A stretch of DNA of 64,000 nt from Malacoraja senta (taxonomy: Eukaryota). The stretch is taken from NCBI GenBank assembly GCA_038087875.1, contig JAXLNO010002317.1, positions 2,046,001 through 2,110,000 on the forward strand, given 5' to 3'. The notes under the pieces are model-generated. The model had not been told where the DNA came from and did not search any database. It worked only from the letters and a program-made list of their open reading frames with translations. This document shows positions 1 to 64,000 of this stretch, one piece after another (within the stretch, counting starts at the first letter, position 1; each line of letters begins with the position of its first letter). Made by a program: the position numbers and the translations under genes.

Positions 1-963
1 GGATGAGGTGTTCCACACCAGGGCATCGGAAATGTCCTCATTCTTCAGGGAACGGGCATTCCCCTCCCCTACTATAGATGAGGCCCTAACCAGGGTCTCT
101 TCAATACCCCGTAACTCTCTCTCCCCATCCCCCCACTCGTAACCAGGGCAGAGTCCCCCTAGTCCTCACCTTTCACCCCACTAGCCGTCACATACAACAA
201 ATAGTCCTCCATCATTTTCGCCACCTCCAACGTGACCACACCACTCGCCACATCTTCCCATCTCCCCCCTGTCTGCTTTCGCCAAAGACCGCTCCCTCCG
301 TAACTCCCTGGTCAATTCTTCCCTTCCCTCCCGCACCACCCCCTCCCTGCTACACTTGTCACTTTACCTCCCCCCTCGACTCCATTCAAGGACCTAAGCA
401 GTCGTTCCTGGTGCGACAGAGGTTCACCTGCATCTCCTCCAACCTCATCTATTGCATCCGCTGCTCTAGATGTCAGCTGATCTACATCGGTGAAACCAAG
501 CGTAGGCTTGGCGATCGTTTCACCGAACACCTCCGTTCGGTCCGCATTAACCAACCTGATCTCCCGGTGGCTCAGCACTTCAACTCCCCCTCCTATTCCG
601 AATCCGACCTTTCTGTCCTGGGCCTCCTCCATGGCCAGAGTGAGCACCACCGGAAATTGGAGGAGCAGCACCTCATATTCTGCTTGGGCAGTTTGCACCC
701 TAGCAGCATAAACATTGACTTCTCCAATTGCCGGTAGCCCTTGCTGTCTCCTCCCCTTCTCAGCTCTCCCTCAGCCCTCGGGCTCCTCCTCTTCCTTTCA
801 CCTTTCTTCTCCCCCCCTCTCCACCCTACATCAGTCTGAAGAAGGGTTTTGGCCTGAAACGTTGCCTATTTCCTCCGCTCCATAGATGCTGCTGCACCTG
901 CTGAGTTTCTCCAGCACTTTTGTCTACCTTCGATTTTCCAGCATCTGCAGTTCCTTCTTAAAC
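1..963 (+). mobile_element. Penelope-like element (PLE), 3' part: RT C-terminus, GIY-YIG endonuclease, 3' UTR and pLTR with hammerhead motif
   Basis: ORF 411-737 (LIYCIRCSRCQLIYIGETKRRLGDRFTEH...VAQHFN) is a PLE-type GIY-YIG domain. CTGAAGA...GAAAC motif at 836-860. Confidence 0.9.
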
Positions 964-984
964 AAGAAGGGGATATTCACCTTG

Positions 985-1190
985 TTGGGTATGTATTCCA
1001 GGCCTTCAAATGGTAAACGGAAATAAGGAGAAGAAATTTACCGGGAGATTCAGGCATTAGCAAGACTATTAGGTTTGTTATCGGAGGAAATTTTATCTGG
1101 GCCTGCCAGTGCCAACCTTTAGTTGGGATACAAATTTTCATACTGGATGCGTGCTGATGTCCAGTTCTTGGGTACGAAATAATTTCATTC
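985..1190 (+). mobile_element. Possible highly decayed CR1 APE-endonuclease remnant
   Basis: Frameshifted GMYSRPSN...EEIYREI...RFVIGGNF resembles CR1 endonuclease GVYYRPPN...VIVGDFN. Match is weak. Confidence 0.3.
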
Positions 1191-1620
1191 AATTGACATT
1201 CAAATGAAATATGTTAATTTAGTATTAAAAATGGACATTTATGCTATTTTAAGCTTTTGCTAATATGTGGGAATCTGTGATATTTTCAATACATTTACAA
1301 ATTTGAATATATCAACAGTCTCAGAAAATGGAAATATACGCGCCCAATGCCAGGAATATTTATGTATGCATACAATCGATGTGATTCCGCACCAATATTA
1401 CCTTCTGTCAAAAACTGTCAGGGCGTACCGAAACTTACACAAATGTTATTTCACATCCGAGTTATTTCCATTGCTGAGTCCGCTTTGTGCCCGGATTCCC
1501 ATCTGTGATGACGGGCACAACTGGACCCAGAATTACATGAACCACCGAAGGAGCAGAAAAAATTACCAATTTTTTCCTGAAATTTCTCTTGAAGCGAATC
1601 CCCAACACAGGGAATTATAT

Positions 1621-1818
1621 AGTTTAAAAAGGAACTGCAGATGCTGGAAAATTGAAGGTACACTAAAATGCTGGAAAATCGAAGGTACACAAAAATGCTG
1701 GAGCAGCATCTATGGAGCGAAGGAAATATGCAGGGTTTTGGCCCGAAACGTTGCCTATTTCCTTTGCTCCATAGATGCTGCTGCAACCGCTGAGTTTCTC
1801 CAGCATTTTTGTGTACCT
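1621..1818. mobile_element. Short palindromic PLE pLTR insertion
   Basis: Inverted pLTR halves turning at the hammerhead motif. 14-bp TSD acagggaattatat at 1607-1620 and 1819-1832. Confidence 0.8.
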
Positions 1819-2155
1819 ACAGGGAATTATATTGTTGCACCGCAACCATGTTTAGATTATTTAAGGGCAAGTAGAAAAGGAATTACCCCAATGAATAGAT
1901 CAAATGTACCTTGATTGCCAGAGCTATGTAAAATGATAATGTAATCACTATCTTTTGATGTGCCGTACAATTACTTACCAAATGTCATCGTCATTCTAAA
2001 GGACCTCTGTCTGGAATGTTGCCCATGTGTTGCCTTTGTCAGCGTCATTCCATGTTCCATTGACATAGGTGACCAATTTTCTTCGATCCTCTCTTAAAAT
2101 TGATAAACATAATAGGGATAATCAATAATTATCTACTTTCAAAAAATAGTTGTAC

Positions 2156-2523
2156 CCAAAGATACTAGAGGAGCAAGATAGACCACACCCCGAAATCCAA
2201 TGGAGTGACGTGTAGTACGTTACGGAACGTCACGGCCGCCATTTTTTAATGCAAAACGCGACATCTTTGGTAGCGGGGACGGACTCCACAGTTATACAAT
2301 CTGCGCTTACATCAGGTCGCAGGGAAGAGCAAAGATACTAGAGGCTCCTCTAGTATCTTTGGGGGAAGAGGACGTTTCCTCCACTCCTGAGTTGATCCAG
2401 GACTGATTCTCGGTCCCCCCGATACCAGATGAAGGCAACCGGCACCAGGCTCTCTGTCTGGCGGGAGAGCCTCAAGCGTCGGCGCTCCCGAGGCAGCGGG
2501 CAATGCTCCTCTAGTATCTTTGG
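2156..2523. mobile_element. Non-autonomous TIR element (MITE-like), superfamily unassigned
   Basis: Perfect 20-bp TIR ccaaagatactagaggagca (2156-2175) / tgctcctctagtatctttgg (2504-2523). Internal TIR-derived hairpin at 2330-2361. Confidence 0.7.
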
Positions 2524-3264
2524 TGTAATCCGTTACAAAGATTGATCCGCTCGATCATCTTTGGGGTAATCCGTGCTGTTGGGAACAGTGTTTTATATAG
2601 CATCTATCACTTCACATATTTAGTTAATATTATTGTAAATATTATTATTATTATTGTAAATTGCAGTCCGGTAAAATGGCGTCAACACTCACCCATGTCA
2701 TACTACGCTTTTTTCGCAGAGTGGCGCATCTTGCTCTGCTCTATCATGTTTGGTTGTATCTGTCTCTTATTTTTATCTGTATCTCCTATCAAAAATCGTT
2801 TGTCTTGTCTTCAGTGTCTGCAGCCGTTTTCCCACCATTGATCCTTTGCGCTTTTCACAGGAACATCAGTTCATTCCCCAAAAGGGAGAGGAAGTATAGT
2901 TTCTCAGATTTGTTACAGTTCGGTACATGTTTTACACGTTTCTAACCGTTTGGCATCTATCTCTATGATTTTGTTAACATTCATTATTTTCAATGCAATG
3001 TTTTTATCGGTTTGCTATCTATCTCTATGATTTTGTTAGCATTCATTATTTTCAATTTTCTATGATTTTAGTCCAATCAATATTACAGTGATCATGCCTG
3101 ATTGAACAATAGCCACTGTTCACCACTCGCTTGACGCCCACTTCCACGTTTCAGCTCTTCCGATCTGTGGCCACGAATCCAGTGGCGCCTTGAAGGCATG
3201 ATGCACCGTCCATAGCTTGTCGACTCAACTTATTCTGGATCATATGACTTGATAGTCTAGTTTG

Positions 3265-3680
3265 CCAGTTTAGTGTGTTGTCACGTGTATCAAAGTACAG
3301 TGAAAAGCTTTTTTTTGTTACGTGATATCCAGTCATCAAAAATATATTATAATTACAATCAAGCCGTCCACTCTGTTGAGACATTTGAATAAAGGGAATA
3401 ATGTTTAGTGCAATTTAAAATCCAGTAATGTCCAAATAAAGATAGACCGATGGTCTCCAATGAGGTAGATAGTAAGTCAGGACCGTGCTCTACTTGCAGA
3501 TGGGATGGTTCAGTTGCTGATAACAGCTGGGAAGAAACTATCCCGGAATCTGAATATGTGCGTTTATTTCACTTCTGCACCTCTTGTCCGATGGAGTGGA
3601 GGAGGGAGTGCGACTCGTCCTTGATTATGCTTATGTCTTTGCCTGGGCAGCGTGAAATGTAGATGGAGTCATTTTCTTCC
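3265..3680 (-). mobile_element. Rex1/Babar LINE 3' fragment
   Basis: Minus strand carries cagtttcttcccagctgttatcaggcaactgaac-like sequence (SFFPAVIRQLN, Rex1 ORF2 end). Similar pieces lie near 17000-17460, 18480-18850, 19610-19830, 32660-33010 and 35345-35610. Confidence 0.7.
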
Positions 3681-3769
3681 GTTCCTCCAATAATTTGGGA
3701 GCCTTGTAGCATTCCGTTACATCAAAAGGCCTATAGTATCTAATTTCTAAATTATATAAAAATATAATT

Positions 3770-4400
3770 GAATACAGAGAAGTGATACCTGTTGCATTTT
3801 GGGACGTCCAACAAGGGCAGGAACTACACAGTGAATGGCAGGCCTCTGGGTAGTGTTGAAAAGCAGAGGGATCAATGAATGCAGGTGCATGGTTCCTTGA
3901 AGGTCGAGTCACAGATAGATAAGCTGGTCAAAAAGGCTTTTGGCACATTGGCCTTCATCAGCCAGGGTATAGAAGTTGGGAGGTCATGTTGCAGTTGTAT
4001 AAGACTTTGGTTAGACGGCATTTGTAATATGTGTTCAGTTCTGGGCACCATGTTATGGGAAAGATATTGTCAAGCTTGAAAGGGTTCAGAGACAATCTAC
4101 GAGGATGTTGCCAGGACTACAGGGTGTGAGCTATAGGGAGAGGTTGAGTAGGCCGGGTCTCTATTCCCTGGAGCACAGGAGGATGAGAGGCGATCTTATA
4201 GAGGTGTATAAAATCATGTGATGAATAGATTGGATAGATGCACAGTCTCTTGCCCAGAGCGGGGGAATTGAGAACCAGAGAACATAGGTTCAAGGTGAAG
4301 GGGAAAAGATTTAATAGGAATCTGAGGGGAACTTTTTCACAAAAAGGGTGGTGAGTTTTAGAAACAAGCTGCCGGGTGAGATAGTTGAGGCTGGGACTAT
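3770..4400 (+). mobile_element. CR1 LINE 3' fragment
   Basis: ORF 3879-4079 (LKVESQIDKLVKKAFGTLAFISQGIE) and the downstream CR1 ORF2 C-terminal region, frameshifted. Confidence 0.85.
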
Positions 4401-4562
4401 CTGCCACAATTACCAAAGAAATGGTGCGCTACAATCTCTTAGTTCTGGGCTTGCCTGAAAGTCCAGGGAAACCAAATTGGTCAGCGGGCAGTCCATTATC
4501 TACTCCGGACAGGAAGAGGAGTGAAGCATCGAAGAAGAAAATGAAGACACACCCTCCAGGAT

Positions 4563-4780
4563 ACCTGCCACAAACATCACCCGGCAAGCCCTGAAATGGA
4601 ACCCAAAGGAAAAAGGAAAAGAGGTCGCCCCAGGAACAGCTGGAGAAGAGGTGTCCAGACAGAAATGTCTGAGAGTGGGCTCAACTGGGGAGATCTTGAA
4701 AGAACTGCCAACAACCGAGTGAGGTGGAGGAGATTTGTCAATGGCCAATGCTCCCTCGAGGAGCAAAGGGCTTAAGAGGA
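4563..4780 (+). mobile_element. RTE-clade LINE 3' fragment
   Basis: Frameshifted PATNITRQALKWNP-KGKRKRGRPRNSWRR, typical of the RTE ORF C-terminus. Confidence 0.7.
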
Positions 4781-5014
4781 ACTAAACCCCTCAACCACCT
4801 CGACCAAACATCACCTCAGCTAAACATCACGTCAGCTAAATTTCACACCTTACTAAACGTTGCTTCGATTAAACCCCTCGCTTCAACTAAACCTCACGTC
4901 GACTAAACTTCACCTCGACTAAACCTCACTCCTCACTGCTAAACTACTAACACCTAAACCTCGCTTCAAATAAACGCCTCGCCTTGAACCTCAACTCAAC
5001 TAAACCTCACCTCA

Positions 5015-5263
5015 GTGAAACCTCTGTCTCAACACATTGAACCTCTGGTTCAACGCCAACATGCATCGCTGGGGGCTGCGTTCATCTGCAGCCTGCATGT
5101 GTGGAGCAGACCAGCAAACAGCGCAGCATGTCATTTTCGACTGCGCTGTCCTCCTTCCCCCTGGTGGAGGGGTAGACCTCACGGCCCTCGACAACAGCAC
5201 ATTGAACCGGCTACAGCCTGGAGGGCGTTACATAACCTCTGCTGCCTCAAACACAAGAAGAAG
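5015..5263 (+). mobile_element. Non-LTR retrotransposon 3' end with CCHC knuckle (Vingi/Ingi- or RTE-X-like)
   Basis: ORF 5037-5267 (RWGLRSSAACMCGADQQTAQHVIFDC). Tail ends in aagaagaag. Flanked by ctaaacctcacctca (5000-5014 and 5264-5278), a possible TSD, though inside repetitive DNA. Confidence 0.6.
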
Positions 5264-5450
5264 CTAAACCTCACCTCACTAAACCTCACCTCTACTAAAC
5301 CTCACCTCAACTAAACCTCACACCACGACTAAATCCTCACCTCGACTAAACTTTACCTCACTAAACCTCCCACCTCACAACTAAACTTTACCTCAGCTAG
5401 TCACCTGAACTAAACCTAAACCTTGCATCAGCTAAATGTCACAACTCTTA

Positions 5451-6740
5451 CCTCACCCCCACTACACCTCACCCTCACCCCCACACCTCACCCCCACTAC
5501 ACCTCACCCTCACCCCCACTACACCTCACCCCCACTACACCTCACCCCCGCTACACCTCACCCCCGCTACACCTCACCCCCGCTACACCTCACCCCCGCT
5601 ACACCTCACCCCCACCCCCACCTCACCCCCACCCCCACCCCCACCCCCACTACACCTCACCCCCGCTACACCTCACCCCCACCCCCACCCCCACTACACC
5701 TCACCCCCGCTACACCTCACCCCCACTACACCTCACCCCCACTACACCTCACCCCCACCCCCACTACACCTCACCCCCGCTACACCTCACCCCACCCCCA
5801 CTACACCTCACCCCCACTACACCTTACCCCCGCTACACCTCACCCCCGCTACACCTCACCCCCACCGCCACCCCCACTACACCTCACCCCCGCTACACCT
5901 CACCCCCACCCCCACTACACCTCACCCCCACCCCCACTACACCTCACCCCCACCCCCACTACACCTCACCCCCGCTACACCTCACCCCCACCCCCACTTC
6001 ACCTCACCCCCACTACACCTCACCCCCACCCCCACTACACCTCACCCCCACCCCCACTACACCTCACCCCCACCACACCTCACCCCCACCCCCACTACAC
6101 CTCACCCCCACCCCCACCCCCACTACACCTCACCCCCGCTACATCTCACCCCCACCCCCACTTCACCTCACCCCCACCCCCACTACACCTCACCCCCGCT
6201 ACACCTCACCCCCACCCCCACTTCACCTCACCCCCACCCCCACTACACCTCACCCCCACTACACCTCACCCCCACCCCCACCCCCACTACACCTCACCCC
6301 CACTACACCTCACCCCCACCCCCGCTACACCTCACCCCCACTACACCTCACCCCCACCCCCACCCCCACTACACCTCACCCCCACTACACCTCACCCCCA
6401 CCCCCACCCCCACTACACCTCACCCCCACTACACCTCACCCCCACCCCCACCCCCACTACACCTCACCCCCACTACACCTCACCCCCACTACACCTCACC
6501 CCCACTACACCTCACCCCCACCCCCACTACACCTCACCCCCACTACACCTCACCCCCACTACACCTCACCCCCACTACACCTCACCCCCACCCCCACTAC
6601 GCCTCACCCCCGCTACACCTCACCCCCGCTACACCCCACCCCCGCTACACCCCACCCCCGCTACACCCCACCCCCGCTACACCCCACCCCCGCTACACCC
6701 CACCCCCGCTACACCCCACCCCCGCTACACCTCACCCTCA
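5451..6740 (+). repeat. C-rich minisatellite, core (CCCC[A/G]CTACACCTCA)n
   Basis: Directly visible 15-mer tandem array with 5-6 nt insertions. Confidence 0.95.
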
Positions 6741-6829
6741 CGTTGACGTTGACTAAACTTCACCTCAACTACACTTCACCTGAACTAAACCTAAACGTCA
6801 CCTCAATAAACTCCACCTCACGACTAAAC

Positions 6830-7300
6830 TATTTATAGCCCCTCCCCCCCCCCCCCCCGGCCATTGGCGGCGCCTCACGTGAGCGGAGCGGATCCAACCA
6901 GAGCGCGGGTCACGTGGACAACTACAGCCCTCGCGGGGGAGGGCGAACGCGGAGAGCGGAGCAGGCGCACTGCCTGAGAGAGCCGGTGGGAAGGGGGAAG
7001 GGGGGCGCACGCTCGCTGACGTTGTTGTTGACGTCGAGTCCGAGGCCAGACCCCCCCGGCCTGGGCGGCCGCAGCCCCTCCCCACCGGCTCTCTCGGGCA
7101 GTGCGCCTGCGCCGCTCTCCGCGTTCGCCCCCCCCCCCCCGGCGAGGATGGCGCGAGACTCGCGACGGCTTTTGGCGCCTTTTTCCCGCCGAGGGCTGTA
7201 GTTGTCCACGTGACCCGCGCTCTGGTTGGATCCGCTCCGCTCACGTGAGGCGCCGCCAACGGCCGGGGAGGAGGGGGGAGGGGCTGTAAATAGTTTAGTC
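6830..7300. promoter_or_regulatory. CpG-rich palindrome core with four CACGTG E-boxes
   Basis: CACGTG at 6876, 6911, 7207 and 7242. CTATTTATAG near 6829-6838. GATGGCG (YY1-like) near 7147. High CpG density relative to the rest of the window. Function is inferred only. Confidence 0.4.
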
Positions 7301-7375
7301 GTGAGGTGGAGTTTATTGAGGTGACGTTTAGGTTTAGTTCAGGTGAAGTGTAGTTGAGGTGAAGTTTAGTCAACG

Positions 7376-8106
7376 TGAGGGTGAGGTGTAGCGGGGGTGG
7401 GGTGTAGCGGGGGTGGGGTGTAGCGGGGGTGAGGTGTAGCGGGGGTGAGGTGTAGCGGGGGTGAGGTGAGGTGTAGCGGGGGTGAGGTGAGGTGTAGCGG
7501 GCGTGAGGTGAGGTGTAGCGGGGGTGAGGTGAGGTGTAGAGGGGGTGAGGTGAGGTGTAGCGGGGGTGAGGTGAGGTGTAGCGGGGGTGAGGTGAGGTGT
7601 AGCGGGGGTGAGGTGAGGTGTAGCGGGGGTGAGGTGTAGTGGGGGTGTGGGTGAGGTGTAGTGGGGGTGAGGTGCAGTGGGGGTGAGGTGAGGTGTAGTG
7701 GGGGTGTGGGTGAGGTGTAGTGGGGGTGAGGTGTGGGGGTGAGGTGTAGTGGGGGTGAGGTGTAGTGGGGGTGAGGTGAGGTGTAGTGGGGGTGAGGTGA
7801 GGTGTAGTGGGGGTGAGGTGTAGTGGGGGTGGGGGTGAGGTGTAGTGGGGGTGGGGGTGAGGTGTAGTGGGGGTGAGCTGTAGCGGGGGTGAGGTGTAGC
7901 GGGGGTGAGGTGTAGCGGGGGTGAGGTGTAGCGGGGTGAGGTGTAGCGGGGGTGGGGGTGAGGTGTAGCGGGGGTGAGCTGTAGCGGGGGTGAGGTGTAG
8001 CGGGGGTGAGGTGTAGCGGGGGTGAGGTGTAGCGGGGGTGAGGTGTAGCGGGGGTGAGGTGTAGCGGGGGTGAGGTGTAGCGGGGGTGAGGTGTAGTGGG
8101 GGTGAG
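7376..8106 (+). repeat. G-rich minisatellite (TGAGGTGTAG[C/T]GGGG)n, reverse complement of the 5451-6740 array
   Basis: Directly visible. Confidence 0.95.
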
Positions 8107-8470
8107 GTTCGAGGCGAGGGGTTTAGTTGAAGTGAGGTTTAGGTGTGAGGAATAGTTTAGTAGTGAGGTGTGAGGTTTAGTCGAGGTGAAGTTTAGTCAA
8201 CGTGAGGTTTAGATGAAGCGAGGGGTTTAATCGAAGCAATGTTTAGTGAGGTGTGAAATGTAGTTGAGGTGAGGTTTAGCTGAGGTGAAGTTTGTTCGAG
8301 GTGATTGAGGGGTTTAGTTGAGGTGAGGTAAAGTTTAGTCGAGGTGAAGATTAGTCGAGGTGTGAGGTTTAGTTGAGGTGAAGTTTAGTCGAGGCGTGAG
8401 GTTTAGTAATGCGGCGATTAGTTGTGACGTTTAATTAAGTCAAAGTTAAGTCTAGGTGAGGTTTAGTTGA

Positions 8471-9021
8471 TGTGAGATTCAAAAATCACAAACGCTTTTA
8501 GAGACAAAGTCAGCAAAGAAGCTTTTTATTCAAATCATATTCTGCAGAATAGGTGCCTCTCCTCTGAAGGCCCCTAGAGGCACACCGAGGATCGGGATGA
8601 CTTCCATCTTTATACATTTCATGGGTATCATTGTCACACCCTCATCCCTCCCCATTGTGCTTCTTCCAATCATAACATAAAGCCCACATTCCCACGAGAA
8701 CGTCCTGGAACGTCCTGGAACGTCCACCTGACGTCAAAGACACCTCCCATATCATGCATCGCATGTGCATTTAAATGAGACATCTTGTCATAGTGGGTGT
8801 GTGTACATATTCATGTAAGTTCATTGCCCATGCGCACTGAGTGTTTCTTATGACCCTTACCCTAGTTCTATGCTGGGCTGTTGCTATCTTCTCTGTTCTC
8901 ATCCTTGAAAAAGTCACCATCTGTACTTGTCCTTCACTCCCCCTATCCTCCCTACTATACTCCCTACTATACAAAGGGTTCTTGTCTAAATCAACTTATA
9001 CCTATTAACCCCTTTCTCACA
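8471..9021 (-). mobile_element. Endogenous retrovirus 3' LTR (551 bp)
   Basis: 7-bp terminal inverted repeat TGTGAGA...TCTCACA. On the minus strand: purine-rich PPT-like tract at ~9022-9040, TATAAA at 8609-8614 and AATAAA at 8525-8530. Short tandem duplications in U3. Confidence 0.8.
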
Positions 9022-9115
9022 ATCCACACTTTTACTTTTGCTACTGCAATCTTTGATTTAGACTATCTGCCCCTTCTCTAATGCTAGCAGCAGAATCTTC
9101 GCCTCTATCTTCCTC

Positions 9116-9600
9116 TCATTCGATAGACAGGGAGGTGAGACCTGCTAGGGCTCTCGATACTGACCCATCAGGAGCAGTGTTGTTGGGGATGAAGGTGCAA
9201 CATTGTTCCCCAAACATTACACACACCCCTCCCTTCTCAGCCAGTAGCATGTCTAAGGCCATGCGATTTTGCCAGGCCATTAGGCTGGTATCTGTCAGTT
9301 GTTCCGCTAATCCTACAACCGCATCTCGAGTGTAATTTATAAAGCGTTGATTGTAGTATAGGTAGTTGATCCAGTCCACATTTTTATTAAGTGTGGACCA
9401 CCAGAAGAGTATGGACTCAAAGCCCGCAGCTATCTGGTTTCTGGCTTTGAATTCATCGGGTACCCCTCTTGGCACCCCTATCGCATCTATATATATGTGT
9501 GTGTCGAAGGGGCTGTCCTTCGGCCCTTTGTATTGTTGTTGCTAGCCGGGAATAGGTAATGATGACTCTGGCAGGTCGCATCCTTTGGTAGGATGGGATT
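9116..9600 (-). pseudogene. env: ERV env remnant (SU/TM junction and TM ectodomain), gamma/epsilon-type
   Basis: FDTHIYIDAIGVPRGVPDEFKARNQIAAGFES..., immunosuppressive domain QNRMALDMLLAEKGGVC, and CX6CC (CVMFGEQCC). Stop at 9116 comes before any membrane anchor. Confidence 0.9.
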
Positions 9601-9649
9601 CGTGAATAGCTGTAGTATACATGACATAGCCCCAGGTGTCCTATCCGTC

Positions 9650-10450
9650 AGTTTCGCCACCTCCAACGTGACCCCACCACTCGCCACATCTTCCCATCTC
9701 CCCCTATGTCTGCCTTCCGCAAAGACCGCTCCCTCCGTAACTCCCTTGTCAATTCTTCCCTTCCCTCCCATACCACCCCCTCCCCTGGTACTTTCCCTTG
9801 CAACCGCAAGAGATGCAACACTTGTCCCTTCACTTCCCCCCTCCACTCCATTCCAGGACCCAAGCAGTCGTTCCAGGTGCAACAGAGGTTCACCTGCATC
9901 TCCTCCAACCTCATCTATTGCATTCGCTGCTCTAGATGCCAGCTGATCTACATCGGTGAGACCAAGCGGAGGCTTGGCGATCGTTTCGCCGAACACCTCC
10001 GGTCGGTCCGCAATAACCAACCTGAACTCCCGGTGGCTCAGCACTTCAACTCCCCCTCCCATTCCGTATCTGACCTCTCTGTCCTGGGTCTCCTCCATGG
10101 CCACAGCGAGCAACACCGTAAATTGGAGGAAATGCACCTCATATTCCGCTTGGGCAGTCTACATCCTGGTGGCCTGAACGTTGAATTCTCCCAATTCTGC
10201 TAGCCCTGGCTGTCCCCTCCCCTTCATCAGCCATCTGGTTGTCTCCGCCCCTCCCCCAGCCCTCGGGCTCCTCCTCCTCCTTTTCCTTTTTTCCTTTCTT
10301 CTCCCCACCCCCTATCAGTCTGAAGAAGGGTTTCGGCCCGAAACGTTACCTATTTCCTTCGCTCCATAGATGCTGCTGCACCCGCTGAGTGCATTTTCTC
10401 CAGCATTTTTGTGTACCTTCGATTTTCCAGCATCTGCAGTTCCTTCTTTA
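9650..10450 (+). mobile_element. Penelope-like element, 5'-truncated, with open GIY-YIG ORF
   Basis: ORF 9706-10203 (CNRKRCNTCPF...YIGETKRRLGDRFAEH). pLTR with hammerhead motif at 10320-10348. Confidence 0.92.
10316..10352 (+). ncRNA. Minimal type I hammerhead ribozyme motif (PLE pLTR)
   Basis: CTGAAGA-A-GGGT(TTCG)GCCC-GAAAC-GTT: core CUGANGA and GAAA, stem II with a UUCG loop, palindromic ACGT stem III. Stem I is only ~2 bp. Confidence 0.65.
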
Positions 10451-10451
10451 A

Positions 10452-11238
10452 CACAATACTCCAGATGTGGTCTCACCAGAGCCCTATACAACTGCAGAAG
10501 AACCTCTTTACTCCTATACTGAAATCCTTTTGTTATGAAGGCCAACGTTCCATTAGCATTCTTCACAGCCTGCTGTACCTGTAAGCCAACTTTCAGTGAC
10601 CGGTGTACAAGGATGCCCAGGTCTCACTGCACCTCCCCCTTACCTAACCTAACCCCATTGAGATAATAATCTGCCCCCTTGTTTTTGCCGCCAAAGTGGA
10701 TAACCTCACATTTATCTATATTATACTGCATCTGCCACGCATCTGCCCACTCACTCAACCTGTCCAGGTCACCCTGCAACCTCCTAACATCCTCTTCACA
10801 GTTCACACTGCCACCCAGCTTTGTGCCATCCGCAAACTTGCTAGTGTTGCTCCTAATTCCCTCTTCCAAATCATTAATATATATGGTAAACAGTTGCGGC
10901 CCCAACACCGAGCCTTGCGGCACTCCACTCGCCACTGCCTGTCATTCTGAAAAGGACCCGTTCACTCCTACTCTTTGCTTCCGGTCTGCCAACCAATTAT
11001 CTATCCATGTCAACACCCTACCCCCAATACCATGTGCTCTAATTTTAGTCACCAGTCTCCCGTGCGGGACCTTATCAAAGGCTTTCTGAAAGTCTAGATA
11101 CACTACATCCACTGGCTCCCCTTCATCCATTTTACTTGTCACATCCTCAAAAAATTCCAGAAGATTAGTCAAGCATGATTTCCCTTTCGTAAATCCATGT
11201 TGACTTGGACTAATCCTTTTACTGCTACCCAAATGCAA
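10452..11238 (-). mobile_element. CR1 LINE reverse-transcriptase fragment
   Basis: SQHGFTKGKSCLTNLLEFFE, VYLDFQKAFDKVPH, SGVPQGSVLGPQLFTIYINDL, SKFADGTKL. Confidence 0.95.
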
Positions 11239-11589
11239 TCGCTATGCTACCACGCCGCCGCACTAATGCAGAGAATCTTCGCAGTCGGCACGGACACGGT
11301 GGGCCAAAGGGCCTGTTTCTATGATGTATCTCTAAACTAAACACATACCTGGTGTGAACAGGTGATCGATTGTCGTTGCGGACTTGGTGGGCTGAAGGGC
11401 CTGTTTCCGCCCTGACCCTCTAAACTAAACTAAACTGACCCATTGAGTTATTCCAGCTTTTTGTGTATATCTTTGGTTTAAGTCAGCAACAGCAACTAAA
11501 TTTACCCTCTCAACCGTAAACCCTCGTGATAACAGACCTCTTCATGACAGATTTTAGTTCTGTCGGACGGACCTGCCGACTAATGTTGA

Positions 11590-11975
11590 TGCTTTTGCAC
11601 CGCCTCCCTTGACACCTCTCGGTATGATATGAATATTGATTTCTCTAACTTCAAGTAATCCCTGCGTTCCCCCTCTCTCCATGCCTCCCCCACCCAAGTC
11701 GCACCAGCTTCTCGTTCTCACATAGTAAACCGCTAACAACGGCCTGTTTCCTTTACCATTGTTACTTATCTTGCATATGTTTCATTCATTTGTTTTATAT
11801 CTCTCTACATCACCGTCCATATCTCTCGTTTCTCTCTCCCCTGACTCTCAGTCTGCAGAAGGGCCTTGACCCGAAACGTCACCCATTCCTTCTCTGCAGA
11901 GATGCTGCCTGTCCCGCTGAGTTACTCCAGCCCTTTGTGTCTAACCCCCCCAGATCCGTTGAGTTCCTCCAGCAT
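11590..11975 (+). mobile_element. PLE 3' UTR/pLTR fragment
   Basis: GMNIDFSNFK-stop-like endonuclease end. Mutated hammerhead motif at ~11853-11880. Confidence 0.75.
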
Positions 11976-12249
11976 TTGTTTTCTCGATGAATAAAGGGAG
12001 TGTTTTGCACCCTCAGCTTTGGAGAACTATGGGATACATTTCCCTTCATTCTGTGAAAGAACATTTTCATTTTTAGCACTACATTTCCTGTCACAACTTC
12101 TGTCTACTTCCTCATATATCAAGAGGTCGCTGAGCCTCTCGAGTTTCTGCCACTTCATAAGTTATAGTGATAATGGTAATATGGACATCAAACTCAATGC
12201 CAGCATATATGTCAATAGGGCTTGTATACAAAAACATGGATATAATGTT

Positions 12250-13620
12250 GAGGCTCTATAAGGCGCTGGGAAGGCCGCTTTTGGAATATGGTGAATAATT
12301 TAGGGCACCGTATCTGAGGAACGATAGCTCTAAGATGGTCCAGAGGAGGCTTACAAGAATGTTCCCAGGAATCAGTGCGTTAACCTATGATAAGCGTTTG
12401 TTAACACTGGGCCTGTACTCGCTGGAGTTTAGAAGAATGAGGGGGGGACCTCATTGAAACGTACAGATTAGTGAAAGGCTTGGATAGAGTGGATGTGGAG
12501 AGGATGTTTCCACTAGTGGGAGAGTCTAGGACTAGAGGTCATACCTTCAGAATTAAAGAACATTCTTCTACTACTATTCCTTATGACCTTATGATTGGAG
12601 CAGAATTGGGCCATTCGGCCCATCAACGCCATTCGATCATGGCTGGTTTATCTTTCCCTCTCAACCCCATTTTCCTGCCTTCTCCCCATAACCCCTGACA
12701 CCTGTACGAGTCAAGAATTTATCTATATCATACCTTAAAAATATCTATTGACTTGTCCTCCATAGCGTTCTGTGGCAAAGAATTCCACAGATTTACCACC
12801 CTCTGACTGAAGAAATTCCTCCTTATCGCCTTCCCAAAAGAATGTCCTTCAATTCTGAGGCTGTGCCTCTGGTCCTAGACACTCCCGCCTAGTCTACTCG
12901 TCCGTCGATCACCCCCTCACCTGTATCCACCTATCACTTGCCAGGCTTAGACCCGTTCACACCTGCTCACACAGTCCGCACAGTGTAGAAGTTGGGAAGT
13001 CATGTTGCAGTTGTATAAGACGTTGATGAGGCCGCATTTAGAATATGCGTTCAGTTCTGGGCTCCGTGTGATAGGAAAGATGTTTTCAGCTGGAAAGCGT
13101 ACAGAGAAGATTTATGAGGATGTTGCCAGGATTCTATGGTCTGAGATATTGGGAGAGGATGAGTATTGCTTGGAGCGCAGGAAGATGAGGGTGATCTTAT
13201 AGAGGTGTATAAAATCATGAGAGGAATAGATCGGGTAGACACACAGTCTCTTGCCCAGAGTAGGTGAATTGAGGACCAGAGGACATAGGTTTATGGTGAG
13301 AGGGGGCAAAGATTTAGTAGGGATCTGAGGGGTAACTTAGGTACACAAAGGGTGGTGGGTATACGGAACAAGCTGCCAGGGGAGGTCGTTGAGGCATTGA
13401 CTGTCCCAATGTTTAAGGTACATGGATAGGTCTAAAGAAGGGTCTCGACCCGAAACGTCGCCCATTCCTTTTCTCCAGAGATGCTGACTGTCCCGCGGAG
13501 TTATTCCAGCATTTTGAGTCTAGGTACATGGATAGGACAGGTTTGGAAGGATATGGACCAAACGTGGGCAGGTGGGATTAGTGTAGCTGGGACATGTTGG
13601 CCAGTGTGGGCAAGTTGGGC
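12250..13620. mobile_element. Cluster of CR1 3' fragments in both orientations, containing a 91-bp PLE insert (13431-13521)
   Basis: GLDRVDVERMFPLVGESRTRGH and LQLYKTLMRPHLEY motifs. PLE insert has a 15-bp TSD aggtacatggatagg. Confidence 0.85.
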
Positions 13621-13624
13621 CAAA

Positions 13625-14657
13625 GTCAAGTCAAGTCACATTTATTTATATAGCACATTTAAAAAACCACTCGTTGGCCAAAGTGCTTTACATTTGTTAT
13701 AAGAATAGCACAACAAAACAAACTACATACATATATACATGTAGCCCTCACTCAGAGGACGTCAGGAAAGGCTTGGGAGTATAGATAAGTCTTTAGTCTT
13801 GACTTAAAGGAGTCGATGGAGGGGGCGGTTCTGATGGGAAAGGGGATGCTGTTCCGCAGTCTAGGGGCTGCAACCGCAAAGGCGCGGTCGCCCCTGAGCT
13901 TATGCCTAGACCGTGGGATATTCAGCAACCCCAAGTCGGCCGATCTGAGGGGCCTGGAGGTGGAGTGGTGGGTGAGAAGACTTTTTATGTAGGTGGGGGC
14001 AAGCCCATTGAGGGCTTTGTAGACATGGAGGAGGATCTTGAAGTTTATACGGAACCGCACAGGGAGCCAGTGGAGAGAGGCCTGGATCGGGGTGATGTGG
14101 TCCCTTTTTCGGGTGCCCGTCAGGAGTCTCGCTGCGGCGTTTTGGACCAGTTGCAGGCGGGACAGGGAAGATTGGCTGATGCCAGTGTAAAGGGAGTTGC
14201 AGTAATCTAGGCGGGAGGAGATGAATGTTTGGATGATCTTTTCCAGGTCATCAAACTGTAGGAATTGTTTTATTTTAGCTATCGTCCGAAGCTGAAAGAA
14301 GCTAGCTTTTACCACGGCATTGACTTGTTTGTCAAATTTCAGTGCTGAGTCAAATATCACGCCAAGGTTTTTGACGTGAGGTTTGAGTAGTAGGGTAAGG
14401 CTTCCAAGGCTGCCTGCTATCATTTTGATTGAGTCCGAGGGGCCGAGAAGGATGACCTCAGACTTACTCTTGTTTAGTTGGAGGAAGTTCTGGGCCATCC
14501 AACACTTTATATCCTCGAGGCAGTGGGTAAGGTTAAACAGATTTGATTGGTTTTTGGGCTTCAGGGGGAGATAGAGTTGTGTATCGTCTGCGTAGCAATG
14601 GAAGGAAATGCCGTGCCTTTCAATGACTTGGCCTAAGGGGAGCATATGCAGGGAGAA
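13625..14657 (-). mobile_element. L2 LINE, 5'-truncated, with open RT C-terminal ORF
   Basis: FHCYADDTQLYL, SRLDYCNSLY, LQLVQNAAARLLT, HWLPVRFRINFKIL, RAFAVAAPRL. (GACTT)n-type tail at 13621-13640. Confidence 0.93.
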
Positions 14658-14661
14658 GAGA

Positions 14662-15212
14662 GTGGCGCAGCGGTATAGTTGCTGCCTCACAGCACCAGAG
14701 ACCCGGGTTCGATCCCGACCACATGCCTGTACAGAGCTTGCATGTTCTCCCCGTGACCCGAGTGGGTTTTCTCCGAGATCTTCGGTTTCCTCCCACACTC
14801 CAAAGATGTACGGGATTGTAGGATAATAGGCTTGCTGTAAATGTAAAATGATCACGAGTGTGTGTCTGATGGTGTTAGTGTGCGGGGATCGCAGGTTGGC
14901 GTGGACTCAGTGGGCCGAAGGGCCTGTTTTCGCCCTGTATCTCTAAACTAAACATAGAACTAGTGTGTGAACAGGTGATCGCTGGTCGGCAGGGACTCGG
15001 TGGGCTGAAGGACCTGTTTCCGCGCTGTATCTCTAAACTAAACTAGTGTGTGAACGGGCGATCGCTGGTCGGCGTGGACTCGGAGGGCCGATGGACCTGT
15101 TTCCGCGCTGTATCTCTAAACTAAACATAGAACCAGTGTGTGAACGGGTGATCGATGGTCGGAGCGGACTCGGTGGGCCGAAGGACCTGTTTCCGCGCTG
15201 TATCTCTAAACT
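14662..15212 (+). mobile_element. tRNA-derived V-SINE (HE1-like) with four tandem 3' tail units
   Basis: A box TGGCGCAGCGG, B box GGTTCGATCC, V-domain core ttctccccgtgacc...ggtttcctcccacactccaaag, and the tail gggccgaagggcctgtttcc...tgtatctctaaactaaac repeated four times. Confidence 0.85.
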
Positions 15213-15541
15213 TAACGAGGTCTAAAATGTGTGGGGATTGTTTTTTACCCAGAGAGTGGTGGTGCCTAGGGGTGATGGTGGAGGCCGTGATGATAGTGGT
15301 GTTTTGGTGGCCTTTAGATAGGCACATGGACATGCACGGAATACAGAGTTTCATATTATGTGCAGGCAAAGGAGATTAATTTGGCATCATGTTCGGCACG
15401 GACAATGTGGGCCGAAGGGCCTGTTCCTGTGCTGTGCTATTCTCTGTTCTAGGTTTTCACTCTCTGCTAATTCATTAAAAAACTTTGCGGAGTTAGTTGG
15501 GCAAACTTGCCTTGCACAAATCCAGACATTCTTGAATCAGT

Positions 15542-15727
15542 AACTCAGCGGGTCAGGCTGCATCTCTGGAGAGAAGGAATGAGTGATGTTTCGGGTCGAG
15601 ACCCTTCGTCAGACCCGAAACATCACCCATTCCTTCTCTCCAGAGATGCTGCCTGTCCCGCTGAGTTACTCCAGCATTTTGTGTCTATCTTCGATTTAAA
15701 CCAGTATCTGCAGTTCTTTCGTGCACA
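15542..15727. mobile_element. Short palindromic PLE pLTR insertion
   Basis: Inverted halves turn inside the hammerhead stem II region. 14-bp TSD attcttgaatcagt at 15528-15541 and 15728-15741. Confidence 0.85.
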
Positions 15728-16074
15728 ATTCTTGAATCAGTGCAGTCTTGTCCAAATGAGCACCCGAACCATGGCACTGTGGAACAGGAGACTGTCACAC
15801 CCGTTAGATTAAATACCTCCAATTTGACAGGGAGGGGTGTAGGGGCCGGTGGGGAGGGGGTTACAGAGACCAGGAATAGGGTCAGAGCCAGAATAGGTTT
15901 GCAGAGATAGTGAGGGACTCTTCCCACATTACAACACTTCCTCTACTAAGAAAAAGTCATGCCCTTTCAGGGATGAAAGGGGTTAACCGTTTGCTGATAA
16001 AGGAATACTTCCTTATTTTATTTCAGTTTTCTGATGTAAATTTTCCCCTCTACACATTCGTGTTCTCCACACAG

Positions 16075-16140
16075 TGACGGCCGCTGAGGACAAGAGTTTG
16101 TCAGTCGATAATCCAGAGACGAGCAGTGGACAGAACCCAG
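16075..16140 (+). other. Candidate exon (possibly non-coding first exon of the Siglec-like gene)
   Basis: Non-repetitive 66 bp preceded by ttctccacacag and followed by CAG|gtacgt. TGATAA and AGGAA/ACTTCCT motifs at 15995-16013. Confidence 0.4.
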
Positions 16141-16349
16141 GTACGTAATTCCGTGTCTGTCGCTCGTTCCCACAAACAACGACCTGTTTAGTTGAGTTGT
16201 GATTTTGTACAGAGTCTGATCACTGAAATTCTTTGTGTATTAAGGTAACTGCAGATGCTGGCTTATATTGAAGATAGACACAAAGTGCCGGAGTAACTCA
16301 GCGGGACAGGCAGCATCTCTGGAGAATTTAGTTTAGTTTTCTTGCTATT

Positions 16350-16990
16350 AAGGCAGTGCTGCGTAGGTTCACCAGGTCTGAAGAAGGGTCTTGAATCTGA
16401 AACGTCACCCATTCCTTTTCTTCAGAGATGCTGCTTGTCCCACTGAGTTACTCCAGAATTTTGTGTCTAGCTTTGATTTAAACCAGCATCTGCAGTTCTT
16501 TCCGAAACATTTTCACCAGGTTAATTCCCGGGATGGCAGGACTGACATATGATGAAAGAATGGGTCGACTGGGCTTGAATTCACTGGAATTTAGAAGAAT
16601 GAGAGAGAATCTTATAGAAACATATAAAATTCTTAAGGGAGTGGATAGGCTAGATGCAGGAAAAATATTCCCGATGTTGGGGGAATCCAGAACCAGGGGT
16701 CACAGTTTAAGTATTAGCGCTTGGCCATTTAGGACTGAGACAAGGAAAAACGTTTTCACCCAGAGAGTTGTGAATGTGTGGAATTCTCTAATACAGAAGG
16801 CAGTGGAGGCCAATTCACTGGGTTCTGTTTTCAAGAGAGCGTTTTAGCTCTTAGTGCTAACGGTATCAAGGGATATGGAGAAAGCAGGAACGGGATACTG
16901 ATTCTGGATGATCAGCCATGATCATATTGAATGGCGGTGCTAGCTGGAAGGGCTGAATGGCCTACTCCTGCACCTATTTTCTATTATTCT
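16350..16990 (+). mobile_element. CR1 3' fragment interrupted by a 134-bp PLE insert (16378-16511)
   Basis: ORF 16533-16847 (GLTYDERMGRLGLNSLEFRRMR). TSD ttcaccaggt at 16368-16377 and 16512-16521. Confidence 0.85.
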
Positions 16991-17483
16991 ATGTTTTCTA
17001 TGTTTATTGTCGTGTGTACCGAGATACAGCGAAAAGCTTTTGCTAACCAGTCAATGGAAAGACAACACATGATTATAATCGAAGATAGACACAAAATGCT
17101 GGAGTAACTCAACGGGACAGGCAGCATCTGTAGATAAAAGAAGGGTCTTGACCCGAAATGCAACCCATTCCTTCTATTCAGAGATGCTGCCTGTCCCGCT
17201 GAGTTATGCCAGCATTTAGTGTCTATCTATGGTTTAAACCAGCATCTGCAGTTCCTTACTATGCATGATTACAATTATTCCATTTACAGTGTACAGATAC
17301 ATGATAAGGGAATAACGTTTAGTGAAAGCTAAAACCAGCAAAGACTGATCAAGGATAGTCTTAGGATCATCAAAGAGGTAGTTAGTAGTTCAGCACTGCT
17401 CTCTGGTTGTGGTAGGATGATTCAGTTGCCTGATAATAGCTGGGAAGAAACTATCCCCGAATCTGAAAATTGGAGAGAAGGAA

Positions 17484-17520
17484 TAGGTGACGTTTCGGGT
17501 CGAGACCCTTCTTCAGACTG
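17484..17520 (-). ncRNA. Minimal hammerhead ribozyme motif (second PLE family)
   Basis: Minus strand cagtCTGAAGAaGGGTCtcGACCCGAAACGTCacc. An identical core lies on the + strand at 30377-30404. Confidence 0.65.
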
Positions 17521-17934
17521 AGAGTGAGGGGAGAGAGAGACACGGAGATAAGGAAGTGAAAGGTGTGAAAACGAGACAAAGATTATGAAGGTTGAGGTAA
17601 ATGTAGAATAGATAATTGTTAGCTAGGAGAAGGTGACAACGAAGCAAACAGAGATAAGATTTAATCAGGAGGACAGTCAGACTGGTCCTAGAATAGGAAA
17701 GGGGATGGAGAGAGAGGGAAAGCAAGGGTTACTTGCTTATGTTATGATATTCATAATGCTGGGGTGTAAACTGCCCAAGTGAATTATGAGGTGCTGTTCC
17801 TCCAATTTGTGTTGGGCCTCACTCTGACAGTGGAGTCAGAGTGAGGCCCAAGTCAGAAAGGTCAGAAAGGTGTCTCTGTGTCTCCCTCTCCCCTGACTCT
17901 TAGTCTTTATTGTACTCAATATTGTGAGAAATGT

Positions 17935-18470
17935 TAGGCCCCGTATCTGAGGAAGTATGTGCTGGCTCCGGAGAGGGTCGAGAGGAGGTTTACATGAATG
18001 ATCCCAGGAATTAGATGATTAACATATGCTGAGCGTTTGACGGCACTGGGCCTGTACTTGCTGGAGTTTAGAATAATGAGGGGGGAACCTCTTTGAAACG
18101 TACAGAATAGTGAATGGTTTGGATAGAGTGGATGTGGAGAGGATGTTTCCACTTGTGGGAGAGTCTAGGACCAGAGGTTATAGCTTCAGAATTAAGGGAC
18201 ATTCTTTTAGGAAGGAGATGAGGAGGAATATCTGTAGTCAGAAGGTGATGAATATGTGGAATTCTTTGCCACAGAAGTTGTGGAGGCAAAGTCAGTGGAT
18301 GTATTTAAGACAGAGATAGATAGATTCTTGATTAGTACGGGGGTCAGAGGTTATGGGGAGAAGGCAAGAGAATGGGGTTAGGAGGGAGAGATAGATCGGC
18401 CATCATTGAATGGCGGAGTAGACTTGATGGGCCGAATGGCCTAATTCTGCTCCTATCATCATGACCTTAT
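17935..18470 (+). mobile_element. CR1 3' fragment
   Basis: GLDRVDVERMFPLVGESRTRGYSFRIKG, followed by the CR1 3' UTR. Confidence 0.88.
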
Positions 18471-18864
18471 ATAGTATGACTTGCCTGGGTTGCATGCAAA
18501 CACTGAAGTCTGGTACACATATCAATTATACAACCATACCAATAGATGGCCGAAAATAGGTCTGGCATGGACATGGTGGACATGGGGACATGTTGGACAT
18601 GGGGACATGGTGGACATGTTCCCAAACCAAGCTGCGATGCATCCTGATAAAATGCTTTCTAACAGGCCCTTCAGGGGTTGGAATGGGGAGACTGCTTTGT
18701 GTGATGGACTGGGCGATATCCACTTTAGGGGCGGCATAGTGTCTGTACAGAGTTTGCCCGTTTACATATTCTGTTGACCTGCTAAAGAATTTAATTGTAC
18801 TATCTGGGACATGTGACAATAAAACATTCTTGAATCTGGACTCTTGACCTGCTTGGCTTTACTG

Positions 18865-19605
18865 AGGTTTCCTCCCACATTCCAAAGACATTCAGGTTTG
18901 TAGGTGTTAAAGAAGGAACTGCAGATGCTGGAAAATCGAAGGTACACAAAAATGGTGGAGAAACTCAGCGGGTGCAGCAGCATCTATGGAGCGAAGGAAA
19001 TAGGTAACGTTTCGGGCCGAAACCCTGAAGAAGGGTTTCGGCCCGAAACGTTACCTATTTCCTTCGCTCCATAGATGCTGCTGCACCCGCTGAGTATCTC
19101 CAGCATTTTTGTGTACCTCAGGTTTGTAGGTGAATTGGCTTGTGAAAATTATTAATTGTCCCTGGTGTGTGTAGGATAGTGCTAGTGTGCGGGGATCGCT
19201 GGTTGGCACGGATTCGGTGGGCCGAAGGACCTGTTTCCGCACTGTATCTCTAAACTAAACACAGAACTAGTGTGTGAATGGTTGATCGATGGTCAGCATG
19301 GACTAAGTGGGCCGAAGAACCTGTTTCCGCGCTGTATCTCTAAACTAAACACAGAACTAGTGTGTGAATGGGTGATCGCTGGTCAGCATGGACTAGGTGG
19401 GCCTGTTTCCACGCTGTATATCTAGACTAAACATAGAACTAGTGTGTGAACGGCTGATCGATGGTCGACGCGGACGAAGGGCCTGTTTCTACGCTGTATC
19501 TCGGAAACAAAACATAGAACTAGTGTGTGGACGGGTGATCGATGGCCTGCATGGACTCGGTGGGCCGAGGGGGCCTGTTTCCATGCTGTATCTCTAAACT
19601 AAACT
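18865..19605 (+). mobile_element. V-SINE with five tandem tail units, interrupted by a palindromic PLE insertion (18907-19118)
   Basis: V-domain and tail sequence recognisable. Insertion TSD caggtttgtaggtg at 18893-18906 and 19119-19132. Confidence 0.85.
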
Positions 19606-19829
19606 AAGCTCTCAGCAATTTCTTGTGGTCTTGGACAGAGCTGTTGCCAAACCAAGGTGTGATGCAACCTAACAGTGTTCTTTCACAATTCATGTGGAGA
19701 AGTTGGTGTGAGTCACTGGAGAAATGCCGAACTTCCTTCATCTTTTGAACAAGATGAGACATCAGTGTGCCTTATTGACCACAGCTTCAATGTAGTTGAT
19801 GCAGGGTATGCTGTTGGTGATATTTACGG

Positions 19830-20412
19830 TCCTAAGGTCATAAGTGGTAGGAGCAGAATTAGGCCATTCCCCCCATCAAGTCTACTCTGCCATTCAATCA
19901 TGGCTGATCTATCACTCCCTCTTAACCCCATTCTCCTGCCTTCTCCCCATAACCCCTGACACCCGTACTATTCAAGAAGCTATTTATCTCTGCCTTAAAA
20001 ATATCCATTGACTTGTCCTCCACAGCCTGCTGTGGCAAATAATTCCACAGATTCACCACCCTCTGATTAAGGAAATTCCTCCTCATCTCCTTCGTAAAGG
20101 AATGTCCTTTCATTCTGAAGCTATGACCTCTAGTCCTGGACTCTCCCACTAGTGGAAACATTCTCTCTACATCCACTCTATCCAAGCCTTTCACTGTTCG
20201 GTAAGTGTCAATGAGGTTCCCCCTCATTCTTCTAAACTCCAGTGAGTACAGGCCCAATGCTGACAAATGCTCATCATATGTTAAAGCCATCATTCTCATA
20301 AACCTCCTCTGGACCCTCTCCAACGCCAGTACATACCTCCTCAAATATAGGGCCCAAAACTACTCCCAATACTCCATGTGCGGTCTGACCAGCATGTTAT
20401 AAAGCCTCAGCA
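19830..20412 (-). mobile_element. CR1 3' fragment
   Basis: ORF 19922-20344 (LALERVQRRFMRM...GLYSLEFRRMRG). Confidence 0.9.
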
Positions 20413-20687
20413 TTTCATTATTTTATGGTCACTACCTCCGAACGGTTCTTTTACCATAATCACCCTGATTTTACTTCGGAGTCACGTGAGTGACTACGTG
20501 AAGAAGGGACGTCAGTCAGCATGCGCGTCATTACGTCTGAAGCATGCGCCAACAACTGACTGGCAGGCGCGCAGCGTCCTTCCAGCGGTAAGTTTAAAAA
20601 CGGCAGGTAAGTGTTTTTATAAACTACTCTGCAGTCGGTTTTGGTGGGTTCGTTAAACCTTGTTTTTTCAACAAGTTGGACCCAGCA

Positions 20688-21744
20688 ATGTCCAAAGTAA
20701 GGAGACGGTCTGCGGGGAAGCCGGCTACCGAAGACCGCGGTAAAGCGGGTAGCGGGCGACTGTCTACATCACCGACTTTGTCGCTGGCGGTAGAGCCAGC
20801 AGCAGCAGACCTGGTGCCGGAGGAAAGCACCGTGGCGGTCCCGCAGGGGCGCAAGGCCACATGGAAATCCGTAAGGCTCGTTAACTCAGATGAGTCGGGC
20901 CAGGAGGGATTCCGTCCTTCGTTGGGAAGCGTCCGCGGGCGACTTACCCACATGGAGCACCTTATGGAGAGGTGGCTCGAGAGTGATCTGCTCCGTAGGG
21001 TCTCCGCAGCAGCCCGCGCCAGCGGCTTCGTACATGGGGCTGCAAAATGTCTCCGTCACTGGAGAAGGGAGTACACCGGGTCAGTTTTTGACTGACTCCG
21101 AGTTTGGAGGCACAGAAGGTGAGCATTCCCAGGGGCACGGGGCTGAAGTGCCATTTTTGGCATCCAGTTTCGCCATCACCACTCCATTAGGAGCACCCCT
21201 GGATGAAGACATGGCCAGCAATATCAATTATTTGGCCTCTCACCAACTCAAAGAATTAACTATGGAAACCACCAACAGGTACCCCTCTCCAGCTAACAGT
21301 GCCTCCCTCAATGTGCCGGCCGTTAACCACGTCATCTGGGGTCATATTGGAGCAGGTGTAAAATCCCAGGAGATGAAACTCCAGGAAGTCCTGAAGTTTC
21401 TGGCCTCTGGCATAACGGCCTTTGCACGGTCAGTAGAAGGAGAACTACTGACCAATACTCAGCAAGATGCAGTGGCATTACTCTGTAATGCTCACTTTGA
21501 AATCAATTGCCTGCGCAAAAACGCTATCCGGCCGGCGCTAAATCCAAAGTTTGCTGTGCTGTGCAAGGCCAGCAACGTCCAACCGGCCAATTATCTGTTT
21601 GGGGAAGATCTGCCTAAGCAGGTCCGGGAGCTGGACGATGAGGCGAAGACCATCCGCCTCATGAGTAGAGCCCAAGCCACACCCAGAGGCTCATCATACC
21701 GGGCTCCACTATGCACCCTACAGCACCAGGCGATACCAGCCTAG
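20688..21744 (+). pseudogene. DIRS gag-like ORF1 (frameshifted)
   Basis: ORFs 20676-21095 and 20890-21744 overlap. ...DAVALLCNAHFEINCLRKNAIRPALNPKFAVLC...LFGEDL. Assignment rests on position in the element. Confidence 0.7.
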
Positions 21745-21859
21745 GGGCACCAGAACTGGTGGAAGACCCGGATTGGAGACATCAAGGTCTTTTTTATGGG
21801 TGGGCCCCAGCCGACCCACAGCAAGGATGCGCAGGGGGCACCCACCACCAGCTCGATTT

Positions 21860-23043
21860 CCCAAACCTCACGAATCCAGTTAAGTCCAAGTTGACACCTA
21901 CCAGGGTTATGGATTACCTGGGGTTTACAATTAACTCAATCCACATGTCAGTGACACTGCCTAGGGGCAAACAATTAGAGTTAACCAAAGCTTGTAATGA
22001 CCGTATTGTAAAACATAAGCCATCAATTAGACATACGGCAAACTAGTGGCGGCATTTCCAGCAGTGCGTTAAGGACCTTTGCACTATCAAAATTTACAAC
22101 GTGCAAAGGAACAGGCACTTAGATCCCACGCTGGCCTTTACGGTAGACCAATGCAATTGCCAGCCGAGGCCATTTCTGAACTACAATGGTGGATGACGAA
22201 TATACATCATAGCTCCAGGGATATTTTGCTGGATACTCCTTCGGTCGTCTTACAAACCGATGCAAGCGGCCTAGGATGGGGAGCAACTGATACCATCTCC
22301 AGCTGTGGTGGGAGGTGGAATGAGCACGAGTCCTTGATTCTTCGGCAACAAGGTATTAACTACTTAGAGTTGTTGGGGGCTAACTATGGGCTAAAGGCTT
22401 ATTGCAGCACTATGCAACATGTGCATGTTCAGCTCCAGATTGACAACACTACCGCGGTGCCGTATATTAATCACATGGGTGGTGTTAAGTCTGTGTCTTG
22501 TGATAGATTGGCAAATCTTATTTGGCACTGGTGTATTGCAAGGGACATTTGGGTCTCAGCTGTCTACCTACCGGGTAGATACAACACGGTGGCGGACACC
22601 AGATCATGGATTTTCAACGACAACACAGAATAGATGCTGAATCGTGCAGTATTTAACGATATTATTACCCGGTATGGCATCCCGGATATAGATCTGTTCA
22701 CATCCAGATTAAATCACCAATTACCCAAATATGTGTCCTGGGAGCCAGACCCAGGGGCAGTAGCAGTAGATGCGTTTTCACTACACTGGGGAGGAATTTT
22801 TTTTATATGCCTTTCCCCCATTTTGCCTCATCGGCCGATGCTTGGCTAAAATCAAGCAAGACAATGCCAGACATTTTGGTAGTGCCTGACTGGCCTACAC
22901 AGTATTGGTTTCCACAAGTCCTGGGAATTATAACACAGCCTTTTATGACTGTCCCTAAAAGCAGGGAACTTCTCGTTCACCCAGTAACGGGGAACATCCA
23001 TCCTCTACATGACCGAATCAATCTATTGGTTTGCAGATTCTGA
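21860..23043 (+). pseudogene. DIRS pol remnant: RT C-terminus, RNase H, adenine-methyltransferase-like domain
   Basis: NPVKSKLTP...YLGFTINS (RT end). LQTDASGLGWGA, INYLELLGA, IDNTTAV, LPGRYNTVAD (RNase H). IDLFTSRLNHQLPKYVSW...DAF and LVVPDWPTQYWFP (MT-like). Stops and frameshifts present; no YxDD motif found. Confidence 0.85.
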
Positions 23044-23067
23044 GAAGACCATACCTGAGGCTCGGAT

Positions 23068-24010
23068 TGTCTAAATGAACTGTGGATGTGATGACAGCGG
23101 CCTGGAGGGACAGTACACAAAATCAGTATGTCTCTCACATCAAGAAGTGGGAGATGTTCTGTACTGTCTCAAATATCTCGTATAATACAGCACGCATTAC
23201 GGATGTCCTGGAATTTCTATCTGCCCTGTACTATGACAAAAACTGAGCTACAGTGCCATTAATAGTGCCAGAAGCGCACTATCCTCCTATTTAATGCTGG
23301 GGTCAGGGCACCAGACGGTAGGGACGCACCCTTTAATAACTAGGTTCATGAAGGACATTTTTAATTCCATACCACCAAGGCCCCGGTACACGGACATATG
23401 GGACGTAAGCGTAGTGCTTACACTGCTTCGCCAGTGGGCGCCAGCTCCCTCTCTACCCTTATCTAAGCTCACCCTAAAAGTTGTCATGCTTATGGCACTG
23501 GTAACTGCGCAGCAAGTCCAGACTTTGCACAAGCTGCGCCTCGACTTCATGACCACCAATGTAAATATTATAACCTTTTACATAGAGGGCTTGATCAGAG
23601 CAGGCCAGGGGGTGCCAGGGCTCAAGATAGAGTTCCTGGCATATTCCGAGGATCCACGGTTGTGTGTCGTATCACATTTACGCCATTATATTAAGGTCAC
23701 CAAGGACCTCAGAGGCTCTGAGCAATCGGTCCTAATTAGTTACAAAAAGCTTCACCATAAGGTATCAGCACAAACCATTTCCAGATGGTTAAAGGAGGTA
23801 CTGGCGATTGCAGGAGTGAACAATTACACTTTTAAATCTCACTCCACCAGGGCTGCATCTACGTCGGCAGCAAGAGCAATGGACGTACCCCTCGAAAACA
23901 TCCTAGCGGCTGCAGGATGTGCCAATGAACGAATGTTGCACCGGTTTTACAACAAGCCTATTGCTGGACCAAGGGTGTTTGCACGTAGCATTTTAAATTC
24001 TGTTTTGTAG
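23068..24010 (+). pseudogene. DIRS tyrosine recombinase
   Basis: AWRDSTQNQYVSHIKKW N-terminal part, LTLKVVMLMALVTAQQV (first catalytic R appears replaced by Q), HSTRAAS, AAGC (W replaced by C), RFY. Confidence 0.9.
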
Positions 24011-24544
24011 TTTTCCCCCCAGGATGGTAGGGGTTACTATTATTATTTTTTCTTTTTCATATTAAAGCATCAGTTTTATTACCTAACTAAAGTTATGCCT
24101 GAGTGCTTTACCTTTTCACTCATCCATGGTCAATCCATTCAGTGTGTGACGCCTGGACTCATCTCCGGCGTGAAGTCACAGAGCTTTAAAATCTTCACGT
24201 AGTCACTCACGTGACTCCGAAGTAAATTAGTAAGATTAAACGAGAACTTACCAGTTTGAAGTTTGATCTTGATTTTATGAGGAGTTACGATGAGCGATTA
24301 CGTGCCCCCCGCTCCCTCCCTCATATTATCAAGGTCATCTGGTAGTTTCTAGTTCTCAATCTTACTATCCTCAGGTCATTTTCTCTTTTCTGTGATTTCA
24401 CACTGCTGCTTTGAAGATTGACGCGCATGCCGACTAACGTCCCTTCTTCACGTAATCGCTCATCGTAACTCCTCATAAAATCAAGATCAAACTTCAAACT
24501 GGTAAGTTCTCGTTTAATCTTACTATTAAATCTGGTTTGTTTCA

Positions 24545-24845
24545 AATAGTTTAGTTCTTAGTTTTAGTTTTAGAGATACAGAGTGGAAACAGGCACTTCA
24601 GCCCACCGAGTCCGCGCTGACCAGCGATCCCCGCACACTAACACTATCCTACACACACAAGGGACAATTTGCTATTTTATACAAGCCAATTAACCTGCAA
24701 ACCTGTAAGATCTTTGGAGTGTGGGAGGAAACCGGAGCATGGGGAGAACGTACAAACTCTGTAAAGATAGCACCTAGTCAGGATCGAACCCGGGTCTCTG
24801 GCGCTGCGAGGCAGCAGCTCTACCGCTGTGCCACTATGCCGGGCA
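24545..24845 (-). mobile_element. V-SINE (HE1-like)
   Basis: Reverse complement of the A/B box head, V domain and tail. Confidence 0.85.
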
Positions 24846-25184
24846 TATAACAATGCCAAACCAAATTGCCTAGTATGCTCGATTACAAGCTGCTCTTAGA
24901 AGCCATCTCAAAGACACTCTACAAATTCCTTCTCTTGGTATCCAGTACCAACTTGAATTTCCCAGTACCTGCATATTGAAACCCCCATGGCCTTTATCCT
25001 GCTGCAACTTTACAGCACCTTCCTTGCCAACCACAACATCACAAATTTTCATATCACCTGAAAATTTGCAAATTATACTTTCTCCCACTGGAGACACAAA
25101 AGACTGCAGATGCTGGAATCTGCAGTGACATTCCGTCTGCTGAGGGAACTCAGCGCGTCAGGCAGCATTTCATAAGTTTGTAAG

Positions 25185-26050
25185 ATACAGTAGCAGACTT
25201 AGGCCATTCGGCCCATCGAGTCCACTCTGCCATTCAATCATGGCTGATCTATCTTTCCCTCTCGACCCCATAATCCTGCCTTCTCCCCATAACCACTGAC
25301 ACATGTACTAATCAAGAATCTGTCAATCTCCGCCTTGAAAACACATTGACTTGGCCTCCACAGCCATCTGTGGCACTGAATTCCACAGATTCACCACCCT
25401 CTGGCTAAAGAAATGCCTCCTCACCTCCTTCCTAAAACTACGTCCTTTTATTCTCAGGCAGTGCCTTCTGGTCCGAGACTCTCCAACTAAAATTATCCGC
25501 TGACGACCTCCACAGCCTTCTGTGACAAAGAATTCCACAGATTCACCACCCGCTGACTACCGAAATTCCTACTCATCTCCTTCCTAAGAGAACGTCCTTT
25601 AATTCCTAGGCTATGACCTCTCCCATTAGTGGAAACATCCTCTCCACATCCACTCTTTCCAGGATTTTCACTATCGGTACGTTTCAATGAGGTACCCCCT
25701 CATCCTTCTAAACTCCAGCGAGTACAGGCCCAGTGCCGTCAAATGCTCATCGTACGTTAACCCACTCATTCTCCAGGATCGTTCTCGTAAACCTCCTCTG
25801 GGCCCTCTCCAACGCCAGCACATCCTTCCTCAGATATGGGGCCTAATACTCTTCACAATATTTTCTGGTGAGGTGGGGGGAGGAATTTCTGCAACCTCAT
25901 CGAGTCATAGGGCAGGGAAACAGGCCTTTCGGCCCTACTCATCCATACTGACCGAGAACCCCCATTCAAACTAGTCCCATTTTCCTGCGTTTGGCCCTTA
26001 TCCAACTGAACCTATCCTCTCCACGTACCTGCGCAAGTGTCTTTTAAAGT
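25185..26050 (-). mobile_element. Stacked CR1 3' fragments
   Basis: VGESRTRRHCLRIKG, SQRVVNLWNS motifs and CR1 3' UTRs. Confidence 0.8.
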
Positions 26051-26054
26051 GTAG

Positions 26055-26620
26055 CATGATGGCGCAGCGATAGAGTTGCTGCCTCACAGAGCCAGAGACC
26101 CGGGTTTGATCCTGACTACTGGTGCTTGTCTGTATGGAGTTTGTACATTCTCTCCGTGACCGGCGTGGGCTTTCTCCAGGATCTCCAGTTGCCACCCACA
26201 CTCCAGGTTTGTAGGTTAATTGGCTTGGTGTCATTATAAATCGTCCCAAGCGTGTGTTGGGTAGCGTTAGTGTGCGGGGTGATTGATAGTCAGCGTTGGC
26301 TCGGTGGGCTGAAGGGCCTGTTTCCACGCTGTATCGCCAAACTAAATACAGAACTAGTGTGTGAATGGGTGAATGATAGTCAATGCGGACTCGGTGGGCC
26401 AAAGGGCCTGTTTCCACGCTGTATCGCCAAACTAAACATAGAACTAGTGTGTGAACGGGTGATCGTTGGTCAGCATGGACTCAGTGAGCCTGTTTCCACG
26501 CTGTATCTCTAAACTAAACGTAGATCGAATGTGTGATTGGGTGATCGATGGTCAGCACGGACCCGGTGGGCCGAAGGGCCTATTTTCACACTATCTCTTA
26601 ACTGAACTGAACTAAACTAA
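26055..26620 (+). mobile_element. V-SINE with four tandem tail units
   Basis: tggcgcagcgatag A box, gggtttgatcc B box, repeated gggccgaagggcctgtttccacgctgtatc tails. Confidence 0.85.
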
Positions 26621-26684
26621 ATGTTGTTATTGTACTTGCCTCAACTACTTCCACTGGCAGCTTGTTCCACAACCCCCCATCAAC

Positions 26685-27725
26685 TAGCAATGTTACAACA
26701 TTTTGAGATTTAAAAAATAAAGTCTGCAATTTATCCCATCAGATAAAGCATAAAAAGAAGTTTAATTTGACACTTAATTCACTTTCATATCTTCAGTATT
26801 AAAAAAGTTATGGCCATTATCATACTCAGAAATTAGCATCTAGTTCCCTATTGCTTTTCCATTGGCTTAACACAAAAGCTGTGATCGAGGACAGTTAAAA
26901 GCCCATAACTTTCTTAAAAATTATGGTAACTGAAAGAAATTTTCAGGTATTATAGATTGAAGCATTCTGAAACAAATATGAAACAATCTTACTTCGAAGA
27001 CATGAAAGTAAAGCATATAATTAGTTAGTTACCTAATTGTAGCTAATTACAAAATTCAATTACTAGATCTAAACATCTATCAATTTCTTAAGAATAGATT
27101 AACATTTTTAAATAGCCTAAGTGTCCAAATAACATTCACACAATAATTCACAATATAACATAATTTTTAAATCTAATTTTCATGAATTTACAGGCCAAAT
27201 GGAAGGAATTGAATGTTTAATACCTGTAAATTAATGGGGATTTAATTCATCTTGCGAGTGAGAATTTCTGGAACGCGATCTTTTGGAACGTTCATTTGCG
27301 GTGAATTTAACCCCGTATTGGCATGAAAAATACTGCCGTTAATTCGGGGAATAAAATCACCGTGTCGCATGACAAAATGTGAATTAAAGGCTTCTTAAGA
27401 AGCACTTTTATACATTTAAAGAAAGCACTTTCGTTTACCTGTCCATTGTGTGAAATCCGTCCCCGTTATTGGCGTTGACGCTTCAGGAGCTGCTTTTAAA
27501 ATGACTGTAGCGCTGACATTGACGATTTAATTTAAAAAAAAAATTCACAAATCGCCGGTAGGAACGATTTTGTCAGCGAAGGTTTGTACTCCAACAAAAT
27601 ATTTCCAGGACAAGGGAGGAGAAACCGCGTTTTAACCCCGCCCCCCCCTTAAAGGCGCCAAAATCGCGCACACGGCCAGTGGCAGAATTACAGCGCGACT
27701 GAAGGTAAGTTTTGTAACATACCTA
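26685..27725. mobile_element. Non-autonomous DNA transposon (~1.04 kb) with TAG...CTA ends
   Basis: Imperfect 19-bp TIR (tagcaatgttacaacattt vs taggtatgttacaaaactt). 7-bp TSD catcaac at 26678-26684 and 27726-27732. It interrupts a CR1 fragment that continues on both sides. Confidence 0.75.
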
Positions 27726-27874
27726 CATCAACCTCTGTATGAATAGCCTCTTACTTCAAATTTAGTAAAGATCAGCTTAGAGCCCTAGGCTGTTCCTCAG
27801 ATACCTTCCCTAATTCTTGTACCAGGCACCTTGTGGGACGAAACCACATGGCAGAACAGTTGCCGTTGATGTCA

Positions 27875-28350
27875 ATTTAGCTTAGTTTTACAGTTTAGAG
27901 ATACAGTGCGGAAACGGGCTCTTCGGCCCATCGAGTCCGCTCCGACAATCGATCACCCTTTCACACACTACTTCCATGTTTAGTTTAGAGACACAGCATG
28001 GCAACAGGCCCATCATCCCACCGAGTCCATGCCGACTTGCAATCACCCGTTCACAAACTAGTTCTGTGTTTAGTTTAGTGACACAGCGTGGAAACAGGCC
28101 CTTCGGCCCACACTGACCAGTGACCAACGCTGTCCTACACACACTTCGGACAAATGAAAACGTTTTTACCGAAGTCTAATTAACCTATAAACCCGTACGT
28201 CTTTGGAACGTGGAAGGAACCGGAGATCCCGGAGAAAATCCACGCAGATCACAGGGAGAACGTACAAACTCAGTACAGACAGCACCTGTAGTCAGGATCG
28301 AAGTCGGGTCTCTGGCGCTGTGAGGCAGCAACTCTACCGCTGGGCCACTG
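27875..28350 (-). mobile_element. V-SINE with tandem tail units
   Basis: Reverse-complement head at ~28300-28350 and three tail units at 27875-28130. Confidence 0.8.
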
Positions 28351-28627
28351 TGCGTCATCATGTTACTTGGCAAATATTAGCAGAAAGTCTAACGATTATG
28401 AAGCTTTTAAAAAACAAAAGAAGGCATCTAGATTGCTCATAAGGTCATAAGTGATAGGAGTAGAATTAGGCCATTTGGCCCATCAAGTCTACTCTACCAT
28501 TCAATCATGGCTGATCTATCATTCTCTCTTAACCCCATTGTCCTGCCTTCTCCCCTTAACCCCTGACACCCGTACTAATTCATAATCTTTCTATCCCTGC
28601 CTTAACAATATCCACTGACTTAACCAC

Positions 28628-29310
28628 CAGGTGGCGTCAACAATGACTGCCTCGCCAACAGTCTATCTGGTCCGTCCTTTTTTGTTGTCCGTTTGTGTGT
28701 TTTAAATGTATGTTTTCAGTGGTTTTTAGCGTTTTATGTGGGGAGTGGGGGAGAAGTTGGGGGAAACTTTTCCTCATCACTTACCTCAACGGAGATGCGA
28801 TTTTCTTCCGTATCATATCTCCGTCTGCATTGCGGTCCAACATCGAGGAGTTGGCGACCTTTGCTGGAGACCGACTTCGAGATTTCCACCCCGGGTGCCT
28901 ACACGGAGCTTGTGATCCCTGTCGGGGGTCGATTTTGGGGCTCCAACCGTGGGTGCCTGTGAACTTTAACATCACGGAGCTTGCGGTCTCTGGTTAGAGA
29001 CCGACTTCAGGAAACTCCAAGCTGCAGAAGCTTTGATCGCCCCGACGCGGGGTCTTCCACCGCCGGCTGCGGGAGCTTCAATCCCCGAGACTGCGGATGG
29101 TTAGATTGCCCCGACCGCAGGAGAATAAAAGAGGAAGAAGTTTGGACTTTATTGCCTTCGATCACAGTGAGGATCGTGGTGTGGTGGATGTTCATGTTAA
29201 CTTATGTTAACTTTTATGTAGTTCTGTCTCTTGTTGCTTTTTTTTGGTAATTCGAATTTCACTGTACCTTAAATGGTACATGTAACAATAAACTGACCTT
29301 GAAAGCTTGA
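28628..29310 (+). repeat. Unclassified GC-rich interspersed repeat with LINE-like tail
   Basis: Same layout as 38680-39360 (minus) and the copies at 49540-50340 and 56064-56760: T-rich leader, CpG-rich body, ggactt...cacagtg motif, ttcact...caataaa tail. Confidence 0.55.
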
Positions 29311-29816
29311 ATTGGCCTCCACAGCCTTCTGTGGCAAAGAATTCCACAGATTCACCACCCTCTGACTAAAGAAATTCCTCCTCATTTCCTTCCTAAAAGA
29401 ATGTCCTTTAATTCTGAGGCTGTGACCTCTCCCACTGGCGGAAATATCCTCTCCACATCCACTCTATCCAAGCCTTTCATTATTCGGTAAGTTTCATTGA
29501 GGTCCCCCCTCATTCTCGAAACTCCTGCGAGTGCAGGCCCAGTGCCGTCAAACGCTCATCATATGTAAACCCACTCATTCCTGGGACCATTCTTGTAAAC
29601 CTCCTCTGGACCCTCTCCAGAGCCAGCACATCCTTCATCAGACATGGGGCTCAAAATTGCTCACAATATTCCAAATGTGGCCTGACCAGCACCTTATAGA
29701 GTCTCAGCATTGCATCCGTGTTGCTTAATGTATATTGGTGGCTGGAGTTTTACTGCAATCACTTTCTCTTCCAGACTGGGAGATCGGATAGCTGACGGGA
29801 TATCTGGAATCGGACA

Positions 29817-29856
29817 ATGATCGGGAGATCGTTCTTCCTGCTCTCCCTTCTCCAAG
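29817..29856 (+). CDS. Siglec/MAG-like gene, signal-peptide exon (exon 29775-29856)
   Basis: tttctcttccag acceptor. ATG at 29817 gives MIGRSFFLLSLLQ. Phase-1 donor CAAG|gt splices in frame to the V-set exon (G+CC = Ala). The donor (gtacca) is weak. Confidence 0.75.
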
Positions 29857-29964
29857 GTACCATCAGCAACTCAGAAGTGTTTATGGGCGAGGAGGGTTTT
29901 ACTGGTTGGCTGCCAGTGACTAGCGGAGTTCCGCAGTGGTCAGTGCAGGGGCCGCTACGATCAT

Positions 29965-30495
29965 TTCCCTGAACACCTTCACTCAGTCTGCCTGGACCTA
30001 CCTGACATCCCAGTTGCCAAACACTTTAATTCCCCTTCCCATTCCCACACTGAACTTTTTGTCCTAGTTCTCCTCCACTGTCAGAGTGAGGCCAAATGCA
30101 AATTGCAGGAACAGCATCTCATATTTTGCTTGGGCAGCTTACAACCCAGTGGTATGAATATTGATTTATCTCACTTCAAGTAAACCCTGCATTCCTTCTC
30201 TCTCCATCCCTCCCCCACACAGGCCGCACCAGCTTCTCGTTCTCACCCAACAAACAGCTAATAATGGCTTGTTTTTTTTTATCATCATTACATTTTTGCA
30301 TATCTTTCATTCATTGTTCTGATTCTCTCTACATCATCGTTTGTCTCTCTTGTTTCCCTTTCCCAAGCCTTTCAGTCTGAAGAAGGGTCTCGACCCGAAA
30401 CGTCACCCATTCCTTCTCTCCAGAGATGCTAAGTTACTCCAGATTTTTGTGTCAATCTTCAGTTTAAACCAGTATCCGCAGTTCCTTCCTGTACA
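29965..30495 (+). mobile_element. PLE fragment (decayed GIY-YIG, 3' UTR, pLTR with intact hammerhead motif)
   Basis: PDIPVAKHFNSP-like coding remnant. CTGAAGA...GAAACGTC at 30377-30404. Confidence 0.8.
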
Positions 30496-30702
30496 CCACT
30501 ACTCTTCACGTTGTATATTAATATGATTTGGACGAGGGGATTGAAAGCTTTGTGGCCAAGTTTGCAGATTATATGAAAATAGGTGGAGGGGCAGGTAGTG
30601 TAGAGAAAGCAGGGACTCTGCAGATGGACTTGGACAGGTTGGGAGAGTGGGCGGGGATGTGGAAGATGGAATATAGTGTAGCAAAGGAGGGAGCGCTGCA
30701 CT

Positions 30703-31050
30703 GTTTTTTTAATCAAAAATAATTCATTTAATTACGATCACGATACAAAACCCCCCAAAAAACCAAACCGTGGTGACACACCCTCCACCATATTACAAAA
30801 TCACCAAATTATTCAGACACTAAATTTCCTAATCACTATGTTACAAATATAATAAATAACTACGATATAACCATGTGCCTCTCTAACACCACCCGGGCGC
30901 GGATGTAACCCCGGTAAAGATGCAAGCAACTGGCTCGGGCAAAGTCCTCTTCTGCCTGGCGCCGTGACTTGCGGATGGCCAGCTTGGCCAGGCCTAGGAG
31001 CAACCCAACCAGGCCATCTTCGGCCCTGCCCACTGCCTAGATCCCGTCAC
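30703..31050 (-). mobile_element. Tx1-clade LINE 3' fragment
   Basis: Minus-strand GRAEDGLVGLLLGLAKLAIRKSRRQ...CLHLYRGYIRARVVLER matches the Tx1 ORF2 C-terminus. A-rich tail at ~30703-30720. Confidence 0.7.
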
Positions 31051-31164
31051 AAGTCCTTCGGTCGCTGACAGCAGAGTCACTCCTCCCCCTACGGACCCTA
31101 GGTGGAGTGGCGGTGCTGCTTGCCCTCTGGACCCTGGCTACAAGGGACAGTCTACTGATCCCTG

Positions 31165-31660
31165 GGAGCACCGCATTGTGGGAGGGGCAGTGAGGAGGGA
31201 GTGACGCACTGTGGGAGGGGCGGTGAGGAGTGACGCACTGTGGGAGGGGCAGTGAGGAGGGAGTGACACACTGTGGGAGGGAGTGACGCACTGTGGGAGG
31301 GGCGGTGAGGAGGGAGTGACACTGGGAGGGGCGGTGAGGAGAGTGATGCACTGTGGGAGGGGCGGTGAGGAGGGAGTGACACACTGGGAGGGGCGGTGAG
31401 GAGGGAGTGACACACTGGGAGGGGCTGTGAGGAGGGAGTGACACTGGGAGGGGCGGTGAGGAGGGAGTGACACACTGGGAGGGGCGGTGAGGAGGGAGTG
31501 ACACAATGTGGGTGGGGCGGTGAGGAGGGAGTGACACACTGGGAGGGGCGGTGAGGAGGGAGTGACACACTGGGAGGGGCGGTGAGGAGGGAGTGAAGCA
31601 CTGTGGGAGGAGTAGTGAGGAGGGAGTGACACACTGTGGGAGGGGCGGTGAGGAGGGAGG
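31165..31660 (+). repeat. GA-rich minisatellite, ~30-32 bp unit (GGAGGGGCGGTGAGGAGGGAGTGACACACT)
   Basis: Directly visible. Inverted copy at ~63765-64000. Confidence 0.95.
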
Positions 31661-31795
31661 CTCTACCACTACACCACCATGCCGCTCTTCTACGCTCCAC
31701 ACACCAGGTCCACAGCGCAGGACAAAAGGTGTGGAAAGTGAGTCCAGTGAACTGACAGGGTGTTCACTGCTAAAGATTGTTCCTTCTCTCCTCAG

Positions 31796-32164
31796 CCGTG
31801 ATGTCGGGACTGTGGAGAGCGGACATTCCACGAGATGTGACAGCGCAGAATGGTTTGTGTGCACGGATTCCGTGTCACTACAGGTACCCGTCGAATCTGA
31901 ACAATAAACCACGGACTGGAATCTGGTTTAACAGTGGGATGCAGGACAACAAAGGTTCTGTACCCTTCCACTCCAGGTATTCCAATCGAGAATCAACAAA
32001 GTTTCAGCATCGGACCCGGCTGTCAGGTGTCCTGAGAGACAACGACTGTTCCCTGATTATAGACAACGTCACGCAGCAAGATGCGGGTCCTTATTATTTC
32101 AGAGTTAATTTTGGAGGGGGGAATCGTTACAACTACCCCACTGTAACATGGCTCAGTGTTACTG
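31796..32164 (+). CDS. Siglec/MAG-like gene, V-set sialic-acid-binding domain exon
   Basis: ctcag acceptor and gtaagt donor, 369 bp, phase 1-1. LWRADIP, LCARIPC, DCSL (Siglec-type B-E disulfide pattern) and DAGPYYFRV with the F-strand Arg. Confidence 0.92.
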
Positions 32165-33154
32165 GTAAGTGCTCTGTCTAATTCACTCATTCACTCAACA
32201 GTTTCTTCCCAGCTGTTATCAGGCAACTGAACCATCCTACCACAACCATAGAGCAATGCTGAACTATCATCAACCTCACTGGTGACCCTCGGACTATCCT
32301 TGATCGGACTTTGGACTGTACACGTTACCTATTCACACACACACACCACAGCATCAGGATCCTTCTGGTTCATTTCTGGATCATCGTGACACCTCCAGTT
32401 TTTACACTGTTATTACCAGGTTTTCATTGCCCATAAATGCTCCTAATATCGACTCCATCTACACTTCACTCAGCCTGAACTAAACTAAACAATGACTGTC
32501 TTATCCTTACTGCCCTTAGTGGAGAACTCTGTCCCCATCTTCCCGATCACAGGTCATCATAACATTCCTGATCCCCGCCCTTTTCAACCTCCCCTGCCCA
32601 TTGTACCTCCTTGTTCAGGGATCATCCTTGTTTAGTTTTGTTTGGTTAGTTAATTTTATTGCCACGTGTACCGTGGTACAGTGGAAAGCTTTTTTGTTGC
32701 GTGCTATCCAGTCAGCGGAAAGACAATACATGATTACAATCGAGCCGTTTACAGTGTTCAGCTGCATGATAAGGGAATAACGTTTAGTGCAAGGTTAAGC
32801 CAGCAAAGTCCGATCAGGGATAGTCTGAAGGTCACCAATGAGGTAGATAGTGGTTCAGGACCGCTCTCTGGTTATAGTTGGATGGTTCAGTTGCCTGATA
32901 ACAGCTGGGAAGAAACTGTCCCTGAAACTGGAGGTGGGCGTTTTCACACTTCTGTACCTTCTATACTTGCCCGGTGGAAGAGGTGAGAAGAGGGAGTGAC
33001 CGGGGAGAGACTGGTCCTTGATAATCTGGAGGTGTGTGTTTTCCCACTTCTATACCTTGTAAAAACATCCTTCCTCGTGTGGGACTGGGATTACAATGTG
33101 AACCGATGTATCCAGTGATATTTAACTAACAGTATCTGTTTCTGTGTGTGTTAG

Positions 33155-33448
33155 ATTTCACAGATAAACCCACGATATTCCCTGCTGAAATGGTGGCAGG
33201 TCAGCCTGTGAACATGACCTGCTCCTTCAACACCACGTGTAATGGAACGGCCCCCACCTTAACCTGGGTCACCCCCGCTGATGAACCACCGCCAGCCTCA
33301 CACAGCGTAACTCAGCGGGGAGACACTCTGACATATACTTCTGTTCTGTCCCTGACCCCAACGCTCAAACATCACGGGAAAAACCTCACCTGCAGAGTCA
33401 CATACCCAACTGTCTCATCGGAGCAGATCCTCACAATGACTGTGCAAT
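33155..33448 (+). CDS. Siglec/MAG-like gene, C2-set domain 2 exon
   Basis: ttag acceptor and gtaagt donor, 294 bp, phase 1-1. KPTIFP...TCSFNTTC...PTLTW...SVLSLTP...HHGKNLTCRV. The extra Cys fits the Siglec D1-D2 disulfide. Confidence 0.92.
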
Positions 33449-34371
33449 GTAAGTATGGAGATCGTTTATTGTGCAGGAACAGCAATAATCCATTAGCAGT
33501 GCTGGTACATAAGGTCATAGGCGATATGAGCAGAATTAGGCCATTCGGCCCATCAAGTCTACTCTGCCATTCAAGCATGGCTGATGTATCTCTCCTAACC
33601 CCTTTCTTCTGCCTTCTCCCCATAACCTCTGACATCCATACTAATCAAATCAACATCAAAAGCTGGAGTAACTCAGCGGGACAGGCAGCATCTCTGGAGA
33701 GAAGGAATGGGTGACGTTTCGGGTCGAGAGCGTTCTTCAGAGTGAAAGTCACGGGAAAGGGAAACGAGAGATATAGACGATGATGTAGAGAGATGTAGGA
33801 CCTACCTGATCTCCCGGTTGCTAAACACTTTAATTCTCCTTCCCATTCCCAAACTGACTTTTCTAGGACTCCTCCACTGTCAGAGGGAGGCTAAACGCAA
33901 ATTGGAGGATCAGCATCTCATATATTGGGCCGTTTACAGCCCAGTGGTATGAATATTGATTTTTCTAACTTCAGGTAGCCCCGGCATTCCCTCTCTCTCC
34001 ATCCCTCCACCACCCAAGTCGCACCAGCTTCTTGTTCTCACCCAACAAACAGCTAACAATGACCTGTTTCCTTTATCATCGTTAATTTTTTGCGTATCTT
34101 TCATTCTTTGTTCTATATCTCTCTACACTGTCTATATCTCTAATTTCCTTAAACATAGAAGTCGGTGTGGACTCAGTGGGTCAAAGGGTCTGTTTCCACA
34201 CTGTATCTCTAAACTAACGTGTGAACGGGTGATCGATGGTCGGCGCAGACTGGGTGGGCCAAAGGGCCTTTTTCCGCGCTGTATCTCTAAAGTCTAAAGA
34301 CTAAAGTCTTTTACAATCCAAGGGTCACGGAAGTGCCGCAAAACTGGTTGCTGAGTTTTATCTGTTTGCAG

Positions 34372-34793
34372 ATGCCCCCCAGAATCTCTGAATCACTTCC
34401 CCCAACAACGTGAACAATTCCTGGGTCAGTATAAAGGAAGGAAACTCTGCAGTGATCCTCTGCTCCGTCCAGAGTTTGCCAGCATCTAACCTGACGTGGA
34501 GACATCTCGGTGTCATAGAAACATAGCAACATAGAAAATAGGTGCAGGAGTAGGCCATTCAGCCCTTTGAGCCTGCACCGCCATTCAATATGATCATGGC
34601 TGATCATCCAACTCAGTATCCTGTACCTGCCTTCTCTCCATACCCCCTGGTGTCACACTGAACACAACACGTTCCAGCAACGAGCTGTGGATGGAGTTCC
34701 CTCAGCTGACGCGGCAGGATGCCGGGGTCTATCAGTGTGTGGCGGAGAATGAACACGGGACAGCAGAGAGGGATGTGACCCTCACTGTAGAAT
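34372..34793 (+). pseudogene. Disrupted Ig domain-3 exon (D3a)
   Basis: Paralog of 41341-41622 with an in-frame TGA after YAPQNL and a 133-bp CR1 3'-end insertion (34516-34648, TSD ggtgtca). Both splice sites are retained. Confidence 0.9.
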
Positions 34794-34859
34794 GTGAGTA
34801 GACACACACTGACACATCTCTATAAACGCAGATGGATTATTGGCCCATGAGAGATGCTG

Positions 34860-35095
34860 GAATTCACTACACACACTCACTCACTCACACCTACACACAG
34901 TCTCCCTCTCTCTCACACACACACACACACATTCTCTCTGTCCCACACATAAACGCCATCACTCACACACTCTCAAACACATACACACTCTCACACACAC
35001 ACACTCACTCAAACACACACACATTCTCTCACGCGCGCACACACACACGCTCTCTCTCACACGCACTCACTCAAACACACACACACACACACCCT
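34860..35095. repeat. Compound (CA)n/(CT)n microsatellite
   Basis: Directly visible. Mirrored at ~53910-54135 and ~60335-60560. Confidence 0.9.
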
Positions 35096-36363
35096 CAAGA
35101 TCTCGGAGAAAACCCACGCAGGTCACGGGGAGAATGTGCAAACTCCATACAGACAGGCACCGGTGGTCAGGATCGAACCCGGGTCGATAGCGCTGTGAGG
35201 CAGCAGCTTTACCCACTGCGCCACCGTGCCACCCACATCTACAATCTTTTGTGTTCCCAACCTGTATGTAACCCGTCTGACCTCTGCCTGACATTGTTGG
35301 ATCATATTGGTCTTTCTACCCAGAAACCCTCAATGCCTCTCAATGCTTCAAGGGAATAATGTTTAGTGCAAGAAAAAGCCAGTGAAGTCCTATCAAAGAT
35401 AGCACCATAGTAATTCAGGACTGTGCTCTGGTTGTGGTGGGATGGTTCAGTTGCCTGATAACAGCTGGAAAGAAACTGTCCCTGAATCTGGAGGTGTGCG
35501 TTTGCACACTGCTGTACCTCTTGCCCGAGGGGAGAAGAGAGAGTGGCGGGGGAGCGACTCGTCCTTGATTTTGCTGCTGGCCTTGCCAAGGCAGCGTGAA
35601 GTGTAGATAGAGTCAACCAGCCAACATGCCCCATCTATACTAGTCCCACATGCCTGCGTTTGGCCCATATCCCTCATACCTATCCTATCCATGTACCTGT
35701 TCAACTATTTCTTAAACGCCTGGATAGTCCCAGCCTCAACTACCTCCTCCGGCAGCTCGTTCCATACACCCACCGCCCTTTGTGTGGAAAAATGTTACCC
35801 TCAGGTTCCATTAAATCTTTTCCCCTCTCCTCTTAAACCTAAGTCCTCTGGTCCTCGAATCCCCTACTCTGGGCAAGAGACTTTGTGTGTCTACCCGATC
35901 AATTCCTCCCAATAATTTTGTACACCTCTATAAGATCACCCCTCATCCACCTGCCCTCCGAGGAATAGAGTCCCAGCCTGCCCCAACCTCCCTGTAGCTC
36001 ATGCCTCCAATCCTGGAGAACAAGGGTAGGTGACAAAGGTATTTTATTTACTGTTGTCCTCTTGGGTTTCATTGTCTGTATAACTCATTACCACCTACCC
36101 CAGAGCCAACAATGGACCATTGTGGGCTCGACGTTTTTCCTGATCATCGTTGCTTTTGCATATCTTTCATTTGTGCCATCGATATCTCTCGTTTCCCGCT
36201 CTCCGACTCTCAGTCTGAAGAAGGGTCTCGACGCGAAACGCCACCTATTCCTTTTTTCCAGAGATGCTCCTGACCCGCTGCGTTACTCCAACACTTTGTG
36301 TCTATCATGAATGTTTATATAGTATCTTGTTTCAATGAGAAGGTAATATAGTATCGCCTTTAA

Positions 36364-36874
36364 GGGCCTGTCCCACGAGCATGCGACTGCATGAGGCAAG
36401 CGCGACCAAACCGGAAGCGGGGGCCGCGCGGAGGTCGAGTGATCCCCTTACAGGGCTGGTCCCACCAGCATGCGGCTGCATGCGGTGAGCGTGACCAAAC
36501 CGGAAGCGGGGGCCGCGCGGAGGTCGAGTGAATGATGTGAAGTTCGAGCGAAGTCCGCGGGAAGTTCGCGCGTGACGTACGGCGTGAAGACGTTGCGTAC
36601 GGTGTCGGGACGGTGCGTACGGTGTCGAGGCGGTGCGTGCGGCGTCGAGGCGGTGCGTGCGGCCTCCATGCAGCAGCGGGCCGGCAGGCCTTTGCCGCAC
36701 GGAATTTATGAACACTCAGTTTTTCGGAGCCCCGTGCAATGTCGGGACCAACTCCGCACAAATCCATGCGGCTCCCGCGATCAAAGTGGGACCAGCCCCG
36801 CGAGGCCGCACGGCTAGCACGACCACGTTAGGTCGTGCTTGCCGCATGCAGTCGCATGCTCGTGGGACAGGCCC
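36364..36874. mobile_element. GC-rich MITE with long TIRs (GGGCCTGTCCCACGAGCATGCGACTGCATG), flanked by TTAA
   Basis: TIRs at both ends and TTAA on both sides. Internal direct repeats. Copies at 52130-52642 and 58555-59067 arise from the duplication. Superfamily uncertain (Harbinger-like TIR core, TTAA or TA target). Confidence 0.85.
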
Positions 36875-36904
36875 TTAAGACTTCAAACAGGTGGTTCATG
36901 TTTA

Positions 36905-38650
36905 CAAGATCACAAGTTATAGGAATAGAATTAGGCCATTCGGCCCATCGAGTCTACTCCGCCATTCAATCATGGCTCTACCTCCTAATCCCATTTTCCT
37001 TCCTTCTCCCCATAACCCTTGACACTTGTTCTAATCAAGAACTTGTTTATCTCTGCCTTAAAAATATCCATTGACTCGGCCTCCACAGCCCTCTGAGGCA
37101 ATGAGTTCCACAGATTAACTACCCTCTGACTAAAGAAGTTCCTTCTCACCTCCTTTCTAAAAGAGCGCCATTTAATTCTGACGCTATGTCCTCTGGTGCT
37201 GGACTCTCCCACCAGTTGAAACAATCTTTCCACATCCACATGCCTTTCATTATTCTGTAAGTTTCAATGAGGTCCCCCACCCAACCTACTAAATTCCAGT
37301 GAGTGGAGGCCCAGTGCTGGCAAGCGCTCATCATATGCTATCCCACTCATTCCTGGAATCATTCTTGTAAACCTCCTCTGGACCCTCTCCAGAGCCAGCA
37401 CATCCTTCCTCAGATATGAGGCCCAAATTTGCTCACAATATTCCAAATGCAGCCTGACCAGCGCCTTATGGGGCCTCAGCATTACATCTCTGTTTTTGTA
37501 TTGCAGACCTCTTGATATAAATGCTAGCATTGAATTTGCCTTCCTTACTACCGATTCAACTTGCAAATTAACTTTTTGGGAGTCCTGTACCAGCACTCCC
37601 AAGTCCCTTTGCACCTCTGATTTCTGCATTCTCTCTCCATTTAGAAAATACTCTACGCCTTTACTCTTATTACCAAAATGCATGACTCCACACTTTGCAA
37701 TACTGAATTTCATCTGCTACTTCTCTACCCACTCTCATAACCTGTCCAAGTCCTTCTGCAGAGTCCCTGCTTTCTCTACGCTATCTACCTCAGCATCACC
37801 GGCAAACTTGGCCACAAAGTCTTCAATCCCCTTATCCAAATCATTACTATACAACATGAAGAGAAGTGGCCCCAGCACCGACCCTTGAGGAACTCACTGG
37901 ACACTGGCAGCCAACATGAAAAAGCTCCTTTATCGCAACTCTTTGCTTTCTGCCATCCAGCCAACCCGCTATCCATGCTAGTATCTTCCCTTTAATACCA
38001 TGGTCTCTCATCTTCCCCAGCAGACTGACATACGGCACCTAATCTAGGGAAAGAAACAGAAACATAAAAAATATGTGCAGGAGTAGGCCATTCGGCCCTT
38101 CCAGCCAGCACCACTATTCAATATGATCACGGTTATTCATCCAAAATCAGTGACCCGTTCCTGCTTTCTCCCCATATCCCTTGATTCCGTTAACCCTAAG
38201 AGCTAAATCTAACTCTCTCTTGAAAACATCCAGCCTCCACCGACTCACAACTCTCTGGGTGAAAAGGTTTTTCCTCAACTCAGTCCTAAATGGATGACCC
38301 CTTATTCTTAAACTGACCCCTGGTTCTGGACTCCACCAACATCAGGAACATTTTTCCTGCATCTAGCCTATCGAATCCTTTAAGAATTTTATATGTTTCT
38401 ATAAGATTTTATAAGATTCTATAAGATTCTCTCTCTAAATTCTAAATTCTAAATTCCAGCGAATGCAAGCCCAGTCAATCCATTCTTTCATCCTATGACA
38501 GTCCCGCCATGACAGTACCTACGCTGCCCTCCCACAATAGCAAGAATGTCCTTCCTCAAATTAGGAGACCAAAACTGCACATAATACTCCAGGTGCGGTC
38601 TCACCAGGGCCCTGTATAACTGCAATAGGTCCACCTTGCTCCTTTCTCAA
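36905..38650 (-). mobile_element. Two CR1 LINE fragments (RT and 3' end)
   Basis: ORFs 37264-37713, 36985-37239 and 37847-38038 (LLGKMRDHGIKG, CGVMHFG, LALERVQRRFTRMIPG). Mirrored at 50345-52090 and 56770-58515. Confidence 0.9.
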
Positions 38651-39359
38651 ATCCTCTCGCTATACAAGGATACAAAGGACATTTATTGTGACATACACCA
38701 ATTGGTGTAGTGAAATTTGACTTGCCATGCAGCACACAAATAAAGATAAGACTCAACATTAAAGAATTTTACAATAAACATAAAAACAGCTCCCCACAAT
38801 GGTTCCCACTGTGAGGGAAGGCACAAAGTCCAGTCCCCATCCCCTTGTCCACCCATAGTCGGGCCTATTGAGGCCTCTGCAGTCGGTGCTACGGTGGCCC
38901 GATGTTTCCGGCCCTCTCGCCGGGTGATGGCTCTCCGGCGTCGGGAGAACCCTCTCAGCGGCTTGGGACACCTGGAACGGCCGCTTCCTTACTGGAGACC
39001 GCGGCTTCCGAAGCCAACAGGCCGCGCTGGACGGAGCTCCACCACTGGTGATCTCGCCGAGAGATCCCAGGCTCCCGATGTTAAAGTCAGCGCCGCCGCC
39101 CGCGGCTGGCCGCTCCACGAACCCGCAGCTCCGCGATGTTCACCTGCGGTCTCAGCATTCCGGAGCTCCAGCGCAGCGACCCGGGCAAGGCATCGCCCGC
39201 TCCGCGATAGCGCTCCAGCGCTGTGCTGCCGCCGAAGCGGTGGTTCTGGCCGGTCCCGTCAGGAAACGCCGCTCCAGACCCGTTGGTAGGCTGCGAGGAC
39301 GGGTCGAAGATGCCGCCCGGAGAAAAGCTGCCTCTCCGACCGGGTAGGGTCCAGGAAGA

Positions 39360-41030
39360 GCAAGATCTTCCCTTCACAAAACCATGCTGACCGGCCCATT
39401 TTATTGTGAACTAAGTACTGCGGAACCTCTTCCTTTACAATTGATCCTAAAATCTTACCAACCACCGAAGTCAGGCTAACCGGCCTATAGTTTCCGCTCT
39501 TCTGCTTTGCTGCCTTCTTGTACAGCGGGATGATATTCGCAAATTTCCCATCTTCATGAACCACTCCTAACTCTAGTGATTCTTGAAATATCACAACTAA
39601 TGCCTCCATAATCTCCGAGGCCACCTCCTTCAGAACCCAGGGGTGCAGTCCATCCTGTCCAGGTGACTTATCCGCTCTCAGACCTTTCAGTTTTCCCAGC
39701 ACCTTCTCCTTAGTAATCGCCACTCCACTAACTTCCACCCCTGACTCTAGGATTGCAGGCACCCTGCTGGTGTCCCCCACGGTGAGGACTGATGCAAAAA
39801 AGTTATTCAATTCCTCTTCCATTTCTTGATTTCTCCTGCATCATTCTCCCAACATCCTCTTTTTATTACTCTTTATATATCTGTAGAAACTCTTGCTATC
39901 CTCTTTTACATTATTGGCCAGCTTACATTCGTACTGAAGATAGACACTAAAAAGCTGGACTAACTCAGCGGGACAGGCAGCATCTCTGGAGAGAAGGAAT
40001 GGGTGATATTTCAGGTCGAGGCCCTTCTTCAGATTGGTTAGGGATAAGGTAAACAATGGATACAGACGATGATGTCGAGAGATAAAGAACAATGAATGTA
40101 AGGTTGGAGAGCAGGAGGCATCACAGAGGGGGAGCAGTGAGAGAGGATGTGGCAGAACTGCATTGTTGTGAAAGATTGCAGCAGGATCTTGATCGATTGG
40201 CCAGATGAGCTGAGGAATGGTTGGTGGAGTGTAATACCGAGAAGTGTGAGATGTTGAATTTTGGGACATCTAACAAGAGCAGGACCTACACAGTGAATGG
40301 TGGCCTCTGGGGAGTGTTGAAGAGCAGAGAGATCAAGGAATGCAGGTGCAAGGTTCCTTCAAGATCGAGTTGCAGGAAGATCGGGTGGGCAAATGTATTG
40401 AATATAGTCAGAGTTTTGAATATAGAAGTTGGGTGATCATGTTGAGTTGTATAAGACGTTGGTAAGACCGCGTTTAGAATATTGTGTAAAGTTCTGGGCA
40501 CCATGTTATAGGAAAGATATTGTCAAGCTTGAAATGGTTCAGATATGATTTATGAGGATGCTGCTAGGACTAGAGGGTCTGAGCTATAGGGAGAGGTTGA
40601 GTCGGCTGGGTCTCCATTTCTTGGAGCGCAGGAGGATGAGGGGTGATCATATAGAGGCGTATAGATCATGAGGGGAATAGATCGGGTCGATGCACAAAAT
40701 CTTTTCCCCTTCACCTTGAACCCATGCCTAGAGTAGGCGAATCGAGGACCAGAGGACATAGGTTCAAGGTGAAGGGGAAAAGATTTAATAGGAGGGGTAA
40801 CTTTTTCATACAAAGGGTAGTTGGTGTATGGAACAAACTGCCAGAGGAGGTAGTTGAGGCAGGGATTATCCCAGCGTTTAAGAAACAGTTAGACAGGTAC
40901 ATGGATAGGACAGGTTTGGAGGGATATGGGCCATATGCGGGCAGGTGGCACTAGTGTATCTGGGACATGTTGGCTGGTGTGGGCAAATTAGGCCGAAGGG
41001 CCTGTTTCCACACTATCACCCTATGACTCC
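39360..41030. mobile_element. CR1 fragment (minus, 39360-39940), PLE pLTR fragment (minus, ~39945-40100) and CR1 3' fragment (plus, 40105-41030)
   Basis: KSPGQDGLHPWVLKE...ANIIPLYKK...NYRPVSLTSVVGK. Hammerhead motif near 40010-40035. MPRVGESRTRGH. Confidence 0.85.
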
Positions 41031-41340
41031 AACTCTCGTCGGAAAGAGGAGGAGATCCTCTTCAAGGTAGACATATCTTGAGGAGATTTTGCAGTGGAGC
41101 AGACGAAATGTGGAGGAAGGAACTGCAGGTGCTGGTTTAAACCAATGATAGACACAAAGAGCTGGAGATACTCAGCTGGTCAGGCAGCATCTCTGGAGAG
41201 AAGGAATGGGTGATGTTTCGGGTCGAGACCCTTCTTCAGGCTGGTTACATTTGTACTTCATCTTTTCTCTCCATATTGTCCTGGTTGACACGTGGAATTC
41301 TGCCGTGTTAACTCACGTTTAAACCTTTGTTTGTCTTTAG

Positions 41341-41622
41341 ATGCTCCACGGAATCTCTCAATCACTTTCCACGACGACGCAAACAGTTCCCGGGTCAGTG
41401 CAAAGGAAGGAAACTCTGCGGCGATCCTCTGCTCCGTCCAGAGTTTCCCAACATCCAACATGACGTGGAGACATCTCGGTGTCACGCTGAACACAACACG
41501 TTCCAGCAACGAGCTGTGGATGGAGTTCCCTCAGCTGACACGGCAGGATGCCGGGGTCTATCAGTGTGTGGCAGAGAATGAACACGGGACAGCAGAGAGG
41601 GATGTGACCCTCACTGTAGAAT
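41341..41622 (+). CDS. Siglec/MAG-like gene, intact Ig domain-3 exon (D3b)
   Basis: ctttag acceptor and gtgagt donor, 282 bp, phase 1-1. APRNLSIT...ILCSVQSFPTSNMTW...DAGVYQCVAENEHG. Confidence 0.92.
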
Positions 41623-42424
41623 GTGAGTAGACACACACTGACACGTCCCTCAAAACATCATAAGATCATAAGTGATAGGAGCAGAATTAGATTGCCGAAT
41701 GGCCAAGTCTACTCCGCCATTCAATCATGACTGATCTATCTCTCCCTCCTAACCCCATTCTCCTGCCTTCTCATTGAGCCATAGTCAGAGTCATAAAGTC
41801 TTAGAGTGATACAGCGTGGAAACAGGCCCTTTGGCTCAACTTGCTTTCAACGGCCTACATGTCCCAGCTACATTAGTCCCACCTGCCCACGTTTGGCCCT
41901 TATCCCTTCAAACTTGTCATATCCATGTCTGTTTCAACTACCTCCTCTGGCAGTTGAAAAAGGAGGTCATACTACCTCCTCTGTATGAAAAAGTCACCAA
42001 CTGGATTCCTATTTAATCTTTTCCCCTTCACCTTGAACCAATGTCCTCTGGTCCTCGATTCACCTACTCTGTGCAAGAGACTTGGTGCGTCTTCCCGATC
42101 TATTCCCATCATGATTTTGTACACCTCTGTAAGATCACCCCTCATCCTCCTGCGCTCCAAGGAATAGAGTCCCAGCCTGCTCAACCTCTCCCTATAGCTC
42201 AGGCCCTCGAGTCCTGGCCACATCCTCGTAAATCTTCTCTGTACCCTTTCCTGCTATACAACATATTTCCTATATTTCCTCTCTCCTCTTCTGAGATGAG
42301 GAAGATTAAATAAAGTTATTTGAAGCATTGTGAAGCAGTTCTGGTCACCACATTACAGGAAGGATGTGGCCAGGGTGCAGAATGCTGCCTGGATTAGAGA
42401 GTATTAGCAATAAGGAGTTTTAAG

Positions 42425-42740
42425 GAGGGCTCAGTGGTTCAATGGTAGAGTTGCTGCCTCACAGCACCAGAGAGCCGTGTTTGATCCTGACTACGGATGC
42501 TTGTCTCTTGGGAGTTTGTAAGTTCACCTCATGACCTGTGTGGGTTTTCTCCGGGTGCTCCGGTTTCCTCCCACACTCAAGTCGTACAGGTTTGTAGGTT
42601 AATTGACTTGTTATATTTGTAAATTGTCCCTAGTGTGTGTGGGATAGTGTAAGTGTGCGGGGATCGCTGGTCGGCGTGGACAAGGTGGGCCGAAGGGCCT
42701 GTTTCTGCTCTGTATCTCTAAACTAAATGAAACTAAAGAA
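42425..42740 (+). mobile_element. V-SINE (HE1-like)
   Basis: Degenerate A/B boxes, V core and tail. Confidence 0.8.
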
Positions 42741-43062
42741 GAGGTTGGAAAGATTTGGATTGTTTTCCATGGAGTTCATAAGGTCATAAGTGATAGGAGC
42801 AGAATTAGGCCATTCGGCCCATCGAGTCAGAATGAGGCCATTCGGCCCATTCATTCATGGCTGATCTATCTCTCCCTCCTAACCCCATTCTCCTGCCTTC
42901 TCCCCATAACCTCTGACACCCGTACTAATCAAGAATCTATCTATCTCTGCCTTAAATATATCCACTGACTTGGCCTCCACTGCCGTCTGTGGCAATGAAT
43001 TCCACAGATTCACCACCCAGTTCAAAGGCTGAGGGGAGACCCGATATAAATATATAAAACTA

Positions 43063-43560
43063 CTAGACTAAGTGGGACCCGTTGGGTCCCATTCTGACAT
43101 GGGATGGCTGGTCCCCCAACGCAATATTCCACCACTCACCCATAGCCCCCAACTGCGCAGGCACGGCTGAGGGGTTCCTGTTGTGACGCTCCTGATACCC
43201 CCTAACCCCCCCCCCACTCCGCCCCTTGCCCTTCCACCTCCCCCCCCCCCCCCCCCACGCACTCACTCCACCCTCCCATCCATTCTTTGCCGCTCTCTGG
43301 CGGCACAACCATTCCCGCCCATTGGCTTCCCATTGTGACGTAGAATACATAGATACATACGCAGGCATTACTGCACAGGCACAGCTGACGGGCATGGCAA
43401 GCGGAAAAGGACTATATTAATGCTTAAAATGTGAGTAACTTAAAATACAACAACAATTTGAACGTTAAAGATGAGATTTATTCAGTTCAGTTCTTTCTTG
43501 TTGCGTCTCTTGTTGCATTCTGCTGCTAACTGCATCTCGAAGTCTCTTTGCTGTTGATGA
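43063..43560 (-). mobile_element. Helitron-like non-autonomous element (3' end supported; 5' end uncertain)
   Basis: Minus strand ends GGGACCC-AAC-GGGTCCC hairpin (43074-43090), then ACTTAGT-CTAG|T. Confidence 0.55.
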
Positions 43561-43837
43561 AAAAAAGTAATCTTCCTAAAGAAACTCCCTTTAATTCCGA
43601 GACTGTGACCTCTGGTCCTTGACTCTCCCATAGTGGAAACATCCTCTGCACAACGACTCTATCCAGGCCTCTGCCTGCACGTGATCCATATCCCTCCAGC
43701 ATCTGCAGTTCCTCCCTACACTAATCAAATCAATGGTACACTGACAAGCTCATCTGTCCTTCATTGATGAGACACTGCTTTGGATACAGGTACAAAAGAC
43801 ACAAAGTGCTGGAGGAACTGAGAGTCATAGAGTCTTA

Positions 43838-44262
43838 TGCCCCTGTCCCACTTAGGAAACCTGAACGGAAACCTCTGGAGACTTTGCGCCCCACCCAAGG
43901 TTTACGAGCGGTTCCCGGAGGTTTTTGTCAGTCTCCCTAATGGTCGAAAGTGGTTGCCGCTTCCATGTTCCGGCAATTATTTCAAAAAATTCAAAACCGG
44001 CCGCGACTAAAAATAGGTTGCCATTTAAAAAATCGGTTATATTTTAGTCAAAGCCGGTTGCGATGCTAGTTGAAGGTGGTTGCCGGAGGTTGCAGGTAGT
44101 TACCTTCCACTACCTGCAACCTCAGGCAAACACATGCAACCTCCGGCAACCACCTTCAACTAGCATCGCAACCGGCTTCGACTAAAAAAATTACCGGACG
44201 TTTTTTAATTTTTTTAAATAATCGCCGGAACATACAAGAAGCAGAAACCACTTTCGACCATT
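43838..44262. mobile_element. Truncated MITE-like element with a ~320-bp internal palindrome
   Basis: Left end gcccctgtcccactt resembles the 36364 TIR core. Arms 43939-44099 and ~44110-44262 are reverse complements. Confidence 0.65.
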
Positions 44263-44383
44263 CGTGGTCAACGCGGACTTGATAGGCCGAAGGTCCTTTT
44301 TCCGCGCTGTATCTCTGAACAACATAGAAATTGTGTGAACGGGTGATCGGTGGTCGGCGAGGACACGGTGGGCCGAAGATCGA

Positions 44384-45298
44384 AGTTTCCCAGCATCTAA
44401 CCTGATGTGGGAACATCTCGGTATCACGCTGAACACAACACGTTCCAGCAACGAGCTGTGGATGGAGTTCCCTCAGCTGACACGGCAGAACTACTATCTA
44501 AATGGCATCAAGTTGGGAAAAGGGGAAGTACAACGGGATCTGGGGGTCCTTGTACATCAGTCTATGAAAGTAAGCATGCAGGTACAGCAGGCAGTGAAGA
44601 AAGCGAATGGCATGTTGGCCTTTATAACAAGAGGAATCGAATATAGGAGCAAAGCGGTCCTTCTGCAGTTGTACAGGGCCCTAGTGAGACCACACCTGGA
44701 GTATTGTGTACAGTTTTGGTCACCTAATTTGAGGAAGGACATTCTTGCTATTGAGAGAGTGCAGCGTAGGTTTACAAGGTTAATTCCCGAGATGGCGGGA
44801 CTGTCATATGCTGAGAGAATGGAGCAGCTGAGCTTGTATACTCTGGAGTTTAGAAGAATGAGAGGGAATCTCATTGAAACATATAAGATTGTTAAGGGTT
44901 TGGACATGCTAGAGGCAGGAAACATGTTTCCGATGTTGGGGGAGTCCAGAACCAGGGGCCACAGTTTAAGAATAAAGAGTAAACCATTTGGAACGGAGAT
45001 GAGGAAACACTTTTTCACACAGAGAGTGGTGAGTCTGTGGAATGTGTAGGAATGTGGAGGCGGTTCTCTGGATGCTTTCAAGAGAGAGCTAGATAGGGCT
45101 CTTAAAAATAGCGGAGTCAGGGGAAATGGGGAGAAGGCTGGAACGGGGTACTGATTGGGGATGATCAGCCATGATCACATGGCTCGAAGGGCCGAATGGC
45201 CTACTCCTGCACCTATTGTCTATTGACGCCGGAGTCTATCAGTGTGTGGCGGAGAATGAACACGGGACAGCAGAGAGGGATGTGACCCTCACTGTAAT
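44384..45298 (+). pseudogene. Third Ig domain-3 exon copy (D3c), 5'-truncated and split by CR1
   Basis: 44384-44488 (SFPASNLMWEHLGITLNTTRSSNELWMEFPQLTRQ) and 45225-45298 (DAGVYQCVAENEHG...) are separated by a CR1 3' fragment. 2-bp deletion before the gtgagt donor. Confidence 0.88.
44489..45224 (+). mobile_element. CR1 LINE 3' fragment inserted in D3c
   Basis: YYLNGIKLGKGEVQRDLGVLVH...RPHLEYCVQFWSP...GESRTRGH, followed by the 3' UTR. Confidence 0.95.
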
Positions 45299-46214
45299 GT
45301 GAGTAGACACACACTGACACATCTCTATAAACGCAGATGGATTATTCTCTATAGAGGCAGATGAGAACTGCATATCCTTTCTTATTCGTTCTCTCCTAGC
45401 AAAGAGCTACCAATTACCTGTTTCCTTTATCATCATTACATTTTTGCCTATCTTTAATTCATTTGTTCTATATCTCTCTATGCCATCGTCTATATCTCTC
45501 ATTTCCCTTACCCGTGACTTTCAATCTGAAGAAAGGTCTCAACACAAAACGTCACCCATTCCTTCTCTCCAGAGATGCTGCCTGTCCCGCTATGTTGCTG
45601 CAGCATTTTGTGTCTATCTTCGGTTTAAACCAGCATCTGCAGTTCCTTCCTACACACACAAACACACACACTCACTCACTCACACTCGCTCGCTCGCTCA
45701 CTCACTCACTCACTCACTCACTCACTCACACCCACACATATTATCTTTAGTTTATGTGAGAAAGAACTGCAGATGCTGGATATAATCGAAGATAGGCACA
45801 AAATGCTGGAGTAAATCAACGGGTGAGGCAGCATCTAAAGAGAGAAGGAATGGGTGACCTTTCCGGTCGAGACCCTTCTTCCGACTGATGTCGGGGGGGG
45901 TGGGAAAAATAGAAAGTGGGCGGAGACACTTGGACATAGGCAGTGATGGAAATGGGTTTTAGGAACTAGGGGTACTCTAAGGTGGGGGGGGGGTTTATGT
46001 GCGGTCATACCCATGTAAGAGTACAAGAATGTATAACTCGTTTATTGTGTATTTATAATATAGTTTATTTTGTATTATATGTCATAACTGCTTTCTTGCA
46101 TCTCTCTCTCTATCCATCTCTCTCTCTCTCTCTCTCTCTGTGTTGGCTGCAGCTATCGTCTGCTTCGGTGAGGGAAGCAGGTCGATGATTGATCAAAAGG
46201 CCCCTAGGAGACTG

Positions 46215-46385
46215 TGTTTGATTGGCCGCCGAGTGACCAGCACATTATGTGATTGGACACAATGCCCTTGGAGAGGGCGGCTGATTGGACAGGAGGAGAC
46301 CGATTTGTTGATTGGATGGGAAATTTAAGGGAAACTGGTCAGTGATTGGACGCAACCCCCTTAGAGACAGCGGTTGATTGGCCGC
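46215..46385 (-). promoter_or_regulatory. Array of six co-oriented CCAAT boxes
   Basis: TGATTGG with ATTGG starting at 46221, 46252, 46284, 46311, 46345 and 46377. Confidence 0.5.
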
Positions 46386-46675
46386 CAAATAATCGGGCAC
46401 AAAAAAATTGAAAATAGGAAATCAATAAAATCGGAATTACGATTTAAATCGGAAGAATATCATGCCCGCTCTGCAGCAAATATACTAGTATCTGCTCTAG
46501 TATCTTTGATCTGCTGTTCCTTCCTATTGAAGAAGAACCCTGGCCCGAAACAACTCCTTATCCATTCCCTCCACAGATGCCGCCCAGCCCGCTGAGTTCC
46601 TCTAGCACTCTGTGTTTTTTATTTAACTCTTGAAATTGAAGTTAGACCATGGCTGTCCGGACCGCACCCCCCATA

Positions 46676-46875
46676 NNNNNNNNNNNNNNNNNNNNNNNNN
46701 NNNNNNNNNNNNNNNNNNNNNNNNNNNNNNNNNNNNNNNNNNNNNNNNNNNNNNNNNNNNNNNNNNNNNNNNNNNNNNNNNNNNNNNNNNNNNNNNNNNN
46801 NNNNNNNNNNNNNNNNNNNNNNNNNNNNNNNNNNNNNNNNNNNNNNNNNNNNNNNNNNNNNNNNNNNNNNNNNNN
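46676..46875. other. Assembly gap (200 N)
   Basis: Run of N; the round length suggests a placeholder of unknown true size. Confidence 0.98.
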
Positions 46876-47181
46876 ATGGATATGACAAGTTTGAAGGGAT
46901 AAGGGCCAAACGTGGGCAGGTGGGACTAATGTAGCTGGGACATGTAGGCCGTTGAAAGCAAGTTGAGCCAAAGGGCCTGTTTCCACGCTGTATCACTCTA
47001 AGACTTTATGACTCTGACTCTATGGCTCAATGAGAAGGCAGGAGAATGGGGTTAGGAGGGAGAGATAGATCAGTCATGATTGAATGGCGGAGTAGACTTG
47101 GCCATTCGGCAATCTAATTCGGCTCCTATCACTTATGATCTTATGATGTTTTGAGGGACGTGTCAGTGTGTGTCTACTCAC

Positions 47182-47463
47182 ATTCTACAGTGAGGGTCAC
47201 ATCCCTCTCTGCTGTCCCGTGTTCATTCTCTGCCACACACTGATAGACCCCGGCATCCTGCCGTGTCAGCTGAGGGAACTCCATCCACAGCTCGTTGCTG
47301 GAACGTGTTGTGTTCAGCGTGACACCGAGATGTCTCCACGTCATGTTGGATGTTGGGAAACTCTGGACGGAGCAGAGGATCGCCGCAGAGTTTCCTTCCT
47401 TTGCACTGACCCGGGAACTGTTCGCGTCGTCGTGGAAAGTGATTGAGAGATTCCGTGGAGCAT
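47182..47463 (-). CDS. Siglec-like copy 2, intact domain-3 exon (D3b type)
   Basis: 282 bp with AG/GT boundaries; same translation as 41341-41622. Confidence 0.9.
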
Positions 47464-50400
47464 CTAAAGACAAACAAAGGTTTAAACGTGAGTTAACACG
47501 GCAGAATTCCACGTGTCAACCAGGACAATATGGAGAGAAAAGATGAAGTACAAATGTAACCAGCCTGAAGAAGGGTCTCGACCGAAACATCACCCATTCC
47601 TTCTCTCCAGAGATGCTGCCTGACCAGCTGAGTATCTCCAGCTCTTTGTGTCTATCATTGGTTTAAACCAGCACCTGCAGTTCCTTCCTCCACATTTCGT
47701 CTGCTCCACTGCAAAATCTCCTCAAGATATGTCTACCTTGAAGAGGATCTCCTCCTCTTTCCGACGAGAGTTGGAGTCATAGGGTGATAGTGTGGAAACA
47801 GGCCCTTCGGCCTAATTTGCCCACACCAGCCAACATGTCCCAGATACACTAGTGCCACCTGCCCGCATATGGCCCATATCCCTCCAAACCTGTCCTATCC
47901 ATGTACCTGTCTAACTGTTTCTTAAACGCTGGGATAATCCCTGCCTCAACTACCTCCTCTGGCAGTTTGTTCCATACACCAACTACCCTTTGTATGAAAA
48001 AGTTACCCCTCCTATTAAATCTTTTCCCCTTCACCTTCAACCTATGTCCTCTGGTCCTCGATTCCCCTACTCTAGGCATGGGTTCAAGGTGAAGGGGAAA
48101 AGATTTTGTGCATCTACCCGATCTATTCCCCTCATGATCTATACGCCTCTATATGATCACCCCTCATCCTCCTGCGCTCCAAGAAATGGAGACCCAGCCG
48201 ACTCAACCTCTCCCTATAGCTCAGACCCTCTAGTCCTAGCAGCATCCTCATAAATCATATCTGAACCATTTCAAGCTTGGCAATATCTTTCCTATAACAT
48301 GGTGCCCAGAACTTTACACAATATTCTAAACGCGGTCTTACCAATGTCTTATACAACTCAACATGATCACCCAACTTCTATATTCAAAACTCTGAATATA
48401 TTCAATACATTTGCCCACCCGATCTTCCAGCAACTCGATCTTCAAGGAACCTTGCACCTGCATTCCTTGATCTCTCTGCTCTTCAACATTCCCCAGAGGC
48501 CACCATTCACTGTGTAGGTCCTGCTCTTGTTAGATGTCCCAAAATTCAACATCTCACACTTCTCGGTATTACACTCCACCAACCATTCCTCAGCTCATCT
48601 GGCCAATCGATCAAGATCCTGCTGCAATCTTTCACAACAATGCAGTTCTGCCACATCCTCTCTCACTGCTCCCCCTCTGTGATGCCTCCTGCTCTCCGAC
48701 CTTACATTCATTGTTCTTTATCTCTCGACATCATCGTCTGTATCCATTGTTTACCTTATCCCTAACCAATCTGAAGAAGGGCCTCGACCTGAAATATCAC
48801 CCATTCCTTCTCTCCAGAGATGCTGCCTGTCCCGCTGAGTTAGTCCAGCTTTTTTGTGTCTATCTTCAGTACGAATGTAAGCTGGCCAATAATGTAAAAG
48901 AGGATAGCAAGAGTTTCTACAGATATATAAAGAGTAAAAAAAGAGGATGTTGGGAGAATGATGCAGGAGAAATCAAGAAATGGAAGAGGAATTGAATAAC
49001 TTTTTTGCATCAGTCCTCACCGTGGGGGACACCAGCAGGGTGCCTGCAATCCTAGAGTCGGGGGTGGAAATTAGTGGAGTGGCGATTACTAAGGAGAAGG
49101 TGCTGGGAAAACTGAAAGGTCTGAGAGCGGAGAGCTGGACAGGATGGACTGCACCCCAGGGTTCTGAAGGAGGTGGCCTCGGAGATTATGGAGGCATTAG
49201 TTGTGATATTTCAAGAATCACTAGAGTTAGGAGTGGTTCATGAAGATGGGAAATTTGCGAATATCATCCCGCTGTACAAGAAGGCAGCAAAGCAGAAGAG
49301 CGGAATCTATAGGCTGGTTAGCCTGACTTCGGTGGTTGGTAAGATTTTAGGATCAATTGTAAAGGAAGAGGTTACGCAGTACTTAGTTCACAATAAAATG
49401 GGCCGGTCAGCATGGTTTTGTGAAGGGAAGATCTTGCCTAATGAATCTGCTGGAGTTCTTTGAGGAAGTTAATACCTGGACATCAGACAGGGGTGGCTAT
49501 GGATGAAAGAAAGCAAATGGCATGTTGGCCTTCATAGGGCTGCCCAGCCTGCAGCTGTCTGCCTTTTCACTTTCTTTTATTTTTTAGTGTGTTAAAAAGT
49601 GTTTTGTTTGGAGGTCTATTCTTGTTTATGTGGGGGGTGGGAAACTGCTCTTCCTGGTCCCTACCCGGTCGGAGAGGCAGCTTTTCTCCGGGCAGCATCT
49701 TCGACCCGTCCTCGCAGCCTACCAACGGGTCTGGAGCGGCGTTTCCTGACGGGACCGGCCAGAACCACCGCTTCGGCGGCAGCACAGCGCTGGAGCGCTA
49801 TCGCGGAGCGGGCGATGCCTTGCCCGGGTCGCCGCGCTGGAGCTCCGGAATGCTGAGACCGCAGGTGAACATCGCGGAGCTGCGGGTTCATGGAGCGGCC
49901 AGCCGCGGGCGGCGGCGCTGACTTTAACATCGGGAGCCTGGGATCTCTCGGCGAGATCACCAGTGGTGGAGCTCCGTCCAGCGCGGCCTGTTGGCTTCGG
50001 AAGCCGCGATCTCCAGTAAGGAAGCGGCCGTTCCAGGTGTCCCAAGACGCTGAGAGGGTTCTCCCGACGCCGGAGAGCCATCACCCAGCGAGAGGGCCGG
50101 AAACATCGGGCCACCGTAGCACCGACTGCAGAGGCCTCAATAGGCCCGACTATGGGTGGACAAGGGGATGGGGACTGGACTTTGTGCCTTCCCTCACAGT
50201 GGGAACCATTGTGGGGGGATGTTTTTATGTTTATTGTAAAATTCTTTAATGTTGAGTCTTATCTTTATTTGTGTGCTGCATGGCAAGTCAAATTTCACTA
50301 CACCAATTGGTGTATGTCACAATAAATGTCCTTTGTATCCTTGTATAGCGAGAGGATTTGAGAAAGGAGCAAGGTGGACCTATTGCAGTTATACAGGGCC

Positions 50401-53400
50401 CTGGTGAGACCGCACCTGGAGTATTATGTGCAGTTTTGGTCTCCTAATTTGAGGAAGGACATTCTTGCTATTGTGGGAGGGCAGCGTAGGTACTGTCATG
50501 GCGGGACTGTCATAGGATGAAAGAATGGATTGACTGGGCTTGCATTCGCTGGAATTTAGAATTTAGAATTTAGAGAGAGAATCTTATAGAATCTTATAGA
50601 AACATATAAAATTCTTAAAGGATTCGATAGGCTAGATGCAGGAAAAATGTTCCTGATGTTGGTGGAGTCCAGAACCAGGGGTCACAGTTTAAGAATAAGG
50701 GGTCATCCATTTAGGACTGAGTTGAGGAAAAACCTTTTCACCCAGAGAGTTGTGAGTCGGTGGAGGCTGGATGTTTTCAAGAGAGAGTTAGATTTAGCTC
50801 TTAGGGTTAACGGAATCAAGGGATATGGGGAGAAAGCAGGAACGGGTCACTGATTTTGGATGAATAACCGTGATCATATTGAATAGTGGTGCTGGCTGGA
50901 AGGGCCGAATGGCCTACTCCTGCACCTATTTTTTATGTTTCTATGTTTCTTTCCCTAGATTAGGTGCCGTATGTCAGTCTGCTGGGGAAGATGAGAGACC
51001 ATGGTATTAAAGGGAAGATACTAGCATGGATAGCGGGTTGGCTGGATGGCAGAAAGCAAAGAGTTGCGATAAAAGGAGCTTTTTCATGTTGGCTGCCAGT
51101 GTCCAGTGGAGTTCCTCAAGGGTCGGTGCTGGGGCCACTTCTCTTCATGTTGTATAGTAATGATTTGGATAAGGGGATTGAAGACTTTGTGGCCAAGTTT
51201 GCCGATGATGCTGAGGTAGATAGCGTAGAGAAAGCAAGGACTCTGCAGAAGGACTTGGACAGGTTATGAGAGTGGGTAGAGAAGTAGCAGATGAAATTCA
51301 GTATTGCAAAGTGTGGAGTCATGCATTTTGGTAATAAGAGTAAAGGCGTAGAGTATTTTCTAAATGGAGAGAGAATGCAGAAATCAGAGGTGCAAAGGGA
51401 CTTGGGAGTGCTGGTACAGGACTCCCAAAAAGTTAATTTGCAAGTTGAATCGGTAGTAAGGAAGGCAAATTCAATGCTAGCATTTATATCAAGAGGTCTG
51501 GAATACAAAAACAGAGATGTAATGCTGAGGCCCCATAAGGCGCTGGTCAGGCTGCATTTGGAATATTGTGAGCAAATTTGGGCCCCATATCTGAGGAAGG
51601 ATGTGCTGGCTCTGGAGAGGGTCCAGAGGAGGTTTACAAGAATGATTCCAGGAATGAGTGGGATAGCATATGATGAGCGCTTGCCAGCACTGGGCCTCCA
51701 CTCACTGGAATTTAGTAGGTTGGGTGGGGGACCTCATTGAAACTTACAGAATAATGAAAGGCATGTGGATGTGGAAAGATTGTTTCAACTGGTGGGAGAG
51801 TCCAGCACCAGAGGACATAGCGTCAGAATTAAATGGCGCTCTTTTAGAAAGGAGGTGAGAAGGAACTTCTTTAGTCAGAGGGTAGTTAATCTGTGGAACT
51901 CATTGCCACAGAGGGCTGTGGAGGCCGAGTCAATGGATATTTTTAAGGCAGAGATAAACAAGTTCTTGATTAGAACAAGTGTCAAGGGTTATGGGGAGAA
52001 GGAAGGAAAATGGGATTAGGAGGTAGAGCCATGATTGAATGGCAGAGTAGACTCGATGGGCCGAATGGCCTAATTCTATTCCTATAACTTGTGATCTTGT
52101 AAACATGAACCACCTGTTTGAAGTCTTAAGGGCCTGTCCCACGAGCATGCGACTGCATGCGGCAAGCACGACCTAACGTGGTCGTGCTAGCCGTGCGGCC
52201 TCGCGGGGCCGGTCCCACTTTGATCGCGGGAGCCGCATGGATTTGTGCGGAGTTGGTCCCGACATCGCACGGGGCTCCGAAAAACTGACAGTGTTCATAA
52301 ATTCCGTGCGGCAAAGGCCTGCCGGCCCGCTGCTGCATGGAGGCCACACGCACCGCCTCGACGCCGCACGCACCGCCTCGACACAGTACGCACCGTCCCG
52401 ACACCGTACGCAACGTCTTCACGCCGTACGTCACGCGTGAACTTCCCGCGGACTTCGCTCGAACTTCACATCATTCACTCGACCTCCGCGCGGCCCCCGC
52501 TTCCGGTTTGGTCGCGCTCACCGCATGCAGCCGCATGCTGGTGGGACCGGCCCTGTAAGGGGATCACTCGACCTCCGCGCGGCCCCCGCTTCCGGTTTGG
52601 TCGCGCTTGCCTCATGCAGTCGCATGCTCGTGGGACAGGCCCTTAAAGGCGATACTATATTACCTTCTCATTGAAACAAGATACTATATAAACATTCATG
52701 ATAGACACAAAGTGTTGGAGTAACGCAGCGGGTCAGGAGCATCTCTGGAAAAAAGGAATAGGTGGCGTTTCGCGTCGAGACCCTTCTTCAGACTGAGAGT
52801 CGGAGAGCGGGAAACGAGAGATATCGATGGCACAAATGAAAGATATGCAAAAGCAACGATGATCAGGAAAAACGTCGAGCCCACAATGGTCCATTGTTGG
52901 CTCTGGGGTAGGTGATAACGAGTTATACAGACAATGAAACTCAAGAGGACAACAGTAAATAAAATACCTTTGTCACCTACCCTTGTTCTCCAGGATTGGA
53001 GGCATGAGCTACAGGGAGGTTGGGGCAGGCTGGGACTCTATTCCTCGGAGGGCAGGTGGATGAGGGGTGATCTTATAGAGGTGTACAAAATTATTGGGAG
53101 GAATTGATCGGGTAGACACACAAAGTCTCTTGCCCAGAGTAGGGGATTCGAGGACCAGAGGACTTAGGTTTAAGAGAGGGGAAAAGATTTAATGGAACCT
53201 GAGGGTAACATTTTTCCACACAAAGTGTGGTGGGTGTATGGAACGAGCTGCCGGAGGAGGTAGTTGAGGCTGGGACTATCCCAGCGTTTAAGAAATAGTT
53301 GAACAGGTACATGGATAGGATAGGTATGAGGGATATGGGCCAAATGCAGGCATGTGGGACTAGTATAGATGGGGCATGTTGGCTGGTTGACTCCATCTAC

Positions 53401-54207
53401 ACTTCACGCTGCCTTGGCAAGGCCAGCAGCAAAATCAAGGACGAGTCGCTCCCCCGCCACTCCCTCTTCTCCCCTCGGGCAAGAGGTACAGCAGTGTGCA
53501 AACGCACACCTCCAGATTCAGGGACAGTTTCTTTCCAGCTGTTATCAGGCAACTGAACCATCCCACCACAACCAGAGCACAGTCCTGAATTACTATGGTG
53601 CTATCTTTGATAGGACTTCACTGGCTTTTTCTTGCACTAAACATTATTCCCTTGAAGCATTGAGAGGCATTGAGGGTTTCTGGGTAGAAAGACCAATATG
53701 ATCCAACAATGTCAGGCAGAGGTCAGACAGGCTACATACAGGTAGGGAACACAAAAGATTGTAGATGTGGGTGGCACGGTGGCGCAGTGGGTAGAGCTGC
53801 TGCCTCACAGCGCTATCGACCCGGGTTCGATCCTGACCACCGGTGCCTGTCTGTATGGAGTTTGCACATTCTCCCCGTGACCTGCGTGGGTTTTCTCCGA
53901 GATCTTGAGGGTGTGTGTGTGTGTGTGTTTGAGTGAGTGCGTGTGAGAGAGAGCGTGTGTGTGTGCGCGTGTGAGAGAATGTGTGTGTGTTTGAGTGAGT
54001 GTGTGTGTGTGAGAGTGTGTATGTGTTTGAGAGAGTGTGTGAGTGATGGCGTTCATGTGTGGGACAGAGAGAATGTGTGTGTGTGTGTGTGAGAGAGAGG
54101 GAGACTGTGTGTAGGTGTGAGTGAGTGTGTGTAGTGAATTCCAGCATCTTTCATGGGCCAATAATCCATCTGCGTTTATAGAGATGTGTCAGTGTGTGTC
54201 TACTCAC

Positions 54208-54489
54208 ATTCTACAGTGAGGGTCACATCCCTCTCTGCTGTCCCGTGTTCATTCTCCGCCACACACTGATAGACCCCGGCATCCTGCCGTGTCAGCTGAG
54301 GGAACTCCATCCACAGCTCGTTGCTGGAACGTGTTGTGTTCAGCGTGACACCGAGATGTCTCCACGTCAGGTTGGATGTTGGGAAACTCTGGACGGAGCA
54401 GAGGATCGCCGCAGAGTTTCCTTCCTTTGCACTGACCCAGGAACTGTTCGCGTCATCGTGGAAAGTGATTGAGAGATTCCGTGGAGCAT
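54208..54489 (-). CDS. Siglec-like copy 2, extra intact domain-3 exon (hybrid D3b/D3a)
   Basis: 282 bp, open, AG/GT boundaries. NSSWVS and SNLTW are D3a-type residues. Upstream intron is D3b-type and downstream intron is D3a-type. Confidence 0.85.
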
Positions 54490-57400
54490 CTAAAGACAAA
54501 CAAAGGTTTAAACGTGAGTTAACACGGCAGCGTCTAACTGTTTCTTAAACGCTGGGATAATCCCTGCCTCAACTACCTCCTCTGGCAGTTTGTTCCATAC
54601 ACCAACTACCCTTTGTATGAAAAAGTTACCCCTCCTATTAAATCTTTTCCCCTTCACCTTGAACCTATGTCCTCTGGTCCTCGATTCCCCTACTCTAGGC
54701 ATGGGTTCAAGGTGAAGGGGAAAAGATTTTGTGCATCTACCCGATCTATTCCCCTCATGATCTATACGCCTCTATATGATCACCCCTCATCCTCCTGCGC
54801 TCCAAGAAATGGAGACCCAGCCGACTCAACCTCTCCCTATAGCTCAGACCCTCTAGTCCTAGCAGCATCCTCATAAATCATATCTGAACCATTTCAAGCT
54901 TGACAATATCTTTCCTATAACATGGTGCCCAGAACTTTACACAATATTCTAAACGCGGTCTTACCAACGTCTTATACAACTCAACATGATCACCCAACTT
55001 CTATATTCAAAACTCTGACTATATTCAATACATTTGCCCACCCGATCTTCCTGCAACTCGATCTTCAAGGAACCTTGCACCTGCATTCCTTGATCTCTCT
55101 GCTCTTCAACACTCCCCAGAGGCCACCATTCACTGTGTAGGTCCTGCTCTTGTTAGATGTCCCAAAATTCAACATCTCACACTTCTCGGTATTACACTCC
55201 ACCAACCATTCCTCAGCTCATCTGGCCAATCGATCAAGATCCTGCTGCAATCTTTCACAACAATGCAGTTCTGCCACATCCTCTCTCACTGCTCCCCCTC
55301 TGTGATGCCTCCTGCTCTCCGACCTTACATTCATTGTTCTTTATCTCTCGACATCATCGTCTGTATCCATTGTTTACCTTATCCCTAACCAATCTGAAGG
55401 GCCTCGACCTGAAATATCACCCATTCCCTCTCTCCAGAGATGCTGCCTGTCCCGCTGAGTTAGTCCAGCTTTTTAGTGTCTATCTTCAGTACGAATGTAA
55501 GCTGGCCAATAATGTAAAAGAGGATAGCAAGAGTTTCTACAGATATATAAAGAGTAAAAAAAAGAGGATGTTGGGAGAATGATGCAGGAGAAATCAAGAA
55601 ATGGAAGAGGAATTGAATAACTTTTTTGCATCAGTCCTCACCGTGGGGGACACCAGCAGGGTGCCTGCAATCCTAGAGTCGGGGGTGGAAATTAGTGGAG
55701 TGGCGATTACTAAGGAGAAGGTGCTGGGAAAACTGAAAGGTCTGAGAGCGGATAAGTCACCTGGACAGGATGGACTGCACCCCAGGGTTCTGAAGGAGGT
55801 GGCCTCGGAGATTATGGAGGCATTAGTTGTGATATTTCAAGAATCACTAGAGTTAGGAGTGGTTCATGAAGATGGGAAATTTGCGAATATCATCCCGCTG
55901 TACAAGAAGGCAGCAAAGCAGAAGAGCGGAATCTATAGGCTGGTTAGCCTGACTTCGGTGGTTGGTAAGATTTTAGGATCAATTGTAAAGGAAGAGGTTA
56001 CGCAGTACTTAGTTCACAATAAAATGGGCCGGTCAGCATGGTTTTGTGAAGGGAAGATCTTGCTCTTCCTGGACCCTACCCGGTCGGAGAGGCAGCTTTT
56101 CTCCGGGCGGCATCTTCGACCCGTCCTCGCAGCCTACCAACGGGTCTGGAGTGGCGTTTCCTGACGGGACCGGCCAGAACCACCGCTTCGGTGGCAGCAC
56201 AGTGCTGGAGCGCTATCGCGGAGCGGGCGATGCCTTGCCCGGGTCGCCGCGCTGGAGCTCCGGAATGCTGAGACCGCAGGTGAACATCGCGGAGCTGCGG
56301 GTTCGTGGAGCGGCCAGCCGCGGGCGGCGGCGCTGACTTTAACATCGGGAGCCTGGGATCTCTCGGCGAGATCACCAGTGGTGGAGCTCCGTCCAGCGCG
56401 GCCTGTTGGCTTCGGAAGCCGCGGTCTCCAGTAAGGAAGCGGCCGTTCCAGGTGTCCCAAGCCGCTGAGAGGGTTCTCCCGACGCCGGAGAGCCATCACC
56501 CGGCGAGAGGGCCGGAAACATCGGGCCACCGTAGCACCGACTGCAGAGGCCTCAATAGGCCCGACTATGGGTGGACAAGGGGATGGGGACTGGACTTTGT
56601 GCCTTCCCTCACAGTGGGAACCATTGTGGGGGGCTGTTTTTATGTTTATTGTAAAATTCTTTAATGTTGAGTCTTATCTTTATTTGTGTGCTGCATGGCA
56701 AGTCAAATTTCACTACACCAATTGGTGTATGTCACAATAAATGTCCTTTGTATCCTTGTATAGCGAGAGGATTTGAGAAAGGAGCAAGGTGGACCTATTG
56801 CAGTTATACAGGGCCCTGGTGAGACCGCACCTGGAGTATTATGTGCAGTTTTGGTCTCCTAATTTGAGGAAGGACATTCTTGCTATTGTGGGAGGGCAGC
56901 GTAGGTACTGTCATGGCGGGACTGTCATAGGATGAAAGAATGGATTGACTGGGCTTGCATTCGCTGGAATTTAGAATTTAGAATTTAGAGAGAGAATCTT
57001 ATAGAATCTTATAAAATCTTATAGAAACATATAAAATTCTTAAAGGATTCGATAGGCTAGATGCAGGAAAAATGTTCCTGATGTTGGTGGAGTCCAGAAT
57101 CAGGGGTCACAGTTTAAGAATAAGGGGTCATCCATTTAGGACTGAGTTGAGGAAAAACCTTTTCACCCAGAGAGTTGTGAGTCGGTGGAGGCTGGATGTT
57201 TTCAAGAGAGAGTTAGATTTAGCTCTTAGGGTTAACGGAATCAAGGGATATGGGGAGAAAGCAGGAACGGGTCACTGATTTTGGATGAATAACCGTGATC
57301 ATATTGAATAGTGGTGCTGGCTGGAAGGGCCGAATGGCCTACTCCTGCACCTATTTTTTATGTTTCTATGTTTCTTTCCCTAGATTAGGTGCCGTATGTC

Positions 57401-60400
57401 AGTCTGCTGGGGAAGATGAGAGACCATGGTATTAAAGGGAAGATACTAGCATGGATAGCGGGTTGGCTGGATGGCAGAAAGCAAAGAGTTGCGATAAAAG
57501 GAGCTTTTTCATGTTGGCTGCCAGTGTCCAGTGGAGTTCCTCAAGGGTCGGTGCTGGGGCCACTTCTCTTCATGTTGTATAGTAATGATTTGGATAAGGG
57601 GATTGAAGACTTTGTGGCCAAGTTTGCCGATGATGCTGAGGTAGATAGCGTAGAGAAAGCAAGGACTCTGCAGAAGGACTTGGACAGGTTATGAGAGTGG
57701 GTAGAGAAGTAGCAGATGAAATTCAGTATTGCAAAGTGTGGAGTCATGCATTTTGGTAATAAGAGTAAAGGCGTAGAGTATTTTCTAAATGGAGAGAGAA
57801 TGCAGAAATCAGAGGTGCAAAGGGACTTGGGAGTGCTGGTACAGGACTCCCAAAAAGTTAATTTGCAAGTTGAATCGGTAGTAAGGAAGGCAAATTCAAT
57901 GCTAGCATTTATATCAAGAGGTCTGGAATACAAAAACAGAGATGTAATGCTGAGGCCCCATAAGGCGCTGGTCAGGCTGCATTTGGAATATTGTGAGCAA
58001 ATTTGGGCCCCATATCTGAGGAAGGATGTGCTGGCTCTGGAGAGGGTCCAGAGGAGGTTTACAAGAATGATTCCAGGAATGAGTGGGATAGCATATGATG
58101 AGCGCTTGCCAGCACTGGGCCTCCACTCACTGGAATTTAGTAGGTTGGGTGGGGGACCTCATTGAAACTTACAGAATAATGAAAGGCATGTGGATGTGGA
58201 AAGATTGTTTCAACTGGTGGGAGAGTCCAGCACCAGAGGACATAGCGTCAGAATTAAATGGCGCTCTTTTAGAAAGGAGGTGAGAAGGAACTTCTTTAGT
58301 CAGAGGGTAGTTAATCTGTGGAACTCATTGCCTCAGAGGGCTGTGGAGGCCGAGTCAATGGATATTTTTAAGGCAGAGATAAACAAGTTCTTGATTCGAA
58401 CAAGTGTCAAGGGTTATGGGGAGAAGGAAGGAAAATGGGATTAGGAGGTAGAGCCATGATTGAATGGCGGAGTAGACTCGATGGGCCGAATGGCCTAATT
58501 CTATTCCTATAACTTGTGATCTTGTAAACATGAACCACCTGTTTGAAGTCTTAAGGGCCTGTCCCACGAGCATGCGACTGCATGCGGCAAGCACGACCTA
58601 ACGTGGTCGTGCTAGCCGTGCGGCCTCGCGGGGCCGGTCCCACTTTGATCGCGGGAGCCGCATGGATTTGTGCGGAGTTGGTCCCGACATTGCACGGGGC
58701 TCCGAAAAACTGACAGTGTTCATAAATTCCGTGCGGCAAAGGCCTGCCGGCCCGCTGCTGCATGGAGGCCGCACGCACCGCCTCGACGCCGCACGCACCG
58801 CCTCGACACCGTACGCACCGTCCCGACACCGTACGTAACGTCTTCACGCCGTACGTCACGCGCGAACTTCCCGCGGACTTCGCTCGAACTTCACATCATT
58901 CACTCGACCTCCGCGCGGCCCCCGCTTCCGGTTTGGTCGCGCTCACCGCATGCAGCCGCATGCTGGTGGGACCGGCCCTGTAAGGGGATCACTCGACCTC
59001 CGCGCGGCCCCCGCTTCCGGTTTGGTCGCGCTTGCCTCATGCAGTCGCATGCTCGTGGGACAGGCCCTTAAAGGCGATACTATATTACCTTCTCATTGAA
59101 ACAAGATACTATATAAACATTCATGATAGACACAAAGTGTTGGAGTAACGCAGCGGGTCAGGAGCATCTCTGGAAAAAAGGAATAGGTGGCGTTTCGCGT
59201 CGAGACCCTTCTTCAGACTGAGAGTCGGAGAGCGGGAAACGAGAGATATCGATGGCACAAATGAAAGATATGCAAAAGCAACGATGATCAGGAAAAATGT
59301 TGAGCCCACAATGGTCCATTGTTGGCTCTGGGGTAGGTGATAACGAGTTATACAGACAATGAAACCCAAGAGGACAACAGTAAATAAAATACCTTTGTCA
59401 CCTACCCTTGTTCTCCAGGATTGGAGGCATGAGCTACAGGGAGGTTGGGGCAGGCTGGGACTCTATTCCTCGGAGGGCAGGTGGATGAGGGGTGATCTTA
59501 TAGAGGTGTACAAAATTATTGGGAGGAATTGATCGGGTAGACACACAAAGTCTCTTGCCCAGAGTAGGGGATTCGAGGACCAGAGGACTTAGGTTTAAGA
59601 GGAGAGGGGAAAAGATTTAATGGAACCTGAGGGTAACATTTTTCCACACAAAGGGCGGTGGGTGTATGGAACGAGCTGCCGGAGGAGGTAGTTGAGGCTG
59701 GGACTATCCAGGCGTTTAAGAAACAGTTGAACAGGTACATGGATAGGATAGGTATGAGGGATATGGGCCAAACGCAGGCATGTGGGACTAGTATAGATGG
59801 GGCATGTTGGCTGGTTGACTCTATCTACACTTCACGCTGCCTTGGCAAGGCCAGCAGCAAAATCAAGGACGAGTCGCTCCCCCGCCACTCCCTCTTCTCC
59901 CCTCGGGCAAGAGGTACAGCAGTGTGCAAACGCACACCTCCAGATTCAGGGACAGTTTCTTTCCAGCTGTTATCAGGCAACTGAACCATCCCACCACAAC
60001 CAGAGCACAGTCCTGAATTACTATGGTGCTATCTTTGATAGGACTTCACTGGCTTTTTCTTGCACTAAACATTATTCCCTTGAAGCATTGAGAGGCATTG
60101 AGGGTTTCTGGGTAGAAAGACCAATATGATCCAACAATGTCAGGCAGAGGTCAGACGGGTTACATACAGGTTGGGAACACAAAAGATTGTAGATGTGGGT
60201 GGCACGGTGGCGCAGTGGGTAGAGCTGCTGCCTCACAGCGCTATCGACCCGGGTTCGATCCTGACCACCGGTGCCTGTCTGTATGGAGTTTGCACATTCT
60301 CCCCGTGACCTGCGTGGGTTTTCTCCGAGATCTTGAGGGTGTGTGTGTGTGTGTGTTTGAGTGAGTGCGTGTGAGAGAGAGCGTGTGTGTGTGCGCGCGT

Positions 60401-60629
60401 GAGAGAATGTGTGTGTTTGAGTGAGTGTGTGTGTGTGAGAGTGTGTATGTGTTTGAGAGTGTGTGAGTGATGGCGTTTATGTGTGGGACAGAGAGAATGT
60501 GTGTGTGTGTGTGCGTGAGAGGGAGACTGTGTGTAGGTGTGAGTGAGTGTGTGTAGTGAATTCCAGCATCTCTCATGGGCCAATAATCCATCTGCGTTTA
60601 TAGAGATGTGTCAGTGTGTGTCTACTCAC

Positions 60630-61051
60630 ATTCTACAGTGAGGGTCACATCCCTCTCTGCTGTCCCGTGTTCATTCTCCGCCACACACTGATAGACCCCG
60701 GCATCCTGCCGTGTCAGCTGAGGGAACTCCATCCACAGCTCGTTGCTGGAACGTGTTGTGTTCAGTGTGACACCAGGGGGTATGGAGAGAAGGCAGGTAC
60801 AGGATACTGAGTTGGATGATCAGCCATGATCATATTGAATGGCGGTGCAGGCTCAAAGGGCTGAATGGCCTACTCCTGCACCTATTTTCTATGTTTCTAT
60901 GTTTCTATGACACCGAGATGTCTCCACGTCAGGTTAGATGCTGGCAAACTCTGGATGGAGCAGAGGATCACTGCAGAGTTTCCTTCCTTTATACTGACCC
61001 AGGAATTGTTCACGTTGTTGGGGGAAGTGATTCAGAGATTCTGGGGGGCAT
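60630..61051 (-). pseudogene. Siglec-like copy 2, disrupted D3a exon
   Basis: Same TGA and same CR1 insertion as 34372-34793. Confidence 0.9.
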
Positions 61052-61974
61052 CTGCAAACAGATAAAACTCAGCAACCAGTTTTGCGGCACTTCCGTGACC
61101 CTTGGATTGTAAAAGACTTTAGTCTTTAGACTTTAGAGATACAGCGCGGAAAAAGGCCCTTTGGCCCACCCAGTCTGCGCCGACCATCGATCACCCGTTC
61201 ACACGTTAGTTTAGAGATACAGTGTGGAAACAGACCCTTTGACCCACCGAGTCCACACCGACTTCTATGTTTAAGGAAATTAGAGATATAGACAGTGTAG
61301 AGAGATATAGAACAAAGAATGAAAGATACGCAAAAAATTAACGATGATAAAGGAAACAGGTCATTGTTAGCTGTTTGTTGGGTGAGAACAAGAAGCTGGT
61401 GCGACTTGGGTGGAGGAGGGATGGAGAGAGAGGGAATGCCGGGGCTACCTGAAGTTAGAAAAATCAATATTCATACCACTGGGCTGTAAACGGCCCAATA
61501 TATGAGATGCTGATCCTCCAATTTGCGTTTAGCCTCCCTCTGACAGTGGAGGAGTCCTAGAAAAGTCAGTTTGGGAATGGGAAGGAGAATTAAAGTGTTT
61601 AGCAACCGGGAGATCAGGTAGGTCCTACATCTCTCTACATCATCGTCTATATCTCTCGTTTCCCTTTCCCGTGACTTTCACTCTGAAGAACGCTCTCGAC
61701 CCGAAACGTCACCCATTCCTTCTCTCCAGAGATGCTGCCTGTCCCGCTGAGTTACTCCAGCTTTTGATGTTGATTTGATTAGTATGGATGTCAGAGGTTA
61801 TGGGGAGAAGGCAGAAGAAAGGGGTTAGGAGAGATACATCAGCCATGCTTGAATGGCAGAGTAGACTTGATGGGCCGAATGGCCTAATTCTGCTCATATC
61901 GCCTATGACCTTATGTACCAGCACTGCTAATGGATTATTGCTGTTCCTGCACAATAAACGATCTCCATACTTAC

Positions 61975-62268
61975 ATTGCACAGTCATTGTGAGGATCTGC
62001 TCCGATGAGACAGTTGGGTATGTGACTCTGCAGGTGAGGTTTTGCCCGTGATGTTTGAGCGTTGGGGTCAGGGACAGAACAGAAGTATATGTCAGAGTGT
62101 CTCCCCGCTGAGTTACGCTGTGTGAGGCTGGCGGTGGTTCATCAGCGGGAGTGACCCAGGTTAAGGTGGGGGCCGTTCCATTACACGTGGTGTTGAAGGA
62201 GCAGGTCATGTTCACAGGCTGACCTGCCACCATTTCAGCAGGGAATATCGTGGGTTTATCTGTGAAAT
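61975..62268 (-). CDS. Siglec-like copy 2, C2-set domain 2 exon
   Basis: 294 bp; differs from copy 1 by K>Q (HHGQNL). Confidence 0.9.
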
Positions 62269-63258
62269 CTAACACGCACAGAAACAGATACTGTTAGTTA
62301 AATATCACTGGATACATCGGTTCACATTGTAATCCCAGTCCCACACGAGGAAGGATGTTTTTACAAGGTATAGAAGTGGGAAAACACACACCTCCAGATT
62401 ATCAAGGACCAGTCTCTCCCCGGTCACTCCCTCTTCTCACCTCTTCCACCGGGCAAGTATAGAAGGTACAGAAGTGTGAAAACGCCCACCTCCAGTTTCA
62501 GGGACAGTTTCTTCCCAGCTGTTATCAGGCAACTGAACCATCCAACTATAACCAGAGAGCGGTCCTGAACCACTATCTACCTCATTGGTGACCTTCAGAC
62601 TATCCCTGATCGGACTTTGCTGGCTTAACCTTGCACTAAACGTTATTCCCTTATCATGCAGCTGAACACTGTAAACGGCTCGATTGTAATCATGTATTGT
62701 CTTTCCGCTGACTGGATAGCACGCAACAAAAAAGCTTTCCACTGTACCACGGTACACGTGGCAATAAAATTAACTAACCAAACAAAACTAAACAAGGATG
62801 ATCCCTGAACAAGGAGGTACAATGGTCAGGGGAGGTTGAAAAGGGCGGGGATCAGGAATGTTATGATGACCTGTGATCGGGAAGATGGGGACAGAGTTCT
62901 CCACTAAGGGCAGTAAGGATAAGACAGTCATTGTTTAGTTTAGTTCAGGCTGAGTGAAGTGTAGATGGAGTCGATATTAGGAGCATTTATGGGCAATGAA
63001 AACCTGGTAATAACAGTGTAAAAACTGGAGGTGTCACGATGATCCAGAAATGAACCAGAAGGATCCTGATGCTGTGGTGTGTGTGTGTGAATAGGTAACG
63101 TGTACAGTCCAAAGTCCGATCAAGGATAGTCCGAGGGTCACCAGTGAGGTTGATGATAGTTCAGCATTGCTCTATGGTTGTGGTAGGATGGTTCAGTTGC
63201 CTGATAACAGCTGGGAAGAAAGTGTTGAGTGAATGAGTGAATTAGACAGAGCACTTAC

Positions 63259-63627
63259 CAGTAACACTGAGCCATGTTACAGTGGGGTAGTTGTAACGAT
63301 TCCCCCCTCCAAAATTAACTCTGAAATAATAAGGACCCGCATCTTGCTGCGTGACGTTGTCTATAATCAGGGAACAGTCGTTGTCTCTCAGGACACCTGA
63401 CAGCCGGGTCCGATGCTGAAACTTTGTTGATTCTCGATTGGAATACCTGGAGTGGAAGGGTACAGAACCTTCGTTGTCCTGCATCCCACTGTTAAACCAG
63501 ATTCCAGTCCGTGGTTTATTGTTCAGATTCGACGGGTACCTGTAGTGACACGGAATCCGTGCACACAAACCATTCTGCGCTGTCACATCTCGTGGAATGT
63601 CCGCTCTCCACAGTCCCGACATCACGG
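63259..63627 (-). CDS. Siglec-like copy 2, V-set exon
   Basis: 369 bp; YYFRV retained; differs from copy 1 by K>E (DNEGS). Confidence 0.9.
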
Positions 63628-64000
63628 CTGAGGAGAGAAGGAACAATCTTTAGCAGTGAACACCCTGTCAGTTCACTGGACTCACTTTCCACACCTTTTG
63701 TCCTGCGCTGTGGACCTGGTGTGTGGAGCGTAGAAGAGCGGCATGGTGGTGTAGTGGTAGAGCCTCCCTCCTCACCGCCCCTCCCACAGTGTGTCACTCC
63801 CTCCTCACTACTCCTCCCACAGTGCTTCACTCCCTCCTCACCGCCCCTCCCAGTGTGTCACTCCCTCCTCACCGCCCCTCCCACAGTGTGTCACTCCCTC
63901 CTCACCGCCCCACCCACATTGTGTCACTCCCTCCTCACCGCCCCTCCCAGTGTGTCACTCCCTCCTCACCGCCCCTCCCAGTGTCACTCCCTCCTCACAG

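Follow-up and report, generated by a model that had tools for sequence, protein, structure and literature searches.

The window analysed here, a stretch of 64,000 nucleotides from the skate Malacoraja senta (assembly GCA_038087875.1, contig JAXLNO010002317.1, positions 2,046,001 to 2,110,000 of the forward strand), holds a palindrome of ~3.7 kb at 4781..8470. A sequence-only reading had placed the palindrome there, and sequence comparison confirms it. In the inner arms, 183 of 187 paired bases are identical between 6746-6933 and 7177-7376, and 58 of 62 between 6935-6996 and ~7075-7136; the fold of 6746-7376 reaches -364.6 kcal/mol as compared with -126.9 for shuffled sequences (z = -48). The outer arms (4780-5010 and 8090-8319) are identical in 205 of 230 columns, which agrees with the scattered substitutions reported for this domain. 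Between the two domains lie minisatellite arrays of 1292 bp on the left and 730 bp on the right, very near to the ~1290 and ~730 bp estimated earlier; the arrays are built on a 16-mer interrupted by 6-bp insertions, and not on the 15-mer that had been proposed. GC content of the core is 0.73, and its CpG o/e is 0.91 versus 0.56 across the window.

The two arms are not equal. A LINE insert had been noticed in the left arm only, and its zf-RVT-like tail is indeed found there (E 8.5e-5, below the Pfam cut-off) and also in the duplicates L030, L031, and L044. The right arm has an additional block near 7141-7192, of ~52 bp and not of ~60 bp as first given. Since three other loci (L041, L053, and L059) have this block on both sides, the difference is to be ascribed to a deletion from the left arm. 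As for the flanks, the label ERV on the right is borne out by an env fragment at 9116-9277 (Pfam TLV_coat, E 1.3e-6), while the LINE on the left, at 4545..4780, gave no relevant Pfam match and is presumably of RTE type, as judged from its translation. The earlier statement that the palindrome has no coding capacity holds for PRDM9 exons, none of which was detected by tblastn in the window or in the 10 kb that follow it. It does not hold in the strict sense, as a low-complexity ORF of 436 codons runs over the left array, on the C/A-rich strand and antisense to the predicted transcript; we treat this ORF as a by-product. Rfam returned sub-threshold hairpin matches only, and a promoter scan with bacterial models, which are irrelevant to this DNA, was empty. 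Positions of all the features are collected in Table 1, where the factor names (NRF1, E2F, MYB, CCAAT, E-box, and CRE) are those we presume from the motifs.

Table 1. Features of the palindrome and of its flanks, with positions in the window.
Feature	Position	Strand	Basis or remark
LINE 3' end (presumably RTE-like) cutting off the left arm; flank, outside the unit	4545..4780	+	translation; junction against the intact arm of L038
Left outer domain, made of degenerate 16-mer repeats; distal part of the 5' leader predicted for the PRDM9 copy that points left	4781..5010	-	
LINE 3' fragment, left arm only	~5022..5260	+	zf-RVT-like translation of 5022-5255
Extra leader-type degenerate repeats, left only	5261..5449	-	
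Left 16-mer minisatellite, an expanded leader repeat	5450..6741	-	
Left predicted promoter arm	6746..7010	-	motif positions; homology to promoters of open PRDM9-like genes; E2F-like block deleted
Motifs of the left arm	TATA-like 6829-6840; CCAAT/MYB-like 6860-6868; E-boxes 6876, 6911; NRF1-like module ~6935-7010		
Unique spacer with two TGACGT (CRE-like) sites	7011..7075	.	also in one-armed PRDM9 promoters
Right predicted promoter arm with proximal leader	7076..7378	+	
Motifs of the right arm	NRF1-like 7103; E2F-like block 7141-7192; E-boxes 7207, 7242; MYB-like 7255; mutated TATA 7282-7293		
Right 16-mer minisatellite	7379..8108	+	
Right outer domain (distal leader)	8109..8470	+	junction; L031 match
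ERV LTR and env fragment cutting off the right arm; flank	8471..9400	-	junction; Pfam

What kind of sequence is repeated in the two arms? The core is not single-copy: a genome search gave at least 125 matches (best 40 of 320 candidates scored). Two-armed arrays are present in 10 of these 40 core loci, eight of them in scaffold C2317 and one each in C627 and C4307, and most of the other loci are one-armed. Read outward, a complete arm has NRF1-like and E2F-like motifs, two E-boxes, a MYB/CCAAT-like motif and a TATA box, and then the repeats. In intact sister arms, the sequence past the repeats leads to an exon with the ATG and then to an aKRAB exon of 41 codons, whose 41-aa product had homologs, in that search, in two proteins only, both PRDM7-like, from Leucoraja and Amblyraja. 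One skate PRDM7-like protein (P0002) has a zinc knuckle and a PR/SET domain, finds its best structure match in PRDM9 (E 4e-73), and aligns with mouse PRDM9 at 44% over a region spanning the KRAB- and SSXRD-like parts; the aKRAB exon taken by itself has no match in Pfam or PDB. In mammals, PRDM9 determines where meiotic crossovers occur. The core also lies directly upstream of the ATG of a PRDM9-like gene on C5430. Because intact arms and the C5430 core both lead into PRDM9 exons, each arm can be regarded as the start of a PRDM9-like gene, made up of a predicted promoter, called from motifs and position, and of the 5' leader.

The arms in the window are likewise homologous to the sequence that immediately precedes the PRDM9 ATG. 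The left arm halts at the LINE and the right arm at the ERV. The left outer domain matches the arm of L038 at 205 of 234 positions, and the L038 arm runs on to the ATG and aKRAB exons. The right outer domain is 98.9% identical over 262 bp to the near-identical duplicate L031, which reaches the ATG exon; L031 also contains the left arm of the window together with its flank, duplicated in inverted orientation at 98.5-99%. When 17 arms were mapped on an intact gene, they ended at different points, and none of the 17 reached exon 3. Thus, the window palindrome is very probably a head-to-head pair of PRDM9-like 5' fragments, likely made by fold-back, whose coding exons were lost after the cuts by the LINE and the ERV. 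The window copy would then be a pseudogene remnant, although its core may still be active rather than dead, because its CpG o/e stays far above that of the window.

How can a gene start come to face its own copy? Some sister cores lie at the centre of much longer palindromes, of at least 29 kb with arms at 98.8% in L037 and of ~71 kb at 91-95% in L033, while three of four cores on C2317 that were extended to ~30 kb (L035, L036, and L039) are not centres of long palindromes. Promoter variants point in the same direction. Among 41 loci examined, a part of them scorable on one side only, one variant occupies both arms in all the eight two-armed copies with a score for each arm, and the other variant is present on the two sides of all 14 full-gene promoters and of all three L041-type copies for which both sides were scored. 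An inserted hairpin, of Penelope type and with a GIY-YIG relative in the window, is found in both arms at five loci and in one arm at six loci among L030-L040, and at none of 31 other loci. Because sister cores centre palindromes of 29 kb or more and both arms share the subfamily variants, recurrent fold-back duplication or arm-to-arm conversion may be inferred. In a divergent subfamily, too, two TATA boxes point outward and an older inverted copy (~80%) of its own intron 1 is present, so that the head-to-head layout is old and recurrent; additional head-to-head pairs are found at C3570, C3526, C4403, and C2317:3.00 Mb. We suppose that fold-back duplication, of ODIRA or breakage-fusion type, is primed by the short inverted repeat of the promoter, or that the arms convert each other, and that one-sided deletions and insertions then break the symmetry of the arms. 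Such a cycle of duplication and decay would drive birth and death of PRDM9 copies. A fold-back palindrome at a CpG-island locus was one of the two origins suggested by the sequence-only reading, and it gains support here, the locus being the 5' end of PRDM9-like genes. The spacer is reversed in L033 and L038; a flip-flop of the spacer is not claimed, as the marker deletions have different breakpoints.

A piece of the same promoter travels in another vehicle. Search with a promoter motif gave 69 places, 13 of them on large chromosomes, and those on large chromosomes belong to a separate non-autonomous element of ~1.4-3.3 kb with imperfect 15-bp TIRs and 8-bp TSDs. TSDs with two mismatches or fewer, for which chance is 0.5% per pair, flank eight of eight both-ended copies from 19 loci and 14 of 15 from 18 more loci; in the fifteenth copy, the TSD becomes visible after a shortened end. 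We take this carrier to be hAT-like by its TIRs and type of TSD, in comparison with the hallmarks of the hAT superfamily; P-type elements also have 8-bp TSDs. In its cargo, a stub of the leader in inverted orientation is followed by the spacer, a single promoter arm, and leader sequence as far as the ATG; LINE debris, presumably CR1, comes after it. Exact-pattern searches found the carrier at 31 and 28 places. Its ends have no match at the palindrome or in the 128 loci L030-L157, and the match in the window is 38 kb off. On C5446, there is a two-armed relative of 13.3 kb, which contains a complete two-TATA core and has transposon right ends on both sides but no TSD. In a leader tree (midpoint root, bootstrap unsettled), the carrier is placed with the younger subfamilies and the divergent PRDM9 subfamily stands apart from it. 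The earlier hunch of mobility was partly right for relatives, a related promoter piece being carried by the hAT-like element, and not for the window copy itself.

Could the window palindrome nevertheless be a foldback DNA transposon with concealed true ends, the undescribed element that had been proposed at first? Its arms are modular with tandem sub-repeats, as in such elements, and the ten two-armed core loci and the C5446 relative with a transposon end on each side are in its favor. However, the arms enter PRDM9 exon 1, the aKRAB exon, and intron 2 and end at differing points with no common termini, carrier ends are missing from the palindrome and from L030-L157, the two-armed copies are concentrated in a single ampliconic scaffold and were copied together with their flanks, and C5446 itself has no TSD. 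It had been said that no TSD can be read at the palindrome, and there is indeed no direct repeat of 4 bp or longer at its ends, though this point is weak by itself since those ends are secondary junctions. A foldback element is very improbable on this balance, and that proposal is abandoned here. Another possibility is that transfer went in the reverse direction, an ancestral skate PRDM9 having received its palindromic promoter and its leader from a hAT-like or foldback element. In its favor, the sequence that the carrier has in common with PRDM9 loci reaches no further than the PRDM9 ATG, carrier copies are numerous and widely scattered, and C5446 holds its complete core between transposon ends. 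But the leader in the carrier is followed by LINE debris and not by the start of a transposase, no remnant of a transposon end is seen in the 128 loci, and the divergent PRDM9 subfamily, apart from the carrier, already has the two-TATA promoter and leader, which is a weak argument in an unrooted tree. We consider this direction quite unlikely; capture of a promoter piece from a PRDM9 locus by the carrier would be the simpler reading.

The two-armed copies without coding exons might also be active bidirectional promoters for ncRNA or dsRNA that regulates the PRDM9 family, an idea compatible with their origin as head-to-head gene starts. It would fit with the maintained CpG island, with the perfect hairpin inserted in the arms in both directions, and with the clustering of about ten such loci in one scaffold. 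Against it, the right TATA box is mutated in the window, the subfamily of the window lacks a segment of ~35 bp that follows the TATA box in open genes, and the arms are full of independent insertions and deletions, so such a role is rather unlikely. An assembly artefact from fold-back chimeric long reads is scarcely credible. Gaps and many inverted duplications at 99% in this region may raise the suspicion, but the arms differ in substitutions, a deletion, array length, and insertions, the same layout is found on other contigs, and independent short-read contigs from other public runs change strand across the core (X7, with the joint 7080/7142, and X10, record 2), which excludes a long-read artefact and is in accordance with the opinion first derived from divergence of the arms.

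Read as a head-to-head pair of PRDM9-like gene starts, the palindrome leads to a family of unusual size. By counting of its exons, PRDM9 has apparently multiplied in this skate to more than 100 whole and partial copies. The aKRAB exon has at least 150 matches (best 150 of 168 candidates scored), the top 51 being at 90-100%; the PR/SET exon also has at least 150 (best 150 of 213 candidates scored), 133 of them at 83% or more, and the finger exon has at least 76 (best 150 of 178 candidates scored), and these copy counts are those of an assembly of thousands of small contigs. Some copies may be alleles because ten genes differ by just 0.8-2.5%. Of 14 genes that were checked, eight keep an open frame from the ATG across PR/SET, together with every splice site and the motifs of the three catalytic tyrosines; of the remaining six, one has an open frame but two altered splice sites, two are covered incompletely by the sequence examined, and three are broken. 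Among the 19 best-matching finger exons, nine keep an open frame as far as the normal end, with seven different contact patterns between them. Given that eight genes are open from aKRAB to PR/SET and that the open finger arrays are of seven kinds, at least four loci would be present even if half of them were alleles.

A finger exon is linked to its gene in three cases, which are open on C5430, frameshifted on C2386, and at the contig end on C1538; for most other genes, the contig ends before the finger exon. The C5430 gene has an open frame of 572 aa with the order aKRAB, SSXRD-like, PR/SET, and ZF and with AG/GT sites, and its exon 3 is missing in frame. In intact relatives, the aKRAB part is recognized by alignment with the KRAB region of mouse PRDM9, Pfam KRAB giving no match; an SSXRD motif aligned to that of mouse PRDM9 is present, while PF09514 gives no match in a search which was silent on controls too. 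PR/SET with its three catalytic tyrosines has PRDM9 as the best PDB match, and the gene-linked last exon encodes a tandem C2H2 array. The share of contact-residue diversity is 0.25-0.44 in nine arrays, as compared with 0.33-1.0 for complete orthologs in the available part of Baker et al., 2017 (PMC5519329). Values at or below the low end of complete orthologs make a weaker case for classical hotspot function. Contigs of four runs presumed to be RNA (one is probably DNA) show no exon-to-exon joint on L059 and are uninformative on expression. A SET-less aKRAB-ZF subfamily was considered as a working analogue of KRAB-ZFPs and rejected, as its aKRAB exon is frameshifted or stopped in 10 of 10 loci (L129-L138); L128, of the same subfamily, has no aKRAB match in its stretch. 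It is conceivable, and we propose it tentatively as somewhat less than an even chance, that many PRDM9 genes function at once in the skate, each with its own DNA specificity set by its zinc-finger array, and that they were pumped up by fold-back at a two-way promoter which a DNA transposon captured and scattered.

How does this compare with families described so far? To the extent that the available parts of the papers tell, salmonids have 6-14 PRDM9 paralogs (PMC11703093), catfish show amplification of PRDM9-alpha (PMC11600626), cnidarians have 2-4 full-length paralogs, and the vertebrates described so far keep one fully hotspot-competent paralog (bioRxiv 10.64898/2026.09.07.749791, a 2026 preprint). 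According to a table in Baker et al., 2017 (PMC5519329), cattle, sheep, degu, and salmon have two or three complete copies, and in the portion available the same paper reports recent PRDM9 duplications and a weak SSXRD in cartilaginous fish without mention of skates. The available part of Cavassim et al., 2022 (PMC8892340) has no match to skate. We found no account of PRDM9 expansion in skates in the literature, where supplements or subscription papers may hold counts, and several skate PRDM7/9-like proteins are already annotated in NCBI. The skate genes resemble PRDM9 and its paralogs in having aKRAB, SSXRD-like, zinc knuckle, PR/SET with three tyrosines, and tandem C2H2 parts, and resemble PRDM9 paralog families in birth-and-death with many truncated copies. 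They differ from them in a copy number about tenfold higher (at least 133 PR/SET-exon matches at 83% or more), in several open copies with different finger arrays, and in a palindromic promoter, and the window copy differs also in its lack of any coding exon.

Palindromic segmental duplications are well known as the palindromes of mammalian sex chromosomes. ODIRA-type amplification with arm deletion occurs in yeast (PMC4689423, as far as its available part goes). The skate palindromes share with both a short spacer, high identity of arms, one-sided deletions, and homogenisation of arms, whereas their centre is a gene promoter reused many times in one family, and their mechanism is deduced from sequence. 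Foldback elements have modular TIRs and TSDs (PMC4079207, in the part available); the window arms are like those of FB, Galileo, and Tetris in being long, inverted, and built of an outer domain, tandem repeats, and an inner domain, with a middle segment between the two arms, but the window copy has no defined termini or TSD and its arms are derived from a gene. Pack-type non-autonomous transposons (PMC8903248) and hAT elements find their counterpart in the dispersed carrier with short TIRs, 8-bp TSDs, and captured host DNA, although the carrier is a sibling of the window feature and not the feature itself, and its cargo is a promoter and leader, not coding DNA.

The interest of this locus lies in the family that the window copy reveals and not in a new foldback transposon. 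The copy is probably a dead gene start, and yet it exposes an amplification of PRDM9 far beyond the published cases we found, in salmonids and cnidarians. The palindromic promoter offers a concrete and plausible structural cause of this amplification, and a transposon that has captured it could distribute a predicted germline promoter over the whole genome. If many PRDM9s do work at once, the reported rule that a vertebrate genome has one hotspot-competent PRDM9 would be broken, and the skate would provide a natural test of models of PRDM9 dosage and of the Red Queen. If they are expressed in meiosis, skates would make it possible to test how hotspots are shared among PRDM9s and whether duplication serves as an escape from hotspot erosion.

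A non-autonomous transposon with 8-bp target-site duplications (TSDs), which we take to be hAT-like from the type of its TIRs and TSDs, is seen at the genome loci L158-L172 and L179-L196 (C1, C2, C3, C10, C13, C18, C22 and other contigs or scaffolds), and two pattern searches gave 31 and 28 exact-pattern places for it. Its cargo is a predicted PRDM9 promoter arm with its leader, ending at the ATG. A two-armed relative on C5446 bears transposon right ends at both of its extremities, no TSD was found at this palindrome, and it comes nearest to being a genuine foldback element.

Scaffold C2317, to which the window belongs, looks ampliconic, and its inverted duplication has arms of at least 26 kb, 98.5-99.8% identical, that extend past the window end. 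In the C2317 subfamily (L030-L040), the leader contains an inserted perfect hairpin of Penelope type, for which Rfam gave sub-threshold miRNA-like matches only. The tandem ~90-bp unit of the window is presumably SINE/LINE-tail-like.

Coordinates of features in the window and elsewhere in the genome
Feature	Location	Remark
Large inverted duplication	window 21600-64000, continuing past its end	centred at about 47800
Penelope-like element fragments	window 9640-10450, 208-964	GIY-YIG domain
~90-bp unit, tandem copies	window 14883-15216, 19206-19604, 26277-26589, 27892-28111	
Two-armed promoter palindrome, 13.3 kb	G000:C5446:118244-131575	loci L173, L177, L178
Contigs starting at break in last intron	C1342, C1953, C2026, C104, C3345, C3303	
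Contigs ending at break in last intron	C1581, C4181, C2900, C87	

Loci L098-L107 form a second, divergent PRDM9-like subfamily, whose compact promoter is predicted to have two TATA boxes and several contigs of which also carry PR/SET exons (57-70% identity). At about 25 places (L128-L138 and similar rows of the aKRAB- and finger-exon searches) there is a SET-less subfamily, in which PR/SET is deleted and the finger exon follows the aKRAB exon by ~0.5 kb; this layout resembles that of KRAB-ZNF genes, although the copies read are broken. The annotation probably under-represents full-length PRDM9 copies, since the last intron, which leads to the finger exon, is a repeated site of assembly breaks.

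Follow-up and report, generated by a model that had tools for sequence, protein, structure and literature searches.

Overall gene organization

The + strand of the window (the whole stretch of DNA that was analyzed, 64 000 nucleotides) carries four exons in the order signal peptide, V-set, C2-set and I-set, with GT–AG borders and phase 1 throughout. Exon 1 (29817–29857) contains the ATG start codon and the signal peptide MIGRSFFLLSLLQ and ends in a phase-1 GT donor. Skate relatives have the same N-termini, and the exon 1 peptide with its junction matches those of the skate proteins P0242, P0264 and P0178 letter for letter (MIGRSFFLLSLLQAVMSG.W). The V-set exon (31796–32164) encodes the predicted sialic-acid-binding domain, with Trp6, Cys21, Cys26, Cys84 and Arg102 (numbered along the exon peptide), and the C2-set exon (33155–33448) contributes an additional Cys, the predicted partner of a V-domain Cys. 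The last of the four, the I-set exon I3b (41341–41622), is intact, and reading through its donor gives Cys-Glu-stop. Codons for Ala, Asp and Tyr span the exon junctions, and the four open exons comprise ~330 codons with canonical splice sites. Nine N-X-S/T sequons were counted, one in the V-set exon, four in the C2 exon and four in I3b. These features agree with the original prediction, in which a signal peptide, a V-set, a C2 and a third Ig domain were described in four in-frame exons with phase-1 junctions and many N-glycosylation sequons.

I3b is the only intact member of three I-set exons on the + strand. The first, I3a (34372–34793), has intact splice sites and is broken by an in-frame stop (APQNL*ITS) and by a 134-bp transposon piece (34515–34648). 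The third is a remnant, I3c (44381–45298), which consists of two pieces (44381–44488 and 45195–45298) with a LINE fragment (~44489–45194) between them; its first third is missing and 2 bp have been lost at its end. The span originally given for the gene, 29775–45298, also holds I3a and I3c, both of which were unlisted there. In the flanks, only retroelement ORFs (RVT_1 and GIY-YIG) were found.

An assembly gap of 200 N (46676–46875) separates this locus from an inverted copy that is 99.3% identical to it. On the − strand, the copy has a V-set exon (63259–63627) with one amino-acid difference (K52E), a C2 exon (61975–62268) with one amino-acid difference (K to Q), a broken I3a exon (60630–61051) in which the stop and the insert are identical to those of the + strand and two intact I-set exons (54208–54489 and 47182–47463), the second of which lies ~300 bp from the gap. 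Within a 9.5-kb arm (31425–40894), 48 substitutions (0.5%) and 10 small indels distinguish the copies, which also differ by one whole 6.4-kb exon-plus-intron unit. The `structural instability' ascribed to the gene has an even chance of being partly an effect of assembly, with the inverted copy representing the second haplotype of one gene. The right contig mirrors 31425–41926 and has its start at the gap, a point that falls exactly within the repeat; this and the small divergence of the arm argue for a haplotype, but the 6.4-kb unit fits two haplotypes and two paralogs equally well.

Siglec hallmarks of the domains

When the PDB was searched with the V exon by phmmer, Siglecs filled the first 18 places (1.2e-16 to 1.6e-6, with MAG at the top), and matches to the family that follows, JAML, are weaker by eleven orders of magnitude. 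Pfam assigns V-set and Ig_CD22 above the cut-off, C2-set_2 and I-set to the exons. The predicted model of the V domain (pLDDT 92) superposes on Siglec V-sets with TM scores of 0.8–0.9, values obtained using Foldseek for Sn, MAG, CD33 and Siglec-7/8/10, and its best 46 PDB matches and best 24 Swiss-Prot matches are all Siglecs. The Siglec identity that had been proposed is thus supported by the sequence and by the predicted fold of the V domain. Skate relatives match the window exons in tblastn searches at 3e-59, 6e-47 and 3e-40, which by sequence comparison is far beyond chance, and the locus reads as the front part of a real Siglec gene in a skate-like fish.

A HMMER alignment of the V exon with mouse MAG places SGLW opposite SGHW, GLCARIPC opposite GTCVSIPC, DCSLII opposite NCTLLL and YYFRVNFGGGNRYNY opposite YYFRGDLGGYNQYTF, and the F-strand Arg of YYFRV aligns with that of YYFRG in MAG. 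The two domain-2 cysteines of the C2 exon (NMTCSFNTTCNG) align with CD33 NLTCSVSWACEQG. Cys21, Cys26 and Cys84 of the V domain and the C..NTTC motif of the C2 exon align with cysteines of both MAG and CD33, and the predicted disulfides would comprise a B–E intra-sheet pair and a bond from a B-strand Cys to the extra domain-2 Cys. The A-strand Trp6 and the G-strand Tyr113 are also present. The A-strand aromatic residue, the B–E cysteines, the extra Cys and the F-strand Arg claimed earlier were therefore all located in the MAG and CD33 alignments. Among 158 V domains of the family described below, Cys26 and Cys84 are invariant (158/158), and Cys21 is found in 157, Trp6 in 149, Arg102 in 144 and Tyr113 in 140, so that ~9% lack the Arg.

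By analogy with solved Siglec structures, a terminal sialic acid would be bound at its carboxylate by the F-strand Arg, the A-strand Trp and the G-strand Tyr would pack onto the sugar and one of the B-strand cysteines would link V and C2. We consider it unlikely that the Siglec fold has been retained for a ligand other than sialic acid. The loss of Arg in part of the family indicates that non-lectin members are tolerated, and fast change in the V-set domain could reflect a protein ligand; however, the window copy has lost none of the cysteines and retains the Arg, the A-strand Trp and the G-strand Tyr, and these positions are 88–100% conserved across the family.

Relatives in sharks and rays

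The closest proteins come from the skates Amblyraja, Leucoraja and Rhinoraja, as would suit the probable cartilaginous fish named as the source in the original prediction. They are 74–76% identical to the window gene in the V domain, 81% identical in V plus C2 and about 90% identical in the C2 and I-set domains. None of the proteins in the databases searched is identical to the window exons, the best values being 76% (V) and 92% (C2 and I-set). One search, restricted to a length band, gave 155 relatives (E ≤ 0.001) from ~24 shark and ray species, all of which are automatic models under the names Siglec-5/8/10/12/13, MAG-like or CD33-like. Each species has dozens of paralogs, with layouts that vary from 2 to 12 Ig domains, and some members have two to four tandem V domains. 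Logan contigs of 994 and 1467 bp carry intron-less coding sequences of close relatives, from which we conclude that family members are transcribed.

Of 130 family models compared at their tails, 59 combine a transmembrane segment with an ITIM-type motif and eight have a Lys or Arg in the transmembrane segment followed by a short tail. Judging from these relatives, the product may reside on immune cells and signal through an ITIM-type tail or a Lys-bearing anchor in the manner of paired receptors. The literature searched yielded no publication on a shark-and-ray Siglec family. The family is large, fast-evolving and annotated only automatically; the suggestion of an under-described chondrichthyan expansion is supported by the 155 relatives, the ~24 species and the lack of a paper in that search.

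Phylogeny and relation to MAG

Several matches point to MAG (Siglec-4), the myelin adhesion protein. It heads the PDB matches of the V exon, its domain 3 is the best placed among those of the I-set exon (in third position by E-value, with contactin-2 ahead of it), the top Swiss-Prot fold matches are MAG and many relatives bear the NCBI name `MAG-like'. Nevertheless, the V-set identity to MAG is just 32–36%, which is not above that to CD33, and a family profile scores MAG (114 bits) nearly equal to Siglec-5/CD33 (112 and 108 bits). The dozens of paralogs per species, the variable layouts and the ITIM or Lys-anchor tails of the relatives also argue against a diverged skate ortholog of MAG.

We calculated an unrooted tree of the V and C2 domains, which was built without Siglec-1, Siglec-15 and true CD22. 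The window gene lies in a skate-only group, which in one tree comprises 19 rows (support 99*) and in the V plus C2 tree is nested in an elasmobranch clade with 95/95 support. The closest neighbor of gecko and frog MAG is a sturgeon `MAG-like' model (98/89*), and a CD22-like fish group joins them next (100/96*). Forcing the family and MAG into one clade is 15.9 log-likelihood units worse and is rejected by the AU test (p = 0.004). This argues strongly against MAG orthology of the window gene and supports the earlier view of a lineage-specific Siglec rather than a strict MAG ortholog; with all of the evidence taken together, a diverged MAG gene in the window is scarcely credible. In the best tree the family is paired with the tetrapod CD33-related Siglecs (97/86); this pairing is not secure, as two alternative pairings are not rejected (p = 0.117 and 0.174). 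The skate's own MAG gene was looked for and not found. A shark `MAG-like' model (P0080) has 28% identity to gecko MAG and a CD22-like tail.

The locus is thus very probably the 5′ part of a gene in an elasmobranch-specific multi-copy Siglec family, distinct from MAG.

The 3′ end and the fate of this copy

No exon for a transmembrane or cytoplasmic segment was found anywhere in the window by tblastn with the 130 family tails, first with an E-value limit of 10 and later with one of 200 (word size 2). The window was also compared by blastn with the 3 kb that follow the last I-set exon in a Leucoraja paralog; both approaches returned only transposon matches, and the 1.3 kb that contain the anchor exon of that paralog have no counterpart in the window. 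As the left contig stops at the gap 5 kb past I3b, the assembly may simply lack the 3′ end. Three outcomes are therefore considered for the window copy: a 3′ end in or beyond the gap, a soluble V–C2–I-set form or a truncated dead copy. The soluble form may stop two codons past the I3b donor, and some annotated relatives have the end ...TVECE.

That the copy is a dead, 3′-truncated duplicate (a pseudogene) of a living family, with exons that are open merely because they are young, is a substantial possibility, which we place somewhat short of even. The absence of an anchor exon from the window, the stop and transposon piece in I3a and the LINE-split and frameshifted I3c all favor decay. A Leucoraja model has a LINE junction at the identical exon position (between ...QLTRQ and xYYLNGI), which suggests that the 3′ region decayed long ago. 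Exons and introns differ equally between the two copies (0.53% versus 0.50%), so there is no sign of constraint between them, and the lack of an annotated protein identical to the exons points the same way. On the other hand, ~330 codons remain open in four exons, splice sites are canonical in both copies and the key residues are all kept. Since all exons are of phase 1, the broken I-set exons can be skipped without a frame shift; moreover, the proximity of the contig end to I3b leaves room for an unassembled 3′ part, and the relatives that end in ...TVECE suggest a soluble form.

Evolution of the V domain

Four skate paralogs were compared in six pairs. The dN/dS ratio is 1.6–2.3 in the V domain and 0.3–0.7 in the C2 and I-set domains (a single C2 comparison gives 1.33), and dS is similar to that of the V domain. 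The contrast between V and stalk gives Fisher p values of 0.01 and 0.02 in two pairs of paralogs, whereas the excess of dN over dS inside the V domain alone is not significant (p = 0.09–0.26). Faster change of the V domain than of the stalk is as expected from ligand- or pathogen-driven evolution, and ligands or pathogens may be what drives it.

Implications and comparison with known Siglecs

On vertebrate immune cells, sialic acid is sensed as `self' mainly by Siglecs, whose fast-evolving CD33-related branch is regarded as tetrapod and chiefly mammalian. We tentatively propose, at odds clearly below even, that sharks and rays have their own Siglec system of the CD33-related type, with dozens of genes per species, diversifying selection on a predicted sugar-binding V domain and anchors of paired inhibitory and activating types. 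Taken alone the locus is of modest interest, as it may be incomplete or dead and its relatives are already present in automatic annotation. It is nonetheless a clean example of conserved binding residues, a variable V domain and a stalk-exon number that differs between copies. Fish genomes are said to be without CD33-related Siglecs (PMC7226832). If the family shares ancestry with the tetrapod CD33-related Siglecs, the class would date to the jawed-vertebrate ancestor and would have been lost later in teleosts, in contradiction to that published view. The elasmobranch family would also offer a second, independent system in which to follow the co-evolution of sialic-acid receptors with ligands and pathogens.

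The V–C2–(Ig)n layout, the essential Arg and the Cys pattern are common to the elasmobranch family and the CD33-related Siglecs of mammals (Siglec-3, -5 to -12, -14 and -16). Both form multi-gene, lineage-specific clades in which the V domain evolves faster than the stalk, and the ITIM tails or charged anchors and the occasional losses of Arg seen in the mammalian proteins recur among the relatives of the window gene. Unlike the CD33-related Siglecs, the elasmobranch proteins have a stalk of repeated I-set exons that are closest to MAG domain 3, some members have tandem V domains and no tail of this copy lies in the window. The window gene and MAG have two motifs in common, YYFR and the N-terminal SG.W. 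MAG is, however, a single-copy gene with a V and four C2 domains, whereas this family is multi-copy, the window contains V, C2, one intact and two broken I-set exons, and relatives of the window gene have immune-type tails. The exon plan and signal peptide are shared with a Leucoraja erinacea XP `MAG-like' model (P0164) and with Amblyraja radiata `Siglec-12' models (P0200 and P0242). In P0164, unlike in the window gene, two I-set exons are intact and an anchor exon with a Lys follows 1 kb downstream.

Exon structure

The window gene is an additional member of a multi-copy elasmobranch Siglec family, and the family is of greater interest than this single gene. Four coding exons without a defect lie on the plus strand: a signal-peptide exon (ATG, 29817–29857, ending CAAG/GT) and V-set (31796–32164), C2 (33155–33448) and I-set (I3b; 41341–41622) exons, the last three each with an AG acceptor and a GT donor. 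Every junction is in phase 1 and the gene has nine N-glycosylation sequons, which confirms the exons, phases and sequons of the original prediction of a Siglec/MAG-like lectin gene. Annotated skate relatives have exactly the same exon 1 peptide and junction (MIGRSFFLLSLLQ-A-VMSG.W). Read-through of the I-set donor (GAAT/GTGAGTAG) gives Cys-Glu-stop both at 41623–41631, after I3b, and at 34794–34802, and the skate models P0182, P0200, P0224 and P0159 (database proteins, mostly automatic gene models) end in TVECE, the I-set donor read-through. As the donor context at 41623–41631 is the same as in these models, a soluble V–C2–I-set product of the window gene is possible, and the family may regularly produce such isoforms.

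Intron 1 carries a proline-rich minisatellite (31037–31912) with a minus-strand 291-codon open frame of PPLPQCVTPSS repeats. In a Leucoraja 'Siglec-5' model (P0026), the C-terminal tail matches this minisatellite and looks like an annotation artefact.

The predicted span (29775–45298) additionally contains two I-set exons on the plus strand, both of which are broken. I3a (34372–34793) keeps both splice sites and has an in-frame stop (APQNL-stop-ITS, compared with APQNLSITS in a relative) and a 134-bp transposon piece mid-exon. In I3c (44381–44488 and 45195–45298) the first third is missing, a LINE fragment interrupts what remains and the end is 2 bp short. The LINE junction in I3c reads ...QLTRQ/NYYLNGI and the Leucoraja erinacea model P0436 reads ...QLTRQDYYLNGI; an insertion at the same exon position thus appears to be common to two loci or species and is probably old. 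When the tails of 130 family models were used as tblastn queries (E up to 200), the whole window yielded no transmembrane or cytoplasmic exon, and the 1.3 kb bearing the anchor exon of a Leucoraja paralog has no counterpart in the window. The window copy may be incomplete or dead.

A single assembly gap in the window (200 N, 46676–46875) separates this gene from an inverted copy. Positions 31425–40894 are repeated inverted at 64000–54532 with 99.3% identity over the 9.5-kb arm; the repeat reaches 41926 on the left and 46876, the first base past the gap, on the right, with 98.5–98.9% identity outside this arm. The right arm has one extra 6.4-kb exon-plus-intron unit (49646–54352 and 56061–60774). 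Along the 9.5-kb arm, 48 substitutions and 10 small indels separate the two copies, with the same rate of divergence in exons (0.53%) as elsewhere (0.50%), and the I3a stop and insert are identical in both. The arms may represent two genes or two haplotypes.

Assignment to the Siglecs

When the V-set exon peptide was compared with the PDB, only Siglecs were found at the top, with MAG first (1.2e-16), followed by CD33, Siglec-10, -5 and -8, sialoadhesin, Siglec-7 and Siglec-15; the first non-Siglec family was JAML (2.5e-5). The MAG alignment matches the A-strand Trp, both B-strand Cys residues, the E-strand Cys and the Arg of YYFR, and the two Cys residues of the C2 exon align with those of CD33. 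In Siglec structures this Arg holds the carboxylate of sialic acid in a salt bridge; of the two B-strand Cys residues, one is bonded to domain 2 and the other to the E strand. The Pfam matches are V-set and Ig_CD22, C2-set_2 and I-set. The V domain was modelled with AlphaFold from 65 aligned sequences (pLDDT 92.1), and the best 46 PDB and best 24 Swiss-Prot structure matches of the model are all Siglecs (TM 0.8–0.9). The Siglec reading is thus supported by both sequence and fold.

Position among Siglecs

A tree of V+C2 units (136 rows) places the window gene in a skate-only clade of 19 rows (support 99), nested within a batoid group and then the elasmobranch family clade. Shark sequences and ray sequences fall into different groups, as expected from lineage-specific expansion or concerted evolution. 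A second tree, of 60 rows, also included MAG from gecko and frog, Siglecs from frogs, CD22-like genes from fish and 15 mammalian CD33-related Siglecs; in this unrooted tree, built without Siglec-1, Siglec-15 and true CD22, the family clade has a support of 95/95 and shares one branch with the tetrapod CD33-related group (97/86), and MAG joins a sturgeon 'MAG-like' model (98/89) and next a CD22-like fish group (100/96). Constraining the family with MAG lowered the log-likelihood by 15.9 and was rejected (AU p = 0.004), which rules out a MAG ortholog, in agreement with the original interpretation of a Siglec other than a strict MAG ortholog. Constraints with the six MAG/CD22-like sequences (p = 0.117) or with three shark 'MAG-like/SMP-like' genes (p = 0.174) were not rejected, which makes the pairing of the family with the tetrapod CD33-related group tentative. 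The family profile scores almost equally against MAG, Siglec-5 and CD33 in the PDB (114, 112 and 108 bits).

The V–C2 units of two frog models, P0129 (Pelodytes ibericus) and P0130 (Rhinoderma darwinii), join the mammalian CD33-related Siglecs (100/99), so amphibians too have that branch. According to one paper (PMC7226832), only Siglec-1, CD22, MAG and Siglec-15 are regular in fish, and CD33-related Siglecs are absent from fish genomes. A literature search, with subscription journals outside its range, found nothing on shark, ray or skate Siglecs besides one passing line in a whale-shark genome paper (PMC8455134); a published description of the family may lie outside the searched literature.

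Relatives and family layout

A HMMER search of 1.84 billion cluster representatives gave 931 matches at E ≤ 0.001, the top ones all from sharks and rays. The relatives come from about 24 such species and carry automatic NCBI names (Siglec-5/6/8/10/11/12/13/14, MAG-like and CD33-like). The closest proteins are from the skates Amblyraja radiata, Leucoraja erinacea and Rhinoraja longicauda (74–76% identity for V, 88–92% for C2 and I-set), and none identical to the window exons was found in the databases searched. Two close skate relatives, P0211 and P0422, have intron-less coding sequences on Logan contigs (1467 and 994 bp) that barely exceed them. Such sequences can only be spliced transcripts and thus demonstrate expression within the family.

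Family members have V–C2 and then one to ten I-set domains; unlike most mammalian Siglecs, some have two to four tandem V domains. Tandem Siglec-type V domains precede a single C2 in P0001, P0002, P0003 and P0154, from rays and sharks. Among 158 family V domains (exon-peptide numbering), Cys26 and Cys84 are present in all, Cys21 in 157, Trp6 in 149 and Arg102 in 144; the 14 without Arg102, with Lys in ten and Ser in three, parallel the Arg-mutated primate Siglecs.

Signalling by the window gene can be inferred from relatives only. Of 130 family models, 59 have a transmembrane segment and an ITIM-type motif (e.g. AVYANL...VEYAEL), 36 a transmembrane segment and a longer tail in which xIYENC or VYANC motifs are frequent, eight a short tail after an anchor with Lys/Arg (WKCIVALIVLAV...CRNK) and four a transmembrane segment and short tail without Lys/Arg; 23 lack a transmembrane segment. 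A Lys/Arg in the anchor would be required by DAP12-type partners.

Evolution of the V domain

Exon DNA of the window gene and three skate paralogs was compared in six Nei–Gojobori pairs. The V exon has a dN/dS of 1.6–2.3 in all six, compared with 0.3–0.7 in the C2 and I-set exons (single exception, 1.33), with similar dS across all three exons (0.05–0.17). In two of these non-independent pairs, V has significantly more replacements than the stalk (p = 0.010 and 0.020); for V alone, dN > dS is below significance (p = 0.09–0.26, likewise non-independent). Mammalian CD33-related Siglecs are known to show the same V-faster-than-stalk pattern. The variable parts of V span residues 44–68 and 104–120 of the exon peptide, which, from Siglec structures, we take to be the C–C′ region and the G strand.

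Flanking DNA

The window DNA is vertebrate and rich in transposable elements, and no cellular gene was found in its flanks. Open frames at 90–734 and 9625–10200 have a weak GIY-YIG match (about 22 bits, just below the Pfam cut-off of 22.6), a domain also present in Penelope-like retroelements. On the minus strand, 13755–14906 is an RVT_1 frame.

Follow-up and report, generated by a model that had tools for sequence, protein, structure and literature searches.

The analyzed window, a 64-kb stretch of Malacoraja senta DNA, contains two near-identical versions of a Siglec-like receptor gene whose tails face each other, with a scaffold gap between them. The left copy (L) is located on the plus strand and the right copy on the minus strand, inverted relative to the left. 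Self-BLAST aligns left 31425-40894 with right 64000-54532 in inverted orientation (99.27% identity) and left 39360-41926 with right 49437-46876 (98.87% identity). The overall identity between the two versions amounts to ~99.4-99.8%, and their flanks diverge by 0.31% (0.15-0.2% outside CpG). The inverted match begins at 46876, with the first base of the right copy forming the exact edge of the 200-N gap. The left contig stops only 5 kb past its repeat unit, within a repeat-rich array of D3 exons, and the right contig extends past the end of the window. Gaps between copies on one scaffold have been described as a mark of heterotype false duplication (Ko et al., 2022; PMC9516828), and such an arrangement of near-identical copies is present here. 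The two copies and the gap comprise the following features:

31796..32164, plus strand: left V-set exon, 369 bp, with the arginine motif YYFRVNF (open reading frame, splice sites and Pfam)
33155..33448, plus strand: left D2 exon, C2-set, 294 bp (exon limits read from the sequence; Pfam)
34372..34793, plus strand: left D3a pseudo-exon, with an in-frame TGA at 34389-34391 and with its AG and GTGAGT splice sites kept
34516-34648: SINE of 133 bp in left D3a, flanked by GGTGTCA
34649..40765, plus strand: B-like part of the left copy (second half of D3a and most of the intron), with the 211-bp deletion junction at 39359-39363
40766..40894, plus strand: left interval holding the B-to-A switch
40895..41340, plus strand: A-like end of the left intron, retaining the 404-bp segment at 40895-41299
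41341..41622, plus strand: left D3b exon, 282 bp, phase 1-1, intact (Pfam I-set, 9e-13)
44384..45296, plus strand: left D3c, remnant of a third D3 exon, truncated at its 5' end
46676..46875, no strand: scaffold gap of 200 N, into which both copies point without a transmembrane or tail exon
47182..47463, minus strand: right D3b exon, 282 bp
47464..54207, minus strand: right intron A, keeping the 404-bp (47505-47908) and 211-bp (49438-49648) segments
54208..54489, minus strand: right hybrid exon, 282 bp, intact
54490..60629, minus strand: right intron B, without the 404 bp (junction 54530/1) and without the 211 bp (junction 56060-56063)
60630..61051, minus strand: right D3a pseudo-exon, with the TGA at 61032-61034 and the SINE at 60775-60907

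The domain composition places both copies in the Siglec-like family. The V-set exon matches the Pfam families V-set (2.6e-11) and Ig_CD22 (2.5e-07) and encodes, in both copies, the sequence GPYYFRVNF with the conserved strand-F arginine, a residue predicted to bind sialic acid. It is followed by D2 (C2-set_2, 7.9e-10) and by the D3b and hybrid exons (I-set, about 1e-12), so that C2-set and I-set domains succeed the V-set domain. The same order of V-set, C2-set and D3-type domains characterizes the elasmobranch Siglec/MAG-like family, whose members bear automatically assigned names ('sialic acid-binding Ig-like lectin 13/12/10', 'myelin-associated glycoprotein-like'). Its annotated members contain 1 to 8 D3-type domains, so the D3 number varies within the family, and in a Leucoraja paralogue, two D3 exons share 98.6% identity over 348 bp. 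In contrast to these relatives, the gene studied here has a dead first D3 exon, and its membrane and tail exons lie outside the window: tblastn searches with 258-267 family proteins identified no transmembrane or tail exons past D3 in 41927-46675. Since both copies run into the gap, the missing 3' exons may be unassembled. Skate relatives reach identities of 74-77% for the V domain, 85-90% for D2 and up to 92% for D3; with the best V-domain identity at 74-77%, no close annotated protein or transcript of this gene was found, and RNA runs share only 0.07 of the V-exon words.

The two gene versions differ by one exon-plus-intron unit of 6.4-7.0 kb, which encodes an Ig domain. Self-BLAST and three-way alignment bear out the exon and intron orders given in the original prediction, with D3a pseudo-exon, intron B, hybrid exon, intron A and D3b in the right copy and D3a pseudo-exon, a single intron and D3b in the left. 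These structures are directly readable: the right and left copies comprise two units and one unit, respectively, each with an additional 179 bp. The two right-hand units (A 49646-54352 and B 56061-60774) match in direct orientation at 98.79% identity by self-BLAST. The locus thus shows two hallmarks of non-allelic homologous recombination, namely high-identity tandem direct repeats (A/B 98.8%) and versions that are exactly one unit apart. Two details of the exon structure required correction. The three intact D3 exons measure 282 bp each, rather than 283 bp as initially given, and D3a is not half an exon but a whole one, disrupted by an in-frame TGA and by the insertion of a 133-bp SINE that duplicated 7 bp of target sequence; the TGA and the SINE are common to the left and right copies. 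Despite its stop codon, D3a retains AG/GT consensus splice sites. The ~99% repeated unit of the right copy begins at 60774, immediately past the D3a SINE. The hybrid exon is of the D3b type in its upstream flank and first half and of the D3a type at its 3' site and in the downstream intron, and it differs from D3b by the exchanges R>W and M>L; the D3b proteins of the left and right copies are identical. In left D3c, a LINE insertion at about 44489-45224 splits the exon, and 2 bp are gone ahead of the donor.

A three-way MAFFT alignment of the left intron (L), intron A and intron B indicates that the left intron is a mosaic, tracking B for about 6.1 kb before it switches to A. Both diagnostic indels that had been noticed originally were recovered. 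The 211-bp segment is present in A (49435/8-49645/8) and missing from B (56060-63) and L (39359-63), with the TGC microhomology at its junction confirmed by direct reading, and the 404-bp segment is found in A (47505-47908) and L (41299-40895) and gone from B at 54530/1. The left intron had been described as B-like up to ~40760 with an A-type end; in agreement with this description, the first site at which L equals B and not A lies at L 40765, and over the last 0.76 kb, D3b included, the left copy tracks A, with 1 SNP between L and A in 761 bp. The first 9-10 informative sites, at the D3b end, all show L=A, and beyond them 36 sites with L=B stand against 11-12 with L=A. Recombination tests on this alignment detect a switch in informative sites, a single significant change from B to A (MaxChi permutation p = 0.0002; 3SEQ-like walk p = 0.0025), which weakens to p = 0.03 once the second half of the exon is excluded. 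The interval containing the switch may reach 41375 if the loss of the 404 bp from B postdates the exchange. L also carries 25 private SNPs and 7 private indels (B has 12 private SNPs) and is therefore not a consensus of the right copy's own A and B. The pairwise distances are not clock-like (L/B 0.61%, A/B 0.77%, L/A 0.98%), L and B are twice as far apart as the flanks (0.31%), and since only three sequences are compared, their tree is a star. The indel pattern would look the same if, once a duplication had occurred, A had gained one segment and B had lost another, so that the two large indels alone do not require recombination. The view of the left copy as a B-to-A recombinant is upheld by the switch statistics and by the polarized sites.

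Polarity could be established for the 211-bp deletion and for about 20 SNPs. In A only, the LINE reverse-transcriptase frame QHGFVKGRSC continues as LMNLLEFFEEVNT into the 211 bp; in B and L, this frame ends at the 211-bp junction. Because the frame runs into the segment, its absence from L and B represents a shared derived deletion. Although several of the outgroup calls depend on one transposon copy at 70-80% identity, the outgroup-polarized SNPs include 8 derived states common to L and B, which are spread along the intron, and 6 common to L and A, all of them at most 200 bp from the D3b end, and at none of the 8 polarized sites with A=B against L is the state in A and B the derived one. The polarizable L=A sites inside the B-like part are changes private to B. 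At the exon level, the derived codons R and M and a derived GCA occur in both D3b exons and are absent from the hybrid exon, D3a and D3c. In other skates, contigs of four runs with a letter other than that of D3b account for 100% of the depth at 47344 and for about 75-100% at 47231. Collectively, the shared derived deletion, the polarized SNPs and the D3b codons argue that the two-unit state is older than the split of the two copies.

The read data consist of Logan contigs with a length of about 100 bp. They come from several skates, apparently different from or closely related to the assembled one, and share 0.36-0.59 of the words. Contigs on 46876-52875 have depths of 1e3-1e7, derived from transposon unitigs, and are informative only at the D3b exon sites; no joints at the 211-bp or 404-bp sites are listed among these transposon-swamped contigs. 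Several potential outgroups were discarded. The syntenic locus of Amblyraja radiata is collinear with the left copy from the upstream region across the V exon and over the initial 36 codons of D2, where it is broken, and the 18 kb that follow are devoid of D3 exons. The Leucoraja locus, considered for the introns, is a paralogue with D3 exons spaced 2.2 kb, and the sequence downstream of D3c, considered for the intron start, loses homology about 50 bp past the exon.

The best explanation for these observations, to which we give an even chance of being correct, is the contraction of a longer version by unequal crossover. The ancestral stalk would have had the structure D3a-intron-D3b, and its D3a exon would have been inactivated by the stop codon and the SINE insertion. 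An unequal crossover inside the second half of the D3 exon could then have produced the two-unit version D3a(psi)-B-hybrid-A-D3b, in which two amino-acid changes would later have arisen in D3b and 211 bp have been lost from B. The two versions would then have parted, and a further unequal homologous crossover would have joined intron B to intron A at a point about 0.45-0.6 kb upstream of D3b, deleting one whole unit and thereby generating the one-unit left version. We infer both this order of events and the unequal, rather than equal, nature of the exchange.

The contraction put forward in the original prediction agrees with the polarity data, which make the two-unit state the older one, but an expansion fits with equally many events. 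In this case, two diverged one-unit haplotypes would have crossed unequally in the second half of the D3 exon to give the two-unit right version: x, in which the 211 bp had been deleted and D3b had W/L, and y, which retained the segment and had R/M in D3b. The left version would be of type x, with one unit, and would owe its D3b end to an equal crossover or gene conversion with y. Such a history, which we regard as rather unlikely, matches contraction in its number of recombination events, accounts for every polarized character, copes with the non-clock-like distances and with L and B being twice as divergent as the flanks, and would be natural if the copies were alleles in a recombining population. 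However, two independent exchanges would have to fall no more than about 0.85 kb apart in a region of >10 kb, the scheme sits poorly with paralogues located on a single chromosome, and the pure x or y haplotypes that it invokes are hypothetical. Another alternative is a simple tandem duplication that would have arisen in the right copy after the split, with A then gaining and B then losing a segment; it would involve no recombinant at all. While compatible with the two large indels taken alone, it has hardly any probability left, because one and the same 211-bp deletion, down to its microhomology, would have to arise twice, the derived R and M of D3b would be expected in the hybrid exon, where they are absent, the A and B branches should be equal, with 36 versus 12 observed, and there should be no switch. 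A duplication specific to the right copy is thus ruled out by the polarity of the 211-bp deletion, the exon codons and the switch.

The assembly itself could also have generated parts of the pattern. If the left haplotype likewise had two units and the assembler had jumped from B to A while traversing them, the contig would be precisely a chimera of the B-to-A type with a single switch, since a collapsed tandem repeat resembles a crossover product, and the left contig indeed ends 5 kb on in the repeat-rich D3 exon array. Yet over their 6.4-6.8 kb the units are ~0.8% apart and are further distinguished by two indels, of 211 bp and 404 bp, so that accurate long reads should separate them easily; moreover, there is one clean switch and no mixture of consensus states, and the polarizable L=A sites in the B-like part are private to B, which together make such a collapse improbable. 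A different issue, which cuts across contraction, expansion and collapse, is whether the right contig is simply the second haplotype, retained in the primary assembly and flipped beside its partner by the scaffolder. This we think is probably the case, and the two versions would then represent two haplotypes of one locus, a single heterozygous gene, rather than two inverted genes. Consistent with this idea, position 46876, where the inverted match begins, is the very edge of the gap, neither copy has 3' exons and each is directed toward the gap, the flanks diverge by only 0.31% (0.15-0.2% outside CpG), the upstream part of the left copy is collinear with the Amblyraja locus, and the gap between the copies is itself a mark of heterotype false duplication (PMC9516828). 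On the other hand, a genuine palindrome with an unassembled center would look identical, and the right contig continues past the window. Whereas heterotype false duplication is defined by haploid-level depth and haplotype-specific k-mers (PMC9516828), the present case is known from its layout. Inverted near-identical gene pairs at 200-N gaps should not be counted as duplicates in this assembly before their read depth has been checked.

Contraction by unequal crossover, combined with segregation, would make this locus a live Ig-domain-number polymorphism in a skate Siglec, with a four-domain form that was re-created from the surviving stalk exon and a three-domain allele that then arose by the second crossover, a scenario that we put forward only tentatively and consider doubtful. 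If true, one animal would carry two stalk lengths of the same lectin, and exon-level variation in stalk length would have its first described example among the Siglecs of cartilaginous fish. In Siglecs, the length of the stalk fixes the reach of the lectin domain from the membrane and hence the ligands it meets on its own or on another cell. A natural pair one Ig domain apart would therefore offer a handle on the stalk-length question in an early-branching vertebrate, and it would show how a large, undescribed elasmobranch family gains and loses domains. In methodological terms, a transposon reading frame and older copies of the exons, used to polarize the indels, do most of the work.

The type of event is already known; what is new is the gene in which it occurred. 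In the long homologous repeats of CR1 and in kringle IV-2 of LPA, intragenic alleles with different unit numbers are made by unequal crossover. As in these genes, the tandem unit described here is a multi-kilobase exon-plus-intron segment of high identity, the versions differ by whole units, and hybrid units mark the exchange. Protein length shifts by whole domains in CR1 and LPA, and the same would be expected here. Unlike CR1 and LPA, the skate gene has only one or two units, belongs to a Siglec-like family and is known from one assembly. In the KIR and LILR families and in the SIGLEC14/SIGLEC5 fusion allele, non-allelic homologous recombination has changed domain numbers and created hybrid genes. 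Similarities to these systems include the membership in fast-evolving clusters of Ig-superfamily receptors, the exchange within near-identical exon and intron stretches and the concerted evolution of some exon parts. However, whereas the KIR, LILR and SIGLEC14/SIGLEC5 events join neighboring genes or delete genes, the exchange proposed here would have taken place inside one gene, between two of its introns.

Translation and Pfam matches give the Siglec-like gene the order V-set exon, which carries the GPYYFRVNF arginine motif, C2-set exon (D2) and then I-set exons of D3 type. Its left copy (L) is encoded by the plus strand and its right copy (R) by the minus strand, so that the two converge on the single gap of the window (200 N, 46676-46875). 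Self-BLAST pairs the copies in two inverted matches (left 31425-40894 with right 64000-54532, 99.27%; left 39360-41926 with right 49437-46876, 98.87%) and detects a direct repeat inside the right arm (49646-54352 and 56061-60774, 98.79%). The right arm starts exactly at the gap edge, and its other end continues past the window. The D3-type exons and remnants are as follows.

41341-41622, plus strand: intact D3b exon of L, 282 bp, phase 1-1, AG and GTGAGT sites
47182-47463, minus strand: intact D3b exon of R, 282 bp, phase 1-1, AG and GTGAGT sites
54208-54489, minus strand: intact hybrid exon of R, 282 bp, phase 1-1, AG and GTGAGT sites
34389-91 (L) and 61032-34 (R): in-frame TGA of the D3a pseudo-exon
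34516-34648 (L) and 60775-60907 (R): 133-bp SINE in D3a, with GGTGTCA target duplication
44384-45296, plus strand: D3c, remnant of a third D3-type exon, 2.7 kb downstream of the left D3b

Two residues, R>W and M>L, set the hybrid exon apart from D3b. D3a is an entire exon, broken identically in L and R by the TGA and the SINE; it retains consensus splice sites, and its inclusion would put a stop codon in the message. The 5' portion of D3c is gone, a LINE insertion of about 0.74 kb interrupts the rest after ...QLTRQ, and 2 bp are missing directly ahead of the donor; the 50 bp that follow the exon belong to the D3a/hybrid type.

A three-way MAFFT alignment of L (34649-41656, reverse-complemented) with the stretches of R that hold intron A (47148-54352) and intron B (54174-60774) bore out both large indels of the original prediction, whose units and order also hold. 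B lacks a stretch of 404 bp (A 47505-47908, L 41299-40895) at 54530/1; 211 bp (A 49438-49648) are absent from B at 56060-63 and from L at 39359-63, at the same junction and with TGC microhomology. The unit, about 99% identical, begins exactly at the 3' end, or 3' target-site copy, of the D3a SINE (34649 and 60774), so that L amounts to one unit and R to two, each with a further 179 bp. D3a and D3b are about 85% alike in their first halves and 98-99% in their second halves (E2), so this start suggests that the SINE bounded a conversion or crossover tract. The intron downstream of D3b leaves the unit sequence 34 bp past the donor, where a SINE-like element (CATAAGATCATAAGTGATAGGAGC..., 41657-41780) starts and thus marks where the repeated unit ends on its 3' side.

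The proposal that the left version is a B-to-A recombinant holds. Of the sites where a single sequence deviates from the other two, the initial 9-10 all unite L with A; they fall in the D3b exon and its flanks and at the edge of the 404 bp. From L 40765 onwards, L agrees with B at 36 sites and with A at 11-12, and 25 are private to L. The switch was assessed in three permutation tests. With MaxChi, a single break falls between L 40895 and 40765 (p = 0.0002); a 3SEQ-like walk yields p = 0.0025, and p = 0.03 remains when E2, where the D3a-type state could be positional, is left out.

Because three sequences form a star, whose branch patterns alone cannot show relatedness, shared derived characters were sought. 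In A, the LINE reverse-transcriptase frame QHGFVKGRSC runs 13 codons on into the 211 bp (LMNLLEFFEEVNT), in agreement with another LINE copy in the window, and in B and L the match ends at the junction, so that the absence is a deletion common to L and B. With transposon copies elsewhere in the window and D3c as outgroups for the SNPs, L and B share derived states at eight sites scattered along the intron, and L and A at six, none of them further than 200 bp from the D3b end. Eight of the SNPs private to L, at which A matches B, could be polarised; none has its derived state in A and B, all eight being derived in L. Both D3b exons carry a derived C (Arg), A (Met) and GCA, none of which occurs in the hybrid exon, D3a or D3c. 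In four public runs, which apparently derive from other skates, the contigs show the non-D3b letter throughout their depth at 47344 and in about 75-100% of it at 47231. Taken together, the polarity of the 211 bp and the SNPs, the exon codons and these contigs reject a simple duplication private to R. They show the split between hybrid and D3b to be older than that between L and R.

That the left version arose by contraction of a longer one is favoured by the polarised characters but not proven. The series of events would begin with an expansion inside E2, followed by divergence of A and B, with loss of the 211 bp from B, the gain of R and M by D3b and the separation of L and R; an unequal crossover of B by A, about 0.45-0.6 kb upstream of D3b, would then have removed one unit to give L. 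In the hybrid exon, the first E2 site has the D3b-type state; the second site and the downstream sequence have the D3a-type state, a pattern that an earlier unequal crossover within E2 would leave. Alternatively, two diverged one-unit haplotypes may have crossed unequally to give R, with L receiving its D3b end by ordinary crossover or conversion; this expansion takes as many events as the contraction, and the pairwise distances (L/B 0.61%, A/B 0.77%, L/A 0.98%) do not settle the choice. When 34649-40765 is compared with 54532-60774, the SNPs private to the left intron number 25 and those private to B 12, the former being grouped in runs (for instance L 39742-39423 and 38074-37419); the excess in L may reflect A-to-B conversion within R or a faster L lineage.

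Whether L and R are two inverted genes is doubtful, and we lean towards two haplotypes of one locus. The inverted match starts at the gap edge, neither copy contains a transmembrane or tail exon, both being aimed into the gap, and the flanks diverge by only 0.31% (0.15-0.2% outside CpG). Moreover, the region upstream of L is collinear with an Amblyraja radiata locus (L001, CM021408.1:7175478-7204564 reversed), whose positions 5513-10947 show 84-95% DNA identity to this region, the V exon and the first 36 D2 codons. A gap between near-identical copies on one scaffold is a described mark of retained haplotypes (PMC9516828), although a true palindrome with an unassembled centre would look alike. 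Public reads placed on R gave no usable depth, as transposon unitigs swamped it, and no joints at the indels. A collapse of two units of L during assembly is improbable, given that long reads should be able to tell units this different apart and that L has one clean switch. Two of the ten flank SNPs change residues, K/E at 31951 (V-set exon) and K/Q at 33379 (D2 exon). In both copies the V exon is closely preceded by a tandem repeat of approximately 60-70 bp (31172-31659 and 63764-64000), which the L001 locus also has (9309-9981).

Whether the two versions yield receptors differing by one Ig domain would depend on D3a skipping, on 3' exons beyond the contig ends and on expression. The RNA runs carried only 0.07 of the V-exon words, and none of the transcript-derived proteins searched matched the gene. 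Its annotated relatives are elasmobranch 'sialic acid-binding Ig-like lectin 13/12/10' and 'myelin-associated glycoprotein-like' proteins with 1 to 8 D3-type domains, the close skate relatives having a D3a-type domain followed by a D3b-type one. At L001, homology ends after the 36 D2 codons, the 292-aa model (P0007) continues into unrelated sequence and no D3 exon occurs within the next 18 kb. A Leucoraja erinacea paralogue (JAMYXN010001531.1), which has a transmembrane exon (P0169), carries D3 exons at 14323-14670 and 16536-16883, 2.2 kb apart; over 348 bp the two are 98.6% alike, whereas the sequence that separates them is dissimilar. Here, D3 was duplicated or homogenised independently. The range of domain numbers, the D3a/D3b order and this pair indicate that gain, loss and homogenisation of the D3 exon are common in the family. 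The event described here is of a well-known kind, in which unequal crossover alters the number of domain-encoding units.
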